Shown here: positions 1 to 64,000 of the stretch, one piece after another
How positions within the stretch are numbered: the first letter of the stretch is position 1
Layout: each line of letters starts with the position of its first letter
Source: a virus
Length of the DNA stretch: 64,000 nucleotides
Reading direction: 5' to 3' (one strand)
IMG/VR virus record: IMGVR_UViG_3300025118_000005
Coordinates: 1 to 64,000 of that record
Position numbers and translations under genes: made by a program
Notes under the pieces: model-generated
What the model was told of the DNA's origin: nothing
Seen by the model: only the letters and a program-made list of their open reading frames with translations
Database searches by the model: none

Positions 1-186
1 GGAATTGAATCGAATCAGATGCACTTTAGAAATGACAGATATACAATTTTTGAAAATCATTTGGAAGGGTGTGAATTTCCAAATATGGACGAAATAGAAA
101 ACAATTACCTCGTCTTGCCGCTTCATCATAAGATGAGCGAAGATGATGTTGTAAGAGTATGCGAGCAAATAAAGAAAGGTTGGTAA
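1..186 (+). CDS. C-terminal fragment of a DegT/DnrJ/EryC1/StrS-family sugar aminotransferase (truncated by window edge)
   Basis: Frame 1 reads GIESNQMHFRND...NYLVLPLHHKMSEDDVVRVCEQIKKGW*. The LPLH..MS.EDV tail is typical of DegT-family C-termini. Absent from the ORF track. Confidence 0.7.
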   Translation, partial: GIESNQMHFRNDRYTIFENHLEGCEFPNMDEIENNYLVLPLHHKMSEDDVVRVCEQIKKGW

Positions 187-191
187 ATAAA

Positions 192-494
192 ATGAAAACA
201 TTTATTGTAGAAGGTAACGGTTGGGAACGAGCAATAGACATTGATGACTCTACTTACGAAAAGTACGGAGACATGGGAATGGAGGCGATGACCCAAGCAC
301 TTGAACAAGTAAAGAAGGGTGAAGAAGAAGCAAACTTTGGATTCATCCTCATGGCTTATGAAAATGGCTTTAAGGGTGATGACCAAAAAACGATTGCGTG
401 TTTAACCGAAATCGTATTAAGAAATGCGGGTTATTATGAATTGGCAGAGCAAGCCAGAAAAGAGGCTCGCAGATTAATGCAGGGTGGAGACTAA
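192..494 (+). CDS. hypothetical protein
   Basis: ORF following the upstream stop; start moved to ATG 192. Confidence 0.6.
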   Translation: MKTFIVEGNGWERAIDIDDSTYEKYGDMGMEAMTQALEQVKKGEEEANFGFILMAYENGFKGDDQKTIACLTEIVLRNAGYYELAEQARKEARRLMQGGD

Positions 495-725
495 TTAAAA
501 TTATTAAAATGAAATCATTTGCGAAGCCCTTAATAGAAGGTAAGTGGAAAGTATATGTAACCGATGATGATTATGATACTTATACTACTATACTAGATAA
601 ACATGAACCCCCATCAGGTAGAGAGATGGAAGATTTATTTAAGAAAGACAAGGATAATTTTAGAGAAGCATATTAATTGACAAAAAGTGCTTGACTTAAC
701 ATCGGACATCCCTCATAATAGGAGG

Positions 726-1475
726 ATGCAAGCACAACTCGACTTTATCGGAACCCCGCAAGTAAAAAAAGTGGGTCAGTATCAGTTCCCTTTATGGGAC
801 AACAAAGGCAAACCTACAAAGATTCGCAATGATGTAGATTTCAGCAAGGTCGATGCCTTATTTAACTCTTTTGATATGAAAGAGGTTTCCGATTACAAAC
901 TTTATTGGGAGGGAATCAAGCCAAAGAACGATACAGAGATGTTTCAGCGTTGGCTATTCGCTTTCATGTCCGTCCATACCAGTTGGGAATCCAACGTGCG
1001 AGGATACCTCGCGGTTAAGGATTGGACTAAATGGGTAAACCGCGACGATGAGCTTGAACGACTACTCGTAGAGAGTCGAGTAGGCTTGCATAAAAATCGT
1101 ACAAGATTTGTCTCGCAGTTTGCCCATCACTTTTGGAGCAACCCCGAAGAATATAAGTATGATGGAGGGAACTGGCAAGAGTTCCGCAACAAGTTAGTGA
1201 AGAAGATACTTGGACTTGGGATTGCGAAGGTATCATTTGGATTTGAAATGATTTATCCTAATGAAGCGGAAGTGACCTGTATGGATACTCACCTCTTTCA
1301 AGCGTATGGACTCGACCAGAGTAAAGACGCTACGAGGTATATGGAGATTGAGAATTATTGGCTGGATATGTGTCGTATGTGGAATGTGCCGTCTACGATT
1401 GCCCGTGCAATCTTGTGGGACAGGAAGCAAGACCAAGCTGATAGCAGATATTGGACTTATGTATTGGAGAATTAA
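726..1475 (+). CDS. HhH-family DNA glycosylase/AP lyase (8-oxoguanine glycosylase-like)
   Basis: HhH motif ILGLGIAKVSF followed by CMDTH (catalytic Lys/Asp pattern). ATG 726 lies 7 nt after a -10 box (TTGACT 691, CATAAT 714). Confidence 0.7.
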   Translation: MQAQLDFIGTPQVKKVGQYQFPLWDNKGKPTKIRNDVDFSKVDALFNSFDMKEVSDYKLYWEGIKPKNDTEMFQRWLFAFMSVHTSWESNVRGYLAVKDWTKWVNRDDELERLLVESRVGLHKNRTRFVSQFAHHFWSNPEEYKYDGGNWQEFRNKLVKKILGLGIAKVSFGFEMIYPNEAEVTCMDTHLFQAYGLDQSKDATRYMEIENYWLDMCRMWNVPSTIARAILWDRKQDQADSRYWTYVLEN

Positions 1476-1614
1476 GAATGTTATTTAGATACGAACACGC
1501 CGCCCGAACTTGGGCATATCAACAGAAGCAATGGTATGGCAGAACAGTCAAAGTCATTGAGATTAAGGAAACTCCAGAAGGAGCAAGGTGGAAAGTATTA
1601 AATTAATTAAAATT

Positions 1615-2814
1615 ATGAAACTAGATACACTATACAAAAAAACCACAATCGGTAAGACCCAAACTTGGGAAATTGAAGTGAGCGGGAATAAATTCCGCAC
1701 AATATCGGGACAATCAGACGGAAAGAAAATCACGAACAAGTGGACGATATGCGAAGGTAAGAATGTGGGAAAGAAAAACGCTACCACTGGTGCAGAACAG
1801 GCACTAAAGGAAGCTGAAGCAAAGCACAAGAAAAAGCTGGAGGCTGGATACCACTTGAATCTCAAGAATATCAGCGAGAAGCGTTTCTATGAGCCTATGC
1901 TTGCACAGGATTTCAAGAACAAGAATCGTCAGAAGGAAGTAACAAAGAACCTTGACGACCAGTTAGATGGAGAAGCGATTTTTTCGCAACCCAAGCTAGA
2001 TGGCATACGTTGTATCGCCATGCGCGAAGGATTGTTTACTCGCACTGGTAAGGAAATCGTTGCCGTGCCTCACATTCACGAAGCACTAGAACCCTTCTTT
2101 GAGAAGTATCCTAATGCTGTTCTTGACGGTGAGTTATACAATCATGCTTACAAAGATGATTTCAACAAAATCATTCACCTAGTTCGCAAGCAGAATCTTA
2201 CTGAAGAACATTTGGCAGAGAGCAAGAAGATGATTCAATATCATATTTATGATGCGCCAGTGATAGGTAAGGATAATCCATTCCGTAAGGGTGGATGTTA
2301 CACAGAGAAGGACTATTTTTCGGACAGGACTTCTGTATTGGATGCACAGTTCGCTAATTTAGGAATAGATGGTCGTTCACTTCATGGAGAGCCTAATCCC
2401 CTTGTTATCGTTGAGACTATCGAAATCCTTGGTAGGGAACAGCTAGACCGTTGCTACGAAGATTATGTAGAAGCGGGATACGAAGGGCAAATGATTAGGC
2501 TCGATGGGCCTTACGAGAATAAACGCTCACCGAAGTTACTCAAGCGCAAAGAATTTATAGACAGGGAATATACAATCCTTGGTTACGAGGAAGGCGAAGG
2601 CAATCGTGCGGGAACAATCAAGCATTTCAAATTTGAGAATGAACATGGTAGACCTTTTAGTTCAAACGTCAAAGGTTCATTTGAATATCTGGCAGATTTG
2701 CTAGAAAAAGCAGATGATTTAATAGGAGTGGAGGCAACGGTTAAGTTCTTTAACCTTACGCCTGACGGTGTGCCTCGCTTCCCTTACGTCATTGCGATTA
2801 GAGATTATGAATGA
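1615..2814 (+). CDS. lig: ATP-dependent DNA ligase
   Basis: SQPKLDGIRC (KxDG), LDGELY, YEGQMIR, LLKRK and PRFP ligase motifs; extra N-terminal domain. Confidence 0.93.
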   Translation: MKLDTLYKKTTIGKTQTWEIEVSGNKFRTISGQSDGKKITNKWTICEGKNVGKKNATTGAEQALKEAEAKHKKKLEAGYHLNLKNISEKRFYEPMLAQDFKNKNRQKEVTKNLDDQLDGEAIFSQPKLDGIRCIAMREGLFTRTGKEIVAVPHIHEALEPFFEKYPNAVLDGELYNHAYKDDFNKIIHLVRKQNLTEEHLAESKKMIQYHIYDAPVIGKDNPFRKGGCYTEKDYFSDRTSVLDAQFANLGIDGRSLHGEPNPLVIVETIEILGREQLDRCYEDYVEAGYEGQMIRLDGPYENKRSPKLLKRKEFIDREYTILGYEEGEGNRAGTIKHFKFENEHGRPFSSNVKGSFEYLADLLEKADDLIGVEATVKFFNLTPDGVPRFPYVIAIRDYE

Positions 2815-2930
2815 GAATCTTCCACCTCCAAATTGGAGTCCTACTGGAGAAGAAGGCTATTGGGTCTGGAGGGATGAAAAATGGAAATGGTTGACTGACG
2901 AAGAATATAACAAACTAAAAGTAGAAGAAA

Positions 2931-3134
2931 ATGAATAACAAAGAACAAGAACGAAAAATTACGCTCGACCGATTGGTTGATGAGAAGTTCGGGGAGATAT
3001 TCTTTTTGGCAAAAGACGAATACGATATAGTAAACAACACTCCAGAAGAACAACAGTTATGGGATATGTTAGAAAGATTCAAGGAACTTTTGAAAAGGAA
3101 ATGTAAGCACCACTTTCAAAATGATGAGGATTAA
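2931..3134 (+). CDS. hypothetical protein
   Basis: Small ORF in a tightly packed run; stop/start overlap with the next ORF. Confidence 0.55.
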   Translation: MNNKEQERKITLDRLVDEKFGEIFFLAKDEYDIVNNTPEEQQLWDMLERFKELLKRKCKHHFQNDED

Positions 3135-3331
3135 TGATTGTTAAGATTAAATTAGATGATTGGGCGAAGAAGAAACTCAAGAACCGTATGGGGTTGAAGA
3201 TGTTGGGTGGAGGCGAATTAAGCGTACCAGAATTGCTCATCTTGTCTTTGATAGAAAAAGAAGATGGAGACACAGTGGACTTGACCGAAGAAGCGGGTAA
3301 GTTGCAAAAGGCTTTAGATAGATACAGTTAA
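3134..3331 (+). CDS. hypothetical protein
   Basis: TAATG overlap with the previous ORF. Confidence 0.6.
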   Translation: MIVKIKLDDWAKKKLKNRMGLKMLGGGELSVPELLILSLIEKEDGDTVDLTEEAGKLQKALDRYS

Positions 3332-3335
3332 AATT

Positions 3336-3692
3336 ATGAAACTAAAATGGGAAAAAAACACACGGGTAATGGACTTGGTAAATCAAGGTAAGATTGATTT
3401 CGAGGACGTAATACCACGAACACAAACCGCAAACTTCCCTTATGAGATGGCAACCGTAAGGTTAGCAAAAGTAAGGGAAAAGTATCCTTTTGTCACGGTT
3501 CACATTCGCGGCAAGGCTACGAAGTCTCAATGGGGAATCTACTACGGCCCAACTTGTCGAGTGAACTTTGGAGGTTCATGGCAAGGGAAGGCTAACAATT
3601 TTATGGACTCAAATGGACAGTTGGAAGAAGGCTTAACTTGGCTTGACGTACACAACGTAGTCGAGCGTACAAAACAAGCACTTGGAATCTAA
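3336..3692 (+). CDS. hypothetical protein
   Basis: 118-aa ORF with the AATTATG start context shared by neighbours. Confidence 0.65.
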   Translation: MKLKWEKNTRVMDLVNQGKIDFEDVIPRTQTANFPYEMATVRLAKVREKYPFVTVHIRGKATKSQWGIYYGPTCRVNFGGSWQGKANNFMDSNGQLEEGLTWLDVHNVVERTKQALGI

Positions 3693-4267
3693 TTAAAATT
3701 AATTAAAATGGGATACAAAATACCAGACCTAAAAGAAGATATAAAAGAAGAAATCGAAAAATGGTTTCAGACTTACGGCCAAGTGCAGATAGGCGAAGAA
3801 TGTATTGAGCCAATCCACGATATTATAGACGAGCAATTTGAAAAGATAGAACGATGAGGAACTACGAACTGATAAAAAAGATTTGGAAAATCGGCAACAT
3901 GAAGTCGCCTTCATCATCGACCAAGTTGATAGCGATTGAAAATCTTATTGAAAAGCATCGTCCCGAAATAGCGGGGAAGCTACCCACACATGAAAGTTTG
4001 ATGGAAGAAATGAGGAAATACCCTCACAGAGATAACCACATGGACTAAAAATGGAAGAACAACCGACAAATTTAACGCTAGTAGCGGAGACATTAGATAT
4101 TGCCAATGAGCATGGTATGGCAGCAGAAGTAATGTGGAGTGCGCTCACGATGGCGGCAGAAGCAAATGAGCATGGGCAAACTATGGAACAAGTATTGTCA
4201 GCAGCATTGAGCGAATGGGATATTTAGTCATTGACACAAAATAGGAAACCGAATAAGATTACAGAAG

Positions 4268-4516
4268 ATGACTGATAAAGAAATACTAGGAACGATACAT
4301 CGTTGGATTAGCTTGGCAAATAGTCGAGATGAAAATCCTGACCACACTCGCCAACGCCTCAAGGACTTTCAAGGTTTCATTGAGCAGGAGTGGCAGAAAC
4401 AAGATGAGATGGAAGATACTACGTTTAGCAAGAATTGGTACACGGATGCCCGTGACATGGAACGACATCGTGGATTGGAAATCGGGCCTGACGGCACAGT
4501 AACGGAGGGCAAATGA
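4268..4516 (+). CDS. hypothetical protein
   Basis: Just downstream of promoter TTGACA 4231 / TAAGAT 4254. Confidence 0.6.
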   Translation: MTDKEILGTIHRWISLANSRDENPDHTRQRLKDFQGFIEQEWQKQDEMEDTTFSKNWYTDARDMERHRGLEIGPDGTVTEGK

Positions 4517-4887
4517 ACTTTACCGTAGAGAAAATCGAAGGTGAATACTATGTAAGTGATAACGGTGATATGTATGGGCCTTTTAATACTTACAAAGAAG
4601 CAACTAATTTTATGGAAGAACAAATAGGCTTATTATACGAGCATGGTGCAATGAGTGAGATGGCAGACGATAACCATTACAGAGAATAAAATGAAGAACT
4701 TATTTATTATTTTAATTATTTTAATTACGGGTTGTCAGTCTACGCCAAGAACGATTGACGAAATCATGCCAGACGAGAAGTATCAACTACTCCACATTGC
4801 AGAACAGTGGGCATACAAAAGCGTCACAAAAGAAGATTATACCATAGAAGAAAGTTGCTCGACAAAGGGCTAAAAGAATAGTATATT

Positions 4888-5094
4888 ATGAAAACGGTTA
4901 AGAAGAATAAGACCATCAAGCGGGTATCAGATACCCAAGCAGAGTCTTTAACTAAAAAGGGTTGGAAATACTGCCCTAAATCTGAATGGCGAGAGAAAGT
5001 GCGAGACGCTAAACCAGCAGAGACTAAAAAGAAAGTAAGTAAGAAAAAAAATGAGCGGAAGCCAAAAACAAGAGCAAAAGCAACGCCTAGATAG
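4888..5094 (+). CDS. small basic hypothetical protein
   Basis: Lys-rich ORF with a GWKYCPKSEWR motif. Confidence 0.6.
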   Translation: MKTVKKNKTIKRVSDTQAESLTKKGWKYCPKSEWREKVRDAKPAETKKKVSKKKNERKPKTRAKATPR

Positions 5095-5414
5095 GATGTT
5101 GAGTAACAGTCTCCAAGAGACTCTTGAGCGTAAAGCCCAATACTATAAGAAGTATGGGATGGAGGTTCAAGCCAAGAAGGTTCGCGCCTTCAAGAAGCAA
5201 GTGCGAGAAATGGTAGGTGCTTTATGAGTGACGTTAACCGACAAAACCGACTGCGCGGCAAATATAGACAATGCCTTCAACAACCATTAGATAATCCAGA
5301 AATTCCGAATAAGAAAGATTGGTGGCAGGAAATCTGCGATGCGGCGGGAGAAAAGAATCTTTGGGCTAAAGATAAAGAAAAGAAAAAAACTAATTAAATT
5401 AATTAAAATTATTT

Positions 5415-5654
5415 ATGAGTCAGCGTGTAGAAAATCTTCACAAGAGAAGAAAGAAGCTCGGATTAAGTATTTACAGATACTATCATGCTTTCATGGTCGG
5501 TTATGCAGACAAGGGACTGAGGTGGAAGGCGAGTCCCTATAAGCAAAAGAAGTTAAATGCTGCTTATTGGGAAGGCAGGAGAACACGCTACGATTACAGT
5601 GCTTTGAACGAAAATGAATTAAGTGACAGAAAGTGCTTGACTATAAGACGGTAA
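5415..5654 (+). CDS. hypothetical protein
   Basis: ORF after an AT-rich spacer. Confidence 0.5.
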   Translation: MSQRVENLHKRRKKLGLSIYRYYHAFMVGYADKGLRWKASPYKQKKLNAAYWEGRRTRYDYSALNENELSDRKCLTIRR

Positions 5655-5688
5655 TCCATTAAACTAGGGATAGACATTAAGAAAACCT

Positions 5689-7959
5689 ATGAAACCTATA
5701 ATCAACAAGCAATCTATTAAATCCAGCGGAGTCCAAAAGTCTGTTTCTTTCGGAATTAAATCCTCTGGACTGCATCACATCCTCGGAATCCTCCGTAATC
5801 AACTTTACTCGGATAAGATTCTTGCGGTCATTCGCGAATACTCCTGTAATGCGGTTGACGCTCATACGGAAGCGGAACATTCAGACCGTCCTATCGAAGT
5901 AACCGTCCCGACTCGCATGAGCCTGTTCTTCAAGGTTCGTGATTTCGGCCCAGCACTTTCAGAGGACGAAATTTCAGACGTTTATGCTTTCTATGGTGAG
6001 TCTACCAAGCGAGGCAGCAATGACCAGATTGGTATGTTGGGCATAGGTTCCAAAGCGGCATTTGCCTATGGAGACAATTACGTTATTAATTCTTTCCTAG
6101 ACGGCACAAAGTATATTTACAACGCCTTCATTGACCCCTCGCAGATTGGTCAAATCTCCAAAATCGGTGAGGAACCGACGAAGGAAGAAAATGGTATCGA
6201 AATCGTTGTGCCTGTAAACGGCGATGATGTCCAAGAGTTTTACGAAAAGGCGAAAGACCTATTTCGTTGGTTCAAAGTGACTCCAAAAATTAAGGGACAC
6301 ACTCAATTTGAATATGAGAATGAGGCACTCTTTGAAGCTGAAGGATGGAAATGGTTAGCCGAAAAGCGTGACCGTTATGATAAGGGTGAGGCAGTTGCGG
6401 TCATGGGAAACATTGGTTATCCTATTGACCTCTATTCTTTGGGAGAGTTTGACGAAGAAGAACAGCAGTTGAAGGAACTACTTTGCGGCAACCTCGTAAT
6501 GAAGTTCGACATTGGCGATTTGGAAATCTCAGCATCACGCGAAAAACTCCAATATACTGAGTACACAAGGAAGAATATAAAGAAGAAATTGAAAACCGTT
6601 TCTGATGAGCTTATCAGCGTCATCAGTAAACAATTCAATGATGCTAAAACGCTATGGGATGCAAAGTGCCTCATGGGTTCTATATTCGACATGGCGAGTA
6701 ATCTCTATAACTTGCGTAATTTCGTAGCAAAGAATATGAAATTCAAAGGTAAGAAGATCGGTGAATCTCATATTAATGGTTACTATCAGCATACCAAAGA
6801 TGCCAAAGGTAATTGGGTAGAATCCGAAACGGTTGAGATGTTTAATTGGGTTAAATCATGGCGAAGCGCAAAGTATAAGAAAACAGAGACTCACAACATT
6901 GAAGCGGCGAAGAACGTAGTGGTTATTGAGAATGACCAAGGACATTACCGTGGAATTATGGGCAAGATTCTCCCTATCCTTCTGGAGAAGGAGCAGAAAC
7001 CTTTCTTGGTTAAGTTTAAGGACGCGAAAGAGAAAAAGCGTTGGCTTGATTATTCTGGTTTTGATGGCAAGATGCTCAAATTGTCAGAGATGGAAAAACG
7101 TCCATTGTCAGACTTTGCGGGATACTCTGCTGCTCCTGCTGGTTCGGGAGTGGGTGAGAAGAACAAAAAGCACTCTGCAAAATGCTTCTCGTTCAAATTC
7201 GACCATGCTGGTCACAGTTGGGACAGAAAGAAGTCTGCTTGGTGGAAGATTGCCGAAGTAGATGTAGCCAACGACAAGGGAGTGTACGTTATCCTTGACG
7301 CTTTCAACATTGAAAAGAAGGTGAAGGGTCATCACGATATGTACGAAAATCCGCACAGTCTCAAGCAAGTTAAAGAGGCTTTTGACAAGGCTAAAATCCC
7401 CTTCCCGAAAGAGGTTCACGGTTTCAAGATTAAGAATCGTAGTGACGTAGAAGGCAAGGAGAACTGGATGAGCTTTTGGGATTACGTTCGGGTTACTCTC
7501 CAGACTCAACTGGAAGAAGGTAACTATGAACAGGCATGGGCCGATCTCTTGGAAATCAAGGAATTGGAGAACTGTCGTGACTTCACCGAGGACTATTGGA
7601 ATTGGGACGCAAAGGGTCTATGTGCCGCTTTAAGCCAACGTAAAGACGAACTGGCACTCAAGGACGTAGAAGGGTCTGCACACGCTTTAGCGAGCAATTA
7701 TGGACGAATGAAGGCACTCTCTGATGATGTTGCCGTTCAAAGTATCAAAGACCTCTGCTCCTCTCATGGAGTCAAGGTGAACATTAAGACGCAACCCTCG
7801 TTTTCGCTGGTAAAGGGACTCAAAGCAGTTTTGAAACGCTACGAAATGTTGGAAGATATATCGTCTACGGTCTGGCGTAACAGTAAGACCAAAAGTATGA
7901 AAAGCCTAGTCAACTACCTAAACTTGGTTGACGTTTGTAACAACAATCCTCAAACATAG
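5689..7959 (+). CDS. rIIA: rIIA-like protein (N-terminal GHKL/HATPase domain)
   Basis: LYSDKILAVIREYSCNAVDAH, VRDFGPAL, YGESTK, IGMLGIGSKAAFAY and SASREKLQY match T4 rIIA family motifs; rIIB-like gene nearby. Confidence 0.88.
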   Translation: MKPIINKQSIKSSGVQKSVSFGIKSSGLHHILGILRNQLYSDKILAVIREYSCNAVDAHTEAEHSDRPIEVTVPTRMSLFFKVRDFGPALSEDEISDVYAFYGESTKRGSNDQIGMLGIGSKAAFAYGDNYVINSFLDGTKYIYNAFIDPSQIGQISKIGEEPTKEENGIEIVVPVNGDDVQEFYEKAKDLFRWFKVTPKIKGHTQFEYENEALFEAEGWKWLAEKRDRYDKGEAVAVMGNIGYPIDLYSLGEFDEEEQQLKELLCGNLVMKFDIGDLEISASREKLQYTEYTRKNIKKKLKTVSDELISVISKQFNDAKTLWDAKCLMGSIFDMASNLYNLRNFVAKNMKFKGKKIGESHINGYYQHTKDAKGNWVESETVEMFNWVKSWRSAKYKKTETHNIEAAKNVVVIENDQGHYRGIMGKILPILLEKEQKPFLVKFKDAKEKKRWLDYSGFDGKMLKLSEMEKRPLSDFAGYSAAPAGSGVGEKNKKHSAKCFSFKFDHAGHSWDRKKSAWWKIAEVDVANDKGVYVILDAFNIEKKVKGHHDMYENPHSLKQVKEAFDKAKIPFPKEVHGFKIKNRSDVEGKENWMSFWDYVRVTLQTQLEEGNYEQAWADLLEIKELENCRDFTEDYWNWDAKGLCAALSQRKDELALKDVEGSAHALASNYGRMKALSDDVAVQSIKDLCSSHGVKVNIKTQPSFSLVKGLKAVLKRYEMLEDISSTVWRNSKTKSMKSLVNYLNLVDVCNNNPQT

Positions 7960-7969
7960 AGGAAAAAAG

Positions 7970-8010
7970 AGGGAGCGTGAGGGTTTAGTAGGTTTTTCCC
8001 TTGCGCTCCC
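7970..8010 (+). terminator. GC-rich hairpin after rIIA
   Basis: GGGAGCGTGAGGG...CCCTTGCGCTCCC inverted repeat; no clear U-tract. Confidence 0.5.
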
Positions 8011-8056
8011 TAAACTAAAAAGTAAAAACTCAATTTAATTAATTTTAATTAGAAAA

Positions 8057-8482
8057 ATGAAACAAAACGAATTATCACCATTTGAGAAACTTGAAGTAGC
8101 TTTTCAGAGTCACAAGTTCTACCATCATCAGTGTGCAGACTTGGAAAAGAAACTATCAACCAGCATAGACAAAATTTTTCAATCTAATGAAGATATGCCT
8201 TCAAAAAAAGACTGCTCTAAAACGATAGAGATGGTTAAGAAGCTATTGACCTTATCGAATAAGTATATTCAAGAAACAACAACTATCATAAATCAATTAG
8301 ATGAGCTTCCAAAAGAAGAAAAACAACAGAAAAAAGAATTTATCAAAGCGATGAAGATACAGTTGCTTTCTCTTGGGAAACGACAATCCTCAATTCATGC
8401 GAGAGTAGAAGAAATTAAAGCGATGATTGTTGAAATGTACGACATGGATGGAAACGGAGATGAGTGGAAAAGTGGACGATAG
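8057..8482 (+). CDS. hypothetical coiled-coil protein
   Basis: 141-aa helical, charged ORF between rIIA and rIIB. Confidence 0.65.
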   Translation: MKQNELSPFEKLEVAFQSHKFYHHQCADLEKKLSTSIDKIFQSNEDMPSKKDCSKTIEMVKKLLTLSNKYIQETTTIINQLDELPKEEKQQKKEFIKAMKIQLLSLGKRQSSIHARVEEIKAMIVEMYDMDGNGDEWKSGR

Positions 8483-8558
8483 ATACTTTTTAGCAAAAAT
8501 TAGCTTGCACCCAAACCGGAAACAAACTACAATAGAAAGATAGGAGAAACAAAAACTT

Positions 8559-9383
8559 ATGATACCACACATATTAACAGAAAATAGCCTGACCGTGGTG
8601 ATAAATGGTCAAGCTCAAACCATGAACAGTGACCATCCCGCTTGGGAACAGGCGAAGGATGCACTCAAGGGTTCCGATTGGGACAGGCTTGAGAAGTTGT
8701 TCGATGTTTCCCATGCGGTTGAGGATTACCTTGACCAATCGGCTAACATTGAGGTCAAGGATGGAAATGTCTTTTACAAAGGCGAGTCCGTTCACAACTA
8801 TTGCGTGGATAAGATTTTGGACTTCATGCGCCAAAGTCTCCCGTATCAACCACTGGTAAAATTCCTTGGTAAGCTGATGGCAAACCCATCACGCCGCGCC
8901 ACAGAGGAACTTTATCGGTTCTTGGAGCATAAGAATATGCCCCTTACGCCCGAAGGTAATTTCCTTGCCTACAAAGGCGTGAACCACGACTTCACCGATA
9001 AGTGGAGTGGTAAGTGCAACAACTCTGTTGGACAGGTGTTAAGCATGATTCGCAACAATGTTTGCGATGATGCGAATGTCGGTTGTTCTGACGGGTTTCA
9101 TGCTGGTAGTTATGAGTACGCCAAGGGTTATGCCTCTGGTGGAGGCAATCTGATGATTGTGGAAATTGACCCATCTGATGTGGTCAGTGTCCCGCATGAT
9201 TGCGATTGCCAGAAATTGCGTACAGCCGAATATAAGGTTGTAGGACACATGGAGAGTATCGAAACTCCCCCTCTGGAAGATGGTATTAACTACGACTACG
9301 GTGATTTTTCCGATGAGGAAAATGAAGCGTATGCGGCTGGATACTCGCAAGCTCAAGATGATTTGCGTAGTCATCTGAACTAG
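8559..9383 (+). CDS. rIIB: rIIB-like protein
   Basis: NPSRRATEELYRFL, LTPEGNFLAYKGV, CSDGFHAGS and DVVSVPHDC..KLR are rIIB family motifs. Confidence 0.88.
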   Translation: MIPHILTENSLTVVINGQAQTMNSDHPAWEQAKDALKGSDWDRLEKLFDVSHAVEDYLDQSANIEVKDGNVFYKGESVHNYCVDKILDFMRQSLPYQPLVKFLGKLMANPSRRATEELYRFLEHKNMPLTPEGNFLAYKGVNHDFTDKWSGKCNNSVGQVLSMIRNNVCDDANVGCSDGFHAGSYEYAKGYASGGGNLMIVEIDPSDVVSVPHDCDCQKLRTAEYKVVGHMESIETPPLEDGINYDYGDFSDEENEAYAAGYSQAQDDLRSHLN

Positions 9384-9390
9384 ACTCAAA

Positions 9391-9430
9391 GGGAGCGGGG
9401 CGATAGATAATCAAACCCCGCTCCCCCTTT
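9391..9430 (+). terminator. hairpin/terminator after rIIB
   Basis: GGGAGCGGGG...CCCCGCTCCC followed by CCTTT; same outer stem as the rIIA hairpin. Confidence 0.55.
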
Positions 9431-9545
9431 CTAATTTTATTAATTAAAATTACGACCAATTAACTTAAACTTCATACCTAATTACATATAAATAGGAACC
9501 TACTTATGAATAAATTACAACCTTATAGATATAGCTTAATACATA

Positions 9546-9644
9546 ATGGAACTAATCCTATTCATACAAGTAGTAATTATTGTACTTTTTACTATTTTCA
9601 AGAGCGGAGACGGTGACGATAACTTTTTCGATGGTATGTCATAA
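9546..9644 (+). CDS. 32-aa predicted single-pass membrane peptide
   Basis: MELILFIQVVIIVLFTIFKSGDGDDNFFDGMS; below the ORF-track cutoff. Confidence 0.4.
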   Translation: MELILFIQVVIIVLFTIFKSGDGDDNFFDGMS

Positions 9645-9910
9645 TCGGAATTAGGGGGCTTTTGCCCCCTTTTTCCACACTTCCCCCCCTTTTCCCACAC
9701 TCTAGGTTCGACGAATGAGAGAGTCTAAATATAGCCTAGTGCCAAATATAACAAGAGAGAATAGTAGATAGAATAAAGGATTTACTTATTGTCATTTATT
9801 TTATGGGTCTGCACCAATTATATTTATTAAAATAAGCAGCTTGTTTTTATTCTATTTATATAAGTATTAGGGGCAAATCAAATATAATGTATTATAGTGT
9901 ATTTATCAAC

Positions 9911-10162
9911 ATGGCTAATTACCATAAAATTAAAGTAATTGATAAAAAATTAGGTAGGCAAAAGGCAGTAGGCCAAGCGTATTCTGATGCAAAGGTAATT
10001 GAAATAGACCCAAGACAAAGAAGTAAAGCATATTTAGATACATTAATACATGAGATGCTTCATGTCTATAATCCAGATTGGTCTGAAAGTAAAGTTACAA
10101 AAACTGCAAATGAAATGACTGATATTATCTGGAAGAAAAATTACAGAAGAATCAAAAGATAA
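9911..10162 (+). CDS. small HEXXH zinc metallopeptidase-like protein
   Basis: TLIHEMLH motif; GTGTA late-type motif at 9897. Confidence 0.65.
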   Translation: MANYHKIKVIDKKLGRQKAVGQAYSDAKVIEIDPRQRSKAYLDTLIHEMLHVYNPDWSESKVTKTANEMTDIIWKKNYRRIKR

Positions 10163-10485
10163 ATTAGCCGCCAATTAAAATTATTTTATTAATTAAATTA
10201 AGTTCGAACAGTTTGCTGCTTAAATATAGCAACTAGGTTCGAAGAGATTCACCGCGAAATATAGAGTATCGTCCACTATCTTATAGAATAACAGCCTTAA
10301 ATATAGTAGCCCCGATTTCCGGCCCGATGTCAAGCCTTTTTTTTCGCGTTAAAGAAAGTGATTTAGAAAATTATTCTTAATTATTTTGATTTTTTTTGCT
10401 TTTTTAATAATTTTATTGATTTTTTTTGTAGTGTATATTTTGTTATAGGCTTGACTTTATTTCGGATATAAAAGATAATTTTGTT

Positions 10486-10701
10486 ATGGCAAAAAAAGTA
10501 AAATTAGATGGTGAAACACTAAAGTTAGCTCGACGCTATGAGATGGCATGGCACAACCTATTCTACAAGAAAGCAAGAGGGATGCAGCAAATGATAATTG
10601 ACGAGCCTCATGGGAGGCACGCTAATGAATTAGCTAAGGAAGTAAGAAGGATGGCGGAGAACGAAGATATAGAGATAGAAGTAAGTGGGAAGATATATTA
10701 A
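10486..10701 (+). CDS. hypothetical protein (leaderless)
   Basis: ATG 7 nt after -10 box GATAAT 10474. Confidence 0.6.
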   Translation: MAKKVKLDGETLKLARRYEMAWHNLFYKKARGMQQMIIDEPHGRHANELAKEVRRMAENEDIEIEVSGKIY

Positions 10702-10758
10702 TTTTATTAATTTTATTAGCTTGACTCTAATTCGGAAACCGACTATACTGGTTAAAGA

Positions 10759-11040
10759 ATGAGCGAAAAAAAGAAACGTAAGTCGGGCGCGGGACGTAAA
10801 AAAGGAAGCGTGAGCTTTTGCCTAGTGCCATTAACTGAATTAAATGCAAAATTACCTACTGGCGCGATTATCGTAGTGAGTAGGAAATACTGCGAGGCAA
10901 TGTCTATTGAAGGACAACCTGTTGTATCCACCCCAAGCATGATGATGCCAATGGCAGTAGCGACCAAGGCGAACGCAGTCCAAGTCACTAATCTTAATGA
11001 CGAGGAAACTACCCCCGAATTAAGCGTTGACAACTGGTAG
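10759..11040 (+). CDS. hypothetical protein with basic AT-hook-like GAGRKKG motif
   Basis: KSGAGRKKGS N-terminus; promoter at 10721/10744. Confidence 0.6.
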   Translation: MSEKKKRKSGAGRKKGSVSFCLVPLTELNAKLPTGAIIVVSRKYCEAMSIEGQPVVSTPSMMMPMAVATKANAVQVTNLNDEETTPELSVDNW

Positions 11041-11060
11041 GAAACCCTTTATACTTATTA

Positions 11061-12035
11061 ATGATGACTGAAACCTACTTCCCCGATATTATCGGACAAG
11101 AAACTGTTAAAAAAGCACTCGGCTTTTACATTGACGGATACCAGAAAACTGGTGTGATACCGCATCTCATGTTTACTGCGCCTCGCGGGTGTGGCAAGAC
11201 TACGATGGCAACGGCAATGGCAAAGAACCTTACAAAGAACGGTTCTATCAAGCCTCTCATTACCCTTAACTGTTCCACTGTCAAATCATTGAAGCAGTTT
11301 TTCAATATGATTGTGATACCGCACATGGTTGACACTGACGCAACCGTGCTGTTCGATGAGTGTTCTGAATTGCCAAAGGACGTTACGATGGCACTCTTGA
11401 CCATCACCAATCCAAACCCACGCAACCGTAACGAATTTTCCTATGAGGATTACAACGTGGAGTTTGATTACAGACGCTTGAGTTTCATGTTCGCCACCAC
11501 TGAAGGTCAGAGTATCTTTCATGCACTGATGGACAGGATGGAGCGCATCGACTTGGAAGAATATAAGTTAGATGAATTGGGCAAGATTGTCATGCTGGGC
11601 CTTGAAGGCTACACCGTTGAGAGCAACGCACTAAAGGAAGTCGCGACCGTTCTCCGTGGTAATGCGCGAGCAGGGCAGAAGATGGCAATGAAGATGAAGC
11701 TATTTCTTAATGCTAAAGATAAGGTGAATTTCAATATCAGCGATTGGAAGGAACTCACGGGTAAACTCGGCATCCTGCCTCTCGGCATATCCATACAGGA
11801 ACTCAACCTTATGCGTTACATGGCGCGGAAGAAAACTACTCGCCTCACTGAACTGTCTGCTATCACTGGACTCTCCAAGGGGGCAATCCAGAAGGACTAT
11901 GAATTGTATCTTTCTAAAATGGGTCTAATGGAGATTCAACCAGAGGGACGTTCCCTCACAACAAAAGGGATAGACTATCTTAATGAGCTTGATGGAGTTA
12001 AGAAGCACAAGCGAGACAAGAAAAGTAAAAAATAA
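11061..12035 (+). CDS. ruvB: RuvB-like Holliday junction branch-migration AAA+ ATPase
   Basis: IIGQE, HLMFTAPRGCGKTT (Walker A), LFDE (Walker B), ATT, LMDRM, RGNAR, and a C-terminal winged-helix E.YL...GL....PEGR. Confidence 0.8.
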   Translation: MMTETYFPDIIGQETVKKALGFYIDGYQKTGVIPHLMFTAPRGCGKTTMATAMAKNLTKNGSIKPLITLNCSTVKSLKQFFNMIVIPHMVDTDATVLFDECSELPKDVTMALLTITNPNPRNRNEFSYEDYNVEFDYRRLSFMFATTEGQSIFHALMDRMERIDLEEYKLDELGKIVMLGLEGYTVESNALKEVATVLRGNARAGQKMAMKMKLFLNAKDKVNFNISDWKELTGKLGILPLGISIQELNLMRYMARKKTTRLTELSAITGLSKGAIQKDYELYLSKMGLMEIQPEGRSLTTKGIDYLNELDGVKKHKRDKKSKK

Positions 12036-12332
12036 ATATAAGATAGATGACGAGCCTTTCCAGATGACGCAGTTCGAATGGCGGGGCACATTAAATAATG
12101 GTGATTTATTTGTAGTTATAAAATATAACCTTGGAGCTTGGAAAGTGAAATATGCTGAAACAGAATATGAGTTAAATAATACTAATTTTATTTATGTAGC
12201 TCAACACCCAAAGCCTTTAAGTTTTTTATATAATAATAATGATTTAGATATAGAACAACTTCTAACATATATACAATGGAAATAATGAAAAATAATTTTG
12301 ACTTTAGTCTGGAAGTAGGCTAATATATAGAT

Positions 12333-12404
12333 AGTGAGCGCAATGCTCACGTTCGTTCATCATCATCGAATCCTCTCCGTGTGAAAACGGGGGGGATTTT
12401 TTTT
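12333..12404 (+). ncRNA. candidate ~70-nt small RNA (hairpin, single-stranded seed, terminator)
   Basis: Promoter TTGACT 12298-N17-TAATAT 12321; hairpin GTGAGC-GCAAT-GCTCAC; linker GTTCGTTCATCATCATCG; terminator 12369-12404; no ORF. Confidence 0.65.
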
Positions 12405-13069
12405 GTATTTAACCTCATGGAGTGTAGATAATAAATAAGGCCTTGCTGTATTTTACAGGCAAGCTCGAACAGGTTATGTTAAAATAAGTTTGAAGAATAG
12501 GCTCGCTAAATATATGACTTAAATATACTTCGAAGAAATTAGGCTTGAAATATAGTCTCGTTAAATATGACTTCGAAATATAGGTTGGTTAAATATGAGA
12601 CCGAAATAAAGCAAAAATAAACAGCCTAAATAAGTAAGGCAATATAATACGTAACGTCCATCGTTAGCGTTAAAGTTCTTGATTGAATGTTATCGTTAAA
12701 GTGCCGACCCGTCCCGTCCCGATTTTGAGACCCATTCTCAGTTTCTTAAAAAGGGCGATTTCTCCGGTGCGAAATCTCTCCACACAAGAAATTATTTGAT
12801 GTCCGACCCCACGAAAACAGGTATATCGTCCAAAACAATTACCCTATATAAACGCGATTAATTAGCCTAATTGATTTGCCGCTCACGAATGATTGACAAA
12901 CTATTTAGCCAATCAAAATTCACGAAAAATGATTGACAAAGTAATTTGCCGCTCAAAAATGATTGACAAAAAAAATGCGTGTGATGTACATTATATGCTT
13001 GCTTGTGATTCGGAAAAATGAGATAATTATAACAGTGAAGAAAACAACGAACAAAAGGAAATCAAGCTT

Positions 13070-14005
13070 ATGCCGATAACAGCAAAGCAGACAGTAAATC
13101 AAGACTGGGATTTCGAAGTCGCTCAAGAGGAGTTATTCCTTCCTGACGGCGCGAAATCGGGATACTTGGCGGCTCGCCGCCTAGACAACAACGAGGTTCT
13201 GGGCATCCACACTGACCGTTATGGCATTGTGAAAAACGCCGACCTCGTAGACAAAGCCGAATCCGCTTTTGCGCGGAAGGGGCTGACAAACTACGAACGC
13301 CAGATTTATGTCACTGATGGTGGTGCAAAACTGCGCGTAAATTATGACTTCAAGGGCAACGATATTGAAGTGCCAGAAGTCGGTGACAAGATGGGTTTTC
13401 GGCTCACCTTGCAAAACTCATTCGACCGCTCTTTGCGCGTGTCGTTTGCGCTGGGGATGCTTCGGTTGGTTTGCACCAACGGGATGCAGACGCTCGAAAA
13501 AGAGATGGATATGCTTCGCAAGCACTCCAAGTCTTTTGACCTCGACTCACTCCTAACTGATGACGCTATCGACAAAGCGATGGCGCGATTCGGTGAAAGC
13601 GTGAACACGTTTGCGTCACTTGCCCGTTGTGGTATCACCCAAGAGCAAGGCATTTACGCCCTGCAAAACCAAGCGAACACCGGACTCATCAGTGAGAAGG
13701 TGCGCGAGGGTATTAACAGCGTGTGGAACAATCCACGCGAAGATGGTGCTGACGGTTCCGTTGGCGATGACCGCAACCTGTATCAGCTTTATAATTCTGC
13801 CACGCAGTATTTGACGGCTGACAATCTGGTTGACAAGAAAACAGGCGATGCCGTTGGCACGTTTGAGTCAACTCGGTTTGAGTACGCGAACCGCATCAGC
13901 GGTCAACTGCTCAGGCGTTTCAGCCTTGCGACTGACAACCCCAAGCGGCTTGAGAAAATGCTCAAGGCCGTGACGGTTGACGGCGTGAAGGTCGAAAACA
14001 ACTAG
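13070..14005 (+). CDS. DUF932/DUF945-family phage/plasmid protein
   Basis: LGIHTDRYGIVKN, LQNSFDRS, RLVCTNG, NLYQLYNSATQY pattern. Confidence 0.8.
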   Translation: MPITAKQTVNQDWDFEVAQEELFLPDGAKSGYLAARRLDNNEVLGIHTDRYGIVKNADLVDKAESAFARKGLTNYERQIYVTDGGAKLRVNYDFKGNDIEVPEVGDKMGFRLTLQNSFDRSLRVSFALGMLRLVCTNGMQTLEKEMDMLRKHSKSFDLDSLLTDDAIDKAMARFGESVNTFASLARCGITQEQGIYALQNQANTGLISEKVREGINSVWNNPREDGADGSVGDDRNLYQLYNSATQYLTADNLVDKKTGDAVGTFESTRFEYANRISGQLLRRFSLATDNPKRLEKMLKAVTVDGVKVENN

Positions 14006-14021
14006 GCCAAAACCTACTCAC

Positions 14022-14048
14022 CCCCGCCTTCGGGCGGGGATTTTTTTT
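14022..14048 (+). terminator. Rho-independent terminator
   Basis: CCCCGCC-TTCG-GGCGGGG plus T8. Confidence 0.9.
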
Positions 14049-14173
14049 GCCATTGTATGTATTTTTTGCTTGACATCGGCGGGACCGGTCCCGATTTTTG
14101 TCAAGCTTATTTTTGTGTTGTTGTGAATAAGTTTGTTCTTGACTTGGAAACGGATGTATAGTATTATATTAAC

Positions 14174-14383
14174 ATGATGAACGAATTAGATCAACTCAAG
14201 GAAGACATTTGCATGGAGAGCTTCGGTCGCAGCCGAAATCTCGCGCTAGCCGCAGGGCAGTGCGTCAAGTGCGGAACCTACGACCTCAACTTCCGCGATG
14301 AACCATCGCAGCGTGAGTACAAGCTCACTGTGTGGTGTCAGTCGTGCCAAGATGATTTCTTCGGCGTAGGGGAGGAGGAATAG
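14174..14383 (+). CDS. small zinc-finger protein (CxxC...CxxC), leaderless
   Basis: CVKC and CQSCQD; ATG 7 nt after -10 box. Confidence 0.7.
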   Translation: MMNELDQLKEDICMESFGRSRNLALAAGQCVKCGTYDLNFRDEPSQREYKLTVWCQSCQDDFFGVGEEE

Positions 14384-14386
14384 ATT

Positions 14387-14911
14387 ATGCCGTTTTACGA
14401 TATCACTGATATGAAAGCTACGGTAAAGAATTTTCGCCGTGATGTTTACCGTAATCTTCGCTTCAAAGACGCAGTTGTTTACTCCGTTCGCAAGGAGGGG
14501 ATTGTTGAGGGGCACGCTATGGCTATCATTTTAGATGGCAACGCCAAGTATCCTGTCACTTTTGCCGTTGGCCCCAAGGGCAACCAGCGCGTTCGTGATG
14601 AAAAGCGCAAAAATGTTCACGCAGTTATTCGCGGTTGTATTGTTAATGCTGTTTGGGCCTACGCAGACATGAGCGAAGACGAATTGAATCACGCTAAGGA
14701 TGCTTGTGATTATTTTAAGTCTGAGCATATGACTGAGCGAGAGGGGTATGAGTGGAAAGAAGTCACTTACGATCCCTACAAGCATAGGTCTTTTGTCTCA
14801 GTAGAAGACGGATCAACAATTCTTATTTCTCGCAAAGTCATTTTGACAGGCACAGAGAATGGGCATACAAAAGTATGGGCGCAGCTTCCTACAACTTTAA
14901 GCTTGAACTAA
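14387..14911 (+). CDS. conserved phage protein of unknown function
   Basis: VYRNL...YSVR...GNQRVRDEKRKNVHA...YDPY, a pattern recognised from other phage proteins. Confidence 0.7.
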   Translation: MPFYDITDMKATVKNFRRDVYRNLRFKDAVVYSVRKEGIVEGHAMAIILDGNAKYPVTFAVGPKGNQRVRDEKRKNVHAVIRGCIVNAVWAYADMSEDELNHAKDACDYFKSEHMTEREGYEWKEVTYDPYKHRSFVSVEDGSTILISRKVILTGTENGHTKVWAQLPTTLSLN

Positions 14912-14941
14912 ACTCGGATATCGATTAAGATATAGATAGTC

Positions 14942-15178
14942 ATGAAAGCAAAACAACTAAGAAACGGGTCTTTGTATGAAGACACAGAATCAGGAAAAAT
15001 TGTGCGAGTACTCGGTAAAGTTAACTCTCAAAGAGTATGGACGACTCAACACGAGGAGCGCCCGCAGGCGACGAAGAGCAAGATTTTGGAATTGGCGAGC
15101 GATGCGCAGGTCACTAATTACCTGAATGTATCTAAGGCAATCAAAGATGACGACGGTATACCCTACTCTCTAGAATAG
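14942..15178 (+). CDS. hypothetical protein (possible paralog of 25713..26087)
   Basis: LRNGSLY..T.SG...R.L...VW...A....V..YL pattern shared with the 25713 ORF. Confidence 0.65.
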   Translation: MKAKQLRNGSLYEDTESGKIVRVLGKVNSQRVWTTQHEERPQATKSKILELASDAQVTNYLNVSKAIKDDDGIPYSLE

Positions 15179-15363
15179 AATTATCTTCCATCGGGTGGGG
15201 CCCGGGTTTTGGTGTGTTTGACCGGGTCCCACCTCTTTTTTGCTTGACATCCGGCGGGACCGGTCCCGCGTGCCATTTTGGCACACCTCATTGTGAATAA
15301 CTTTTTGCCCATTGGGACACATTGTCTCTTGACTTTATGGTAAAAATGGGTTATATTATACCC

Positions 15364-15480
15364 ATGAAGGCGAGAAAGACCAAGTACGGATTCATGGGAA
15401 GCGCGTCCCGCGAGCATCGCGTGAAGAAGGGCAAAGGTTCTTTCAAGCGTAGAAAAAAACACCAGAAAAAGCTTGACTGA
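15364..15480 (+). CDS. arfA: ArfA-like alternative ribosome-rescue factor (38 aa, leaderless)
   Basis: MKARKTKYGFMGSASREHRVKKGKGSFKRRKKHQKKLD carries the ArfA signature KKGKGS[YF]xR..KH. Own promoter TTGACT 15329 / TATATT 15352. Confidence 0.65.
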   Translation: MKARKTKYGFMGSASREHRVKKGKGSFKRRKKHQKKLD

Positions 15481-15508
15481 CAAGCGGAAAACCCTTATTC
15501 TTATGAAG

Positions 15509-15943
15509 ATGATTATGGACGATATAAAACTCACTTACATTCCCGACTCTCACGGCTTTATCAAAGTCTATATTTCCGCCAAGGACGGGGAAACAGTAGA
15601 GGCATGGTTTAATGCCTTTTGGAATCACAACGCCACCAGCAATGAAGAAATCGAATGGATTTTTGATAATGAGGGCGCGTTTTGCTCGAATTGGAAAAGG
15701 TTCACCAGTGCTATACAAGATATTTTCTTGTTTTCAATTCTAAACGAAAACGAGGACGCTTACAAGGGCGAAAAGGGCGGAGCAATGCCACGCGCAAAAG
15801 AATTGGCAAAAGCTAAAATTGACAGCATGGAGAAAAAAGACGGCTCCATGCGATACGGGCGAATCGGTCACGTTTATACGCTGGGCGAGGTTGTTACTAA
15901 CGATGAAAAATCTTTCTTCTCTGGAAAATCCGCAGGAGAATAA
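15509..15943 (+). CDS. hypothetical protein
   Basis: ORF downstream of promoter 15473/15496. Confidence 0.65.
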   Translation: MIMDDIKLTYIPDSHGFIKVYISAKDGETVEAWFNAFWNHNATSNEEIEWIFDNEGAFCSNWKRFTSAIQDIFLFSILNENEDAYKGEKGGAMPRAKELAKAKIDSMEKKDGSMRYGRIGHVYTLGEVVTNDEKSFFSGKSAGE

Positions 15944-15982
15944 AATTGACACAGGGGGAGAAATCCCCTATAATTGGAGTTG

Positions 15983-16744
15983 ATGATGAAATTGAAATTC
16001 GGAGAGCCAAACTCTAAACTTAAGAAATTGGCAAAGAAACTAAAACTGAAACTCAAGACGTTTTCCTTGCCTAGTGGCTGGACGTGTGGAGGTGCGAAAG
16101 AATGTTTTTCACGCGCAGACCGTGAGACTGGAAAAATCAAAGATGGAAAGCACACAAAATTTCGTTGCTTTCAAGCAAGCGCGGAAGCTGTTTACCCATC
16201 ACTACGCAATGCCGTTTGGCACAACATGGATTTGATTGATGCGATTTTGAAAGATCACACAAAAGAATGTAAGTGGGAACCAATCGCGGATTTGATTTGC
16301 GAAAGTCTACCCAAGGCTGACATTTACCGTGTCCACGTTGGCGGTGATTATTTTAATTATGATTACATGATTGCATGGTGTGAAGTTGCGAGGCGACACC
16401 CTGACAGGATTTTTTACTCCTACACGAAGAGCCTTCACTTGTGGACGTTGTTTCCAAAATGCACAGATGGAACTCGCGCAGGAATCCCACCCAATTTAAT
16501 TCTAACCGCATCGCGTGGTGGGCATTATGATAGTAAGATAGAAGAAAATGCTTTCAAGTGCGCGGAAGTTGTTTTTAGTGAGCAAGAGGCAATCGACAAA
16601 GGATTGGAAATTGACCACGACGACGAACACGCAGCGTTTGGCAAATCATCTTTTGCGTTGTTGCTTCATGGTGTGCAACCGAAGGGCAGCGAAGCAAGCA
16701 AGGCGTTGTCAGCAATCAAACGACTAGCCAAGGTTACGGCGTGA
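15983..16744 (+). CDS. GP88-like protein (Cys-cluster, radical-SAM-like fold)
   Basis: NSKL, FSLPSGWTCGGAKEC...CF, YRVHVGGDY, FYSYTKS, PPNLILTAS. Confidence 0.75.
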   Translation: MMKLKFGEPNSKLKKLAKKLKLKLKTFSLPSGWTCGGAKECFSRADRETGKIKDGKHTKFRCFQASAEAVYPSLRNAVWHNMDLIDAILKDHTKECKWEPIADLICESLPKADIYRVHVGGDYFNYDYMIAWCEVARRHPDRIFYSYTKSLHLWTLFPKCTDGTRAGIPPNLILTASRGGHYDSKIEENAFKCAEVVFSEQEAIDKGLEIDHDDEHAAFGKSSFALLLHGVQPKGSEASKALSAIKRLAKVTA

Positions 16745-16863
16745 TTATCATATTGGGATTTTTATGTATTATATTCTTTATCCACCTAGACAACTCAAAC
16801 AAACGAAGATAAATGAAAAAAAAGCTTGCACTGTATAAGGAAACAGGCTATACTTATTAAAGT

Positions 16864-16895
16864 GATGAGGGAAACCTTATCGGCTCTTTGAAACA
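16864..16895 (+). promoter_or_regulatory. boxB-boxA-like antitermination leader
   Basis: Promoter TTGCAC 16826-N17-TATACT 16849; GNRA hairpin GATGAGG-GAAA-CCTTATC followed by GCTCTTTGAAACA (boxA consensus TGCTCTTTAACA). Confidence 0.6.
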
Positions 16896-16900
16896 ATTTA

Positions 16901-17465
16901 TGTTGCGGAAATTGGTGCGAAATCTCGTTTAGAGACTAGCAGTCTGGTAGCCGAAAGTGAATGCTCTGGGAAAACGTATCCATAACAAGGAGCAGGAGCG
17001 AAACGATAGGTATCGGGCGGGGTTCGAATCCTCAACGCGACGACAATTTAGCATAGGTGACGGAACAAACGTCCGACAGAGGAAACGGCCTATGCGACAA
17101 TTTAAGCTGACGACGGTCGGCTTAAGGGTATGGCTGAATATCCCTCCATCATAAGGGGAAAGGCATAGGGCCATGTGAGAGAGTGCAATCGTATGACTTG
17201 CATGGTTCTAGTAAGCTGGAAACAAGAACTGTATTGTGCACTGGCTTTGTAGGTAATGCAGCAATCCTACTACCCATTAATTTTCGTGGTGCTGGATTAC
17301 AGGCCATGATTAACAGACGCGCCTCAAACGGAAAGCAGGGAAGTATTCCACCTGTCGGCAAGAGAGGGAAGCCGTGGCGCGATAACTGAGAACTCACAAT
17401 TTTTCCTGTGGTCGGTACAACCGTTAAAGAGATTGTAGGTACCAACGCCGAAGTCCGCCACGTCA
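16901..17465 (+). ncRNA. array of four structured non-coding RNAs, first with a tRNA-like 3' end
   Basis: Units are closed by terminal helices (GTTGCG/CGCGAC; GCATAGG/CCTATGC; GGGTA/TACCC; CGTGG/CCACG) and separated by AATTT linkers. T-arm GGGG-TTCGAAT-CCTC in unit 1. Confidence 0.65.
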
Positions 17466-17583
17466 CTTTTATATAAAGTGGACGATATTATACTAGGCGG
17501 CGGGACCGGTCCCGAAATTGAGATTCAGTCTCATTACTTTTCTTCTTGACTCGGATACAGAAAAAGCTTATACTATAAAAACG

Positions 17584-17964
17584 ATGAGAGATTATCCTCT
17601 AAAGAGATACGCACTTTTAATCCTGATTGTTTCGAATACTGGTTGCCAGATGACTCAGAAAGTGTGGAGTGGCGTTAAACAATCTTTTGACCCCACAATT
17701 GCCCGTGGGGTTAATTCAATGTCTCCTCAGCAGCGTTATGAAAGTGATTATGAAGCAGGGCTGCCAGTTAGTCCAGAACAGTATGGGATAAATGAGCAAG
17801 CATGGGATAACGAGCGGGTCTGGGGAAACATGCATAAAATTGGTGCTAGCAACTTTTACATGAGTAATGGTGGCAAAGCCGCATGGGAATTAAAAAGGGT
17901 ATATGACCCGACAACCAGAAAATTCAGGAACTACAGAAACGAATTCGAATATTTAAATCGATAA
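17584..17964 (+). CDS. putative lipoprotein
   Basis: MRDYPLKRYALLILIVSNTGC lipobox-like N-terminus. Confidence 0.55.
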   Translation: MRDYPLKRYALLILIVSNTGCQMTQKVWSGVKQSFDPTIARGVNSMSPQQRYESDYEAGLPVSPEQYGINEQAWDNERVWGNMHKIGASNFYMSNGGKAAWELKRVYDPTTRKFRNYRNEFEYLNR

Positions 17965-18020
17965 TTGATTAAAAAGAACTTGACTCGGAAGCGGAAACCG
18001 AGTAAGATAGAAACAGTTAG

Positions 18021-18473
18021 ATGATGATTATGAATAACCTACTATATAAAAACTACTGTGTCGGCGCAGAAATGCCTGACGGAACCATCCTGTTGTATGC
18101 TGGTAAGACCCGTAACCCTTTGTGGTATGGTGCGAATGCACGTGCCTGTGGAGGTTGGGCTGGTTACCCATCAGGATATTTTGACGAAATCCACGTTCAT
18201 CACAACTCGCCTAATGACAAGGCTCTTGAACAACGCCACATTAACACTGTCCGTGCTGTGGCTGCGCTCATGCCTGACGTTATTAAGTCGGGGAATATCA
18301 ACGATGATGGCTTTTATGGTTATCTCGGTGGTATTAGTCAACCTCTGTTCGATAAGATTGTAACATGGGTGCAAAGCACTCGTATTATGACCGAACGCCG
18401 AATGGAGGCAAACAAGCGTAAGTTGGCTCGTAAGTTGAGCCAGTTGCGGAAACAACAACAGAAGGCTAACTAA
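18021..18473 (+). CDS. hypothetical protein with GIY-YIG-like motif
   Basis: YCVG...LYAGKT.N and ALEQRHI resemble GIY-YIG motifs; the conserved Arg is not evident. Confidence 0.45.
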   Translation: MMIMNNLLYKNYCVGAEMPDGTILLYAGKTRNPLWYGANARACGGWAGYPSGYFDEIHVHHNSPNDKALEQRHINTVRAVAALMPDVIKSGNINDDGFYGYLGGISQPLFDKIVTWVQSTRIMTERRMEANKRKLARKLSQLRKQQQKAN

Positions 18474-18543
18474 CAGTAGGGTCTTGGGGGAAGGGAAAAC
18501 TTCCCCCTTGACTTTTTAACAGTTATATGTTATATTTAATACA

Positions 18544-19191
18544 ATGAAAGCCTACCACTACATCATCGGAGCAATTATTTTTATCCTTGTCACTTTGGCT
18601 GCGGCTAAAGATGTAAAAAAGCAAAGACAAGAATTAAGATTTCCTTTTCAAACTCAACCTGTTGAAGTAGACCAGACACTTCCCGAACAAGCACCGAAGC
18701 TAGACCCAAAAGAGTTAATGAGGAGAAAGCATCTCCGAATTATCGCTTGCACCTTGTTGGCAGAAGCGCGTGGAGAGGGTACGGATGGAATGTATGCTGT
18801 CGCCGCTGTCATATCACAACGAGCATTAAATCGTAAAATGCACCCAGTAGACGTTTGCTTACAAAGGAAACAATTTTCTTGCTGGAATAGCAAAAGCCTT
18901 GATGCTTATAACAATCTTCTTGAATTAAAACCGTGGGGAGTATATGCCGTAAGAACAGCGAGGCTAGTCCTTGACGGTTACGAAAAGAATCAGTATTATC
19001 TTGCTCGTGAGGCATTTGGCTGGCCTGACCATTACCACGCTAAAGGAGTAAAGCCTTTTTGGACTAAAGGGCAACAGCCAGTGTGGATACTAAAGAATCA
19101 TATCTTTTACCGCTTAAACAAAAACGGAGTTCGTCATTATCCAGAAGGAACAGGCACACACTATAAACCAAAGCAATCGAAGTTCAAATAA
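18544..19191 (+). CDS. SleB-like cell wall hydrolase (Hydrolase_2) with N-terminal membrane/signal segment
   Basis: TLLAEARGEG..GM.AVA.VI..R, QFSCWN, HYHA...P.W and NHIFY. Confidence 0.85.
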   Translation: MKAYHYIIGAIIFILVTLAAAKDVKKQRQELRFPFQTQPVEVDQTLPEQAPKLDPKELMRRKHLRIIACTLLAEARGEGTDGMYAVAAVISQRALNRKMHPVDVCLQRKQFSCWNSKSLDAYNNLLELKPWGVYAVRTARLVLDGYEKNQYYLAREAFGWPDHYHAKGVKPFWTKGQQPVWILKNHIFYRLNKNGVRHYPEGTGTHYKPKQSKFK

Positions 19192-19403
19192 AAAATAACT
19201 TCAAATAAAAAACAACTTCAAATATATTAAGAAGCCAAATAAAGAAGTTCGACCCGTCCCGCCGCCAAATATGGTTCGAAGAATATAACTGACAAATATG
19301 ACTCGAGAGATTTTTCTCGTGAGATTTTTCTCACGAGATTTTTTTTGAGATTTTTGAAAATGAGAATTTTTGAAGACGAAGATTTTTGAGATTTTCCCGA
19401 TTT

Positions 19404-19652
19404 TTACCAATCGGGATATTCGTGGGCATCGTGCCATGCGTCATCCGCATACGTGCCATAGCCGTCATCCATGCTGCCGCCATCACCACAGCACCCACAG
19501 CAAGGCGCGTCCTCACAACGGGCATTCGCCTCGTCGTGATCTGCCTCAGTGGGCTCAGTGGGCTCATTCGCCCAATCGGCTGGCCCCATGTCCTCGGTGA
19601 AAGTTTCCTCGCAAGAAATGCGAGCGTCGTGGTTGTTGTTGTTATTCATCAT
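19404..19652 (-). CDS. small acidic phage protein with RCEDAPCCGCC motif
   Basis: Motif recognised from other phage proteins; minus-strand promoter upstream. Confidence 0.7.
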   Translation of the reverse strand: MMNNNNNHDARISCEETFTEDMGPADWANEPTEPTEADHDEANARCEDAPCCGCCGDGGSMDDGYGTYADDAWHDAHEYPDW

Positions 19653-19698
19653 TTTTAGAGTGTAGCTGATTTTTAAGATTGTTACAAGGAAAAGTTAT

Positions 19699-19953
19699 TC
19701 ACAGGTTACTACCCGCTAGGAAATCCTCCTCCACACAGCCCAACTGACTCCAGCCATCTTCATGCACCTCCTGCACACGCTCACGGAAACGCTTCTCATC
19801 AAAGCGAGGGTGCGTATCCCTCAAACGGATACAGGTATCCGTAAGGACTGATTCACGGGATTCGTTGTCTTCGATCTCGCCCAAAGTGCAGGCGATGAAT
19901 TCAAAGTGGCGGCGGGTGAGGTTGAGGCTCGTGATTTGTTGTTTGTTTAACAT
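19699..19953 (-). CDS. phage protein of TRxHF...PRFD family (paralog of 26116..26370)
   Basis: LTRRHFEFIA...THPRFDEKRF; minus-strand TTGACA at 19988. Confidence 0.7.
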   Translation of the reverse strand: MLNKQQITSLNLTRRHFEFIACTLGEIEDNESRESVLTDTCIRLRDTHPRFDEKRFRERVQEVHEDGWSQLGCVEEDFLAGSNL

Positions 19954-20194
19954 GCTATAAATGTAACACAGAAACACCCATTTGTCAACCCACTATTTAA
20001 GAAAGTTATTCACATTTAGAATGATTCTGAGACTCATTCTCAATTTGACCCGTCCCGTCCCGATTCTGAGATTCAGTCTCAATTCGACCCGTCCCGCGCC
20101 GAGTTATTCACAGGCTGTTGATAACTTTTTGAAAAAACCGCTTGACTTTTTGTCATTTATGGGTTATATTATAACAACGAAAGCGAGAAAGATT

Positions 20195-20355
20195 ATGGTG
20201 ATGCTTGTGGCGAGAGCCTACAGACGGTCTAACCGTTGGAGCATTAAAACAGGGAGCGAGAAAGTCGCCCCACTCACCATTCATAGTTTACAGGATATGG
20301 CGGTATTCAGTCCGCGTAACGGGTATTGGATCCCACCACCCTTGCAGACTGTGAA
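20195..20355 (+). ncRNA. candidate structured ncRNA(s)
   Basis: Own promoter at 20142/20165. A multibranch domain is closed by ATGGTGA/TCACCAT, followed by a long hairpin TTCATAGTTTACAGG/CTTGCAGACTGTGAA. Confidence 0.55.
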
Positions 20356-20434
20356 TAACTTTTTGAAAAAACCGCTTGACTTTGTGTCATTTATGTGCTA
20401 TATTATACGTATAGAGAGTAAGAAAAACAAGATT

Positions 20435-20710
20435 ATGACAGAGATAGAACTAAAAAAACAAGAGGCGAAACTTCTCCTCAATCAGCAAGTGAAGATTCGC
20501 GCTCCTTGGAACGCCAACCTTCGCGGCCAAATCGCAACCGTCAAGGCCATCATGGCAGACGGTCAAACTCTTGACGTTGAGCTTGCTAATGGTAAGCACG
20601 CCTTTCTTGACGTGACTTTCGTGGATGAGATTCAAGAGCGGACACAGTTCGCCAAGACCGAGCAAAGCCTCGGCCCAATCGCCAACAGCGTTGTGCAAGA
20701 CGGAATTTAG
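20435..20710 (+). CDS. hypothetical protein (SH3/KOW-like)
   Basis: Likely true start of track ORF 19982..20710; GATTATG context after promoter 20376. Confidence 0.65.
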   Translation: MTEIELKKQEAKLLLNQQVKIRAPWNANLRGQIATVKAIMADGQTLDVELANGKHAFLDVTFVDEIQERTQFAKTEQSLGPIANSVVQDGI

Positions 20711-20875
20711 ATTATGACAATAGAAAACAAAACACTAAAAGTAGGCGATGAAATTCGCTTTGGTATGCAACTAATGATAGTTGATGAGATTACAGAATTT
20801 GACACCATCATTGCAATTGATGAAGATGGTCAAGATTTTGAACTAACAGAGAATGAAATTGACATTTATTAAATT

Positions 20876-21115
20876 ATGAAAATGAAAAGACAACTAATTT
20901 TTAAGAGTGGAAAGCCTCAAAACGTAGTGCAGACCACGCGCAAACAAAATCTTGCTGCGGCGAAGTCCTGCGAGACATACAACGAAGCGGTGAGCCTATT
21001 CAGGGCGTTGCAACACGCCAACAACATGGGAACGGGTGAAAGTGATTTTGATATTCTTGAAACTCATTTTATTAATGAGAAAGGATTGACCAATTATATT
21101 AAGGAGGGATTATAA
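20876..21115 (+). CDS. hypothetical protein
   Basis: AATTATG start in a run of small ORFs. Confidence 0.6.
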   Translation: MKMKRQLIFKSGKPQNVVQTTRKQNLAAAKSCETYNEAVSLFRALQHANNMGTGESDFDILETHFINEKGLTNYIKEGL

Positions 21116-21495
21116 GATTATGAAAAAAAACACAACGGAGCAAACTATCGCAGAAATTAAGGCAGACATCAAACGCACAGAAAAACATACTTGGTATTGT
21201 GAGCTAATCATTGCCGCCTGTGTTGGCGCGTCTATTGCTTTCGCTTTCGTTATTGCCCATTTAATGATAACAGGCCCAGCGTGGACATGGTGAGCCGATA
21301 AAAAAGTTAAAAAAAAGCTTGACACCGGCGGGACCGGTCCCTGAGACTCAGTCTCATTAGAGGTAGGACAATACCTGTCCCACCGTTAAAACTATTTTTC
21401 AGACCCTCATTTGACCCCACAAAAACAGGGTTATTCTGACCGATTTATTTTCGCCCAGCCATTGACTTTTTGTCATTTATGGATTATATTTAGGT

Positions 21496-21747
21496 ATGTT
21501 AAAGATGACAGAGAAACAAAAAGCCACTTATGAACTTTGGTTCTTGGGTGATGTCTACGAGTCTGGTGTTAAGACTCGCGAAACCTTCAACAGGTTTTTA
21601 GTTGAGGCTGGATCTCTCTTGCGTATCGCCATAGACGAGAAAATTCTCGTTGGTGGTGTTGAGATTGTAGAAGTCAGCCCTGACGGTAGGGTAGTTGATT
21701 CGGTTTGGTCAATGAATGTTGACGAATTTGAGAAAGTTAATGGGTAG
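21496..21747 (+). CDS. hypothetical protein (leaderless)
   Basis: Immediately after promoter 21462. Confidence 0.6.
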   Translation: MLKMTEKQKATYELWFLGDVYESGVKTRETFNRFLVEAGSLLRIAIDEKILVGGVEIVEVSPDGRVVDSVWSMNVDEFEKVNG

Positions 21748-21785
21748 GACTACGGATGTCCCACCCTCTATGGTATACTAGACGC

Positions 21786-22025
21786 ATGAAGAATATGAAA
21801 AACAAAACTAAAACCTACAACGTAGAGTTTACGACAGCATTCGCTGGCTCTCGTTATATTAACATTGTCCTAGAGGCGATTGACTCTCACCAAGCTGAAT
21901 GGGTTGCTCGCAACCTTTGCCGCTTTGGTTACATTAGCAACACCACCGAAACCGATGAGGTTGCTGCTTACACTGAAGCAACTCACGATTGGGCTTATGA
22001 TGAAGATTACGAAGTTTACTCCTAA
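21786..22025 (+). CDS. hypothetical protein
   Basis: Start after extended -10 TGGTATACT. Confidence 0.6.
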   Translation: MKNMKNKTKTYNVEFTTAFAGSRYINIVLEAIDSHQAEWVARNLCRFGYISNTTETDEVAAYTEATHDWAYDEDYEVYS

Positions 22026-22032
22026 AAAGATT

Positions 22033-22188
22033 ATGAAGAAAACAAAAAGACAACTGATTGAGGAATTACCATCCTCAAACCTACGCAAAGAACACGAAAA
22101 AGAAATTCTCATTCACGGGATTTTTATGGGTGTTTTAATTGGTAGCCTATTCACGGGAATTATGATTCACCTTTTGGAAAAGCTTTAA
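22033..22188 (+). CDS. small membrane protein
   Basis: C-terminal hydrophobic helix; GATTATG start. Confidence 0.55.
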   Translation: MKKTKRQLIEELPSSNLRKEHEKEILIHGIFMGVLIGSLFTGIMIHLLEKL

Positions 22189-22192
22189 GATT

Positions 22193-22498
22193 ATGAAAGA
22201 AAAACAACACTACTATACAGAACTCCGCGCAAAGGGGTTTAAGTACACCAACAAGTTCAGCGGATTTGATTCTGCTTGCGCTCACTTCTCAACAGAGTTC
22301 GAGCCTTATACTCTCGGCTGGGTAACTGCACAGGTTGAAGCCATCGATAAAATCGGTGGACAACAAACCTCTCACGGTTGGGTTGACTATACCGTTGGCA
22401 AAACATTTGCCCAAACGGGTCACAAAGAAGTAACCGCTTCTTGCCCTTCATACTTTGAGGGGCACCGTAGCCAACCAGTATTTGAGGAGGTAAAGTAA
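22193..22498 (+). CDS. hypothetical protein
   Basis: GATTATG start; 101 aa. Confidence 0.6.
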   Translation: MKEKQHYYTELRAKGFKYTNKFSGFDSACAHFSTEFEPYTLGWVTAQVEAIDKIGGQQTSHGWVDYTVGKTFAQTGHKEVTASCPSYFEGHRSQPVFEEVK

Positions 22499-22501
22499 TT
22501 T

Positions 22502-22786
22502 ATGAAAACACAAACAAGAAACATTATTAACGCGAACAACGAAGATTCAAGCGAACCTTTTGCAGTCGCACAGCACATCATCCTAAAAAACTTTTGGGAG
22601 TATTACCTAGAGCAAGCAGATGAAAACGGCATTGCCTTTGGTTTTGTTATGGGTGCAGAAAATGAATGGGGAAGCGTGGATCTCAACGAGATTAAACCTT
22701 ACGTGTTGAGCGTTGCAGGATACGGCAGCACCGAATCACTTAATGACGTCATGCCTCCAGCGGGCTATCGCTGGGAAGACGAGTAA
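22502..22786 (+). CDS. DUF2958-like protein
   Basis: WEYYL...IAFGFVMGAENEWGSVDLNEI resembles the DUF2958 motif. Confidence 0.55.
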   Translation: MKTQTRNIINANNEDSSEPFAVAQHIILKNFWEYYLEQADENGIAFGFVMGAENEWGSVDLNEIKPYVLSVAGYGSTESLNDVMPPAGYRWEDE

Positions 22787-23523
22787 GATTATAAACTAAA
22801 CAAAGTAAAAGAAAGAAAACCAAATTGGAAAACATAACACTAAACGAAAACGGAGATGCCGCCATTGTAGACGGCAAAGAATACCCAGTGCATGGCTTTG
22901 ACTATGCTGGATCAGAGGCAATCACAATCCCCGCATTGGATTTGATCTCTTACGACGATGGCGACACATGGGGAGACTTGGAATAATGATTAAACATAAG
23001 AAAACACCACTATCAAAGAAGCTCAAGCCTCAGTATGCGTGCCACTATGAAGAAGATGGCACCAAGGTAGAGACTTGGGTCAAGAAAGATTACAACGGCA
23101 TTGTAATTGCTCGTGTGCGTCAAGTGACTAACATCTTTGGCGAGATGTTACCCAAGGAAACTGTCGAGAGTCTTCCAGACCACCGATGGGTACTCTAATT
23201 TGCGTTTGCAAGCATAGATTAGATTCGGCGATAAGTTTATAAAAAGACTTGACTTCTATAGGCGGCGGGACCGGTCCCGAGCGCCATATTGACACACGAA
23301 AAACGCTATTTGTGCCACATTGTCTCTTGACTTTGTGTCTTTTATGTGGTATATTATAACAATGAACAACGACATGAGAAGTTTTGAGATTTGGATTCTT
23401 ATCAGCATAGTGCTGTTTATCGGTACGCTTGCTTTCGGTTTTTACATCGAGAGCATTTAGATTGTGAATAACTTTTTGAGAATATCGCTTGACTTTTTGT
23501 CATAAATGGAGTATATTATAACA

Positions 23524-23973
23524 ATGAAAGAGATGAACAAGAAAACCTTAAAACCCTTATTCGACCTAGATGGCACGCTCATCAAGGAAGACAGAGACTC
23601 TGACAGGTTATTTGATTTCTTTCGCCCTCACGCGATTCTCGCACTGACAGAAGATGATTTGACTCCTCTCGGCATATTGGTCAGAGACTCTGGAAAAGAA
23701 TTTGACATCCTCACCGCAAGAGGTCATCAAAACGCGGAATTTGTTAGAATCGCTTTAAGTGCTCTCGGATTCAACGTAGGCAGAATTGTTACCGTTGGAA
23801 TCGACATTAACGAAGCTTCCGACTTGGATAACATCAGCAGCAAGAGAGTGGCTGAAAAGAAAATCAGAATTGCCAAATTCGTTCAACGTAAGCTAGTTGA
23901 CAACGACGAAAGAAACTTACGAGGATTAGGTGAGTTAGGTGAGTTAGTAAGTGAGACACAAACAGAATTTTAA
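23524..23973 (+). CDS. HAD-superfamily phosphatase-like protein
   Basis: FDLDGTL (motif I), LTARG (II), K, VDND (IV). Confidence 0.7.
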   Translation: MKEMNKKTLKPLFDLDGTLIKEDRDSDRLFDFFRPHAILALTEDDLTPLGILVRDSGKEFDILTARGHQNAEFVRIALSALGFNVGRIVTVGIDINEASDLDNISSKRVAEKKIRIAKFVQRKLVDNDERNLRGLGELGELVSETQTEF

Positions 23974-24012
23974 TCTTGACAAAGAAACAGAAAACCCGTA
24001 TACTATAAAAAG

Positions 24013-24201
24013 ATGATGAAGAAAAACAAACTACCTATCGTTGGAAAAATTCAAGACATCAACGACGAATTCAACAAAGCATTTCGCGATGAAGTGATGA
24101 TGCCAATGGTCACGTTCGCCGTGACGCTCATGGTGTTCGCCGTGATGCTTGATTATTCGTTTCAACTCGTTGAAGCGATTGACATTATCCTAACCAACTA
24201 A
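24013..24201 (+). CDS. small membrane protein
   Basis: Hydrophobic helix; promoter at 23976. Confidence 0.55.
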   Translation: MMKKNKLPIVGKIQDINDEFNKAFRDEVMMPMVTFAVTLMVFAVMLDYSFQLVEAIDIILTN

Positions 24202-24406
24202 GATTATGAAAAACCTATTAAATGCAATTGATGACCTCCTGTGGCCTTTGGGTACCGCTCTACTCGTAATCCTTGCGAGCGTGCATTTCGTGCCTATGTT
24301 TATCGGCCTTTTGATTTTTTAAGTAGTCACTAAAACCTACGCTTGAGCCCTGAGCTTGTTATCTATTCCAAGCTTGTAACGAAACAGCGTGATGATTATG
24401 ACTGCG

Positions 24407-24452
24407 ACCCCCCTAGGGGGTACCCCCCCGGGGGCATACCCTTGGGGGGGTT
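24407..24452. repeat. G/C-run palindromes
   Basis: ACCCCCCTAGGGGGTACCCCCCCGGGGGCATACCCTTGGGGGGGTT; related tracts at 24971-25006 and 26361-26487. Confidence 0.8.
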
Positions 24453-24634
24453 ATTATACTATTAAAGGCTTGACATTATATAGCGGCGGGACCGGTCCTG
24501 CTTGGTACGTATACGTATAGTACGTATGCGTACAGTGTGTGTGTATGTGTGTGGTAGTACGTATGCGTACAGTGTGAATAACTTTTATTAAAAAAGCCCT
24601 TGACAAATGCCTTGGTGTGTGTTATATTATTACC

Positions 24635-24802
24635 ATGATGAACGAAGAATCGATATACAAAGTAACCCTAGTCAAAGGGCCACAAACATCTATTATGCCT
24701 ATTAAGGCACGTGATGAGGCGCACGCTGTACGTATAGCGCAGCACATGGGCCTAGGCCTAGTGGTGAGGGTAGAATTCGCCTGTATAGACAATTTTAACT
24801 AA
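24635..24802 (+). CDS. hypothetical protein (paralog of 25495..25668)
   Basis: ESIYKVT...A.DE.HA.RI shared with the 25495 ORF. Confidence 0.6.
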   Translation: MMNEESIYKVTLVKGPQTSIMPIKARDEAHAVRIAQHMGLGLVVRVEFACIDNFN

Positions 24803-25066
24803 ACAACAAAAGGATAAACATATGATAAGCATAGGATTCGAGACACTCGTAGGCATAGGGCTAGTAGCATACGCACTATGGAAAACAGATAAAAAGAATT
24901 TGGGCATAGTGCTCATTGGCTTGGCTGGTGTGGCATTAGCCATATTGGGTAGACATAGTTGTGGGTGGTAGGGGGTACACCCCCCACACCCCCCCTAGGG
25001 GGGTGTGAATAACTTTATTAAGAAAGCCCTTGACTTTTAGGTGATTATAGACTATATTACATACAG

Positions 25067-25285
25067 ATGAAGATGATAATGAAACTACTCGGAGCTAAGT
25101 ACATGGTCACCAGCCATGCTGGCACACGCTACTTCTGGAGGCTTAATGCAGCCATCAAGGCAGTACAGCATAACGTAAGCAGGGACATAGTATGGACGCT
25201 TAACTATAAGCCCGCTTATGTACATAACCCTGTATTCACCAGCGTACACCCTGACGCTGCTAACTATCACACTGCTAGGCCCTAG
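25067..25285 (+). CDS. hypothetical protein
   Basis: Follows promoter 25030. Confidence 0.55.
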   Translation: MKMIMKLLGAKYMVTSHAGTRYFWRLNAAIKAVQHNVSRDIVWTLNYKPAYVHNPVFTSVHPDAANYHTARP

Positions 25286-25494
25286 GGCGTACCCATCTAC
25301 TAACAAGCATGGACACAGGCTTATGTAAACAACACATACATCTTATATTAAAAGCTTGACATTGTATAGCATCGGGACCGGTCCCGTTATTGAGAATTAG
25401 TCTCATTACAATTGTGAATAACTTTTTCATATTATCGCTTGACTTTTTGTCATTTATGAGGTATACTATATGTATTGAGAGTGAGAGATTAAAG

Positions 25495-25668
25495 ATGATG
25501 AAAACAGAAAGCATATTCGACGTAACCTTTGAAGATGGTGGAAGCGTATTTATTCAAGCAATGGATGAAGAACACGCGCGCCGTATCGTAGAAACAAACA
25601 ACTTGTGGCGTTGGAACACTGAAGATGAGGGCCACGCTCGCACCGTAAGAAAGATTGAGAAAGTCTAA
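25495..25668 (+). CDS. hypothetical protein
   Basis: Likely true start of track ORF 25390..25668. Confidence 0.6.
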   Translation: MMKTESIFDVTFEDGGSVFIQAMDEEHARRIVETNNLWRWNTEDEGHARTVRKIEKV

Positions 25669-25712
25669 GGGTAGGACAGCCTTTGTCCCACCCCTCGTGG
25701 TATACTTAACGT

Positions 25713-26087
25713 ATGAAAATGATTATGAAAGAACAAACTAACAAAGCAAACAACCTTCGCCTTGGAGCGATTTACATCAACACCAACACTGGCGCACCTT
25801 GCCGCTTGGTCAACATCGTTGCCTGTCAAGGCGTATGGTTAGAAGCCTATGACGGACAAGGCTATGGTGACCTTGTGAAATTCGAAGATGTAGCGTATGC
25901 TGACACGGATGAAGTCCAAGACTATTTGGATGACTATCGTGCTTACACCGCAAGCGAGAAAGCTCCAGCATACAAGCCAGAGCGTGAGTATGCTTACGGC
26001 AAAGAGATTGTGCGTGACTCTGATGGCTCTGCTGTTATCGGATGGTACGATGACAATGATGGCAACGACATTCGTTGCAGAGACTAA
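25713..26087 (+). CDS. hypothetical protein (leaderless)
   Basis: ATG just after TGGTATACT. Confidence 0.65.
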   Translation: MKMIMKEQTNKANNLRLGAIYINTNTGAPCRLVNIVACQGVWLEAYDGQGYGDLVKFEDVAYADTDEVQDYLDDYRAYTASEKAPAYKPEREYAYGKEIVRDSDGSAVIGWYDDNDGNDIRCRD

Positions 26088-26115
26088 CACTATTAAACTT
26101 AACCCTTATTATATT

Positions 26116-26370
26116 ATGACAAAGAAACATTTGGAATTCCTCGCCGCTCTCATTAACGCCGCACACAACGGCACAAGCGCAGAGACGCTGGCCACGCTGG
26201 CCGCCGCCTACTGTGCCAAGACCAACCCGCGCTTTGATGAAGCGCGTTTTCTGGCCGCGTGCGGAACCCACCTACCGCCACCCCCTGAGGTGATTGAGAG
26301 CCAAGACGACAACCGCAGGCCAGATGGTAAGGTCAAGCGCATGTACGGATTAGAAAATCACGCGCCGTAA
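26116..26370 (+). CDS. phage protein of TxKH...NPRFD family
   Basis: MTKKHLEFLA...TNPRFDEARFLAACG. Confidence 0.7.
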   Translation: MTKKHLEFLAALINAAHNGTSAETLATLAAAYCAKTNPRFDEARFLAACGTHLPPPPEVIESQDDNRRPDGKVKRMYGLENHAP

Positions 26371-26503
26371 GGCGCGGGGGGCATACCCCCCCCATTTATG
26401 AAAAAAACGGAGGGGCACATTTTAGAAAACGGGCGGGGGGGGTTAAAAATGAGTCTCCCCGAGGGCCTAAAAATCCCCCGGGGGCTTATTAAAATAATTT
26501 AAA

Positions 26504-26776
26504 TTATCTAATACCGCTAGAATATACAATAATCAGCGCGGCGTTCGATGGGGTAAAATTAGTACAATGGATAGGATAAGCTAAATTTAATGCCGTTTGA
26601 CCGGGTATAGTAATTTGATCTAAATGAGGTTGATCATTAAAATTAATAGTATGTTGACCGGCAGCAGCGTTGATTACATTAAAAATATGAAATTGACCTG
26701 TAACCGCTGTGCTTCCAGCCATTGTCCTCAACTGTACTCCGTGAGGGAATCCTGTGTCTTGATAGCTTACATTCAT
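26504..26776 (-). CDS. small beta-rich hypothetical protein, probably late/virion
   Basis: GTGTA motif on the minus strand (26791) 10 nt before ATG. Confidence 0.55.
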   Translation of the reverse strand: MNVSYQDTGFPHGVQLRTMAGSTAVTGQFHIFNVINAAAGQHTINFNDQPHLDQITIPGQTALNLAYPIHCTNFTPSNAALIIVYSSGIR

Positions 26777-26799
26777 GTTATTTACTTACACTATATATT

Positions 26800-27735
26800 T
26801 TAGTTTTGACCGCATCCTTGACAAGGGCCCTGAGGGTCTACCGATTTAGAGCGGGAGTTTTCATATTCTTTTCTATTAATATAATTTTCCATTGCTTCCT
26901 CTGCTTCTTCGCGACTAGGTGGATTTTTAAAGATATCTCTAGAATGGTCTTTAATAAGCTCCGAAAGACCCCAAAAAGTATTTCTATTATAATTGAGAGA
27001 ACCTTTATCAGCGGGACGAGAGGCGGTTACTCTATCGACCCCTCCTTCCTTTCGGATTCTATAACGATGTACGGGAGTATCATCATCTAGAGAAACCTGT
27101 TTGGAAGAATGGGCGACAGGAACGATATCTTTAATATATTTTAAATGATACCATAATAAAAGATCTTCGAATCCAGTATTGAATATCTTGTGTTCGGGGA
27201 AGAAAACTCCATCTTCTGGCAAAAAGTTACAATCAAATAAAGTAGCCCAAGGTCCGAATCTAAGGGTATCTACAGAATATTGAGCATTATTAATTCGAGG
27301 CTGAAAGGGGAATGGATTTTTTTCCCACGCTCCGACAACGAAAGGAGAATTTTTCTCAACGGCGGTATGTATCATATTCGGACGTTCGGGTAACATGTCG
27401 TCGTCTGCGTCCATAAATAAAATTGATTGATAGTCTTCTTTAAAATTATGCGCTTCTTTAATAAGGCGGTTTTTTGCTTCTCCCACTGTAGAAGCTTTAT
27501 CGTATTCGTATAAATGAACCTTGTCTGCGGTTATCCTGCCCGCCTCTACATATCTAGCTAACTCTACTAAAGAGTTATCTGTAGAATCATCATCTCCAAC
27601 CAAAAGTATCCAACTTTTATCTTTTAAAGATTCATCTAGGCTAAGAAGGCAATTTTCTAAACAACTTTCTTCATTGTACATGGAAAGCAATACTTGATAG
27701 CCATGTCTCTCGGGTTGATATTCGTTTGACCACAT
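26800..27735 (-). CDS. GT2-family glycosyltransferase
   Basis: SMYNEE, DDDSTDNS, GEAKN, FMDADD (DxD), GFED. Confidence 0.85.
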   Translation of the reverse strand: MWSNEYQPERHGYQVLLSMYNEESCLENCLLSLDESLKDKSWILLVGDDDSTDNSLVELARYVEAGRITADKVHLYEYDKASTVGEAKNRLIKEAHNFKEDYQSILFMDADDDMLPERPNMIHTAVEKNSPFVVGAWEKNPFPFQPRINNAQYSVDTLRFGPWATLFDCNFLPEDGVFFPEHKIFNTGFEDLLLWYHLKYIKDIVPVAHSSKQVSLDDDTPVHRYRIRKEGGVDRVTASRPADKGSLNYNRNTFWGLSELIKDHSRDIFKNPPSREEAEEAMENYINRKEYENSRSKSVDPQGPCQGCGQN

Positions 27736-27781
27736 ATTTACTTGATTTTTTACAAGATAACATATATTATAAAATAGTCAA

Positions 27782-28648
27782 ATGAAAGGTATAATTTTAA
27801 CTGGAGGACACGGTTCAAGGCTATATCCTTCAACCTTGGCTACGAACAAACAGCTTTTACCCGTCTTTGATAAACCCATGATCTATTATCCGTTGACGAC
27901 GTTAATGGAAAACGGCGTTAATGATATTTGTATTATTACAAACCCTGCCTCCACGTCGAACTTCAAAAAATTAATGGGAGATGGGTCTCAGTGGGGTATA
28001 AAAATTATATACAGAGTCCAAAAAGAGCCCAAGGGGATTCCCGAGGCATTTTTAATTGCTAAAAGCTTTCTAAAGCGTGACGACGGAGTAGTTTTGATAC
28101 TCGGAGACAATATTTATTATGGAGCAAATGATATTTTGCAAGATGCTTTTTATAATTTTAGTTCAGGCGGTACGATCTTTGGTTATCGCGTGGAAGACCC
28201 AAGACGATATGGGGTTGTAGAGATGCAAAGCAATAAAGTTTTATCTCTCGAAGAAAAACCCAAAAAGCCTAAAAGCAATTTCGCTATACCGGGACTCTAT
28301 CTTTTTGACTATGACGTAATCGAAATTACAGAAAAATTAAAACCCTCTAAACGTGGCGAGCTTGAGATTACAGACGTTATGAAAGCGTACCTTCGTGATG
28401 ATGCCCTAAGTGCATTTAAGCTCCCTAGAGGAACAGTGTGGCTCGATGCGGGTACTTCTAGTAGCCTGTTTGATAGCTCCGCGTACGTTCAGACGATTGA
28501 AAAGCGACAAGGCGTAAAAATTGGCTGCCCAGAAGAAGCGGCTTACCAACAGGGTTACATTAACAAGACACAATTAAGAAAATTAATAAAAAACACTCCT
28601 GATTGTGAGTATAAAAATTATCTATTAACAATATTAAAAAATGAATAA
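27782..28648 (+). CDS. rfbA: glucose-1-phosphate thymidylyltransferase
   Basis: MKGIILTGGHGSRLYP, NKQLLPVFDKPMIYYPL, LGDNI, EEKP, RGELEITD, WLDAGT. Confidence 0.95.
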   Translation: MKGIILTGGHGSRLYPSTLATNKQLLPVFDKPMIYYPLTTLMENGVNDICIITNPASTSNFKKLMGDGSQWGIKIIYRVQKEPKGIPEAFLIAKSFLKRDDGVVLILGDNIYYGANDILQDAFYNFSSGGTIFGYRVEDPRRYGVVEMQSNKVLSLEEKPKKPKSNFAIPGLYLFDYDVIEITEKLKPSKRGELEITDVMKAYLRDDALSAFKLPRGTVWLDAGTSSSLFDSSAYVQTIEKRQGVKIGCPEEAAYQQGYINKTQLRKLIKNTPDCEYKNYLLTILKNE

Positions 28649-29225
28649 CACAGAATGTAATCATGTACTAACAAAAATAGCTTCTAAGTATAAAGCTTAT
28701 ACAGATAAGTGCCCAATGAGCGAGTATAACATCCAACATGTATATACTGAGATTTATGGGCCTTTATTCGAGCATTTAAGGTATGAGCCCGTAAGATTAC
28801 TCGAAGTTGGTGTTAGATGGGGCGGTTCGTTGGCAATGTGGCGTGATTTTTTCCCTAACGCAGTAATTTATGGGGTAGATATTAACCTCTCTCAGATGGT
28901 CGGTGAGCTAAAATCTGTAAATGTTATAGAAGGAAATGCGTATGACGAAGATTTTGCGAAAAAACATTTTGAAAATACAGAATTTGACATTATGATTGAT
29001 GACGGAACCCACGCGGAAAAAGACATTATAAAGTATTTTAACATTTATCGTAAATATTTAAAAAAAGGCGGTTATTTAATTGCTGAAGACATCGCGACTA
29101 TTGAATTAGCAAGAAACGTTATCGATAATTTTAACGGGCCTATTAATAATATGAGCATAATTGATAGAGCTCATTGTATTCCTTCAACGAGAGGAGAGAG
29201 AATGATCATGTATAAAGGCTGCTAA
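28641..29225 (+). CDS. class I SAM-dependent (sugar O-)methyltransferase
   Basis: LLEVGV..GGSL, YGVDI, DIMIDDGTH, GGYLIAED. Confidence 0.85.
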   Translation: MNNTECNHVLTKIASKYKAYTDKCPMSEYNIQHVYTEIYGPLFEHLRYEPVRLLEVGVRWGGSLAMWRDFFPNAVIYGVDINLSQMVGELKSVNVIEGNAYDEDFAKKHFENTEFDIMIDDGTHAEKDIIKYFNIYRKYLKKGGYLIAEDIATIELARNVIDNFNGPINNMSIIDRAHCIPSTRGERMIMYKGC

Positions 29226-29428
29226 TGAAAAAAGAAAATTATTTTAATAAACTTAAGTCTCCTATTCCCCAGCATCTTACTCCAGAAGAGAGGGAAAGGT
29301 GGGAAGAGGAGCACGAGTGGGAATTACAGGAAAGAGCGAGACGTAGAAAAGAGGGTTTTTATGATCAAAAGCCTAAAAAGAAAAATATAGGTTGGAAACT
29401 TATACAAAAATTGTTTAAAAAGAGCTAA
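29225..29428 (+). CDS. hypothetical protein
   Basis: TAATG coupling to the previous gene. Confidence 0.55.
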   Translation: MKKENYFNKLKSPIPQHLTPEERERWEEEHEWELQERARRRKEGFYDQKPKKKNIGWKLIQKLFKKS

Positions 29429-29440
29429 AAAGGATCATTA

Positions 29441-30364
29441 ATGGTATTACTTTTAGGAGGAAGCGGATATATAGGCAATCAGTTTTTAAAAGAACTGAAG
29501 AAAATGGGCATAAATACTTATGACTTATCTCGTTCTGAATATGATTACTATGATGTAGACACACTAAGGCGCTTAATAAAGACTAAGGGGATTAAATTTT
29601 TAATTAATTGTGCTGGGTATACTGGTAAACCCAACGTGGACGCTTGCGAAGATAATCAAAAGGAAGCCCTTCGAGGAAACGTGACGCTTCCTAGAGTCAT
29701 AGCAAAAGCCTGTAGGTACTCAAAGGTTCCTTGGGCGCACGTCTCTTCGGGATGTATTTACAATGGAACCAAGGGGGCTAATGGATTTACTGAAAAGGAT
29801 GTACCTAATTTTACATTTGACTATGGTAACTGTAGTTATTATTCTGGTACAAAGGCTATGGCAGAAGAAGCACTATTGAAAGAATCAGATCAATGTTATA
29901 TTTGGAGGTTAAGGATACCGTTTGATGAATTTGATGGATCAAGAAATTATTTGTCTAAATTAATGCGTTACCCAATGCTCCTAAGCGTTGATAATTCTAT
30001 TTCTCATAGGGGAGATTTTGTTAAATATTGTCTAGCGTTATGGCAAGCGAAAGCAGATTTTGGTATATATAATGTAGTTAACACCGGTGCAGTAACAGCA
30101 AAACAAATAACGGAAAAAATGAAGGAGATATTAAATAATGATATGTCTTTTAAGTTTTTTCAATCTGAACAGGATATGTATAGTTTAGGTGCCGCTCGTA
30201 CCCCACGTTCTAATTGTGTTTTAGATAATACTAAGTTAAGAAAAGCCCTTTACCCCAAAAGGGTTCGTACCGCTCTCAAAGCTGTAGAGCATTCACTTAA
30301 ACATTGGATAGAAGAAGGTAAAGAAAAAAAAGATAATGGAATCCCCAATTCGTATTGGGATTAA
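29441..30364 (+). CDS. RmlD-like NDP-4-keto-6-deoxysugar reductase (possibly bifunctional epimerase/reductase, UER1/NRS-ER type)
   Basis: GGSGYIG, NCAGYTGKPNVDACE, SSGCIY, YSGTK, LRIP, RSNCVLD..KL. Confidence 0.8.
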   Translation: MVLLLGGSGYIGNQFLKELKKMGINTYDLSRSEYDYYDVDTLRRLIKTKGIKFLINCAGYTGKPNVDACEDNQKEALRGNVTLPRVIAKACRYSKVPWAHVSSGCIYNGTKGANGFTEKDVPNFTFDYGNCSYYSGTKAMAEEALLKESDQCYIWRLRIPFDEFDGSRNYLSKLMRYPMLLSVDNSISHRGDFVKYCLALWQAKADFGIYNVVNTGAVTAKQITEKMKEILNNDMSFKFFQSEQDMYSLGAARTPRSNCVLDNTKLRKALYPKRVRTALKAVEHSLKHWIEEGKEKKDNGIPNSYWD

Positions 30365-30479
30365 TTATTTTAATTATTGTTGTTTTATTTGCCATGAGAA
30401 AAGAAATTAAATTTCCATCTAGCCCCCCTCCTGTTGACGATGGAAATATATACTTTCTATTAACGAATATAAATAAATT

Positions 30480-31292
30480 ATGAAGATTATCGCTGAGATT
30501 GGTATAAATCACAATGGAGAAGTCTCTTTGGCTAAAAAGCTAATCGACATTGCTTTAATTGCTGGATGTAGCCATGTAAAGCTTCAAAAGCGTAATCCAG
30601 ACCTCTGCGTACCCGAACATCAAAAAAACGTCTCTAAGAGTACTCCTTGGGGCAATATGACCTATCTGGAGTATAAGCACAGAATCGAATTTAACCATAA
30701 ACAATATAAAGAGATATTTGACTATTGTGATCTTAAAGGCATAAAGTGCTTCGCGAGCGTTTGGGATAAAGACTCTGTAGACTTCATGATGAAATATGCC
30801 GATATGGCAAAAATCCCTTCTGCTTTAATCACTGATTTAGAATTATGTGAATACGCGAGGTGGAAGAACAAAGAACTATTAATCTCTACAGGTATGTCCA
30901 CAGAAGAGGAAATAGAGCAGTGTGTTGAAGCTTGTAGTCCAGATGTAATTTTTCATACCAACTCTACTTATCCGGCTCCCGTCTCAGAGCTTAACCTTTC
31001 GTATATAACTTGGTTAAAGGAGAAATACCCTCATTCAATTATTGGATATAGTGGACATGAATACGGTTTGGTCCCAACGTTTGCTGCTGTTGTCATGGGG
31101 GCGGAATATATTGAAAGGCATATTACCCTAGATCGAACAATGTGGGGGTCTGATCAAATGGCCTCGGTAGAGCCTGCGGGATTAATCAAAATGGTCAAAG
31201 CTATTAAAGATCTCAAATCAAGCGTGGGTCATGGAGGCCCACGTGAATTGTTAGAGAGTGAAAAAGCCAAAAGACAGAGTCTAAGAAAATGA
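30480..31292 (+). CDS. neuB: NeuB-family nonulosonate synthase (no C-terminal SAF domain)
   Basis: IIAEIGINHNG, KLQKR, KIPS, ISTGMS, STYP, GYSGHE, IERHITLD, GSDQ.AS. Confidence 0.92.
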   Translation: MKIIAEIGINHNGEVSLAKKLIDIALIAGCSHVKLQKRNPDLCVPEHQKNVSKSTPWGNMTYLEYKHRIEFNHKQYKEIFDYCDLKGIKCFASVWDKDSVDFMMKYADMAKIPSALITDLELCEYARWKNKELLISTGMSTEEEIEQCVEACSPDVIFHTNSTYPAPVSELNLSYITWLKEKYPHSIIGYSGHEYGLVPTFAAVVMGAEYIERHITLDRTMWGSDQMASVEPAGLIKMVKAIKDLKSSVGHGGPRELLESEKAKRQSLRK

Positions 31293-32317
31293 AACGAGCC
31301 TTACATCTATTTCCATCCGACGGACATAATAACTCTGGAGATTTTATTATAGGCCCCGCAACGAAATGGCATTTCGAAAAAAATATTGTAAAAGAAGAAA
31401 TAGAGTGGTCCAACAAAAATGTTAGGGATTATTTTGAAGATAAAGATGCTGACATGGTTAATAAGTATGATTATTTATTAATTGGAGGAGGTGGTTTAAT
31501 ATTACCCGATACTAACCCTAATAATATATCATGCTGGCAATGGCCCGTATACTGTGATACTCTAAGAAAAATAACTGTCCCTATTTATGTTTTATCTATA
31601 GGTTATAATCTATTTTATAACCAAAAAATTACCATGATGAACCAAGCGGTCCCATCAGAGATTCCGCAAAGGTCTACTATTTTCAAAAACAATATTGAGA
31701 CTTTAATTGAAATTAGCAAGCATTTTTCGTTAAGGCATAATGGAGATTGTGACCGACTAAAAGAAATCGTTGATCCAGAGTATCATGATAAAATCAAATT
31801 TGAATTTTGTCCCACTATAGAGTTTTCTAAAGATTATAAAGAGAAACACAAATTATCGTCCGATACAAGGGATATATACGCATTTGAGGTTAAAGACGAT
31901 AGACCAGATAGGAGATATCATAATACATCCAGACAAATTTTTTATGATCACTTAAAGAATTTTATTCTGCATCTTTTATCCTTAAACAAAAAAGTTTGTG
32001 TTTTATCTCATGACGGAAGCACGTCTTTTAAATCTTATCTTGATAAAGTAGGCGTAAACGTGGGCTTTATTAGTAACGCTTTTTCTACGGAAGAAAAAAT
32101 TATATCCAATTACTTAAAGATCGACAAATTATTTTGTATGGCTGGACACAGTCAAATGATGGGGCATGCGCTGGGATGTAACGTGATTAGCATGATCAGC
32201 CATAATAAACAAAAATACTTCTTAGAAGACATAGGGGAATATATCGATAACAAATATGTTGATGTTAACAACGAACATGTATATAGTAAACTAATGGGAA
32301 TATATGAACAAATATAA
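31289..32317 (+). CDS. polysaccharide pyruvyl transferase-like protein
   Basis: NSGD, LIGGGGL, SIG, SLR, H.....A.G, SH..K pattern. Confidence 0.7.
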   Translation: MKRALHLFPSDGHNNSGDFIIGPATKWHFEKNIVKEEIEWSNKNVRDYFEDKDADMVNKYDYLLIGGGGLILPDTNPNNISCWQWPVYCDTLRKITVPIYVLSIGYNLFYNQKITMMNQAVPSEIPQRSTIFKNNIETLIEISKHFSLRHNGDCDRLKEIVDPEYHDKIKFEFCPTIEFSKDYKEKHKLSSDTRDIYAFEVKDDRPDRRYHNTSRQIFYDHLKNFILHLLSLNKKVCVLSHDGSTSFKSYLDKVGVNVGFISNAFSTEEKIISNYLKIDKLFCMAGHSQMMGHALGCNVISMISHNKQKYFLEDIGEYIDNKYVDVNNEHVYSKLMGIYEQI

Positions 32318-32918
32318 TCCGCACAACCCTCACGTAAGCCCAACGGAGATAAAGCGATCTTTATCTAAGCATAAAACCGAAGAGCACATAGACTATAAAA
32401 GTTTTTATAATGAAATAAATTATATTTCCCCGGGTATTCATATGCGAAGCTATTATGATGTTTGCGTGGGTAAACTTAATGAGGGAGAAAAGTGGTTAGA
32501 CGTAGGCTGTGGGTGCGCAAATTTTTTAAAACAAGCTATATCCGATAAAAATATAAAGCTTTACGGAATGGACGTAGTTGACGAAAGTGTTACTCGCGCG
32601 ATTAAGAACGGGGTTAATTGTATTAAAAATTCCGCGTCAGACCCATATCCTTATGAAAATGAAAGTTTTGATATGGTTACCTCAACGGACGTGTTAGAGC
32701 ATTTACATCCGAACGATGTAGACAAAGCTTTAAAAGAAATATTCAGGGTAGTAAAAAATAATAGGCACGCCCTCTTAGCTCCAGCAACGACGCCCGACCT
32801 AACGGGGCTCTTGCACCTTACCGTGCAATCCAGAGATTGGTGGGTGAAGAAACTACAAGAAACGGGCTTCCAATTAGTTTCATACGTTGCCTACAAAGGA
32901 ATTCTTTTGCGCAAATGA
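32304..32918 (+). CDS. class I SAM-dependent methyltransferase
   Basis: WLDVGCG, YGMD, FDMVTSTDVLEH, EIFRV. Confidence 0.88.
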   Translation: MNKYNPHNPHVSPTEIKRSLSKHKTEEHIDYKSFYNEINYISPGIHMRSYYDVCVGKLNEGEKWLDVGCGCANFLKQAISDKNIKLYGMDVVDESVTRAIKNGVNCIKNSASDPYPYENESFDMVTSTDVLEHLHPNDVDKALKEIFRVVKNNRHALLAPATTPDLTGLLHLTVQSRDWWVKKLQETGFQLVSYVAYKGILLRK

Positions 32919-33550
32919 AAACTTTTTCTCTTATCTTGGCTCGAGGAGGGAGCAAGGGTATACCTAATAAAAATATAATCAAATTGGGTCATATTCCCCT
33001 CATTCAATATTCTATAGAAGCCTCTAAGGCGTCCAGTGTTGACCAAACATGGGTAAGTACAGACTCTTTAAAAATAAGAGACACCGCAGCTAAGTTGGGA
33101 GCATTTGTTATAAACCGGCCAGACGAAATTTCCCAAGATAATTCAAAAAGTGACGAAGCTCTAGTCCATTTTGCGAAAAATATAGATTTTGATATATTAG
33201 TATTTATTCAGCCCACTTCTCCCCTACTTAAAGCGAAAGACATTGATAAGGGGATACAAATGATGAAAGACTATGATTCCGTCTTTTCCGTTTACAAAGA
33301 GCACTGGATTCCCGAGTGGAATTTGAATGGAACCCCTTATCATTGGGATATCGCTAATCGGCCGATGAGACAAGACGTTCCCGAAACTTATGTGGAAAAC
33401 GGAGCTTTTTATATTACTACTAAAAAAGCCTTGTTAAATTCTGGGTTAAGATATAGCGGTAGAATAGGGATGACGGAGATGCCCAAGAATAGAAGCTTTC
33501 AAATAGATACTCCAGATGACTTAGAATTAGTAAAAAAGCTTTTATATTAA
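32915..33550 (+). CDS. neuA: acylneuraminate cytidylyltransferase
   Basis: ARGGSKGIPNKN, VSTDS, QPTSPL, RQD, ENGAFY, IDTPDD. Confidence 0.93.
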   Translation: MKTFSLILARGGSKGIPNKNIIKLGHIPLIQYSIEASKASSVDQTWVSTDSLKIRDTAAKLGAFVINRPDEISQDNSKSDEALVHFAKNIDFDILVFIQPTSPLLKAKDIDKGIQMMKDYDSVFSVYKEHWIPEWNLNGTPYHWDIANRPMRQDVPETYVENGAFYITTKKALLNSGLRYSGRIGMTEMPKNRSFQIDTPDDLELVKKLLY

Positions 33551-33575
33551 TTCGTTCCATGCTATAATTAATAGT

Positions 33576-34280
33576 ATGAATAAATTTGTAGAAGACTTTC
33601 AAGAAAACGGATTTGCTCTAGTTAAAGGCGTTCTTACCGGGAAAGAGAACGAAAATTTTAGAAAAATAGTCGAAGAATACTTCGCTGATCATCCGAGTTT
33701 AAAATTCAGCGGAGGAAGATGTCTGGGCGGATATACCAATATCACACCAGAGCTAAAAGAGCTAAACACCTTTCACGAAGACAAAAAAATGTTAGATATC
33801 GCTAAGGCTATTCTCGGAGAAGGTTTTATTTTCGCAGGGCATAGTGACCTTCACCAAGACAAAACAACAGATTGGCATAGAGATATTCTAATGGGGCCGT
33901 ATAAAATATATCAACAACGTGACCTGTGGGATGATGATTATAAAATTATTAAAATCGCATTTCTGTTACAGGATCATAGTGACAATGATTACGGGCTATG
34001 GGTTGTCCCTAAATCACATAATAGGCGAGACGATGATCCCTCTGTGAGAGCCGAGGGAGAGTATTGTGTACATAGTGAAGTGGGAGACGCGATTGTATTT
34101 GACCAAAGAATATTACATAGAGGACAGCTATTATCTCAATATGTAGAGGAGTATAATCAATCGAGGTATTTAATTACATTCGGATACGGACTAGACAATA
34201 CTCATACGGCCGAGCACGCACGAGGCACCGCAGCGAGACAGCAAGATCAACGAAGGAATCTTACTTACAAAAATGGCTAA
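33576..34280 (+). CDS. PhyH-family Fe/2-oxoglutarate dioxygenase
   Basis: WHRD, LWVVPKSH, GDAIVFD..ILHRG, R. Confidence 0.85.
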   Translation: MNKFVEDFQENGFALVKGVLTGKENENFRKIVEEYFADHPSLKFSGGRCLGGYTNITPELKELNTFHEDKKMLDIAKAILGEGFIFAGHSDLHQDKTTDWHRDILMGPYKIYQQRDLWDDDYKIIKIAFLLQDHSDNDYGLWVVPKSHNRRDDDPSVRAEGEYCVHSEVGDAIVFDQRILHRGQLLSQYVEEYNQSRYLITFGYGLDNTHTAEHARGTAARQQDQRRNLTYKNG

Positions 34281-34965
34281 ATTAAAAAAAATATCTGATT
34301 CTGACTTTGATCTTAATAAATCAGTAATTATTGCTGGTAAAGGCCCTACTATATCTAATGTCGAAAAGTTTTTAAGTGGGAAAGACCTAAATGACTTTTA
34401 TATTTGCGGGGTTAATACCGCTTACCAGCTTTTGCCTAAAGTAGATTTTTTATCTTTCTGTGACACAAATGTCTTAGATATTTTAAACAAAAATAGAAAA
34501 GACTTTAATAAAATTAAGAGCCTTGTCTGCCCGTTGGTCTTGAGAAAGATGTATGACAACGGAATGTGCTTCGACACGGATAAGACTTATGAGTGGCTTC
34601 TGGAAGAGCTAAAAGATCTAGATATAAATATATATAATTTTAAATTATTTACTCAGCACTTATTTTTAGAAATAGATAGCGGAAAGATGGATGATTTTTA
34701 TTTTAAAAGCTGCGGGGAAAAAGCAAAGTCAATTCCTCCTGAAGATACTTTAACAAGTAGCTATCATTGTGGATTATTGTGGTTAACGAAAGCGGGTTTC
34801 AAGGATTTTCATATTTTTGGAGTAAGCCAGCAAAACGAATATCACGCTTCTTTTAGCGAAAGTAATGATTGTGGAAATGATAGAGATAGTAAATGGTACG
34901 CAGAAAACTCGTTGAAGGGAGAGAGTATTTTAGAGGAAAATCACTGTAAATATCAATATCACTGA
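34273..34965 (+). CDS. CstII(GT42)/Maf-like nonulosonate transferase
   Basis: VIIAGKGPT...ICGVN...TSS......L...GFK.FHIFGV resembles CstII VIIAGNGPS / TSG...GYKEIYLSG. Confidence 0.6.
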   Translation: MAKLKKISDSDFDLNKSVIIAGKGPTISNVEKFLSGKDLNDFYICGVNTAYQLLPKVDFLSFCDTNVLDILNKNRKDFNKIKSLVCPLVLRKMYDNGMCFDTDKTYEWLLEELKDLDINIYNFKLFTQHLFLEIDSGKMDDFYFKSCGEKAKSIPPEDTLTSSYHCGLLWLTKAGFKDFHIFGVSQQNEYHASFSESNDCGNDRDSKWYAENSLKGESILEENHCKYQYH

Positions 34966-34995
34966 CCCTCAAAAAGTGTATTATAATTAGAGGCT

Positions 34996-35970
34996 ATGAA
35001 TCTTTTAGTCACAGGTGGAGCAGGTTTTATCGGAACCAATTTCGTTAAAATGATGCTAAGAAAAAGAACGGGCGTTAAGTTATTAGTCGTCATGGACAGT
35101 CTTACATACGCTTCTGATTTTAGTAACCTCGAAGAAGATCTAGACGATTATGCTGATTTTAAGTTTGCTAAAGTCGATATAAAAGACGATAAATATATTG
35201 ATTCGACCTTCGAAAAATATGGTATTACCCACGTAGTACATTTTGCAGCAGAAACTCATGTAGACAATTCTATTATCGGGCCAAGAGCTTTTGTAGAGAC
35301 GAACATCCTCGGGACCTTCAATCTTTTAGAGTCTGCTAGAAAACATGAGGTGGAAAGGTTTCATCATATCTCTACTGACGAAGTATTCGGTCATTTGGGA
35401 GAAAAGGGTAAGTTCACAGAAGATACTCCTTATGCTCCTAGGAACCCGTATTCGGCTTCTAAGGCGTCTTCTGACCATTTGGTAAGGTCATACTACCATA
35501 CGTACGAATTACCTGTGACGATCTCAAATTGCTCTAATAATTACGGCCCCTATCAACATGAAGAGAAACTTATTCCTACCATTATTAATTCCATTTTAAA
35601 AAGAAAAAAAATACCAGTATACGGCCAAGGTTTAAACGTAAGAGACTGGATACATGTCGATGATCATTGCGACGCGCTATTAACTGTCTTGAAGAAGGGC
35701 GTCCCGGGAGAAACATATAATATCGGAGCCAACTGCGAAAAAAGAAATCTTGATGTTATTGTCTCTATTTGCGATATCTTAAAAGTAGAGCTCGAAGACT
35801 GTACAGAATTTGTTTGTGACAGATTAGGCCATGATTTTAGATATGCCATAGACGCTTCTAAAATTATAAAAGAATTAAAGTGGAAGCCTAAGATCCCATT
35901 CGAAAAGGGTATTAGTAAGACCGTAGCGCATTATAAGAGTAAATATGATACTGAATTTAGAGACTTATAG
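34996..35970 (+). CDS. rfbB: dTDP-glucose 4,6-dehydratase
   Basis: VTGGAGFIG, DSLTYA, HFAAETHVDNSI, ISTDEV, YSASK, NCSNNYGP, RDWIHV, GHDFRYA. Confidence 0.95.
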   Translation: MNLLVTGGAGFIGTNFVKMMLRKRTGVKLLVVMDSLTYASDFSNLEEDLDDYADFKFAKVDIKDDKYIDSTFEKYGITHVVHFAAETHVDNSIIGPRAFVETNILGTFNLLESARKHEVERFHHISTDEVFGHLGEKGKFTEDTPYAPRNPYSASKASSDHLVRSYYHTYELPVTISNCSNNYGPYQHEEKLIPTIINSILKRKKIPVYGQGLNVRDWIHVDDHCDALLTVLKKGVPGETYNIGANCEKRNLDVIVSICDILKVELEDCTEFVCDRLGHDFRYAIDASKIIKELKWKPKIPFEKGISKTVAHYKSKYDTEFRDL

Positions 35971-35986
35971 CGTGTAAATATAATTA

Positions 35987-36775
35987 ATGCTTGATAAACA
36001 AGTCAAATCAAAAGGGAAAGTCAAGATCAGAGGAGACAAAAAACTCGCGGAAGATCTAAACGAAACCAAAAACAAATATATTGCCGAAAACCCAATTGAA
36101 AGGCAAATTAAAATCAACCAATTTCCTTGGACGGAAAAACAAAAAGAATTTTTCAGAATAGCTTTAGATTATAATACTAAAATTATTTTCGTTAACGGCC
36201 CAGCAGGGACCTCTAAAACCCTTTTGTCCACTTATTGCGGATTGCAGCTTCTCAACATGAAGGCTATTTCAGACATTATGTATCTTCGATCTGCCGTGGA
36301 GAGCTCAGAAAAAAGTCTGGGGTATTTACCCGGAGACGCTAACGAAAAATTAAGATTTTATAATTTACCTTTTCTGGATAAGCTAGACGAACTATTAACT
36401 ACGACTAAACCAGAAAAGCTAGAAGAGCAACGTAGGATTTCTATGTTCCCAGTCAATTTCGCGAGAGGAATGAATTGGAAGGGAAAATGTATTATACTTG
36501 ATGAAGCTCAGAACTCTACAATAAAGGAGGTCGTGACCGTTCTTACGAGAATGGGGCAGGGCAGTAGGTGTTTCGTTTTAGCGGACCCGATGCAAACGGA
36601 CCTTAGAAGCGAGAGTTGTCAGGGAGCGTTTGAAAACTTATCAAAACTATTCTCAGACGAAGAAAGCGCAGCAATGGGAATTTATACGTTTAACTTCTCC
36701 GAGGAGGATATTATGAGATCAGAGTTAGTTAAATTTATAGTCCAAAAAATAAACAAAGAAGGAGAAAGCAAATGA
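35987..36775 (+). CDS. phoH: PhoH-family protein
   Basis: GPAGTSKT, LGYLPG, ARG, ILDEAQN, LTRMG, D..QTD, DIMRS. Confidence 0.92.
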   Translation: MLDKQVKSKGKVKIRGDKKLAEDLNETKNKYIAENPIERQIKINQFPWTEKQKEFFRIALDYNTKIIFVNGPAGTSKTLLSTYCGLQLLNMKAISDIMYLRSAVESSEKSLGYLPGDANEKLRFYNLPFLDKLDELLTTTKPEKLEEQRRISMFPVNFARGMNWKGKCIILDEAQNSTIKEVVTVLTRMGQGSRCFVLADPMQTDLRSESCQGAFENLSKLFSDEESAAMGIYTFNFSEEDIMRSELVKFIVQKINKEGESK

Positions 36776-37554
36776 GTGACCAAGCAAGAACTAAAAAAGA
36801 AGTAGAAGCCGACTTGTTACTCAAGCAAGCCGAACTAAAATATAAAGAGGCCGAGATTGAAAAGACTAAAGCCGAAACCAAGAAGGTCCAAGCAGAAGCT
36901 GGAAAAGCTCAGCTAGAATTTGAAAAGGCCCACAACTCTAGAAGCAAAGAGTTATATACGGACGAAGAAAATTATTTATATAGATTCTCTAAAGACGTAA
37001 ACCACCATTCCGTACAAGCATGTATGAGCAAGCTCACAGAATGGCATCGTAAAGACTCCAAGTGCAAAATAGAAATCGTTTTTTCTTCTCCCGGAGGAAG
37101 TATCGTTGACGGATTTGAATTATTTGATTTCATTCAAGAACTTAGATCTAAAGGTCATCATATCTCGACGGGCTCGTTGGGTATGGCCGCTTCTATGGCG
37201 GGAATCCTTCTCCAAGCTGGAGACACTAGGTGGATTGGTCATCAAGCATGGTTGATGATTCACAGAGCCGCGTTCGGAGCCATAGGTAAAACGTATGAGA
37301 TAGAAGACGAAGTAAGACTTGTTAAAAGAATCGAAGAGCGCGTCCTAGATATCTTTACATCAAGATCCAAGCTCAGCAAGCGCAGGCTCAAAAGAAACTG
37401 GGATAGAAAAGATTGGTGGATTGACGCAGACGAATGTCTAGAGTTAGGTTTGGTAGACGAAATTAAAGCTATGATGCCAGAGCACCAAGTTAGCGCCAAA
37501 AGCAAAAAGAAGGTTAAAAAAAATGTACGGAAAGCTAAAAAAAGTTTGGAATAA
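36772..37554 (+). CDS. ClpP-like (S14) serine protease with N-terminal coiled coil
   Basis: SSPGG, AASMA (Ser), MIH (His), D.W.DA.ECLELGLVDEI. Confidence 0.88.
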   Translation: MSDQARTKKEVEADLLLKQAELKYKEAEIEKTKAETKKVQAEAGKAQLEFEKAHNSRSKELYTDEENYLYRFSKDVNHHSVQACMSKLTEWHRKDSKCKIEIVFSSPGGSIVDGFELFDFIQELRSKGHHISTGSLGMAASMAGILLQAGDTRWIGHQAWLMIHRAAFGAIGKTYEIEDEVRLVKRIEERVLDIFTSRSKLSKRRLKRNWDRKDWWIDADECLELGLVDEIKAMMPEHQVSAKSKKKVKKNVRKAKKSLE

Positions 37555-37616
37555 AATTAGACATTGGGGCTGTAAAGTAGGATTATGTAATCTAGACAGG
37601 TGCAAATGCCAATGTC

Positions 37617-38336
37617 ATGAAAATAAGTAATTCACATAAGTTTATTTTTTTATCTAACCCGAAGTGTGGCTCTAGTTCACTAAGGAGGACTTTATATCCT
37701 TATAGTCAGATAGACGCGCATAGTTTATATAAAAATGCTCCGTCGGGAAATAAAGAAATTATAAAACAAAATTTCATTAATATACTACATATAAGCGCTA
37801 AGGAGCTTAAGCACAGTATTAATCAATCAAACCTTCCTGATATATGGGACGAGTATTATACATTTAGTACAGTTAGAAATCCTTGGAGAAAAATGGTTTC
37901 TTGGTACTTTTTCCTTCAGCCCGATAAAAATATGTTAACGATACTAGATGCTCGTAACGCCTATGATATAGACTCTGCCTATACTCCGCACTTTAATGAT
38001 TTTGTAGACCATTTGGCCAATAACGCCCGAGAGACCCTTCTTCCTAGTTATGATTTCTTTTTTAAAGACTGGGATACCGGAGCGGAACTTATGGATGATG
38101 TTTTTAAACTGGAAGACCTAGACGCTACGCTCCCTCCCCGTCTCGAAGAAAAGACAGGCCTTAAGCTGGAGACTCCCTTGCCTAATTATATGCCAGATTT
38201 TAAATTAGAAGCTCAATCCAAGCATGTTAAATTTAAAGGCGACCCTTACGATTTATACAACGAATCTTCCAAACAATTCGTTAGTGAGTTCTACAAAAGT
38301 GATATAGAAAAATTTGATTATTCCTTCGGAGAATAA
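37617..38336 (+). CDS. sulfotransferase family 2 protein
   Basis: FIFLSNPKCGSSS, VRNPW..MVSWY, KLEDL, YKSDIEKFDY. Confidence 0.85.
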   Translation: MKISNSHKFIFLSNPKCGSSSLRRTLYPYSQIDAHSLYKNAPSGNKEIIKQNFINILHISAKELKHSINQSNLPDIWDEYYTFSTVRNPWRKMVSWYFFLQPDKNMLTILDARNAYDIDSAYTPHFNDFVDHLANNARETLLPSYDFFFKDWDTGAELMDDVFKLEDLDATLPPRLEEKTGLKLETPLPNYMPDFKLEAQSKHVKFKGDPYDLYNESSKQFVSEFYKSDIEKFDYSFGE

Positions 38337-38344
38337 TTAGTCTC

Positions 38345-38512
38345 CTATTCAATTTCTCTGTGGTCTATTAACTTCAACAATGCGTAAGCTTTGTTATTAA
38401 TCATACTTAACTCGACACTAATCCCGGGGTCATCATGTTTACAAAAAGGAAAAGATATGTCTAGTATCTCGTTTATTAGTTTTTTTGCTTCTTCTTTACC
38501 GTCTTTGCTCAT
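38345..38512 (-). CDS. hypothetical protein
   Basis: Short minus-strand ORF with a CTGTA variant of the late motif upstream. Confidence 0.5.
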   Translation of the reverse strand: MSKDGKEEAKKLINEILDISFPFCKHDDPGISVELSMINNKAYALLKLIDHREIE

Positions 38513-38580
38513 GCTATATCTTACAGAAATAAGCACAAAAAATCAATAAAATATTGAAAAGTATGGTATAATATAATGTT

Positions 38581-38979
38581 ATGCTAAAGACATATTGTCA
38601 AAATTGCGGGTCATTAAATCAATACGTATCAGAAAAACCTAATTTTTGTAACAAGTGTGGAATTAAATTTTCTCACGCTTTAGCCACCTCTGATACAGAA
38701 CTTAAGGTCGACGCCTTCGGCGTGGTAGAAGAGGTCGTTGTCGATGACCCCGATCAAACCATAACAAATATTTTAAAACTGGGAGGGCTAGATGTAGAGA
38801 TAGATATGACCAATCGGCCCATAGGCGATACTGTCGGTAGCTTAATGGGAACTAGTGAAGAGGGCACCCATCCCGGATCGACCACGGGTATAGACGAAAA
38901 ATATACCATGGAAGATTTCGAGAGAGAGGCTGGCTCTGTGAGAAAACAAGACAGTGGAAATGAAAAAGAAGAAACCTAA
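38581..38979 (+). CDS. zinc-ribbon protein
   Basis: YCQNCG...PNFCNKCG followed by an acidic tail. Confidence 0.75.
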   Translation: MLKTYCQNCGSLNQYVSEKPNFCNKCGIKFSHALATSDTELKVDAFGVVEEVVVDDPDQTITNILKLGGLDVEIDMTNRPIGDTVGSLMGTSEEGTHPGSTTGIDEKYTMEDFEREAGSVRKQDSGNEKEET

Positions 38980-39685
38980 GAAAAAAACAGCGAAGAAGTC
39001 GGGGGAAAAGGAAAAAGGTTTTGAGGATTACATAGAAATTATCAATGAGGAAATATCAAAAAAAAGGTACAAATGGAATTTAACTTCTTTAGCTTGGCTA
39101 GATTTTGAAGATGTATCTCAGATATTGAGATTTCATATTTTTAAAAAATGGCACTTATATGACCAAAGCAAAAATATTAAGCCTTGGATAAGAACCATTA
39201 TAGCTAACCAAATAAAGAACTTAATTAGAAATAATTATACGAACTTTATTAAACCCTGTTCTCGATGCGAGGCTACTAGAGGAGAAGAGGGCTGCGAGAT
39301 TTACGAAAAACAATGTAGCGCTTGTCCTTTATATAAAAATTGGGAAAAAAATAAAAAAGCTGGCTTCGCGGCTAAGATGCCCGTGCCGCTTGAGAGCTAT
39401 AGGCAGGAAGCGTTCTATATTGAAAATAATCAGTCTTTGGATATAGAAAGGTGCGCGACGATATTACATGAGAAAATGGAGGAGGCATTAAAGCCTCATG
39501 AATGGAAAATTTATAAATATTTATACATAGACCATCTAGACGAATTAGCGGCCGCTAAAAAAATGGGGTATAAGACTTCGGAAAAAAATAGGTCTCCGGG
39601 GTACAAGCAGATTAAAAATGTCAAAAAAAGAATAATAGCTAAAGTAAAAGACTTAATAGAAAAAGACGAAATAGATATTTGGTGA
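38960..39685 (+). CDS. phage sigma-factor-like protein (probable late sigma) with Cys-rich insertion
   Basis: DFEDVSQ..R.HIFKK...YD...IKPWI..II.NQIKNL.R resembles sigma region 2; C-terminal region-4-like HTH; CxxC-x8-C-x6-CxxC insertion. Confidence 0.7.
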   Translation: MKKKKPKKKTAKKSGEKEKGFEDYIEIINEEISKKRYKWNLTSLAWLDFEDVSQILRFHIFKKWHLYDQSKNIKPWIRTIIANQIKNLIRNNYTNFIKPCSRCEATRGEEGCEIYEKQCSACPLYKNWEKNKKAGFAAKMPVPLESYRQEAFYIENNQSLDIERCATILHEKMEEALKPHEWKIYKYLYIDHLDELAAAKKMGYKTSEKNRSPGYKQIKNVKKRIIAKVKDLIEKDEIDIW

Positions 39686-39687
39686 TA

Positions 39688-40770
39688 ATGAAAATAAAAT
39701 TAACAAACCAACAAAAAAGAAACGTTCTGGAAGAATGGGACTCTAGAAAAAAGAATCCCCCCTCCCTTCTAGAACTAATTAGAGTCGCATATCCAGATCA
39801 ACCGCATTTAGACGGCAGGAGTAAAGAGGGTAAAAGCGTAAAGGCTTTCTTGGCTATGAAACAAATTAAAGCTCTGGCCTCTCATCAATATCAACCCAAA
39901 AAAATTGAGCTAACAGAAGAGCAAGAAGAATTTATTAACAACAACTTCGGTATGATGTCTGCTGTCGAAATGGCTAGAGTTTTGTTTAAGAATAATGAAT
40001 TGACTAATCTTAATCAGGAGTCTAGGGCTGTCGACGAGCACATTAAAACTTTAAATCCTACCGCCGCTTTTCAGCCTAGTCAAGTTCCCGAACAAGGATA
40101 TAAACCGCCCAAAACCATACCCGCGGCAATCACTAAGGTTAACCATTATGTTCTTGAGGGAATAGACAAAAATAAAATTACCCCCAAAAATAAAAAGGAT
40201 ATTAATAGTTTAATCGGTTATCTTCATACTTATAGATTCTTACATCAGATGAACGGTTATGAAAATCAAACTTCTAGAGAGCTTTTTGAAAGTAGCTTTG
40301 TTAGATATACTTATGATAAAAGCGATTTAATGCAAGAAGAGGTAGATCAATATATTGTACTTGCTACAGAAGTCGTTATCGCCTCAAATATCCAAAGAAG
40401 AGTGGAAAGACTTCAACAACATTTAGATAATGCCGCAGAAGACACAGAAGGAAGAAGGATCGCAATGGCTCTTGTTGATGCAATTAACACGGCGCAAACA
40501 GAATATAATCAATGCGTTAACCGCCAGCAAAAGCTTCTCGAAAGCCTAAAGGAAAAACGGAGCGACAAGCTAAAAAAACAAATTAAAGAAAATGCTAGTG
40601 TGCTTACTTTGGTTGAGATGTGGAGGGAAGAAGAAACTCGCAAGAAAATGATTGAGTTAGCCGAACGTCGAAAAATGGTCATAAAAAACGAAATCGAAAA
40701 TCTCACGTCTATGGACGAAGTTAAATCTAGAATTTTGGGAATATCAGAAGGAGAAATATTAGATGGATGA
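39688..40770 (+). CDS. hypothetical protein upstream of terminase (HTH plus coiled coil)
   Basis: Long ORF coupled to its neighbours; function not recognised. Confidence 0.7.
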   Translation: MKIKLTNQQKRNVLEEWDSRKKNPPSLLELIRVAYPDQPHLDGRSKEGKSVKAFLAMKQIKALASHQYQPKKIELTEEQEEFINNNFGMMSAVEMARVLFKNNELTNLNQESRAVDEHIKTLNPTAAFQPSQVPEQGYKPPKTIPAAITKVNHYVLEGIDKNKITPKNKKDINSLIGYLHTYRFLHQMNGYENQTSRELFESSFVRYTYDKSDLMQEEVDQYIVLATEVVIASNIQRRVERLQQHLDNAAEDTEGRRIAMALVDAINTAQTEYNQCVNRQQKLLESLKEKRSDKLKKQIKENASVLTLVEMWREEETRKKMIELAERRKMVIKNEIENLTSMDEVKSRILGISEGEILDG

Positions 40771-41734
40771 AAAACCAAAAATTATTTGCAAAATATGCGA
40801 AGACCGCTTCACCGATTATAAAGGCTTACATAGGCACTTAAGAGCTCATAATTGTTTGGTGGTAGACTACTATCATGCTTATTACCCTAGGAAAGACTTA
40901 TTAACTGGGGATTTAATTAAATTTAAAAATAGAAAACAATATCTTTATTCACATTTTAATACTCGGCACTCTATGAAAAAGTGGACTCAGGTCACGCCGA
41001 AAAAAGATGTTCGTAATTATTGTGAGTCTTATTTAAAAAGAAGAGCAAAGAAAAAAAAGTTAAAGTTCGCGCCTTGCGAGGTAGAAGCAAGGTCTCTCAT
41101 GTGCCCGCCCATTACATATCTTAATTCTACTTTCGACGACAATTATTATGGATATTGTTCGACAGAGCTCGGCTTAGAAAATAAATACACAAAATGGCCC
41201 GGGAAAATCTCTCTACCTTTTGACGCGCCAATAGACGCTATTAAAAAAATGCGTTATAAAATATATATTGACAGCAGAGAGCAAAAACCATTTAAGCTAT
41301 CATTTCCTACAGAAGTAAAAGCTTTGAAATACGGGGACTACGCATTAGATGACGATCGTCTTAGTGGAAATACTTATATAGAAAGAAAATCTATAACAGA
41401 TTTTATAGGGACTTTAAGTGGGGGGTATGATAGATTTGTTAAAGAAATAGAGCGGTCCGAAAAAGATAAAGTTAGATTAGTAGTATTAGTCGAAGAAAGT
41501 ATTAACGACTGTTTGTCATTTAAGCATTTACCTTATGTTTCAAAAAAAATAAAAGCTACGCCAGAATTTGTTTTTCATAATGTCCGGACACTTTTGCAGA
41601 CGTACAAAAACTTAGATTTTTTATTTGTCCGGGGGAGAAAAGAAGCGACAAGGGTAACTGAAAAATTACTTTTAAATGGCCGTGTTTATTCTAAGATAGA
41701 CCTGCAGCTAGCTTATGATATAAAAAAATTATAA
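40763..41734 (+). CDS. C2H2 zinc finger plus ERCC4 (XPF/Mus81-like) nuclease
   Basis: CKIC...LHRHLRAH; IDSREQ, GDY, IERKS..DF. Confidence 0.8.
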   Translation: MDEKPKIICKICEDRFTDYKGLHRHLRAHNCLVVDYYHAYYPRKDLLTGDLIKFKNRKQYLYSHFNTRHSMKKWTQVTPKKDVRNYCESYLKRRAKKKKLKFAPCEVEARSLMCPPITYLNSTFDDNYYGYCSTELGLENKYTKWPGKISLPFDAPIDAIKKMRYKIYIDSREQKPFKLSFPTEVKALKYGDYALDDDRLSGNTYIERKSITDFIGTLSGGYDRFVKEIERSEKDKVRLVVLVEESINDCLSFKHLPYVSKKIKATPEFVFHNVRTLLQTYKNLDFLFVRGRKEATRVTEKLLLNGRVYSKIDLQLAYDIKKL

Positions 41735-41735
41735 T

Positions 41736-43559
41736 ATGTGGTATTGTCCAGACAAATACATTAAAGACGTCCCCAACATCAACCAAGAGCTTCTAAAGCT
41801 AGAGGGGGCACTCACAGAAAAAGAGGCTAAAGTTTCTTTGGCTAAATTTTTAAGAAGTAATCTCGGATTTACGACAGAGCTCGTCTCCGGAATCAAACTC
41901 GCCCCATATCAAGAGATCACCTTAAAGGGGATGATGAACCGTAATTTTTCGATGTGTGTGTGGGGACGCGGCTGCGGTAAAACTTTTATCGCATCTATTT
42001 TTTGTTTTCTTCAATGTATCTTTTTTCCGGGGACTAAAATCCTTATCGCTGGCCCGACGTTTCGTACGGCCAGATTCATATTCGAAAATTTAGAAAAAAT
42101 TACCGAATCTAAAGGGGCGGAACTTTTAATGCAATGTTTCGGTGCAAAATCAAAACGCAATGATCAATTTAAATGGGACATTAACGGGGGGACAATTACA
42201 GCTATTCCTTTAAGCGGAGAAAAAATCCGCGGCTTTCGTGCAAACGTCCTTGTCCTCGATGAGTACCTTCTGCTTCCAGAAGACTTAATTAAAACAGTTT
42301 TAATGCCTTTTCTAGTAGCCCCGCAAGACATGAAAGAGCGAATAGAAATTAGAGAAATGGAAGACAGACTCATATCTGAAGGAAAAATGGAAGAGTCGCA
42401 TAGGATGGTTTTCGAAAATGATTCTAAAATGATAGCCTTATCTTCTGCGTCTTATACATTCGAAAATTTGTTCAAACAATATAAGGAGTGGATACAAAAA
42501 ATTAATAGCCCGGAAAAGGGGGACGCAGATTATTTTGTGTCTCAAATGGGATATGAATCTTTACCCGAACATATGATTGACCAGATAATCATTGAGGAAG
42601 CTAAAGAGGGAGGACAAAGCCACTCTAGTTTTCAGCGAGAATATTGCGCTCAATTTACTGACGGGTCAGATAGTTATTTTAGCGCTAAAAAAATGCACGA
42701 ATGTACTATCCCCGACGGAGAAAGTCCTACCTCAAAAATAGTAGGAGATAAAAATACAAAATATATTTTAGCTATCGATCCTAGCTTTTCAAATAGCCCG
42801 ACGTCTGATTACTTTGCGATGTCTATTTTAGAATTAGATGATCATACGAAACAAGGGACGCTAGTCCACAGTTATGCTGTCGCGGGAGGCGACTTGGGAG
42901 ATCATATACGTTATATGTATTATATAATTAAAAATTTCGATTTAGAGATGATCGTCATTGATAACGCGGGATACCAATTTATAGACAGTTGCAATGAAAA
43001 TGGATTATTTAAAAACGCTAAAATAGAATTAAAGTTTTTTGATTTTAATAGCGACGCCGAGGGGGAGGATTATGACAAGATGCTAGTCAAATCTCGTAGG
43101 GCGTACAACAAAGAGAATGGAGCAATTTGTTTTAAACAAGTTTTCACTTCTGATTTTATTAGAAGAGCGAACGAGCATCTTCAAGCTAATATAGATCATA
43201 AAAGAATATGGTTTGCGTCTAAAGCCGTGGCTAATGAAAAAGCCTTTAACAAATATTCCAGCCAAAGGATCACTCTAAAACACACTGGAGAGAAGAGCCT
43301 TATAGAGCTTATTGAAGGTCAGGACGCTCTTATCTATCAAACCAAAAAACAATGTGCCTTGGTTGAGGTTAAAACTACCGCTAGAGGAACGCAGACATTT
43401 GACCTTCCACAGCACCTAAAGCGTTCTACAAGCGCAAGTAGAGCTCGCAAAGATAATTATACTACCCTTATGCTCTCTAATTGGGGGATCAAGTGCTATT
43501 ATGATATGATGGGAATGCCCAAAGAAGATATTGGCACTTTTGTTCCAAGGATGCTATAA
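41736..43559 (+). CDS. terL: terminase large subunit
   Basis: LAPYQ, WGRGCGKT (Walker A), IRGFRA.VLVLDE (Walker B), FQREYCA.F, and nuclease-domain IDP...SD, KD. Confidence 0.9.
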   Translation: MWYCPDKYIKDVPNINQELLKLEGALTEKEAKVSLAKFLRSNLGFTTELVSGIKLAPYQEITLKGMMNRNFSMCVWGRGCGKTFIASIFCFLQCIFFPGTKILIAGPTFRTARFIFENLEKITESKGAELLMQCFGAKSKRNDQFKWDINGGTITAIPLSGEKIRGFRANVLVLDEYLLLPEDLIKTVLMPFLVAPQDMKERIEIREMEDRLISEGKMEESHRMVFENDSKMIALSSASYTFENLFKQYKEWIQKINSPEKGDADYFVSQMGYESLPEHMIDQIIIEEAKEGGQSHSSFQREYCAQFTDGSDSYFSAKKMHECTIPDGESPTSKIVGDKNTKYILAIDPSFSNSPTSDYFAMSILELDDHTKQGTLVHSYAVAGGDLGDHIRYMYYIIKNFDLEMIVIDNAGYQFIDSCNENGLFKNAKIELKFFDFNSDAEGEDYDKMLVKSRRAYNKENGAICFKQVFTSDFIRRANEHLQANIDHKRIWFASKAVANEKAFNKYSSQRITLKHTGEKSLIELIEGQDALIYQTKKQCALVEVKTTARGTQTFDLPQHLKRSTSASRARKDNYTTLMLSNWGIKCYYDMMGMPKEDIGTFVPRML

Positions 43560-43578
43560 TTAGTGTACTTATAAAAAG

Positions 43579-45699
43579 ATGAAAACAGGTCAAAATAGCT
43601 CAAAAAAGATCAAGCCAGAACCAAAGACCAAAACCCCAAGAAAAAGGGCGTCAAAACCTGATACTTCCGGTCAGCCTTTAATGGCAATGCATTCAAGCAC
43701 GGCGGCAACGACGACTAGAACCAGACGAAATAAAGCGGCAGGGATACAGCAGACTGATAGATTTGTAAACATTGATAAAGGTATGGTGCCGTTTAATTAT
43801 AGCACGACTGGGTATGGAAACAAAACCTCCAATATTGATGTAAGAGACGCCGTGGTTTTATGTCAAAAAGCCTATTATAATTTTTCTGTATTTAGAAACG
43901 CTATCGATATGATGGCAGAGTTTTCTTGTAGTGACATTTATCTTACGGAAGGAACGAAAAAGTCTAAAGAGTTTTTCTCCACTTTATTTAGCAAGGTTAA
44001 TATGTGGAGCCTTCAAGATAGATTTTTTAGAGAGTATTATAGGAGTGGGAATGTTTTTGTATATAGATTTGATTCTAAAATTTTAAAATCTGATTTAAAT
44101 AAAATGACTCGTACTTTCGGGCTATCCGCAGCAAATCAAAAGTATATTATCCCAGCTAGATACGTTGTCTTAAACCCCGCAGATATCCAAGTGGGAGGAA
44201 ATATCTCTTTCGCTGTTAATAAATATTATAAACGAATAAACGGCTATGAACTGTCAAGGCTTAGGAACCCGAGAACCGAAGAAGATAAAGAGGTCTACAA
44301 TGGTCTAGAGCCGGAGCTTCAAAAAGAAATCAAAACAAATAGTGAGGTCGCCATCCCCCTTAATGAAGAAAAAATTAATGCGGTCTTTTATAAAAAGCAA
44401 GATTACGAACCGCTTGCGGTTCCTATGGGCTACCCAGTGCTGGACGATATTAACTGGAAAGCGGAAATGAAAAAAATGGATATGGCCGTTTCTCGGACCA
44501 TGCAGCAAACCATTCTTCTTGTAACGATGGGCACAGACCCAGATAAAGGGGGAGTTAACCAACAAAATCTAGCGGCCATGCAAGACTTGTTTACAAATGA
44601 ATCTGTCGGTCGAGTTTTAATTGCAGATTATACTACCAAAGCGAGCTTCGTGGTTCCGGAAATTGGAAGTATCCTTGACCCCAAAAAATACGAAGTCGTT
44701 GATAAAGATATAGCCATGGGTCTTAGCGCCATTATCACAGGCGGAACAGAAAAATTTGCTAATCAATCAGTAAAGATAGAAATGTTTGTTGCTAGATTAA
44801 GACAAGCACGGAAAGCGTTTTTAAATCAATTTCTTATGCCAGAGATTAAAAGGATAGCGAAAGACTTAGGCTTTAAAGGTTATCCTACCGCACACTTTCA
44901 TAAATTGTCGATAAAGAATGATCCAATTCTTGCTAGAATTTACGCTAGGTTTGTTGAGATGGGAATTATGACTCCGGAAGAAGGCATGCAAGCTATTGAA
45001 AGTGGTAGGCTGCCGTTAAGTGAAGAGTCTGTAGAGTCTCAACAAGAATATAAAAAGTTGAGAAGTAAAGGTCTTTATGAGCCCATGGTGGGCGGGCCAG
45101 AAACTCAAAAAGACTTGTCGGATAGAACGCAAAAAGGGCAGATGGATCTTCAAAAAGAAAATATTAAGTCGCAAGAGAAAATGAATAAAGAAAAGATGAA
45201 AAGCGACGAAAAGAAGGCCGCACAAAAACCAGCAGGAGTGACGCCTCAAAAAAACGGAGCAAAGCCTGCGCCAAAGACAAAAAACGGACCGGCTGGAAGA
45301 CCCGGAGGAACAAGCTCTCCTCAAACAACTAAAAAAGTATCTCCCATAGGGGCAAAATATACCAAGGACGGTAAGGCATATAAATCATATAATTTCTTAC
45401 TAACTAAAGTTAAAGACTGCTTTATTGAAGCGGATAAGCTTAATAAGAAAGTAGAAACCTCATTAAAAAGAAAGCATAAAGTAAAAGAACTAAGTGAAGA
45501 TCAAAGAGCTATCGCTTTTGATATAACCAAAATAATTGTCGCTAACGAAGAGCCGAAGAACTGGAGCAGAAAAGCTAAAGATTATATAAAGAATCCGATA
45601 GACACGAATCCAGACAGAATTAAAGAAATTCAAATTATAGCAGCCGAGCATCAAGTCGATGATTATTTAGCCAGCATTTTATATATAAGCAAAGAATAA
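43579..45699 (+). CDS. portal protein
   Basis: Directly follows terL; portal-like size and motifs (FRNAIDMMAEF, YYRSGNVF, KKQDYEP.AVP); low-complexity tail. Confidence 0.78.
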   Translation: MKTGQNSSKKIKPEPKTKTPRKRASKPDTSGQPLMAMHSSTAATTTRTRRNKAAGIQQTDRFVNIDKGMVPFNYSTTGYGNKTSNIDVRDAVVLCQKAYYNFSVFRNAIDMMAEFSCSDIYLTEGTKKSKEFFSTLFSKVNMWSLQDRFFREYYRSGNVFVYRFDSKILKSDLNKMTRTFGLSAANQKYIIPARYVVLNPADIQVGGNISFAVNKYYKRINGYELSRLRNPRTEEDKEVYNGLEPELQKEIKTNSEVAIPLNEEKINAVFYKKQDYEPLAVPMGYPVLDDINWKAEMKKMDMAVSRTMQQTILLVTMGTDPDKGGVNQQNLAAMQDLFTNESVGRVLIADYTTKASFVVPEIGSILDPKKYEVVDKDIAMGLSAIITGGTEKFANQSVKIEMFVARLRQARKAFLNQFLMPEIKRIAKDLGFKGYPTAHFHKLSIKNDPILARIYARFVEMGIMTPEEGMQAIESGRLPLSEESVESQQEYKKLRSKGLYEPMVGGPETQKDLSDRTQKGQMDLQKENIKSQEKMNKEKMKSDEKKAAQKPAGVTPQKNGAKPAPKTKNGPAGRPGGTSSPQTTKKVSPIGAKYTKDGKAYKSYNFLLTKVKDCFIEADKLNKKVETSLKRKHKVKELSEDQRAIAFDITKIIVANEEPKNWSRKAKDYIKNPIDTNPDRIKEIQIIAAEHQVDDYLASILYISKE

Positions 45700-45703
45700 T
45701 AAC

Positions 45704-48412
45704 ATGTCTCGAAATAGAATTATCCATAATATACAAAATGTATTCGTGGGTTCTCCCGAGGACGAGACGGATAATTTGATTACTGGTATCGCTGGACACC
45801 AAGTCTTAAAACGCTTAAACAAAGTCCAGTCTATCAATTACAATATCGATCTACCTAAGGGTGATGCTGCCGTCTTAGGAAAATCCATTCCCTTTTCAAG
45901 AAAAGCAGATCAACCAGCGGAGGTCGGTCTTAGCATAGACTATTTATTAGACGGGGTTAATAACGAAAAAAGAATAGGCTTAAACACAGACAACGAAAAC
46001 GAAAATTCTGTTGACCGTAATAAGTCCATAGTTCACGATATGGCTACGGTGGGCACGAAGGACAAAAGAAATCTTTACTTGGTAGTTAATAATAAAGAGG
46101 GAGATATTAAACAGGGGAACTGGGATAGGGATATTATTTATACTTCAGATTTTAGTACGGATACTGATGGTTGGGGACAAAGTAATGGAACTAAGAGTCG
46201 TGTGGATCTGTACGGTGGGGAAACTAACGTGTTCAGGAGTAAAGGAAACACTACCGAAGATCCGCATGATGCATGGAAGCAGTATTTGTTCACGGTGGGG
46301 AAAAGATACAAAATATCAGGTAAATTTTATATTTCTGGCGGCAGCACTACTTATAAAGGAATGGTTATATACTTGGGATCGCAGAGCTCATATGAGGGCC
46401 AGAAGTTTCATTTCACGAAAACCTCGTCACCTTGGACTCCTATAACTATAGCAACATGGGTAGATTTTGAGTTTGAAGTTATTGCCGGTCACGAGAATAT
46501 TTATTTTTACCCTGTAGATACTAACGGACTCTCAGACTTCGCAGCGACAACCTCGGATGAATTTGGACTTAAAGATATTGTAGTAACAGAAATATATTCA
46601 ACTGACATTCCTCATGATGGATTTTATAATGGGACATTTGGTGAACTTGATGTTATCGATCCCAATAGCGCGGATTACTCTACCGTAATTTTTCAAAATT
46701 GTTACCTTACTAAATACGCTTTAAACTTAGAGGTCGGTTCTCTCCCCAATGTAAGTTTAGATTACGTCGGAGAAAACATAGTGGGTTACGCTTCCGGCAG
46801 TGGAGTTAATATTCCTTATTTGGATTTAAAAAAGGGAGAGATAACGAATACTGCTGCTAGTGTTTATACTTCAGATTTTAGTGCTAGCAAAGATGAATGG
46901 GAAGGAATTAGCCTTTCTGTGCTTGAAAATTATTCTTCTGAATCTACAGACGAGGGCTTTTCCTTATGCGCTAGGGCAGATACCTGCGCCGCAGGGTGCT
47001 CTCACTATATACGTCGTGATGACGTATTTGAGGCTGGAAAAAAATATAAAGTATCAGGGAAAATTCTTATAGCTAATACGTCTGCGAATATAGACTATGT
47101 GCGAGTTATTACTGCTGACACTGAAATTGCGAGAGTAACTGTAAAAAATTCGTGGGAAAGCTTTTCTGCTGAAGTTGCGGTATCAACCGCTTATGACCTA
47201 CAGTCCTTATTTTTCACTACGCACAAGTCGAACGGCAGTCAGATTTATACTGGTGGAAGCACCACAAGTACATATGATGCATTTTATGTTGCAGATATTG
47301 TAGTAACAGAAGTCAAAGAATTCATTGTCCCACGAAATTTTAGTGAAGCTGCTCTTTATGATAACGATTTTTTTGTAGCTCATGGAGATATTGGTATCAC
47401 AATTAGTCAAACGGACTTGAACTATACTTCTGACTGGAGCAAGGGGTCGGTGAATACAACGATCAATACTGATGGATGGGTTAGCGACGATGAGTTATTA
47501 GCTAATCATGACGGAGTAGCCGGAGAAGACGATACGCTTTGGATAAGGGGACAAGGTACGGACGGTAATCATTTTACATATAAGAACGGCGTGTTCGTGA
47601 AGGGAGAAAAATACAAAATAAGCGGTAAAATATACCTCGAGTCCTCATCAGTATCATATAAAAAAGTTGAAGTTATAAATGGAGCCACTTGCGGAGAAAA
47701 TGTTATATTTTCGTTCGATGAAACGTTATCAGATCAATGGGTGACTTTTGAAAAAGAATTCGTTGCTACTCAAGAGAATCTTCAAGTCAGATATCTTACG
47801 CTGCAAGGTGCCACTTATATATGTTCATTTTTAGACGTAGACTATACTTCCGCACAAAAGGACAGTATTTATCTTAAGGACTTTATAATAACGTCCCTGA
47901 CTCAAACCACCGGGTTCTATGATAATCATATCACAAGTTGTAGTATTTCTTCGAACTTTAATAGAGATAAAATAAGTTATATCGGTCACAAAATGGTCTC
48001 AGATAGACCGATACAACTACCTGCGGGAGCAGAGCTATCCTTTAGCACTACAGCTAAAGATAATATATCTGGCTCTTTTTTAGACGACATGAGGTTAGAT
48101 AAGGAGTATAATATAACGGTAGAGTTTAAGCACCACCCAAAGGAAAATCCGACGGATAACGTGTTAGCTAGATATATTTTGTCTGGGGCCAAGTTCGACG
48201 GTATAGATTATAGCAGCGCGATAGGAAGCAATAAGACTGCCAATATGAATTTTTCAACATACATGGACCTTGAGGCGGGAAGAAGCTGCGGACTTTTTAT
48301 AAGTGGAAAAGTAACCACGGCGGTTGCAGATTTGATAACAGAAAATGGAGATAACGTTACTGATAATAATTCTAATGAAATTATATCAATGCCGGTGTAT
48401 CCACAATACTAA
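45704..48412 (+). CDS. virion protein, tail-tube-like scaffold with three inserted beta-sandwich repeats
   Basis: N-terminus RNRII...VQSINYNI...LG resembles phage tail-tube-like proteins; three internal repeats YTSD[FW]S...G.KYK.SGK...W..FE.E...D. Confidence 0.55.
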   Translation: MSRNRIIHNIQNVFVGSPEDETDNLITGIAGHQVLKRLNKVQSINYNIDLPKGDAAVLGKSIPFSRKADQPAEVGLSIDYLLDGVNNEKRIGLNTDNENENSVDRNKSIVHDMATVGTKDKRNLYLVVNNKEGDIKQGNWDRDIIYTSDFSTDTDGWGQSNGTKSRVDLYGGETNVFRSKGNTTEDPHDAWKQYLFTVGKRYKISGKFYISGGSTTYKGMVIYLGSQSSYEGQKFHFTKTSSPWTPITIATWVDFEFEVIAGHENIYFYPVDTNGLSDFAATTSDEFGLKDIVVTEIYSTDIPHDGFYNGTFGELDVIDPNSADYSTVIFQNCYLTKYALNLEVGSLPNVSLDYVGENIVGYASGSGVNIPYLDLKKGEITNTAASVYTSDFSASKDEWEGISLSVLENYSSESTDEGFSLCARADTCAAGCSHYIRRDDVFEAGKKYKVSGKILIANTSANIDYVRVITADTEIARVTVKNSWESFSAEVAVSTAYDLQSLFFTTHKSNGSQIYTGGSTTSTYDAFYVADIVVTEVKEFIVPRNFSEAALYDNDFFVAHGDIGITISQTDLNYTSDWSKGSVNTTINTDGWVSDDELLANHDGVAGEDDTLWIRGQGTDGNHFTYKNGVFVKGEKYKISGKIYLESSSVSYKKVEVINGATCGENVIFSFDETLSDQWVTFEKEFVATQENLQVRYLTLQGATYICSFLDVDYTSAQKDSIYLKDFIITSLTQTTGFYDNHITSCSISSNFNRDKISYIGHKMVSDRPIQLPAGAELSFSTTAKDNISGSFLDDMRLDKEYNITVEFKHHPKENPTDNVLARYILSGAKFDGIDYSSAIGSNKTANMNFSTYMDLEAGRSCGLFISGKVTTAVADLITENGDNVTDNNSNEIISMPVYPQY

Positions 48413-48423
48413 AGGAATTAAAA

Positions 48424-49539
48424 ATGGCGCAAATTAAATTAAGAAACGTAAATCCAGTAGTCTTTAATTATAACGTGGGCTTAGGCGATATCAACCCGGA
48501 CGAAAAGCTGGTTATTAATGATGGGAATCTCCGCTTCGACCATGGAAACGACGGAAGCGGACTTCGGTTTAAGTCTAGCTCTAGCTCCGGTAATAAAAGT
48601 TCAATCCGCTGGATAAATCAATCAGACACAGAAGTATTTAAACTGACTGTCGATCCAGACGGCAATAAAACAGATAAATTCACACTAAACGCTGGAGCAG
48701 TCGATTGCGTTACATTTTTACAGGACGGTAAGACCGGTTTGGGCAAAGACGACCCTCAAGTAAGATTGCACGTTAAGGACGGAGGCACTGAAACTGTAAG
48801 GTTCGAAAGTACTTCTGATCCTTCGTGGCTGCGCTTGACAAATAGCGCTGGGTTTGCTCAGTTAGGGGCTCGAGGGAATGATATAGAACTTGCTCCGGCT
48901 GGTAGTCCAAAGTTTTATTTTAAAGAAGCTGGAAAGCTCGGTATCAATACGGGGGGCGCTCCAGATTCAGCATTGCATGTCGTAGGAGACTCTATTCGTA
49001 TAAATGATCAAGAAAGTGATGCGAGCAGTAGACTTTTTCTTAGTGAGGGCAACTATGAAGGTAAATATGGATTTTCTTTGTTATATGCAGGATCAGCGAA
49101 TCCAACACTAGATTTAACGACCTTCGCGTCTGAAGCGAACACTTTTAGTATAGTAAGGCATGATAATAATGCAATTGGCGAAAGCGTACTTGAGATAGCA
49201 AGGGGGTCAGGTAAAGTTACCATAAGAGAAGAGCTTGAAGTAGACGGAGACATTCAGGCGGGGGGGAATATATTAGAAAGCGGCTCCTCGTCTAATGCGG
49301 GGTCGCTATATATCTCTGGAGGAAACGCCACAAACACCGGCGGCAGCATTGTCCTGTGTGGGTCTTCTCACACGACGAAAACAAACGTCGTCGAGATTAG
49401 AAAGGGGTCTATTGTTATGCTGCAAATTACCGCCGATGGCAAACTTAATATTCCTCTTGCAAATCTACCTAGCTCAAATGACAATCTTGCTCAAGGAGAT
49501 TTATGGAAAAATGGAGAGTCTTTACAAGTTAAGGTTTAA
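48424..49539 (+). CDS. tail fibre-like virion protein
   Basis: GKTGLG..DP...LHV and GKLGIN...P...LHV repeats typical of fibre proteins. Confidence 0.65.
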   Translation: MAQIKLRNVNPVVFNYNVGLGDINPDEKLVINDGNLRFDHGNDGSGLRFKSSSSSGNKSSIRWINQSDTEVFKLTVDPDGNKTDKFTLNAGAVDCVTFLQDGKTGLGKDDPQVRLHVKDGGTETVRFESTSDPSWLRLTNSAGFAQLGARGNDIELAPAGSPKFYFKEAGKLGINTGGAPDSALHVVGDSIRINDQESDASSRLFLSEGNYEGKYGFSLLYAGSANPTLDLTTFASEANTFSIVRHDNNAIGESVLEIARGSGKVTIREELEVDGDIQAGGNILESGSSSNAGSLYISGGNATNTGGSIVLCGSSHTTKTNVVEIRKGSIVMLQITADGKLNIPLANLPSSNDNLAQGDLWKNGESLQVKV

Positions 49540-49578
49540 TAAATTTGACATTTTTTATAAAAGTGCTATAATATAATT

Positions 49579-49770
49579 ATGGCAGAAGATACTGATAAAA
49601 AGTTGGGGATAGAAGAATCATTTAATCTCATAGTCCAACTAGCTAGAAATGCCAAGCTTTCTTGGAACGAGCACAGGCAGGTTCACGCAGCGGTTGAAGT
49701 CGTTTACAACGCATTAAATGATAAAAAAACCTCAGCGCAAGAAGCTTTCGAAGAAGAGCAAGAGGAATAA
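49579..49770 (+). CDS. hypothetical protein (possible fibre chaperone)
   Basis: Small helical ORF after the fibre-like gene; own promoter. Confidence 0.55.
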   Translation: MAEDTDKKLGIEESFNLIVQLARNAKLSWNEHRQVHAAVEVVYNALNDKKTSAQEAFEEEQEE

Positions 49771-49790
49771 TCTAGCATTATCCATAAATA

Positions 49791-49828
49791 AAGAAGGGGG
49801 CCTCCTTTTGGGGGGGGGCCCTTTTCTT
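49791..49828 (+). terminator. Rho-independent terminator
   Basis: GAAGGGGGCCTCC...GGGGGCCCTTTTC. Confidence 0.7.
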
Positions 49829-49884
49829 ATGTAAAGCTAGGTAAAGTTTTACTTTTTATAGAAAAATAGGGTGTAGTATAATAT

Positions 49885-50073
49885 ATGCTGAGTTATCCGG
49901 AAATCCGTGGCGTCCTTGCCGAACTCGAAGAAGAATATTCATTTCAAAAAAAACATCCGCAAAGCGAAAACTTTGCTGTCAATGCCCGATACGTTATTGC
50001 CATAGTCGATCGTCGTATACGAGAAAAAATTAAAAGTAAATACGATAGCGGCGGAGAAAGAATACAATTTTAA
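49885..50073 (+). CDS. hypothetical protein
   Basis: Follows the GTGTA motif at 49871. Confidence 0.55.
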   Translation: MLSYPEIRGVLAELEEEYSFQKKHPQSENFAVNARYVIAIVDRRIREKIKSKYDSGGERIQF

Positions 50074-50076
50074 ATT

Positions 50077-50514
50077 ATGAAAAACCTACTACTTAAATTT
50101 AAAGGCTATCTAGGCTCCGCATGGAACTATACTCTAAATCACTACCTATGCGTTTGTGCCGTTTTAATTACCTCTATTTGTTTCATGGGATATAACTTAA
50201 AAATAAGAGCAGACTATGAAAAAAGACTGTCAGCCTTAGCAAATGATCGTGTTGAGGCTCTGGGCCTGATAGGAAATCAATCTGAAGCTTTATCGCTACA
50301 GGGAGAAGCTCTAAGTAGCCAGCGCAGCGCACTTAATGATCAGTCAGAACTAATGAGCCGGATGATAAAGATAATTAACGAACACAGAGCGACCATTATC
50401 CAACAAGATCAAGTGATCCAAGAGCTAGTAAAAAGACTTCGGGCGCTAGGAGGCTTACCAGAAGTGCCGCCCGTGGATAAAGGCAAGTGGATTATTTTTA
50501 ATGAATCTTCGTAA
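50077..50514 (+). CDS. membrane-anchored coiled-coil protein (i-spanin-like architecture)
   Basis: N-terminal TM helix plus long heptad region; spanin role is inference only. Confidence 0.55.
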   Translation: MKNLLLKFKGYLGSAWNYTLNHYLCVCAVLITSICFMGYNLKIRADYEKRLSALANDRVEALGLIGNQSEALSLQGEALSSQRSALNDQSELMSRMIKIINEHRATIIQQDQVIQELVKRLRALGGLPEVPPVDKGKWIIFNESS

Positions 50515-50770
50515 GCTAGATAAATATTCTCATTATTGGAATAAAGAAAAGACAGATTGGGCTGTTGAGGGTAAAGATGGACGCTGGTGGATTTTTCGTG
50601 GACCAGCGTCTTCTAAAGCAAGGAATAAAAAGAAGATGAAAATCAAAAAGAAAAAAGAATCTTCAATTATTTTAACAAAGCCCTATTTTCTGCTAATAAT
50701 AATAATAATAATAAGCGCAATATTAGGAGTGAGTTTAGCTCTTAATGTCGTGTATTACTTATTGAGATAA
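50501..50770 (+). CDS. membrane protein
   Basis: Basic stretch followed by a C-terminal hydrophobic helix. Confidence 0.55.
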   Translation: MNLRKLDKYSHYWNKEKTDWAVEGKDGRWWIFRGPASSKARNKKKMKIKKKKESSIILTKPYFLLIIIIIISAILGVSLALNVVYYLLR

Positions 50771-50783
50771 AAAGGACAAAAAA

Positions 50784-51434
50784 ATGAGAGACAAAAATTT
50801 ACATGTATTAATTCACCCGGCTCTTTCGTTAGCCACGATTAAACGCGAAGTACAGTTGATCAGTCAAGCGGGAGACGACATCTCTATCGTTAGTCATGGT
50901 GGCGGTGACGGAGTTTTAGATGCGTATATGCTGGCTAAAAGCGACAATATTATAAGCTGTCACATCATAAAAAATAGTGACGTCCCACTGAGCGCCAGAG
51001 GGAGAGGCGTACTTTTACATGGTCATATTACGGCCGACAATCTTAAAAACTATGTCGTTGATTTTCTAAAAGGCTACCATGTAGAACATAATGTTTTGTA
51101 TATGGCTAATGTGGAAGCAGACGTCGTTGAAGAGGAAGTCATTGAAGACGAAGTGGTCGAAAGCGTAATCGAAGACGAATTGGTTGAAGACGAATTGGTT
51201 GAAGACGAATTGGTTGAAGACGAAGTCGAAGACGAATTGGTTGAAGACGAAGTCGAAGACGAATTGGTTGAAGACGAAGTCGAAGACGAATTGGTTGAAG
51301 ACGAAGTCGAAGACGAATTGGTTGAAGACGAAGACGTCGAGGAAGATTTAGATGAAGAAGACTCTACAGAAGATAACTTATCTGACGGCTCTGATTCTGA
51401 TGATAGGCCCGATAGTCGGATGTGGGATAATTAG
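50784..51434 (+). CDS. protein with acidic tandem-repeat tail
   Basis: EDELV/EDEVEDELV repeats. Confidence 0.7.
   Translation: MRDKNLHVLIHPALSLATIKREVQLISQAGDDISIVSHGGGDGVLDAYMLAKSDNIISCHIIKNSDVPLSARGRGVLLHGHITADNLKNYVVDFLKGYHVEHNVLYMANVEADVVEEEVIEDEVVESVIEDELVEDELVEDELVEDEVEDELVEDEVEDELVEDEVEDELVEDEVEDELVEDEDVEEDLDEEDSTEDNLSDGSDSDDRPDSRMWDN
51171..51323 (+). repeat. in-frame tandem repeat: 3 x 15 bp plus 4 x 27 bp
   Basis: GAAGACGAATTGGTT x3, then GAAGACGAAGTCGAAGACGAATTGGTT x4. Confidence 0.95.
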
Positions 51435-51885
51435 TCCTTACCAACGAAACTCCGAAGGATACTACGAAAGACACTATTGGACTTGCGGCCCTATTGCATT
51501 AGAAAAAGCTTTCAACGCGGTTTATACTAGAGACGGTATAGTTTTCGTTAGGGACCCTTTCCCTCGGGGAGCGCTAAGTAAAGAAATCCAAAAAAGAGGG
51601 ATGAAGCTAAAAGAGCTTTTATCCTTTTTTAATAAGGAGGCAATATGTATAACTTGGCCTAGCGATATTAAACACGTCGCTGAACATCACGGTTTTAAAC
51701 TCACAAAAATAGATGACATCGACAGCCTTGACCCCGCAAAGGATATCGCTATAGTTTTAATCCATGGTCGACATTTTTCTAAAGAATATCATTGGATCGT
51801 ATATCCCATTGATGATGTTAAAAACTTTTATGAAAAAAAAACAGTTATTGACACTATATATTTACTAAAATGGAAAGATAAATGA
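51352..51885 (+). CDS. lipoprotein with C39-like cysteine peptidase motif
   Basis: Lipobox IVGC; TCGPIAL...T.P..I...HWIV. Confidence 0.6.
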   Translation: MKKTLQKITYLTALILMIGPIVGCGIISPYQRNSEGYYERHYWTCGPIALEKAFNAVYTRDGIVFVRDPFPRGALSKEIQKRGMKLKELLSFFNKEAICITWPSDIKHVAEHHGFKLTKIDDIDSLDPAKDIAIVLIHGRHFSKEYHWIVYPIDDVKNFYEKKTVIDTIYLLKWKDK

Positions 51886-52061
51886 ATAATCTTAAATTAA
51901 TTCCACTATGGGCTTGGGCAGTTTTGCTCGGAGCGTGTATCGTCCTAGGCGTTTGGCTTGGAGGTAACGATGTCGGATGCGATGGCAATGACTGTGATGC
52001 TGGCTGTTGCGACTCTGGGGTTTGCGCTGTAGAAGACTGCTCTTGTTCCTGTAAAAAATAA
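51882..52061 (+). CDS. 59-aa membrane-anchored Cys-rich peptide
   Basis: MNNLKLIPLWAWAVLLGACIVLGVWLGGNDVGCDGNDCDAGCCDSGVCAVEDCSCSCKK; start overlaps the upstream stop; below the track cutoff. Confidence 0.6.
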   Translation: MNNLKLIPLWAWAVLLGACIVLGVWLGGNDVGCDGNDCDAGCCDSGVCAVEDCSCSCKK

Positions 52062-52129
52062 CTCTTGCTTTTGCTTCGGTTCTCTGTTATTGTATATCTA
52101 TCCCTAGGTAGGGACTTAGATATATAAAT

Positions 52130-52348
52130 ATGAAAACTATTAAAATCGTGTGTATCGGGGCGCTTCTTGCATCTTTTTCTGTAGGCTGCGCCGTAACTCA
52201 GCATCTTCCCTCTGTCACCCTTGGCCCTAAAGCTAACCATGATAAATTGCTTGGCGTTAGCGTCAGTAAGAAAGGTGTAGCAGTGGTTGCTCCGCTCGTT
52301 GAGGTAGGTGTCCCGGCCCCCTCTTTAAGGGTGGGCGACAGTAAGTAG
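52130..52348 (+). CDS. small lipoprotein
   Basis: Signal peptide ending SVGC. Confidence 0.6.
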   Translation: MKTIKIVCIGALLASFSVGCAVTQHLPSVTLGPKANHDKLLGVSVSKKGVAVVAPLVEVGVPAPSLRVGDSK

Positions 52349-52379
52349 AAGAGATAAGATTCGTTTTATAGAATCTACG

Positions 52380-52414
52380 AACCTCCCATTTTTAATGGGG
52401 GGTTATTTTTTTTT
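52380..52414 (+). terminator. Rho-independent terminator
   Basis: AACCTCCCATT...AATGGGGGGTT plus T-run. Confidence 0.75.
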
Positions 52415-52499
52415 ACTTTTAGTGATAATTAACCTAAAATAGGTGTATTAATATTTAGCTCTTACTGCGAAGAAATAATAATTTAATATCGATCTATTT

Positions 52500-53033
52500 A
52501 TGGATAAACTAGAGTTTGAAAACTTTGAAGTGAACGCCTCTGATCAAAATGCTGATCAAGAGGTAGTCAATGATGTACGGAATTCCGAAGAGCAAGCCAT
52601 CGAATTTTCTTCACGCGTGATGGCCGCGTTATATCGAAAAGTAAAAGAGCATAATAGTAACTGCCCTTCGAAGGTAGATCATTCACAATTAAAAAAAGTT
52701 TATAGGCGCGGTGCACAAACTGTAGAAGAAGAACCGGGTTTACACGCGATGGCTCGAGTGAATATGTTCTTAAGAATGAAAAAGGGCGGTAAGATCGTTT
52801 ATCAAAAACCGAAAGTAGAGCAGACAGCAGAGCTTAAAGAATTAATATTCGAAAACAAAGCCAGAATTCAAGTCAATACATTTATTGATATTACTGAAGA
52901 CTGGCTGCCGATAGAAGCCGACTTTATTCAGGCTGGCGAAGATATCGACGAACACAAACTAAATTATAACTTCAAAGATATTAACGAACTATATCTTGAT
53001 GATTACGAAAAATTAGATATTATCTGGGGATAA
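52500..53033 (+). CDS. hypothetical head-region protein
   Basis: KVKEHN...LKKVYRRG...AMARVNMFL; upstream of the head genes. Confidence 0.7.
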   Translation: MDKLEFENFEVNASDQNADQEVVNDVRNSEEQAIEFSSRVMAALYRKVKEHNSNCPSKVDHSQLKKVYRRGAQTVEEEPGLHAMARVNMFLRMKKGGKIVYQKPKVEQTAELKELIFENKARIQVNTFIDITEDWLPIEADFIQAGEDIDEHKLNYNFKDINELYLDDYEKLDIIWG

Positions 53034-53038
53034 AAAAA

Positions 53039-53506
53039 ATGGAAATAGACTTCACTGATCAAATCAAAAAACTAAAAGCGATAAAAGAATGCGGCTGCGC
53101 AGACAACTGTGATTGCTCGGGCGACTGTGGGGGAAATTGCGGCTGTCAAGAAATACAAGCGGAAAAAAACTATCCCGGGAAAAATGTAGAGCGTCGCGAA
53201 GACGGAGTACCTAAAAAGAAACAAAAAAAGCGGGCCTGCAAAAAGGGCGAACATCGAGACAAGAGCGGCAAGCTAGTAAAGAATAGTAAAGGCGATGAAG
53301 AAAAAGGTTACGACTTACCACAGCCTAAAACCAAAGGGTTAGAAAATCCCCGAAATCAACATGAATATGATAACAATAGAGACGTAAATGTTGATGGACC
53401 GGTTGACCTCTCTCCGTACATGCCTCAAACGAAAGAGCTAGAAAATCCCCGCAACATGCATGAGTATTATAAAAACTTGTATAAGAAAGTAAAGGGGCTA
53501 GACTAA
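53039..53506 (+). CDS. hypothetical protein with Cys cluster and internal repeat
   Basis: CGCADNCDCSGDCGGNCGC; TK.LENPRN.HEY twice. Confidence 0.65.
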   Translation: MEIDFTDQIKKLKAIKECGCADNCDCSGDCGGNCGCQEIQAEKNYPGKNVERREDGVPKKKQKKRACKKGEHRDKSGKLVKNSKGDEEKGYDLPQPKTKGLENPRNQHEYDNNRDVNVDGPVDLSPYMPQTKELENPRNMHEYYKNLYKKVKGLD

Positions 53507-55020
53507 TGCAAAAATATAAATATACAACTATTTTTAGTTCGACTCTGAAGCCCTTGGTGTCAGAAGAGAAAGATAAGTACTTAGCTATGGCTAGCTTAAT
53601 GGAAGTATCAGATTTTATTCCGAATATTGATACCTCCCAAAATATTGATTTATTGCCCATCGCTTTTAATGCCGCGGTCGCGAATAGAGTTAACAAGAAC
53701 GGGGATGTTATTGATGGTGGAACTGCTTTAAAAGTTTATAAAAATTTTATTAACAAACCTATTAATATTGAACATAATAGAGAGAAGATTGTAGGGACTA
53801 TCCTCGCTGCAGGATTTAGCGAGTTTGGAACCGATAAGGCTATGACCGAAACACAAGCGGCTGAGATGAAAGGCCCGTTTAATATTACGCTTGGTGGCGT
53901 AATTTGGAAAGTAGCTAGTAGCGAGTTAGCAGACTTAATTGAAGACTCTGCTGACCCGACAAGTGAAAATTATTTGAAAATTTCAGCCAGCTGGGAATTG
54001 GGTTTTACCGACTACCATCTGGTGATTTTGCCTGAAGATGAAAAAAATATTGAAGACGGTCAATTTGTTACAGAATCGAAAGAAATTGAGCTTCTCAGTA
54101 GTCATTTAAGGGCTTTGGGCGGTGACGGAAAGCTGGATAACGGCAAGAATGTTTATCGTCAAGTAGTGGCCGAAGTTGTTCCTCTGGGCATCGGTCTCAC
54201 TGAAACTCCCGCGGCGGAAGTCAAGGGGGTTGCAACTGAGGAAGATAAAAAGGAAGATAAAAAGGAAGAAATTTCTGACGATCAAAAGAACAACAGTTCA
54301 CAAATAGAAACAAATAATGTAAATATAAGTGAGAATACCATGAAAAAGACAATCGAAAAAATGAAAGATATCAACGACGAGTCGTTGACCGAAATGTCTG
54401 CTTCTACTATCACGGACTTCATTAAAAGCGAGCTCGATAAGGCCGCTGATCAATACCAACAGGAGATGACCGAGAAGGAAGCTGCCCTTGAGGTCGCTAC
54501 CACAAAATCCGATACTCTTCAGGTGGAACATGATCAGCTAACCGACGAACTTACTAAAGTGAAGGACGCGTTAGGTGAGCTTGAGAAAGCTAACACCGAG
54601 AGAGAAGCGGAAGAACAGTTTAATCAACGCATGTCTGGTTTAGACGAAGAATATGTGCTTACCGATGAAGATCGGGAGGTCATTGCTTCTGACATTAAAG
54701 ACATGAACAAAGATGCTTTTACTGCTTATACAGCGAAGTTAAGCGTTCTTTTGAAGGACAAGAACAAAGCTACTATTGCCGAGGCTGATGCCTTAACGCA
54801 GTTGGAGCCCCTTGTCGCTTCTGAAGAAAAGGAAGAGGTCAAAGAAGCTATTGCTTCTGAGACTGAAACTGCTGTGAAAGAAGTTGTAGAAGAAGCTTTA
54901 GAAAACGCCGAAGCCGAACAAGATGAGGTTCCGGTGAGTTCTGAGGCCGCAGAGCCTTCGATTTACGAAAAGTATGCAAAGGCTTTTGGTCTCGACCAAT
55001 TCGACATTAAAATTAACTAA
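53506..55020 (+). CDS. prohead protease/scaffold fusion
   Basis: NKNGD, NIEH, SASWE in the N-terminal half; acidic coiled-coil C-terminal half; upstream of decoration and capsid genes. Confidence 0.7.
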   Translation: MQKYKYTTIFSSTLKPLVSEEKDKYLAMASLMEVSDFIPNIDTSQNIDLLPIAFNAAVANRVNKNGDVIDGGTALKVYKNFINKPINIEHNREKIVGTILAAGFSEFGTDKAMTETQAAEMKGPFNITLGGVIWKVASSELADLIEDSADPTSENYLKISASWELGFTDYHLVILPEDEKNIEDGQFVTESKEIELLSSHLRALGGDGKLDNGKNVYRQVVAEVVPLGIGLTETPAAEVKGVATEEDKKEDKKEEISDDQKNNSSQIETNNVNISENTMKKTIEKMKDINDESLTEMSASTITDFIKSELDKAADQYQQEMTEKEAALEVATTKSDTLQVEHDQLTDELTKVKDALGELEKANTEREAEEQFNQRMSGLDEEYVLTDEDREVIASDIKDMNKDAFTAYTAKLSVLLKDKNKATIAEADALTQLEPLVASEEKEEVKEAIASETETAVKEVVEEALENAEAEQDEVPVSSEAAEPSIYEKYAKAFGLDQFDIKIN

Positions 55021-55038
55021 ATTAAGGAGAAATAAAAA

Positions 55039-55614
55039 ATGGCATCAAAATTATTACCATTCAGACAAATCAGTGAAAACGACGTTGTCAACTTATTTGC
55101 CTATGACGGTTCTGAAGCTATCAGGGGACTAATTGTCTCTCTCGATACTGGTAAGGGCTGGAATATGGACGATGAGCTCGAGACGACTTCGATCAATCTA
55201 AGCTACAACAATACAGTTTCTGACCGTTATTCGGTCGCGGCGAGAGTAGACACCTGTGCATCAGGTGATGTTCCTTTCGGCATGTTAATGTATGACGTAA
55301 CTGAAACGGATGAGAACGGGGAGAAATTAATTTATCACCCTCGTAAAGCTCATGAAATGCAAGTATCGGTTAGCGGCCAAGCCGTTCCGGTCTTGACAAG
55401 GGGAATTGTCCTCGTTAACACTCCAGACGCGGACGTGGCGTTGCAGGCCGTTAAGGCTGGCGATGCAGCATACGCAGGAGCAGGTGGAGCAATTATTGCT
55501 CACGACAACGCTCCCGCAACGCTATTTAGAGTAGGAACCTTCCTAGGACCTCGCTCGGCAAAAGACAACGTTCTCTTGAAGCTTGATTGTCATTCGTCGC
55601 ACGGTGACCACTAA
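55039..55614 (+). CDS. capsid decoration/cement protein
   Basis: Small beta-rich protein between scaffold and MCP; DENGEKL, GQAVPVLTRG; AAGGAG RBS. Confidence 0.6.
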   Translation: MASKLLPFRQISENDVVNLFAYDGSEAIRGLIVSLDTGKGWNMDDELETTSINLSYNNTVSDRYSVAARVDTCASGDVPFGMLMYDVTETDENGEKLIYHPRKAHEMQVSVSGQAVPVLTRGIVLVNTPDADVALQAVKAGDAAYAGAGGAIIAHDNAPATLFRVGTFLGPRSAKDNVLLKLDCHSSHGDH

Positions 55615-55643
55615 ACAATTAAATAAAAAGGAGAATTAAAACA

Positions 55644-56807
55644 ATGAAATTAAAATTAAAAAATACTCCCGAGCAAGTAGAGTTGATTAAGGCTCTTGGT
55701 TCCAGAGATCAAACCGTTTCTGCTGAAGCTGCTTCAGCATTTGCGTCCTTTATTGGTCCTGTGATTTCCAAGGTAATCGCTACTGCCGGAACATCTAACC
55801 TCATCTTTTCTGATGTACGTTATGATGAAGACGACAGCCCCAGTTATCCACTGGATCTGTATTATGACGAGAGTGAGGGTTATGTAACCACTTGGTCTCA
55901 AAACATCGCTGGCGGTATGCCCACCTCGCAAGTCGAGGGCGTAGCCGAGATGAAAATCGCCACCTATCGTTTAGATAGCGCGGTTAGCTTCTTAAAGAAG
56001 TATGCTCGTAAGAGCCGTCTCGACGTCATCAGTAAAGCTCTTGAGCGTATGGCTCAGGAAGTTTTGATCAAGCAAGAGAGAAATGCTTGGGCCGTGATCC
56101 TTAAGGCTCTCGCTCAGGCGACCTCTGCACACTCAACAGCTTATGCACAGACTGACCAAAATGGTGGCCACATTCTTGCTAGTGAGAAGATGGGCGACTT
56201 CAAGGTAAATGACTTAAGCAGAATGTTGACCTTAATGAGAAGACTAAGTACTTCTTGGTCCGGTCATACTCCTGCTGGCGGCGACGCTTATGGCCTCACC
56301 GACTTATTCGTAAGTCCTGAGATCAAGCAGCAGATCCGTGCGTTTGCTTATAACGCTATGAACTCCGTGAGCGATACTCGCGGTACGGTTGCTCTCCCGG
56401 ACAATGTCCGTGAAGACATCTTCCGTGCGGCAGGAACAAGTGAGATCTACGGTGTGAGAATCAGTGATCTCTTGGAGCTCGGCATGGCTAAAAAATACAA
56501 CACGTTGTTCGCGTCCTTCTTGGGTGCGTCTCAAACGATTGCGCATGACGATAGTGATGCGGATCAAGACGACGTATTTAGCAACTCCGCTGAGGTAGGG
56601 ACCGGTCATCAAATTCTGATCGGACTTGATGGTTCTCGTGAATCATTCATTCGCCCAGTGGCTGTTCAGCATGATAGCGGCGGAACTTTCTCCGCGTTGC
56701 CTGATGACCAATTTGCTGCTCGCGCAGACAAAACTGGCTTCTACGGCTTCTTGGAAGAGGGTCGCGTCTGTATCGACGCTAAGGCTATTGTAGGCATGGT
56801 TGTCTAA
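55644..56807 (+). CDS. major capsid protein
   Basis: 387 aa, canonical position after protease/scaffold and decoration genes; strong RBS; followed by a terminator. Confidence 0.8.
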   Translation: MKLKLKNTPEQVELIKALGSRDQTVSAEAASAFASFIGPVISKVIATAGTSNLIFSDVRYDEDDSPSYPLDLYYDESEGYVTTWSQNIAGGMPTSQVEGVAEMKIATYRLDSAVSFLKKYARKSRLDVISKALERMAQEVLIKQERNAWAVILKALAQATSAHSTAYAQTDQNGGHILASEKMGDFKVNDLSRMLTLMRRLSTSWSGHTPAGGDAYGLTDLFVSPEIKQQIRAFAYNAMNSVSDTRGTVALPDNVREDIFRAAGTSEIYGVRISDLLELGMAKKYNTLFASFLGASQTIAHDDSDADQDDVFSNSAEVGTGHQILIGLDGSRESFIRPVAVQHDSGGTFSALPDDQFAARADKTGFYGFLEEGRVCIDAKAIVGMVV

Positions 56808-56829
56808 TTTGACACTATATCTTTATCAC

Positions 56830-56859
56830 AACTCGGGGGGTTTCCCCCGAGTTTTTTTT
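56830..56859 (+). terminator. Rho-independent terminator
   Basis: AACTCGGGGG-GTTT-CCCCCGAGTT plus T-run. Confidence 0.9.
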
Positions 56860-56902
56860 GTCTTTATAGTCATTATATGTTATAATATGTGAGTAGTTAA
56901 AG

Positions 56903-58447
56903 ATGGCTGTTTCTAGGAGAAAATATGGGGTTCCAGCGAGGGAAGTCGACAAAAAGACCAAAGGGTCAGAGACTTTAGGGCATAACTCTGACGTCGATAA
57001 GCGCCCCAGAGTATTAAAAGACGGAACTCTTCAAGTAGAAAACTTAAAGGAAGTCTCTAGCGATGGGCTAAGTTATGAATTAGACAAAAAAAATAATACG
57101 TTTTTCTTTTCACAGTCTTTAGACTCAAATACTCAAATAAATTATATTCCGCAAGCTGTAGATAAGGTATATAAAACTACAGCCTCATTCAAGGGCGAGG
57201 TTAAAGAGGCTTTCGCTACGTTTCGCAGTGATGTAAAAAAGTTTTCTGTCAAAAATATGGACAGATATAAAACTCAGCACAAGCAAGCTAGACTATTAAT
57301 AGACCAAATCCATAAAGATCATAATACGTTCCTTTTTACAGAGAAAAGAGGGGGGGACACTTTGTGGAATCAAATCTATCGAGACGTAACTAACTTTGGT
57401 CCTTATAATTATGACGTAAAATTAGAAGTAACAAAAGACATAGAATTTATTAATGACTTAATTGTGATCCGGTCAGGAGGGTTCGCGACTAAATATAATA
57501 AAGGAGCAAATGGATATTCCAATCTTAGAAGCGGAGATGGCATAGCTTGGGTTTCCCCTCATGATCAATTAGCTTATTCTGGTAAAAATTTGTATTTTTC
57601 TTCCGGAGCTAGTTATTTTAATAAAGCAAGCGGCGTAAGCACCGGGACCGCAGGCACGCTAGCAATAGATCACGGTATGCTTCCGACCGCTGTAAGCGGT
57701 AGAGACGTAACTTATTATGTGCATGCTTTATCTTCTAAATTTGTATCTATACCGAAGGGAGCAAATCTTGGGTCAGGAATGGTATATTCTAAACATAATT
57801 CTGATGGGACGTACGATAATCTTACAAGCACAAATCCTCTGTATGGAGATTTTTATTATATTTATGATGAATATCAAACAAATTTCAATAAAACTGGGTG
57901 GAACGGGGTTATCCCCTCTGGGTCTTGGTTTACGATAGAGACTTGGTCTACAAATCCAAAATATATAGGCTTTGATGGAGAAATTACAATTAAGCCAACG
58001 GGGGAAAATGATCCCACTTGTACTTATTCTGCAACTGCCCAAGGAACTGCTTCAGACACGGACTATCAAGAAAGCGTAAGAAAAGCTTACGCTGTAGCAA
58101 AGAAAAAATTCTATAAAAACCTAAACAAAATTTTAATTTCAAAAGGAATTAGAAATAAACCCTCTAGACTTTTAAGATATGAAAGAATGTTATTAAGAGC
58201 GGCCCAAGATATATTTGACGGGGTTACTATAATAAAAAATGATCAGATAGCCAAGGTCCAAGGAACCGAAAGCGACCCATTAAATAGCCCAGTTTATTAT
58301 GACGGTACTAGCGAAGTCTATGGAGGTAATCAGTCCAACGCTAATTATAATCCAGCTTCATTTTATGAAGAGAGATTTTTGAAAAATAAATCGTCTTCTA
58401 TCGGCTCCAATAGTTCCGGGGGGAGCTCTGGGGGAGGCTCATACTAG
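56903..58447 (+). CDS. putative virion protein
   Basis: 514 aa, SG-rich, late region; no recognised motif. Confidence 0.65.
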   Translation: MAVSRRKYGVPAREVDKKTKGSETLGHNSDVDKRPRVLKDGTLQVENLKEVSSDGLSYELDKKNNTFFFSQSLDSNTQINYIPQAVDKVYKTTASFKGEVKEAFATFRSDVKKFSVKNMDRYKTQHKQARLLIDQIHKDHNTFLFTEKRGGDTLWNQIYRDVTNFGPYNYDVKLEVTKDIEFINDLIVIRSGGFATKYNKGANGYSNLRSGDGIAWVSPHDQLAYSGKNLYFSSGASYFNKASGVSTGTAGTLAIDHGMLPTAVSGRDVTYYVHALSSKFVSIPKGANLGSGMVYSKHNSDGTYDNLTSTNPLYGDFYYIYDEYQTNFNKTGWNGVIPSGSWFTIETWSTNPKYIGFDGEITIKPTGENDPTCTYSATAQGTASDTDYQESVRKAYAVAKKKFYKNLNKILISKGIRNKPSRLLRYERMLLRAAQDIFDGVTIIKNDQIAKVQGTESDPLNSPVYYDGTSEVYGGNQSNANYNPASFYEERFLKNKSSSIGSNSSGGSSGGGSY

Positions 58448-58460
58448 GGGAGTTTAATAT

Positions 58461-59951
58461 ATGTCAGATGTTAAAATCAATAGAGTAAACAGGAACTTTA
58501 CGATTAAAGTCCATTTATATTACGATGCTTCATCAAAAAATCGTGATTCTGACAGTAATCCTCGATTTTATTTAAAGCCCGTATCGTTATTAAATGTTGA
58601 AAAGGTAGCTTTCACAGATGACGGGGGGCGAAAAAATAATTATACTAAATATGGAAATAGATTTTGGAAGTGGAAGTCCGATGATACGCTATCTGACGCT
58701 CAGGTGGAAGCTATTTATAATAAAATTAAAGATAATTATCCATATGGACACATAGAAAATGATCTTGCCACAGAAAATAAATATATTCTTGACGTAAAGG
58801 AAAATAAAGCTTTTCAATCTTTTTATAAAACTTATTGGGAAAACCATGCAGATGAAATAAAACAACCGAAAACTGTTCACGAAGAACAAAAGGACTATCC
58901 TCATCCTTACATATCGTTTATTTCTAACGAAATTATAACTTATAAATATACAGTTGGAGACGTGCCTGTCGTCCCAATTCAAACAGATTTAGCATATGAT
59001 TATGTTTCTGGAATAAATAATTATTATGCTCAGCCGCAAGATTATTCTTGTAACAGTGATGAGATATCTGTTTCTGTAGTAGGGAGTGTCTCTGGAGTAA
59101 CAGGGTTTAACAATTATTTTGTGACTGAAGGCTTCTATGAATACCCACTTAAACTAAAAGCCAGCGGTAGACACAGATTTGATTTATGGAGCGGAGACGA
59201 TCATTACGGAGGAGCCACTTGGCCAACTGGTGTAGACGGTAATTACAGCGGCTTTAGATTTAGATTTAGCACTGGGCTTGAAGGGACTTTGGCAGGATTT
59301 AATGATTATACAGATGGGATTTCTTATCACGAGGGTCCTGAGATAGGAAATTATTATGTAAAAGTATTAACTAAAACTCCCGCTTCTACGCCCGGGGACG
59401 ATTACCACCCCTATATTGATACTGGTAGCTCGTTAGGGTATGCTTTGAGCGGAAGCGGGGGAACCGCTACGGGAGTTAACTCTGGAGCGTATTCCCTTGG
59501 TTACGATGAAGGCCCAGTGATAACACTAAGGAGAGAGTCTACATATTACTTTAATCAACAGAATGCCTCAAACGAGGGACACCCAATATATATTTCTACT
59601 GATCCGTCAGGGGCTGGTTCCGATGTATATACGAGCGGAGTCTCTCATTTTCCGCAGGACCGAAAGTACATAAGCGGGGGCCAATATTTTACGACTTTTG
59701 AGGTCCCTTATAATGCCCCTAATACTTTATATTATTCTTGCGAGAATCACACTTATATGGGGGGTAAGATAAATATTATTGATTCTCCCGCACCTACTGG
59801 TTCTGGTCGTATACCGGGAGAAAGCATCGTCCTTAATTCTACCGGTACGGGAGATTTTGTTTTACGATACTATTCTCCAGAAGGCTCTGGAATGGGGGGA
59901 TTAGCGCTAATGAAGAAGGACTGTGGAGCAAGTGCTATGTTCGGAACGTAA
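58461..59951 (+). CDS. putative virion protein with C-terminal cupredoxin-like domain
   Basis: L.R..TY.F.Q...N.GHP..IS...APNTLYYSCENH.YMGG.I motif common in phage virion proteins. Confidence 0.65.
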   Translation: MSDVKINRVNRNFTIKVHLYYDASSKNRDSDSNPRFYLKPVSLLNVEKVAFTDDGGRKNNYTKYGNRFWKWKSDDTLSDAQVEAIYNKIKDNYPYGHIENDLATENKYILDVKENKAFQSFYKTYWENHADEIKQPKTVHEEQKDYPHPYISFISNEIITYKYTVGDVPVVPIQTDLAYDYVSGINNYYAQPQDYSCNSDEISVSVVGSVSGVTGFNNYFVTEGFYEYPLKLKASGRHRFDLWSGDDHYGGATWPTGVDGNYSGFRFRFSTGLEGTLAGFNDYTDGISYHEGPEIGNYYVKVLTKTPASTPGDDYHPYIDTGSSLGYALSGSGGTATGVNSGAYSLGYDEGPVITLRRESTYYFNQQNASNEGHPIYISTDPSGAGSDVYTSGVSHFPQDRKYISGGQYFTTFEVPYNAPNTLYYSCENHTYMGGKINIIDSPAPTGSGRIPGESIVLNSTGTGDFVLRYYSPEGSGMGGLALMKKDCGASAMFGT

Positions 59952-59958
59952 CTTTAAT

Positions 59959-59987
59959 TTGACTTAAAGAGGAAATGGTATTATAAT
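59959..59987 (+). promoter_or_regulatory. sigma70-type promoter of the ribozyme locus
   Basis: TTGACT-N17-TATAAT. Confidence 0.85.
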
Positions 59988-60003
59988 ATAATAGATTTAA
60001 AAA

Positions 60004-60298
60004 TCGGCCTTATTGGGTGAATTCGGTGGAACTCTCTCGTAGACAATACCGAGCCAAGCTAGAGATGGTTTAAAGTTCTCTAGAAGGTGTAGAGACTAGA
60101 CGGTGAGAACCAAACGATAATCCGTCCACGAGCGCCCAACACCGTAAAGGTGAAGATATAGTCCGAACTACATGGCGACATGTAGAAGCCGTAATTAAAA
60201 AAGCGACGATAACAAATTGGACTACGCGATTAGTGCAGTGTACTAACCATGGGTTATGTACCTCATGGCATAAGTAAACTAAATTGTGTGTCGGCTGA
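60004..60298 (+). ncRNA. group I intron ribozyme with apparently circularly permuted topology
   Basis: P3 TTGGGTG/CGCCCAA; P4 TTCGGT/ACCGAG; P6; P7 GACTA/TAGTC; P7.1 GACGG/CCGTC; P8 CACC/GGTG; J8/7 GAAGATA; P9 CTACATG-GCGA-CATGTAG; terminal G 60220. P1 CAU/GUG and the P2 strand lie downstream. Confidence 0.85.
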
Positions 60299-60307
60299 GT
60301 CTTAATT

Positions 60308-60697
60308 ATGGCAGCGAAGAAAAAAGTAACGGAAAAGAGTACGGCAAAAAAAGTCGAGAACCTGACGCAAACTGACGGAATGGTGAAGGGGGAGACCTCT
60401 GTTCCGTCATCTTTAGATCAGGTTTGGGGGGACGATGGAACATCAAAATATAAAACTTTAAATCTTGACGTATATGAACGAGTACTTAGTAACATGTCAA
60501 AATCTGATTTAAAAGCGGAAGCTGTTAGAACAGGTTTATTGCCTATAGATAATATGGATCAATTAAGGATTAGGCTCATAAGAGAATTTAGGGCTCATGT
60601 CTCTTCCTATAAGAGGCCAACCGGCTTAAAAAGAGAGTCTGTTGATGATCCAAATTTAGATCCAGATGTTCGTAAAATTTTAAGCGAAGGCAAATAA
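60308..60697 (+). CDS. hypothetical protein
   Basis: 129 aa, starts 9 nt after the ribozyme. Confidence 0.7.
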   Translation: MAAKKKVTEKSTAKKVENLTQTDGMVKGETSVPSSLDQVWGDDGTSKYKTLNLDVYERVLSNMSKSDLKAEAVRTGLLPIDNMDQLRIRLIREFRAHVSSYKRPTGLKRESVDDPNLDPDVRKILSEGK

Positions 60698-60743
60698 ATT
60701 CCACTTAATATAAGTACTTCGAGTGTAGTATTAATAGAATACT

Positions 60744-61103
60744 ATGTCACTCGTTAATTACAATCTAGATGTTATTCAGGGATCGACCTTTGCTGCTCAA
60801 CTATTTACTCAAGACGCAAACGGCGTAGCAATTAATCTCTCTGGATATTTAGTAAGGGGCCACGTTAAATATAATTATGGTACGGGGGCCGCCTTATGCA
60901 ACTTAAACCCAGAGATTAATGAAGATTCTCCTTATACCTCTGAAAGCGGCGTCGTAGACGTATCTATTTCTGCCGCTGCCGCAGCGAGTTTGCCCGTTAC
61001 AGTCGGAGTATACGATATAGAAATGTATAAAGCGGACGAATCCGAGGTCAAAAAATTACTTGACGGAAGAGTTCGTATCCACCCAGAAGTTACTAATATT
61101 TAA
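60744..61103 (+). CDS. virion adaptor-like protein (Ig-like/BppU-like)
   Basis: L.VIQGSTF......D..G.AINLSGY...VYDIE......VKKLL.G.V.I.PEVT pattern of phage structural proteins. Confidence 0.6.
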   Translation: MSLVNYNLDVIQGSTFAAQLFTQDANGVAINLSGYLVRGHVKYNYGTGAALCNLNPEINEDSPYTSESGVVDVSISAAAAASLPVTVGVYDIEMYKADESEVKKLLDGRVRIHPEVTNI

Positions 61104-61108
61104 GGTTC

Positions 61109-62158
61109 ATGGCGCAAGACCCACAAAAAATTAAAGTGGTACTCTCTGGCGCTCAAAGCACCAGCGTCAAGCACCCTTCTAACTCTAATAAAGTAACCGT
61201 CGTCCAGCAAGAGCAGTCTTCTTCTGTCTCCAAGACGGCTAAGACAGATATAAATGTCGGGTTTATGGGCGTGCAGGGCCCAGCGGGTAATCAATTATTG
61301 GGGAAGGGGGCGGATGGATCGATACAATATAATCGTGATGGACTTGTGTCCGGTGCAAAAGGGTTCTTTTATCACCCTAAAGCGACCAACTTAAGCATAA
61401 CTAATAATGATCTTATCTTAGGCACAGGTAACGTTTTTGTTTTATCTGGTATACCTTCTGATTCGAACGCTTTTTTACTTAAAGATGCTAATAGAAATAT
61501 TCTTCGTGTGGATACAGACGAGAAAAGCATTGTCTTATCTGAAGATGGATCGAATGATTATTATGTAGGTTTAGGATTACAAGACCCGCAGGAAAGAGTT
61601 CACATAGGTGGTGGTAATTTAAGGGTAGACGGTGACATGCTTGTTAGCGGAAATCTTTTACCGTTAACTAGCGGAACATCCAGTTTAGGTTCTCAGGAGT
61701 ATCCGTTTAAGGATATATATTTACAGGGGAATAGTATTGTCTTTGTCGATTCAGAGTCCAAGATTACAGCTTCTTCAACCGGGTTTTCTTTTCAGGTAAT
61801 AACTGGAGGAGTAACGCGGACCTTATTTACGGCAACCGAAAAAAGCGTTGGCATATTTCAAGGTGACGGTTCGGCATTAACTGGCGTTCCTTATACCGGA
61901 CTACGAGACGCTGGGGCATATCTTAGTCTGGCGGTTCCAAGTGGAGCTTCGAGCGTAACTGTAAACTATGGAAAAACCTTAAATTATGACCCACAAATCA
62001 TTTGTTCATTAAATCCCCCAGCAAATAGTAATGAACAATATTTTACCTTTGTACAAGATATAGGGAGATCCGACTGTAAGGCCTTTTTTAGCGACAAAGT
62101 CAGTGGAGATGGCTTTATTTTAAACTGTCACGTCTCCCCCAGAAATCCAGCATATTAA
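61109..62158 (+). CDS. putative tail fibre-associated virion protein
   Basis: GVQGPAG, G.DGSIQYN, VGLG..DP.ERVHI, SLGS.EYPFKDIY motifs. Confidence 0.6.
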   Translation: MAQDPQKIKVVLSGAQSTSVKHPSNSNKVTVVQQEQSSSVSKTAKTDINVGFMGVQGPAGNQLLGKGADGSIQYNRDGLVSGAKGFFYHPKATNLSITNNDLILGTGNVFVLSGIPSDSNAFLLKDANRNILRVDTDEKSIVLSEDGSNDYYVGLGLQDPQERVHIGGGNLRVDGDMLVSGNLLPLTSGTSSLGSQEYPFKDIYLQGNSIVFVDSESKITASSTGFSFQVITGGVTRTLFTATEKSVGIFQGDGSALTGVPYTGLRDAGAYLSLAVPSGASSVTVNYGKTLNYDPQIICSLNPPANSNEQYFTFVQDIGRSDCKAFFSDKVSGDGFILNCHVSPRNPAY

Positions 62159-62213
62159 TTTGTGACATTTTATTTTTAGGGTGTATTAATAAGGAGGAGC
62201 TTTGTAAGATATT

Positions 62214-63941
62214 ATGCCAAAAACATTCAACGTAGAACAATTAAGGTTAAACGGTCAGTTACTTACCGGTAACTCGGCTGGTGAACTATTTTATGACGGA
62301 CAGCCACTCGCCAATGGCGATACCGCCGTCCCTCTCGGGAGACTAATTATAGCTGGTGATGCTTTAAAGCATGCCGATAAGGTTAGTGACTCGGAGGATT
62401 TATCCGCCCATCGTACGCTGCATGTGATGGTAGACGAGAGTACTATCGACATTAATGCTTCTGATAAACTAATGGTCCCTACCGGTGGCATTGGTTATCA
62501 ACAACTTCACGCTACTAGTATTGCCGGTGCAGGTCTTGCTGGTGGCCAAACTGCTCCGTTAAGCGTTGTTGGAGGGTCAGGTATCGTAGTAGCTAGCGAT
62601 GCTGTGAATATTCCGGAAACGGGCGTTACTGCAACTATGTTACTCGGGTCTATCCCTGATAGTAAGCTCAACAACATCGTCTCTGTGGGTAAAGTAGAAG
62701 GTAGCGCAATACAATTAAATGGCACTACCTTAGTCGACTTAGCTTCCAACGGCCTCGCGTTAAATACAAACTCTGTCGGCATAACCCATATCCAATCTGC
62801 CGTTGCCGGAACCGGCCTGCAGGGAGGTAATGGTTCAGCAATTAGAGTTGGTGCTGGTGCCGGTCTCGAAGTAGATTCTACAACGGTCGGTATTGTGGCC
62901 GGTGGGGTTACTTCCGATATGCTCGAAGGAAGTATAGCGGATAGCAAATTAGCCACTATTACTACGGCAGGAAAAGTTGACGGCGGCGCAGTACAATTAA
63001 ACGCTAATGGTTTAGAAGACGACGAAGGTTTAGGAATTAAGAATTCTGGTGTTGTCGGTACGATGATTCATCCAAATACGGCCGGAGCCGGTTTGGGTGG
63101 AGGAGGCGTTGCCGGAGCCCTCGTGGTGAATGCCGGTTCAGGTATCTTGGTTCAAGATGACGAAGTAAACATCGATGAATCGGGAGTTATTACCTCAATG
63201 ATCCGTGACGGAAATGTTACAAATGACAAACTCGGTACGAACCTTTCGATTGCCAAAACTGATTTGGCTGCGGGAGACGGTTTAAATTTAAATAGCAATA
63301 CTTTATCTGTTGATCTTGCTACCGCTCCGGGCCTTGAATTTGACGGAGGAGACTTAAGAGTAAATCAAGACGTAATCTTGGGCAAGTCTAGCGCAACTCA
63401 AACTCTTTCTGGTAATTATACTTTTTCTAATACCCTAGTTCTTTCATCCGGCATAACTGTTGCGGGCGATTTACAGGTTCAAGGGACTACTTTAGTTACC
63501 GAACAAAATCAAGTTAACATTGGTGACGACATCATCGTACTTAATGCTGACTATCCCGGCGACGATCCGCCCGATGCGGGTATCGAAATTGAACGGGGCA
63601 CACTAACTAATGCCAAGTTCCTTTTTGACGACACCGACCATTATTGGGTAGCGGGTATTGGCTCAGACAAACATCGGGTTGATACCAAAAAGTACTCCCG
63701 GTCTTATGGAGTGGAAATGACCAAAGACGCCACGCAACATAAGTTATCTTTCGGGCATACTTTCGAATCATTGCCTAATGTCGTTGTTTCCCTACAGCAT
63801 ACTGGCAAACATAACGTAACCAATCCTGACCTACTCGGAGCAATGGTTACAAAGGTATATACCACGGGCGTATGGGTTGACTTTACGAACGAACTTCCGC
63901 ATTCAGGATATTATCTCAATGCTTATGCTGCTGTAGCATAA
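62214..63941 (+). CDS. tail fibre-like protein
   Basis: Repeated AG.GL.GG....L.V..G.GI.V units; GDLQVQGTT, DDIIVLN, AGIEIERG; C-terminal F...F...P.VVV (H-type lectin-like) tip. Confidence 0.7.
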   Translation: MPKTFNVEQLRLNGQLLTGNSAGELFYDGQPLANGDTAVPLGRLIIAGDALKHADKVSDSEDLSAHRTLHVMVDESTIDINASDKLMVPTGGIGYQQLHATSIAGAGLAGGQTAPLSVVGGSGIVVASDAVNIPETGVTATMLLGSIPDSKLNNIVSVGKVEGSAIQLNGTTLVDLASNGLALNTNSVGITHIQSAVAGTGLQGGNGSAIRVGAGAGLEVDSTTVGIVAGGVTSDMLEGSIADSKLATITTAGKVDGGAVQLNANGLEDDEGLGIKNSGVVGTMIHPNTAGAGLGGGGVAGALVVNAGSGILVQDDEVNIDESGVITSMIRDGNVTNDKLGTNLSIAKTDLAAGDGLNLNSNTLSVDLATAPGLEFDGGDLRVNQDVILGKSSATQTLSGNYTFSNTLVLSSGITVAGDLQVQGTTLVTEQNQVNIGDDIIVLNADYPGDDPPDAGIEIERGTLTNAKFLFDDTDHYWVAGIGSDKHRVDTKKYSRSYGVEMTKDATQHKLSFGHTFESLPNVVVSLQHTGKHNVTNPDLLGAMVTKVYTTGVWVDFTNELPHSGYYLNAYAAVA

Positions 63942-63968
63942 AAGACTAGATAACAATATTCGACTCCT

Positions 63969-63998
63969 AAAAAGCCCCACCAAAATGGTGGGGTTTTT
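63969..63998 (+). terminator. Rho-independent terminator
   Basis: AAAAGCCCCACCA-AAA-TGGTGGGGTTTTT. Confidence 0.85.
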
Positions 63999-64000
63999 AT

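Follow-up and report, generated by a model that had tools for sequence, protein, structure and literature searches.

The window, by which we mean the whole 64,000-nucleotide stretch of DNA analysed here, covers the first 64 kb of a viral contig from IMG/VR, 79.5 kb long, for which CheckV estimates a completeness of 48%. Between an upstream operon (11061-12285) and a downstream gene for a DUF932 protein, it carries a short unit on the plus strand composed of a promoter, a hairpin, a linker, and a terminator. An earlier reading of this DNA, made from the letters alone and called the sequence-only reading below, had claimed such a unit at 12298-12404, and each of its elements was recovered in our analysis. 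The parts are as follows.

12298..12326, plus strand: sigma70-type promoter of the small RNA (sRNA), with the -35 box TTGACT (12298-12303), a 17-nt spacer, and the -10 box TAATAT (12321-12326)
12333..12404, plus strand: predicted sRNA of about 72 nt, from the fold and our covariance model R1
12334..12350, plus strand: 5'-terminal hairpin with a 6-bp stem (GTGAGC/GCTCAC) and a GCAAU loop, seen by covariation
12351..12367, plus strand: unpaired 17-nt linker, the putative seed, GTTCGTTCATCATCATC as DNA and GUUCGUUCAUCAUCAUC as RNA, made up of invariant columns
12368..12404, plus strand: intrinsic terminator with a 13-bp stem (12368-12399), a 6-nt loop, and eight T/U residues ending at 12404

The promoter matches the consensus at nine of 12 positions, with 17-nt spacing. 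Both ends of the transcript are predictions from the geometry of the promoter and the terminator: we infer a 5' end 7-8 nt past the -10 box and a 3' end at the end of the U-run. The predicted RNA folds with a minimum free energy (MFE) of -29.7 kcal/mol (z = -5.3 versus shuffled sequences), and the linker is open in the MFE structure, with unpaired probabilities of 0.5-0.99 over its length and of only 0.5-0.6 in its first half. In addition, it is here that the upstream operon meets its first terminator. By its sequence, the segment 12298-12404 has the makings of an independent transcription unit, with a promoter, an intrinsic terminator, and no conserved open reading frame (ORF). Two mini-ORFs were considered here, one on the plus strand (MLTFVHHHRILSV) and one on the minus strand (MMMNE..), and both were rejected because start, frame, and stop are not conserved; the minus-strand frame is also shifted by a 1-nt indel in relatives.

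In a search of Rfam, nothing at the locus reached a gathering threshold, and by that measure the sRNA belongs to no Rfam family; the best sub-threshold match, PyrR, scores 28.5 bits where 54 are required and is driven by the terminator. A tRNA-like reading was also tried, in view of the T-loop-like sequence GUUCG..CGAAUCC that appears when the CAU repeats are left out, and rejected: ARAGORN predicts no tRNA, and the resemblance is absent from the diverged forms of the RNA (types B, C, and D) described below. When the locus was compared with a collection of cultured phages by megablast and blastn, nothing meaningful was found, and tblastn of the neighbouring proteins against cultured phages gave remote matches only, with no close cultured relative.

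Two other structured RNAs in the window score above their Rfam gathering thresholds: a manA RNA motif in the early region (17105-17280, 72.7 bits) and, where late genes leave a gap, a group I intron (59972-60185, 67.7 bits). Between the sRNA terminator and the DUF932 gene lie 660 nt of non-coding DNA (12405-13069) with several families of direct repeats. Among them are a 45-nt unit (12481, 12536, and 12564), a 32-nt unit that overlaps TTGACA boxes (12869 and 12939), and the sequence GTTAxCGTTAAAGT, which occurs twice. These iteron-like repeats may be an origin or a regulatory array.

Conservation of the RNA and its linker

A search with the upstream RuvB-like protein led to four IMG/VR relatives with 81-85% identity. 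The unit is present in each of them, its linker identical and its stem changes compensated. A pattern scan of metagenomes then added many marine copies from related phage contigs, several of which come from Tara Oceans. Copies of this form are called type A. In the metagenome search, the first 11 bases of the linker were fixed by the pattern and the remaining six were free; the genomes found through the protein are an unbiased sample for the linker, and the five type A genomes are identical across it. The covariance model R1 finds one copy per genome.

Both stems covary. Among 24 distinct copies, eight of the 19 base pairs have changed on both sides while 99.1% of the cells remain paired; for the 5' hairpin alone, the values are four of six pairs and 100%, and for the terminator stem four of 13 pairs and 98.7%. 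None of 500 shuffles reached the observed values, and a structure placed out of register leaves 49-65% paired. This covariation indicates a conserved secondary structure. Among 27 distinct copies with their flanks, the variable columns are distributed as follows.

Linker: 0 of 17, the first 11 bases having been set in advance by the metagenome search
Promoter: 5 of 29
Hairpin: 10 of 17
Terminator: 19 of 29
End of the upstream ORF: 22 of 32

In other words, the single-stranded linker is more conserved than the rest of the RNA, and the promoter is conserved far beyond the end of the upstream ORF. These comparisons indicate that 12333-12404 is a real, conserved structured RNA gene with an invariant single-stranded seed.

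More distant relatives were reached by aligning the downstream DUF932 protein, which gave access to genomes at 40-59% identity. The covariance model and a motif search located an 11-nt core of the linker, GUUCGUUCAUC, in three other scaffolds, each time immediately before a terminator. In these phages, identity in the DUF932 neighbour is down to 48-59%, and the RNA is different except for the core.

Type B (relative L018): own promoter TTGACA-17 nt-TAATAT, with a different 5' part
Type C (relative L023 and identical metagenome contigs): 5' hairpin, open linker, and terminator
Type D (L017:7958-8035 and L055:~640-705): seed immediately ahead of the terminator in a 3'UTR, that of a homologous gene, with no evident promoter

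The sharing of nothing but a core across otherwise different scaffolds is typical of a base-pairing seed. Type D suggests that the RNA can be derived from a 3'UTR, or else that the seed has moved between scaffolds. The sequence-only reading had made conservation of the seed in relatives one of its tests, and the seed proves to be invariant in type A, with its core kept in the diverged relatives. Its alternative, a degenerate boxA-like leader motif, is rejected: the motif stands directly before a strong terminator in a 72-nt unit, it has a 3'UTR position in other lineages, and the gap between motif and terminator is 0-10 nt in all scaffolds, an arrangement that does not agree with read-through at a boxA/nut site. 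The motif is also mismatched to what we take to be the boxA consensus.

Leaderless early genes and predicted target sites

In the early region of the window (4-26 kb), a promoter scan revealed about 20 cases in which a TTGAC-type promoter has a -10 box ending 5-9 nt before the ATG that opens an ORF; in full, these promoters have the form TTGACA-17 nt-TATAAT. The same leaderless layout is found in a complete 178-kb relative and in more distant relatives. Many late genes (33500-57000) have a lone TATAAT at the same distance of a few bases from the ATG, and an AAGGAG Shine-Dalgarno sequence is seen in few genes only, for example 40763, 55039, 55644, and 62214. From the sequences, leaderless mRNAs seem to predominate throughout the phage clade, both in the window (4200-26000 and 33500-57000) and in the relatives L018, L023, L075, and G001 (L040-L048).

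The early promoters can be sorted by their spacers. In one class, GGAAACC follows about 7 nt after the -35 box (4231, 10721, 11027, 15473, 17980, and 23976), and in the other the spacer contains TTTTGTCATTTATGG (20142, 20376, 21462, 23327, 23489, and 25439). The two spacer classes suggest two classes of regulator binding or of timing. The sRNA promoter resembles the first class, with GGAAGTA in the place of GGAAACC.

The genes that the sequence-only reading had singled out as opening with an exact 12-mer complementary to the linker, at 14174 and 24635, do so: ATGATGAACGAA occurs at both positions on the plus strand, and its reverse complement lies at 12352-12363 in the linker. The former had also been called leaderless, which agrees with the geometry of its -35 and -10 boxes, and the latter has the same geometry; in both, the -10 box ends exactly 6 nt before the A of the ATG, which places the usual +1 on that A. 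The sites and their genes are listed below.

14174..14186, plus strand: predicted target site 1, with 13 contiguous pairs to 12351-12363, the last of them G.U
14174-14383, plus strand: gene of target 1, a 69-aa zinc-ribbon protein, leaderless, with its promoter at 14139-14167
24635..24646, plus strand: predicted target site 2, with 12 contiguous Watson-Crick pairs at a leaderless 5' end
24635-24802, plus strand: gene of target 2, a 55-aa protein, with its promoter at 24600-24628
10759..10767, plus strand: weaker candidate site at the leaderless start ATGAGCGAA, with nine pairs, one of them G.U

Several observations show how these matches stand out: (i) with up to one mismatch, the 12-mer has four matches against 0.70 +/- 0.78 expected, and none of 100 shuffles reached four; (ii) on the coding strand of the 79.5-kb contig, the 9-mer ATGAACGAA has no exact occurrence other than those at 14177 and 24638, inside the two leaderless starts; (iii) in the complete 178-kb relative, three of the four exact occurrences of ATGAACGAA are early gene starts; and (iv) when all 4096 possible 6-mers were compared for pairing with nucleotides 4-9 of the leaderless mRNAs, G.U pairs being allowed, the seed 6-mer adjoining CAU was among the top 10 in the window contig and tied for the best in the complete relative and in L018. 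By cofolding, the two sites rank first and second among 18 leaderless 5' ends, with gains of -15.8 kcal/mol (14174) and -15.2 kcal/mol (24635), followed by 15503 and 18021, which are further weaker candidates. Over the whole genome, however, when imperfect duplexes are compared, the energies of the two sites (-17.0 and -16.3 kcal/mol) place them only seventh and 13th, and energy alone does not set them apart.

The sequence-only reading had also pointed to matches of 7-10 nt at genes that start with a doubled ATGATG (15983, 18021, 24013, 25495, 19652 on the minus strand, and 11061). All six do begin with ATGATG, and the matches are there, but they weigh less as evidence because the doubling is general at leaderless starts, and the matches are largely its by-product. 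In this contig, five of 17 leaderless starts show the doubling compared with two of 129 other ORFs (P = 2e-4), and in the complete relative, three of 21 leaderless starts compared with six of 300 others. On these counts, the doubling is a general property of leaderless starts in these phages, with a rationale independent of the sRNA. It should be mentioned that 25495 is not leaderless, its leader being about 28 nt long.

The start of the zinc-ribbon gene, (ATG)ATGAACGA(A/G)(C/T), is kept, and leaderless, in orthologues down to 51% identity. In the type A genomes that bear the RNA, this site shows only two kinds of change, A to G opposite U and U to C opposite G, and both preserve pairing; the same changes are also the sole synonymous or conservative options at those codons, so that the codon pattern is compatible with pairing without being decisive. 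The protein itself, a C4 zinc ribbon conserved in the clade, has no match in Pfam and matches only families of unknown function in PHROGs. AlphaFold gives a confident four-helix model (pLDDT 92.9), for which Foldseek found no match in the PDB and VIA-align a best Z of 2.1.

The site at 24635 is lineage-specific: the type C orthologue begins ATGAAAACG, and a member of the family in type D begins GATGAACGAAG. For the weaker site at 10759, the orthologue in the complete relative reads GATGAACGAA and offers 10 Watson-Crick pairs. The type D contig has three leaderless genes beginning GATGAACGAAC, GATGAACGAAG, and GATGAGCGAAC, in which a non-coding G at -1 falls within the match, and the leaderless starts of type C have a single AUG although the seed contains CAUCAU. 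Complementarity to the translation initiation regions of the predicted targets is thus found in the relatives as well. It is accompanied by a co-occurrence of the RNA and the target motif: eight of 38 leaderless starts carry the motif at loci that bear the RNA, compared with none of about 77 at loci that do not. Each relative with the RNA has one to three such starts, and in a relative that is 96% complete, the seed and leaderless starts with the motif are both missing. This co-occurrence could partly reflect shared ancestry.

Proposed mechanism, alternatives, and known systems

On balance, we lean towards the view that 12333-12404 encodes a trans-acting, base-pairing sRNA of the phage, the seed of which would be directed at the 5' ends of the phage's own leaderless early mRNAs and would turn them down. 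The anti-start-codon sRNA that the sequence-only reading proposed survives in this form, with a conserved RNA gene, an invariant seed, and complementarity to leaderless early starts that recurs in diverged relatives, but its weaker matches had been overstated.

The RNA would be driven by its own early-type promoter, and the same unit would also be present in the 3' tail of the transcript of the upstream operon, which has no earlier terminator. Its 5'-terminal hairpin would be protective and probably confers stability on the RNA, the 17-nt seed would be exposed, and an intrinsic terminator would supply the U-tail. Pairing is predicted between the seed and the extreme 5' end of the mRNA, that is, AUG or AUGAUG followed by A(A/G)C GA(A/G). 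The zinc-ribbon gene at 14174 would be the conserved target and 24635 a second, lineage-specific one, with 10759, 15503, and 18021 as weaker candidates. Leaderless initiation depends on the accessibility of the start codon and on the length or absence of a leader (PMC8459731). Because it needs a free and unstructured 5'-terminal AUG, a duplex of 12-14 bp starting at +1 should block ribosome binding; the duplex would probably also be exposed to cleavage by a double-strand RNase. As the stable RNA accumulated during infection, the early genes would be turned down. Pairing in vivo, the accumulation of the RNA, and the sign and timing of the regulation are all deduced from sequence.

A more ambitious form of this proposal, which we put forward tentatively and think unlikely, is a dedicated "anti-leaderless" riboregulator, in which the CAU CAU CAU repeats together with a short specificity box would silence a regulon of leaderless early mRNAs. 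Since the seed and the target sites are common to diverged relatives, such an RNA could also silence the early genes of related phages that coinfect or superinfect the same cell.

Four other explanations were weighed against the proposed phage-directed sRNA. The one that survives best accepts a real trans-acting sRNA and looks for its selected targets among host RNAs, for example a host mRNA beginning AUGAACGAAC, with the phage matches being secondary or incidental; the sequence-only reading had left room for host mRNAs as well. An 11-nt core that is frozen across phages at about 50% protein identity, as if it tracked a conserved host sequence, would be expected of such an RNA, and so would a set of phage targets that differs between lineages. 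However, the phage genomes hold conserved complementary sites exactly at the 5' ends of early mRNAs, and the motif is absent from the leaderless starts of relatives without the RNA. A scan of genome contigs with the seed pattern gave only six matches, in unrelated metagenome-assembled genomes (MAGs), and no lead to a host. We consider a host target unlikely, while taking it seriously.

The second explanation is a cis-acting one, in which the unit serves the upstream operon as a 3'UTR or terminator element, or the downstream region as a leader, and the linker is a site for a protein such as an antiterminator or a stability factor. For the upstream operon, this is partly true in any case, the terminator being the first one after its end at 12285, and the type D seed, lying in a 3'UTR without an obvious promoter of its own, would suit it. 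The sequences GUUCG and CGAAU, on either side of the CAU repeats, can pair with each other in a small alternative hairpin, which would overlap the foot of the terminator stem, and the modest unpaired probability of the first half of the linker points the same way; this hairpin, however, opens only the lowest four of the 13 terminator pairs and is absent in types B and C. Moreover, the type A promoter, which is conserved well past its surroundings, drives the 72-nt unit alone, separate promoters at 12933 and 12963 serve the downstream gene, and the exact complement at leaderless starts would be left unexplained. A purely cis-acting role is therefore distinctly improbable in our judgement.

Far less probable is a tiny peptide (..F V H H H R I L..) or a leader-peptide attenuator based on His codons, an idea suggested by the three CAT codons before the terminator. 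In the window and the commonest relatives, an in-frame ATG or GTG precedes TTC GTT CAT CAT CAT, and many copies have a stop codon in the terminator loop. The start codon, though, lies within the hairpin and varies, being an ATG at different positions or a GTG; relative to the 5' end, the frame is displaced by a 1-nt indel (alignment column 23); and in copies of the L006 type the frame reaches the U-run without a stop. None of the three codon positions varies in the linker, the stems change in compensating pairs, and types B, C, and D keep GUUCGUUCAUC but not HHH. Nor is there a Shine-Dalgarno sequence or an antiterminator alternative, the sole alternative pairing being the one that opens four of 13 terminator pairs. 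Finally, mere chance, with the operon ending in an ordinary terminator and both the promoter-like sequence and the 12-mer match being accidents, is barely credible, even though promoter- and terminator-like matches are common in AT-rich DNA (19 promoter-like matches in 5 kb, compared with 9.9 expected) and the 12-mer came from a free search for matches, given the covarying stems, the invariant linker, the conserved promoter, the seed in four scaffolds, and the complementary sites at gene 5' ends in several lineages.

Among known systems, the proposed sRNA can be compared with RybB, MicC, SgrS, and GcvB, which are trans-encoded, seed-type bacterial sRNAs with intrinsic terminators. Like these, it is a short independent unit in which a structured 5' part is followed by a conserved, single-stranded seed (about 10-17 nt) and then by a Rho-independent terminator ending in U residues, and it is predicted to have several partly complementary targets and to pair at the translation initiation region. 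Unlike these, it comes from a marine phage of lytic type and seems to be directed at genes of that phage; its predicted target is the 5'-terminal AUG of leaderless mRNAs and not a Shine-Dalgarno sequence or 5'UTR; and its seed carries tandem CAU, the complement of the start codon. A second general class is that of the 3'UTR-derived sRNAs. The position of the seed directly upstream of an operon terminator recalls this class, above all in type D with no evident promoter of its own, where the RNA would be freed from the 3' end of an mRNA or work inside it, whereas the lineage of the window has a dedicated, conserved promoter between the stop codon and the RNA.

Of the phage RNAs, the c4 antisense RNA of P1 and P7 is, on the account given in a recent review, the nearest in logic: it blocks translation of the ant mRNA in trans through short complementary stretches near the start (Citron and Schuster 1990, in PMC12197685), so that, as predicted here, an RNA encoded by a phage blocks translation of a phage mRNA. 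By the same account, c4 acts at the ribosome-binding site of a single mRNA, ant, within a temperate immunity circuit. Here, the context is not an immunity region, the candidate targets are several and leaderless, and the scaffold is unrelated and has no Rfam match. The sar RNA of P22 and the OOP RNA of lambda are cis-encoded antisense RNAs of 68-77 nt that repress a phage regulatory gene by pairing (PMC12197685). The sRNA described here is likewise a small phage RNA for which repression by pairing is predicted, but sar and OOP are transcribed opposite their targets and are fully complementary to them, whereas here the best sites lie 1.8 and 12.3 kb away on the same strand, with 12-13 nt of complementarity, and no conserved gene is found opposite 12298-12404.

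Set against these systems, the architecture is that of a seed-type, trans-acting sRNA, and it differs in the predicted target class (leaderless 5' termini), the tandem start-codon complement in the seed, and the context of a lytic marine phage. Leaderless mRNAs have no 5'UTR, the site at which almost all known bacterial sRNAs act, and their control by riboregulators is a largely open subject; a 2025 review of phage-derived sRNAs does not mention leaderless mRNAs (PMC12197685). The RNA would offer a compact case, with a seed of 11-17 nt and targets of 12-14 nt at the 5'-terminal AUG. If the anti-leaderless riboregulator is true, it would represent a class of control not yet described, and could mean RNA-based exclusion among abundant marine phages. 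The observations also point to a widespread, uncultured clade of marine phages with genomes of about 175 kb, in which much of the genetic programme would depend on leaderless transcripts.

A few other genes of the contig were noted in passing, in the regions 5689-7959 and 26800-38336. The tail proteins show weak similarity only, to those of S-TIM5-type and T4-like cyanophages. An rIIA-like protein (PHROG 612, E = 1e-117) was recognized, and the block downstream of the rIIA-like gene includes a glycosyltransferase on the minus strand (26800-27735) and a nucleotidyl transferase (27782-28648).

What the first reader, a model, noticed from the sequence alone, without database searches (positions are those of the whole stretch)
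59959..60302. Apparent natural circularly permuted group I intron predicted to release a 51-nt circular RNA
SEEN: a TTGACT-N17-TATAAT promoter (TSS ~59994) is followed within ~19 nt by a complete group I core (P3 60013-19/60133-39, P4, P6, P7, P7.1, P8, P9) ending ACAAATTGG at G60220. There is no host gene and no room for a 5' exon, P1 and P2 before P3. The missing parts sit downstream of the terminal G. GCAT|AAGTAAACTAAATTGTGTG (60268-60290) can fold as P1 (C69-G90, A70-U89, U71.G88 wobble, A72-U87). GGCTGA (60293-98) pairs with TCGGCC (60004-09) just before P3, so P2 is formed from the two ends of the RNA. KNOWLEDGE (from memory): CCGAGCCAAGC, GAAGGTGTAGAGACTAGACGG and the CAU/GUG P1 match the Azoarcus tRNA-Ile intron. 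The order 3'-intron, exon, 5'-intron is the engineered permuted intron-exon design used to make circles, and natural permutation is known for group II introns. INFERENCE: splicing joins U60271 to A60221, giving a 51-nt circle with two hairpins (TTAGTGC/GTACTAA; CCATG-GGT/ACC-T-CATGG). A competing ~14-bp helix (60220-33 with 60279-92) would hide the IGS and could act as a switch. Cleavage would also create a new 5' end for the 60308 mRNA. I cannot confirm whether natural permuted group I introns are already described.
Basis: partly seen in the sequence, partly recalled or inferred. Interest (0 to 1): 0.93.

Follow-up and report, generated by a model that had tools for sequence, protein, structure and literature searches.

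The report
Stand-alone rewired phage group I ribozyme
A marine phage carries a complete self-splicing-type (group I) RNA enzyme that interrupts no gene, has its own promoter and has its cutting site moved behind it, so it should cut the transcript just ahead of the next gene and probably close a conserved 77-base RNA into a ring, a layout known from RNA engineering but, as far as I could find, not described for natural phage ribozymes.

Summary
The group I core and its promoter are real (Rfam RF00028, 67.7 bits; TTGACT-17-TATAAT). The element is not a one-off. 27 distinct marine phage loci carry it directly upstream of homologues of the 129-aa gene.

However, it is P1, not P2:
- Its G60006.U60296 wobble is invariant (23/23).
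- The closest ordinary introns lack P2 and have their guide sequence at exactly this place before P3.

U60271 is not conserved, and its "competing" 14-bp helix is in fact the best-supported helix.

Predicted reaction (inferred, not shown):
- Guanosine attacks after U60296, 11 nt before the start codon.
- U60296 then joins G60220, with omega G = G60219 by homology.
- This gives a 77-nt circle (76 if G60220 is omega): a long stem plus a pseudoknotted hairpin.

No RNA evidence could be obtained here. Earlier notes of this scan describe the same family on other genomes. In print I found this layout only for engineered "self-targeting" constructs and one coral mitochondrial intron.

Verdict: observation largely right, mechanism right in kind, wrong in detail.

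The parts
59959..59987 (+). Sigma-70-like promoter (TTGACT, 17 nt, TATAAT). The predicted transcription start is about 59994.
   Evidence: 11/12 match. A match of at least 9/12 ends 7-29 nt before the guide in 14 of 22 homologous loci. The sequence between the -10 box and the guide is not conserved.
60004..60009 (+). Internal guide sequence (UCGGCC), the 3' strand of P1. G60006 is the wobble partner of the splice-site U.
   Evidence: Pairs with 60293-98. Pair counts: UA13/CG6/UG4 at 60005/60297, GC21/AU2 at 60007/60295, GU 23/23 at 60006/60296. It sits where the guide of P2-less relatives sits: L328 GGAUCG-AAA-P3, L354 GGGGAA-UUAAAA-P3.
60010..60012 (+). J1/3 linker (UUA) between the guide and P3.
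   Evidence: Alignment A2: the last two positions are nearly invariant. L328 has AAA at the same place.
60013..60219 (+). Group I catalytic core, ending in omega G.
- P3: 60013-19 with 60133-39
- P4: 60023-28 with 60047-52
- P5, P6
- P7: 60094-98 with 60159-63
- P7.1: 60099-103 with 60122-126
- P8: 60140-52
- P9: 60168-85
- P9.1: 60188-92 with 60203-07, with invariant loop AAUUAAAAAA
- Tail GAUAACAAAUU, then omega G = G60219
   Evidence: Rfam RF00028, 67.7 bits. Covarying pairs in P3, P4, P6, P7.1, P8, P9 and P9.1. 69-81% identity to introns of Clostridium phage phiCP13O and Bacillus phage SP-15. The placement of omega G follows in-frame exon junctions of relatives...UG|GAC...UG|GAA.
60220..60296 (+). 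The 77-nt 'exon' domain, predicted to be released as a circle.
- Stem X: 60220-34 with 60278-92
- Hairpin: 60247-53 with 60262-68
- 3-bp pseudoknot: 60235-37 with 60257-59
- Its last four bases, GGCU (60293-96), are the 5'-exon strand of P1.
   Evidence: RNAalifold and pair counts on 28 sequences. Stem X is 97.4% paired with 13/14 pairs compensatory. The hairpin has 7/7 pairs compensatory. The pseudoknot is 100% paired with 3/3 pairs compensatory. The slices holding the domain measure 82-87 nt.
60293..60298 (+). Substrate strand of P1 (GGCU|GA). The predicted 5' splice or cleavage site lies between U60296 and G60297.
   Evidence: GGYU is invariant in 28 sequences. It is followed by RA, which pairs with U60004 and Y60005.
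60308..60697 (+). Downstream gene (129 aa, Lys-rich N-terminus, SAP-like helical core). Its mRNA would begin 11 nt before the AUG after cleavage.
   Evidence: 53 homologues. The distance from the predicted cut to the ATG is 10-39 nt in 26 of 28 loci. The fold is (weak).

Best explanation
This is a promoter-driven, stand-alone group I ribozyme in 'guide-first' order.

Layout:
- The RNA starts about 10 nt before its internal guide sequence (60004-09).
- The guide is joined to P3 by three bases. There is no P2 and no upstream 5' exon.
- The guide pairs with GGCU|GA at 60293-98, behind the ribozyme's own 3' splice site. This forms P1 with the canonical U.G wobble (U60296.G60006).

Predicted chemistry:
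1. Free guanosine or GTP attacks after U60296. This severs the ribozyme and the 77-nt domain from the mRNA of the 129-aa gene, which then starts with the added G, 11 nt before its AUG.
2. The 3'-OH of U60296 attacks behind omega G (G60219) and joins to G60220. This closes 60220-60296 into a 77-nt circle and frees the linear ribozyme.

The circle would be a 14-bp stem capped by a GGCU loop, carrying a pseudoknotted hairpin. The first two bases after omega G (GA) can replace the RA that follows the cut site on the guide. That is a minimal P10.

Shown: the architecture, its conservation and the covariation.
Inferred: both chemical steps, the circle, and any biological role.
For: Core:
- Rfam RF00028 scores 67.7 bits.
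- The catalytic elements are invariant in 23 homologues whose neighbouring protein is only 45-65% identical.

No room for an upstream P1:
- A promoter lies directly upstream in most loci.
- There is no conserved upstream sequence.

P1:
- It is 98.6% paired.
- Both pairs flanking the wobble show compensatory changes.
- The G.U itself is invariant, with G on the ribozyme strand, as at a 5' splice site.

Homology:
- Canonical introns share the same P9.1 loop and tail, and their exon junctions are confirmed by reading frame (capsid genes: GGYLFP|DEFRA in L354, ..LANTI|YNISPSD in L328).
- These relatives are P2-less and have guide, a short A-rich linker, then P3 in the same register.

Omega G:
- The GG is invariant in 28 sequences.
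- Relatives have U-omegaG followed by an exon G.

Feasibility:
- Engineered constructs with exactly this order (ribozyme, insert, target site) circularise the insert with P1 alone (PMC10457212).

Selection:
- Ribozyme-bearing loci cluster on the protein tree: 5 changes against 25.5 in shuffles, 0/500. This points to long vertical retention.
Against:
- P10 is only 2 bp.
- In the precursor G60220 is paired with C60292, and the 3' splice site lies four base pairs from the wobble along a stacked helix. The second step therefore needs a rearrangement.
- Only about three independent compensatory events support P1.
- An invariant G.U could also be a tertiary or metal-binding contact.
- 109 of 136 homologous loci manage without the ribozyme, so it is dispensable for the gene.
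- Whether omega is G60219 or G60220 is not settled by conservation.
Confidence: 0.55

Rival explanations
1. Cleavage only. P1 forms as above and guanosine cuts after U60296 (or omega G is used only for hydrolysis), but no ligation follows. The element would then be an mRNA 5'-end processing or translation-activating device. The 77-nt domain would stay on the ribozyme as a structural or protein-binding appendage.
For: - The cut site lies 10-39 nt before the ATG in 26 of 28 loci, and only 2 nt before it in L128. The start region abuts the folded ribozyme until cleavage.
- P10 is minimal.
Against: - The invariant GG at the 3' splice site and the intact tail are unexplained if the second step is not used.
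- In L163 an intrinsic terminator follows the substrate strand and the gene has its own upstream region. There, mRNA processing cannot be the point.
- Engineered analogues ligate with P1 alone.
Confidence: 0.17
2. The end-to-end helix is a structural clamp (like P10/P2 of the lariat-capping GIR1 ribozyme). Under this reading the only reaction is hydrolysis or another reaction at omega G. That would leave an mRNA whose 5' end is buried in stem X.
For: - By position, the 5' strand just before P3 and the 3' strand after the catalytic site resemble GIR1 (knowledge; Roth et al. discussion).
- Stem X begins at the base after omega G, like a long P10.
Against: - The invariant G.U has splice-site orientation, and relatives carry their guide at this very place.
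- Rfam assigns the core to ordinary group I, and no other family hit the window here.
- P3 and P7 are ordinary, and no P15-type rearrangement was seen.
Confidence: 0.1
3. Non-catalytic relic. A decayed intron is kept as a structured leader, for RNA stability, as a protein-binding site, or as a transcription or translation buffer.
For: The ribozyme is dispensable in 109 of 136 homologous loci. No activity data exist.
Against: - All core elements are invariant (P7 strands, J8/7, J6/7, P3, P4), and helices are kept by compensatory changes across deep divergence.
- Relics do not keep omega G, the wobble pair and the guide together.
Confidence: 0.08
4. P2 is split between the RNA ends. P1 is CAU|A (60269-72) with UGUG (60287-90). 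Splicing joins U60271 to A60221 and gives a 51-nt circle, with stem X acting as a competing switch.
For: The pairing can be drawn in this window. The strand before 60293 lies where a guide would lie if 60293-98 were P2.
Against: - Only 61.8% paired. A60270 is present only in this window. The U60271 column is C in most sequences, so there is no conserved U.G.
- The same bases are held in stem X by 13 compensatory pairs.
- The nearest relatives have no P2.
Confidence: 0.03
5. An ordinary intron of a long 5' UTR, whose 5' exon and P1 come from read-through transcripts of the upstream gene.
For: Rfam's alignment places a P1/P2 on 59976-60011.
Against: - That alignment lies on the promoter, has U-A instead of U.G, and is not conserved.
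- Upstream genes differ between loci.
Confidence: 0.03

Closest known systems
Canonical P2-less phage group I introns of the same sequence subfamily: IMG/VR loci L354/L364/L365/L367 and L328 in capsid genes, and L299/L308. More distant relatives that keep a P2 hairpin: the tape-measure intron of Clostridium phage phiCP13O and the intron next to the recA-like gene of Bacillus phage SP-15.
   Same: - The core is the same: P3-P9, a P7.1 hairpin, and a P9.1 loop AAUUAAAAAA with the tail GRUAACA..UG.
- The order guide, short linker, P3 is the same.
- There is a U.G wobble in P1.
   Different: - They interrupt protein genes, and their 5' exon lies upstream. Splicing restores a reading frame.
- Here the substrate strand lies 77 nt behind omega G, a promoter replaces the 5' exon, and no gene is interrupted.
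[quoted passage not shown] 2023, PMC10457212), and permuted intron-exon (PIE) constructs.
   Same: - The order is ribozyme with guide at the 5' end, then omega G, insert, and a target site ending in U.
- The insert is circularised by two transesterifications.
- P1 alone suffices.
   Different: - Those are man-made, with long inserts.
- This element is natural, conserved in at least 27 phage loci, has a 77-nt structured insert, and continues into an mRNA.
Back-spliced giant group I intron ND5-717 of mushroom-coral mitochondria (Chi et al. 2019, PMC6545197, as cited in PMC8637638).
   Same: A natural group I precursor with exons in permuted order that is resolved by back-splicing into a circle.
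   Different: There the product is a circular coding RNA that restores ND5 in an organelle. Here the element is a compact, promoter-driven, non-coding cassette in phages. I read that paper only through its abstract and a citation.
Lariat-capping (GIR1) ribozyme.
   Same: A group I-derived ribozyme that sits directly upstream of an ORF and defines the mRNA 5' end. Its 5'-proximal strand pairs with sequence behind the catalytic site (knowledge).
   Different: GIR1 has no P1, has a remodelled core, and makes a 3-nt lariat by branching. Here the core is ordinary and a canonical P1 wobble is present.
[quoted passage not shown] 2021, PMC8637638).
   Same: Stand-alone, permuted self-splicing ribozymes of bacteria that abut no ORF-restoring exons and release RNA circles.
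   Different: A different ribozyme class and chemistry (branching).
c-di-GMP-dependent allosteric group I ribozyme in a Clostridioides difficile 5' UTR (reviewed in PMC3984707).
   Same: A group I ribozyme domesticated in a 5' UTR, where choice of the attack site decides whether the mRNA is translatable.
   Different: It has a conventional exon order and a riboswitch aptamer. No aptamer or other Rfam family was found here.

Membership tests
Group I intron (Rfam RF00028) | Conserved catalytic core (P3-P9 with the P/Q/R/S elements) | tested here: met
   67.7 bits against a gathering score of 50. Core helices covary in 23 homologues.
Group I intron (Rfam RF00028) | P1 formed by an internal guide sequence, with a U.G wobble at the 5' splice site | tested here: met
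   Present, but with the substrate strand downstream: 60004-09 with 60293-98. G.U is 23/23 and the flanking pairs are compensatory.
Group I intron (Rfam RF00028) | Terminal omega G at the 3' splice site | tested here: met
   The GG at 60219-20 is invariant in 28 sequences. It is homologous to the omega G of introns whose junctions are fixed by reading frame.
Group I intron (Rfam RF00028) | It is an intron: it interrupts a gene, with the 5' exon upstream and the 3' exon downstream, and splicing restores a functional RNA | tested here: not met
   The element is intergenic. A promoter lies 16 nt before the guide. The 5' splice site is downstream of the 3' splice site. The 'exons' are a 77-nt non-coding domain.
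Group I intron (Rfam RF00028) | Guanosine-dependent self-splicing activity | not testable with these tools
   Needs in vitro transcription or raw RNA reads.
Permuted / self-targeting group I design (PIE, STS) | The 3' splice site precedes the 5' splice site on one transcript, with the guide at the 5' end | tested here: met
   The order is guide 60004-09, omega G 60219, cut site 60296/97. The design is described in PMC10457212.
Permuted / self-targeting group I design (PIE, STS) | Product is a covalently closed circle of the intervening sequence | not testable with these tools
   Only assembled contigs of RNA runs could be laid. No junction test was possible.
Lariat-capping ribozyme (GIR1) | No P1; a remodelled core with a P15 pseudoknot and a lariat fold after omega G | tested here: not met
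   The best and only Rfam family is Intron_gpI. P3 and P7 are ordinary, and a P1 with a wobble exists.
Riboswitch-controlled allosteric group I ribozyme | A ligand aptamer adjoining the ribozyme | tested here: not met
   No other Rfam family overlaps the element at the gathering threshold. None was found at E up to 10 in 60205-60315, the stretch searched at that threshold.

The most novel reading that the evidence does not exclude
Marine phages encode a dedicated, promoter-driven group I ribozyme whose purpose is to manufacture a small, highly structured circular RNA (77 nt, stem plus pseudoknot). That RNA would have a function of its own, for example as a stable decoy or as a partner of the SAP-like protein encoded next to it. 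The same cut would time translation of that gene. This would be the first natural group I circle-maker outside an organelle, and a natural counterpart of the engineered circRNA designs.
Probability: 0.4. Interest if true: 0.9.

Novelty: new variant of a known kind. Interest (0 to 1): 0.8.

Why it matters
- Group I ribozymes are textbook introns. A conserved family that is not an intron would show that phages have domesticated this ribozyme for RNA processing or for making small circular RNA.
- The family has its own promoter, its guide first and its cut site behind the 3' splice site.
- It would give a natural, compact (about 300 nt) and P2-less scaffold for circular-RNA production.
- It would add a new class of phage non-coding RNA, the 77-nt pseudoknotted circle, whose target is unknown.
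- The prediction can be tested directly in a test tube with one transcript.

Tried and rejected
RNA evidence:
- The look-up of sequencing runs found DNA holders and five RNA runs with small shares.
- Laying X19-X22 gave only Logan contigs of relatives: L156-like and L131-like leaders, and some contigs running through both predicted sites. There were no joints and no ends.
- This says nothing for or against processing, because DNA carry-over is possible and contigs cannot show ends.

Tools and searches that led nowhere:
Neighbourhoods came from the search for related loci instead.
- The genome-contig scan used too loose a pattern. 102 of 103 hits were chance matches in GC-rich coding DNA. Only L445 (a MAG labelled Pseudomonadales) holds a family member.
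- Rfam found nothing on the 77-nt domain. ARAGORN found no tRNA or tmRNA. I considered and dropped a permuted-tRNA reading, because the domain has two helical elements rather than three arms.
- The MFE fold of the whole RNA was not informative for a pseudoknotted ribozyme.
- Pfam and PHROGs gave nothing for the 129-aa protein. Foldseek gave only weak SAP-domain matches.

Readings rejected:
- The 12-mer shared with the ribozyme-less locus L002 is not a repeated promoter word in this window.
- Rfam's own P1/P2 placement on the promoter, because it has no U.G and is not conserved.
- A true omega G further downstream (G60293/94), with the 77-nt domain as P9.x, because no 5' splice site would then exist.

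Not tested:
- The Azoarcus comparison could not be run.

Full report
**What is in the window**

- Between ORF 58461-59951 (tail-fibre-like, phrog_677) and ORF 60308-60697 (129 aa, no family) lies a 356-nt spacer.
- It opens with TTGACT-17-TATAAT at 59959-59987, an 11/12 match and the best in 3 kb.
- Rfam's group I model matches 59972-60185 with 67.7 bits against a cut-off of 50.
- The P1/P2 part of that match lies on the AT-rich promoter. It has U-A where a U.G is required.
- The 3' two-thirds of the element is 69-81% identical to bona fide introns: in the tape-measure gene of Clostridium phage phiCP13O, and next to the recA-like gene of Bacillus phage SP-15.
- The Clostridium match runs exactly to ...ACAAAUGG. 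This places omega G at 60219/60220.
- The window is an IMG/VR phage record of 79.5 kb. It holds only this one group I match.

**It is a family**

- The 129-aa protein has 53 relatives in marine metagenomes.
- I fetched 160 loci that encode them.
- 27 distinct loci carry the same ribozyme immediately upstream of the gene. 109 do not.
- The ribozyme-bearing loci cluster on the protein tree: 5 gains or losses against 25.5 in shuffles, 0/500. Terminal branches are about 0.5-1 change per site.
- So the element has been retained over long divergence.
- In an alignment of 23 full elements (A2) the catalytic strands are invariant. P3, P4, P6, P7.1, P8, P9 and P9.1 are kept by compensatory changes.
- Upstream of the guide only promoter-like hexamers are conserved by position. 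A match of at least 9/12 ends 7-29 nt before the guide in 14 of 22 loci.
- There is therefore neither room nor conserved sequence for an upstream 5' exon and P1.

**The end-to-end helix**

- Position 60005/60297 is U-A in 13 sequences, C-G in 6 and U.G in 4.
- Position 60007/60295 is G-C in 21 and A-U in 2.
- G60006.U60296 is a wobble in all 23.
A60270 exists only in this window. The supposed splice-site U60271 is C in most sequences.
- The bases that this P1 needs are instead held in a 14-bp stem, 60220-34 with 60278-92. In that stem 13 of 14 pairs show compensatory changes.
It is the conserved structure, not an alternative.

**Why the end-to-end helix is P1, not P2**

- A scan for the family's invariant P9.1 loop and tail found canonical introns with the same 3' domain.
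- In the capsid-gene introns the exon junctions are fixed by reading frame. L354 gives ...GGYLFP|DEFRAQV.... L328 gives ...LANTI|YNISPSD....
- These introns have no P2. The guide is followed by a short A-rich linker and then P3:
  - L354: GGGGAA-UUAAAA-UCGGGUG
  - L328: GGAUCG-AAA-UCGGGUG
  - L299: GGUCUUG-UAAAA-UCGGAAG
  - This element: UCGGCC-UUA-UUGGGUG
- So 60004-09 sits at the guide position.
- The invariant G.U has the orientation of a splice-site wobble: G on the ribozyme strand, U on the substrate strand.
- The pairs on both sides of it covary, as expected for P1.
- The 5' splice site is therefore after U60296, downstream of the 3' splice site.

**Omega G and the second step**

- In the relatives omega G is preceded by U, and where the frame fixes it, it is followed by an exon G (...AUG|GAC......AUG|GAA...).
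- By homology omega is G60219 and the '3' exon' starts at G60220.
- G60220 A60221 repeat the R60297 A60298 that follow the cut site. They can take their place on U60004 and Y60005 of the guide, giving a 2-bp P10.
- Ligating U60296 to G60220 would close 60220-60296 into 77 nt (76 if G60220 is omega).
- The slices holding the domain measure 82-87 nt in all 28 sequences.
- The domain folds into stem X, a hairpin (60247-53 with 60262-68; 7/7 pairs compensatory) and a 3-bp pseudoknot (60235-37 with 60257-59). The pseudoknot is 100% paired, with types GCA/UGC, GCC/GGC, GGG/CCC and GUA/UAC.
- After ligation, C60292-G60220 would close a GGCU loop.
- No Rfam family or tRNA model matches the domain.

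**Mechanism and its status**

- Shown: the architecture, its conservation, the covariation and the homology of each part.
- Inferred: guanosine attack after U60296, exon ligation to G60220, release of a 77-nt circle, a free ribozyme, and an mRNA beginning 11 nt before its AUG.
- Feasibility rests on engineered 'self-targeting and splicing' constructs of the same order. These circularise their insert with P1 alone (PMC10457212).
- Weak points: P10 is minimal. The 3' splice site sits four base pairs from the wobble on a stacked helix, so a rearrangement is needed. No RNA data could be obtained.

**Context**

- The predicted cut lies 10-39 nt before the ATG in 26 of 28 loci, and 2 nt before it in L128. 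This suggests that cleavage frees the start region from the folded ribozyme.
- In L163 an intrinsic terminator follows the substrate strand, and the gene has its own upstream region. There the cassette looks like a separate transcription unit. This favours the ribozyme's own RNA product, the circle, as the point of the system.
- The ribozyme-less loci have a capsid-like gene, a terminator and a promoter-like stretch in front of the gene. So the ribozyme is not needed for the gene as such.
- The protein has a confident three-helix core. It gives only weak matches to SAP-type nucleic-acid-binding domains.

**Comparison with what is known**

- In the held literature I found three kinds of precedent:
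  - permuted or self-targeting group I designs, only as engineered constructs;
  - one natural case, the back-spliced giant ND5-717 intron of coral mitochondria;
  - natural permuted group II introns.
- A 2014 review of bacterial group I introns mentions neither permuted nor intergenic forms.
- The element fails the defining test of an intron, because it interrupts nothing. It meets the structural tests of a group I ribozyme.
- It resembles GIR1 only in lying before an ORF.

**Earlier notes of this scan**

- After I had reached this reading (stated), a look-up showed that follow-up agents had described the same family on other genomes. They gave the same guide-downstream pairing and a 76-nt ring.
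- One note reports an RNA head-to-tail joint for a 72-nt relative. I could not test that.
- These notes are not independent evidence.
- My one difference is the placement of omega at the first G, giving 77 nt. It is based on frame-fixed junctions of relatives.

**Verdict**

- The best-supported reading is a natural guide-first (P1-permuted) group I ribozyme.
- Confidence: about 0.75 in the P1 assignment, about 0.55 in the full reaction.

Noticed in passing
window 17105-17280 (+): manA RNA motif (Rfam RF01745, 72.7 bits against a cut-off of 55.2).
   Followed up: no
L126-L283 (ribozyme-less loci), about 25-45 nt before the ATG of the 129-aa homologue: In 109 loci the gene follows a capsid-like ORF and a strong intrinsic terminator. 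Next comes a promoter-like stretch with a recurring GTGTA word. It may be a phage-specific promoter element.
   Followed up: partly
window 60278-60289 and L002 2954-2965: An identical 12-mer, ACUAAAUUGUGU, is shared with a ribozyme-less homologous locus. There it lies on the GTGTA stretch. Here it is the 3' strand of stem X. Whether it is a remnant of a lost ribozyme, shared ancestry or convergence is unresolved.
   Followed up: partly
L163 1385-1415: An intrinsic terminator lies 10 nt after the P1 substrate strand, followed by a separate upstream region for the gene. In this relative the ribozyme cassette looks like its own transcription unit.
   Followed up: partly
L128, 2 nt after GGCU: The start codon lies 2 nt behind the predicted cut. 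The processed mRNA would be practically leaderless.
   Followed up: no
window 60308-60697: The 129-aa protein has a Lys-rich, low-confidence N-terminus and a confident three-helix core (residues about 50-100). It gives only weak Foldseek matches to SAP domains (3'hExo, DEK, Rho N-terminus, Tho1). It has no Pfam or PHROG family.
   Followed up: partly
L445 (contig of a MAG labelled uncultured Pseudomonadales): A family member with the same guide-linker-P3 start lies on an 18-kb contig binned with a marine gammaproteobacterium. This is a weak host hint or a mis-binned phage contig.
   Followed up: no
L364, L365, L367, L287, L285, L003: Canonical relatives of the ribozyme carry endonuclease-like ORFs inside the intron (in P6 or between P7.1 and P3'). 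They sit in capsid, tape-measure and other structural genes.
   Followed up: no
window 60146-60186 in RNA runs X20-X22: Very high contig depth (up to about 50,000) falls only on the conserved P8-P7-P9 words. It comes from other, abundant group I introns in seawater metatranscriptomes, not from this phage.
   Followed up: no
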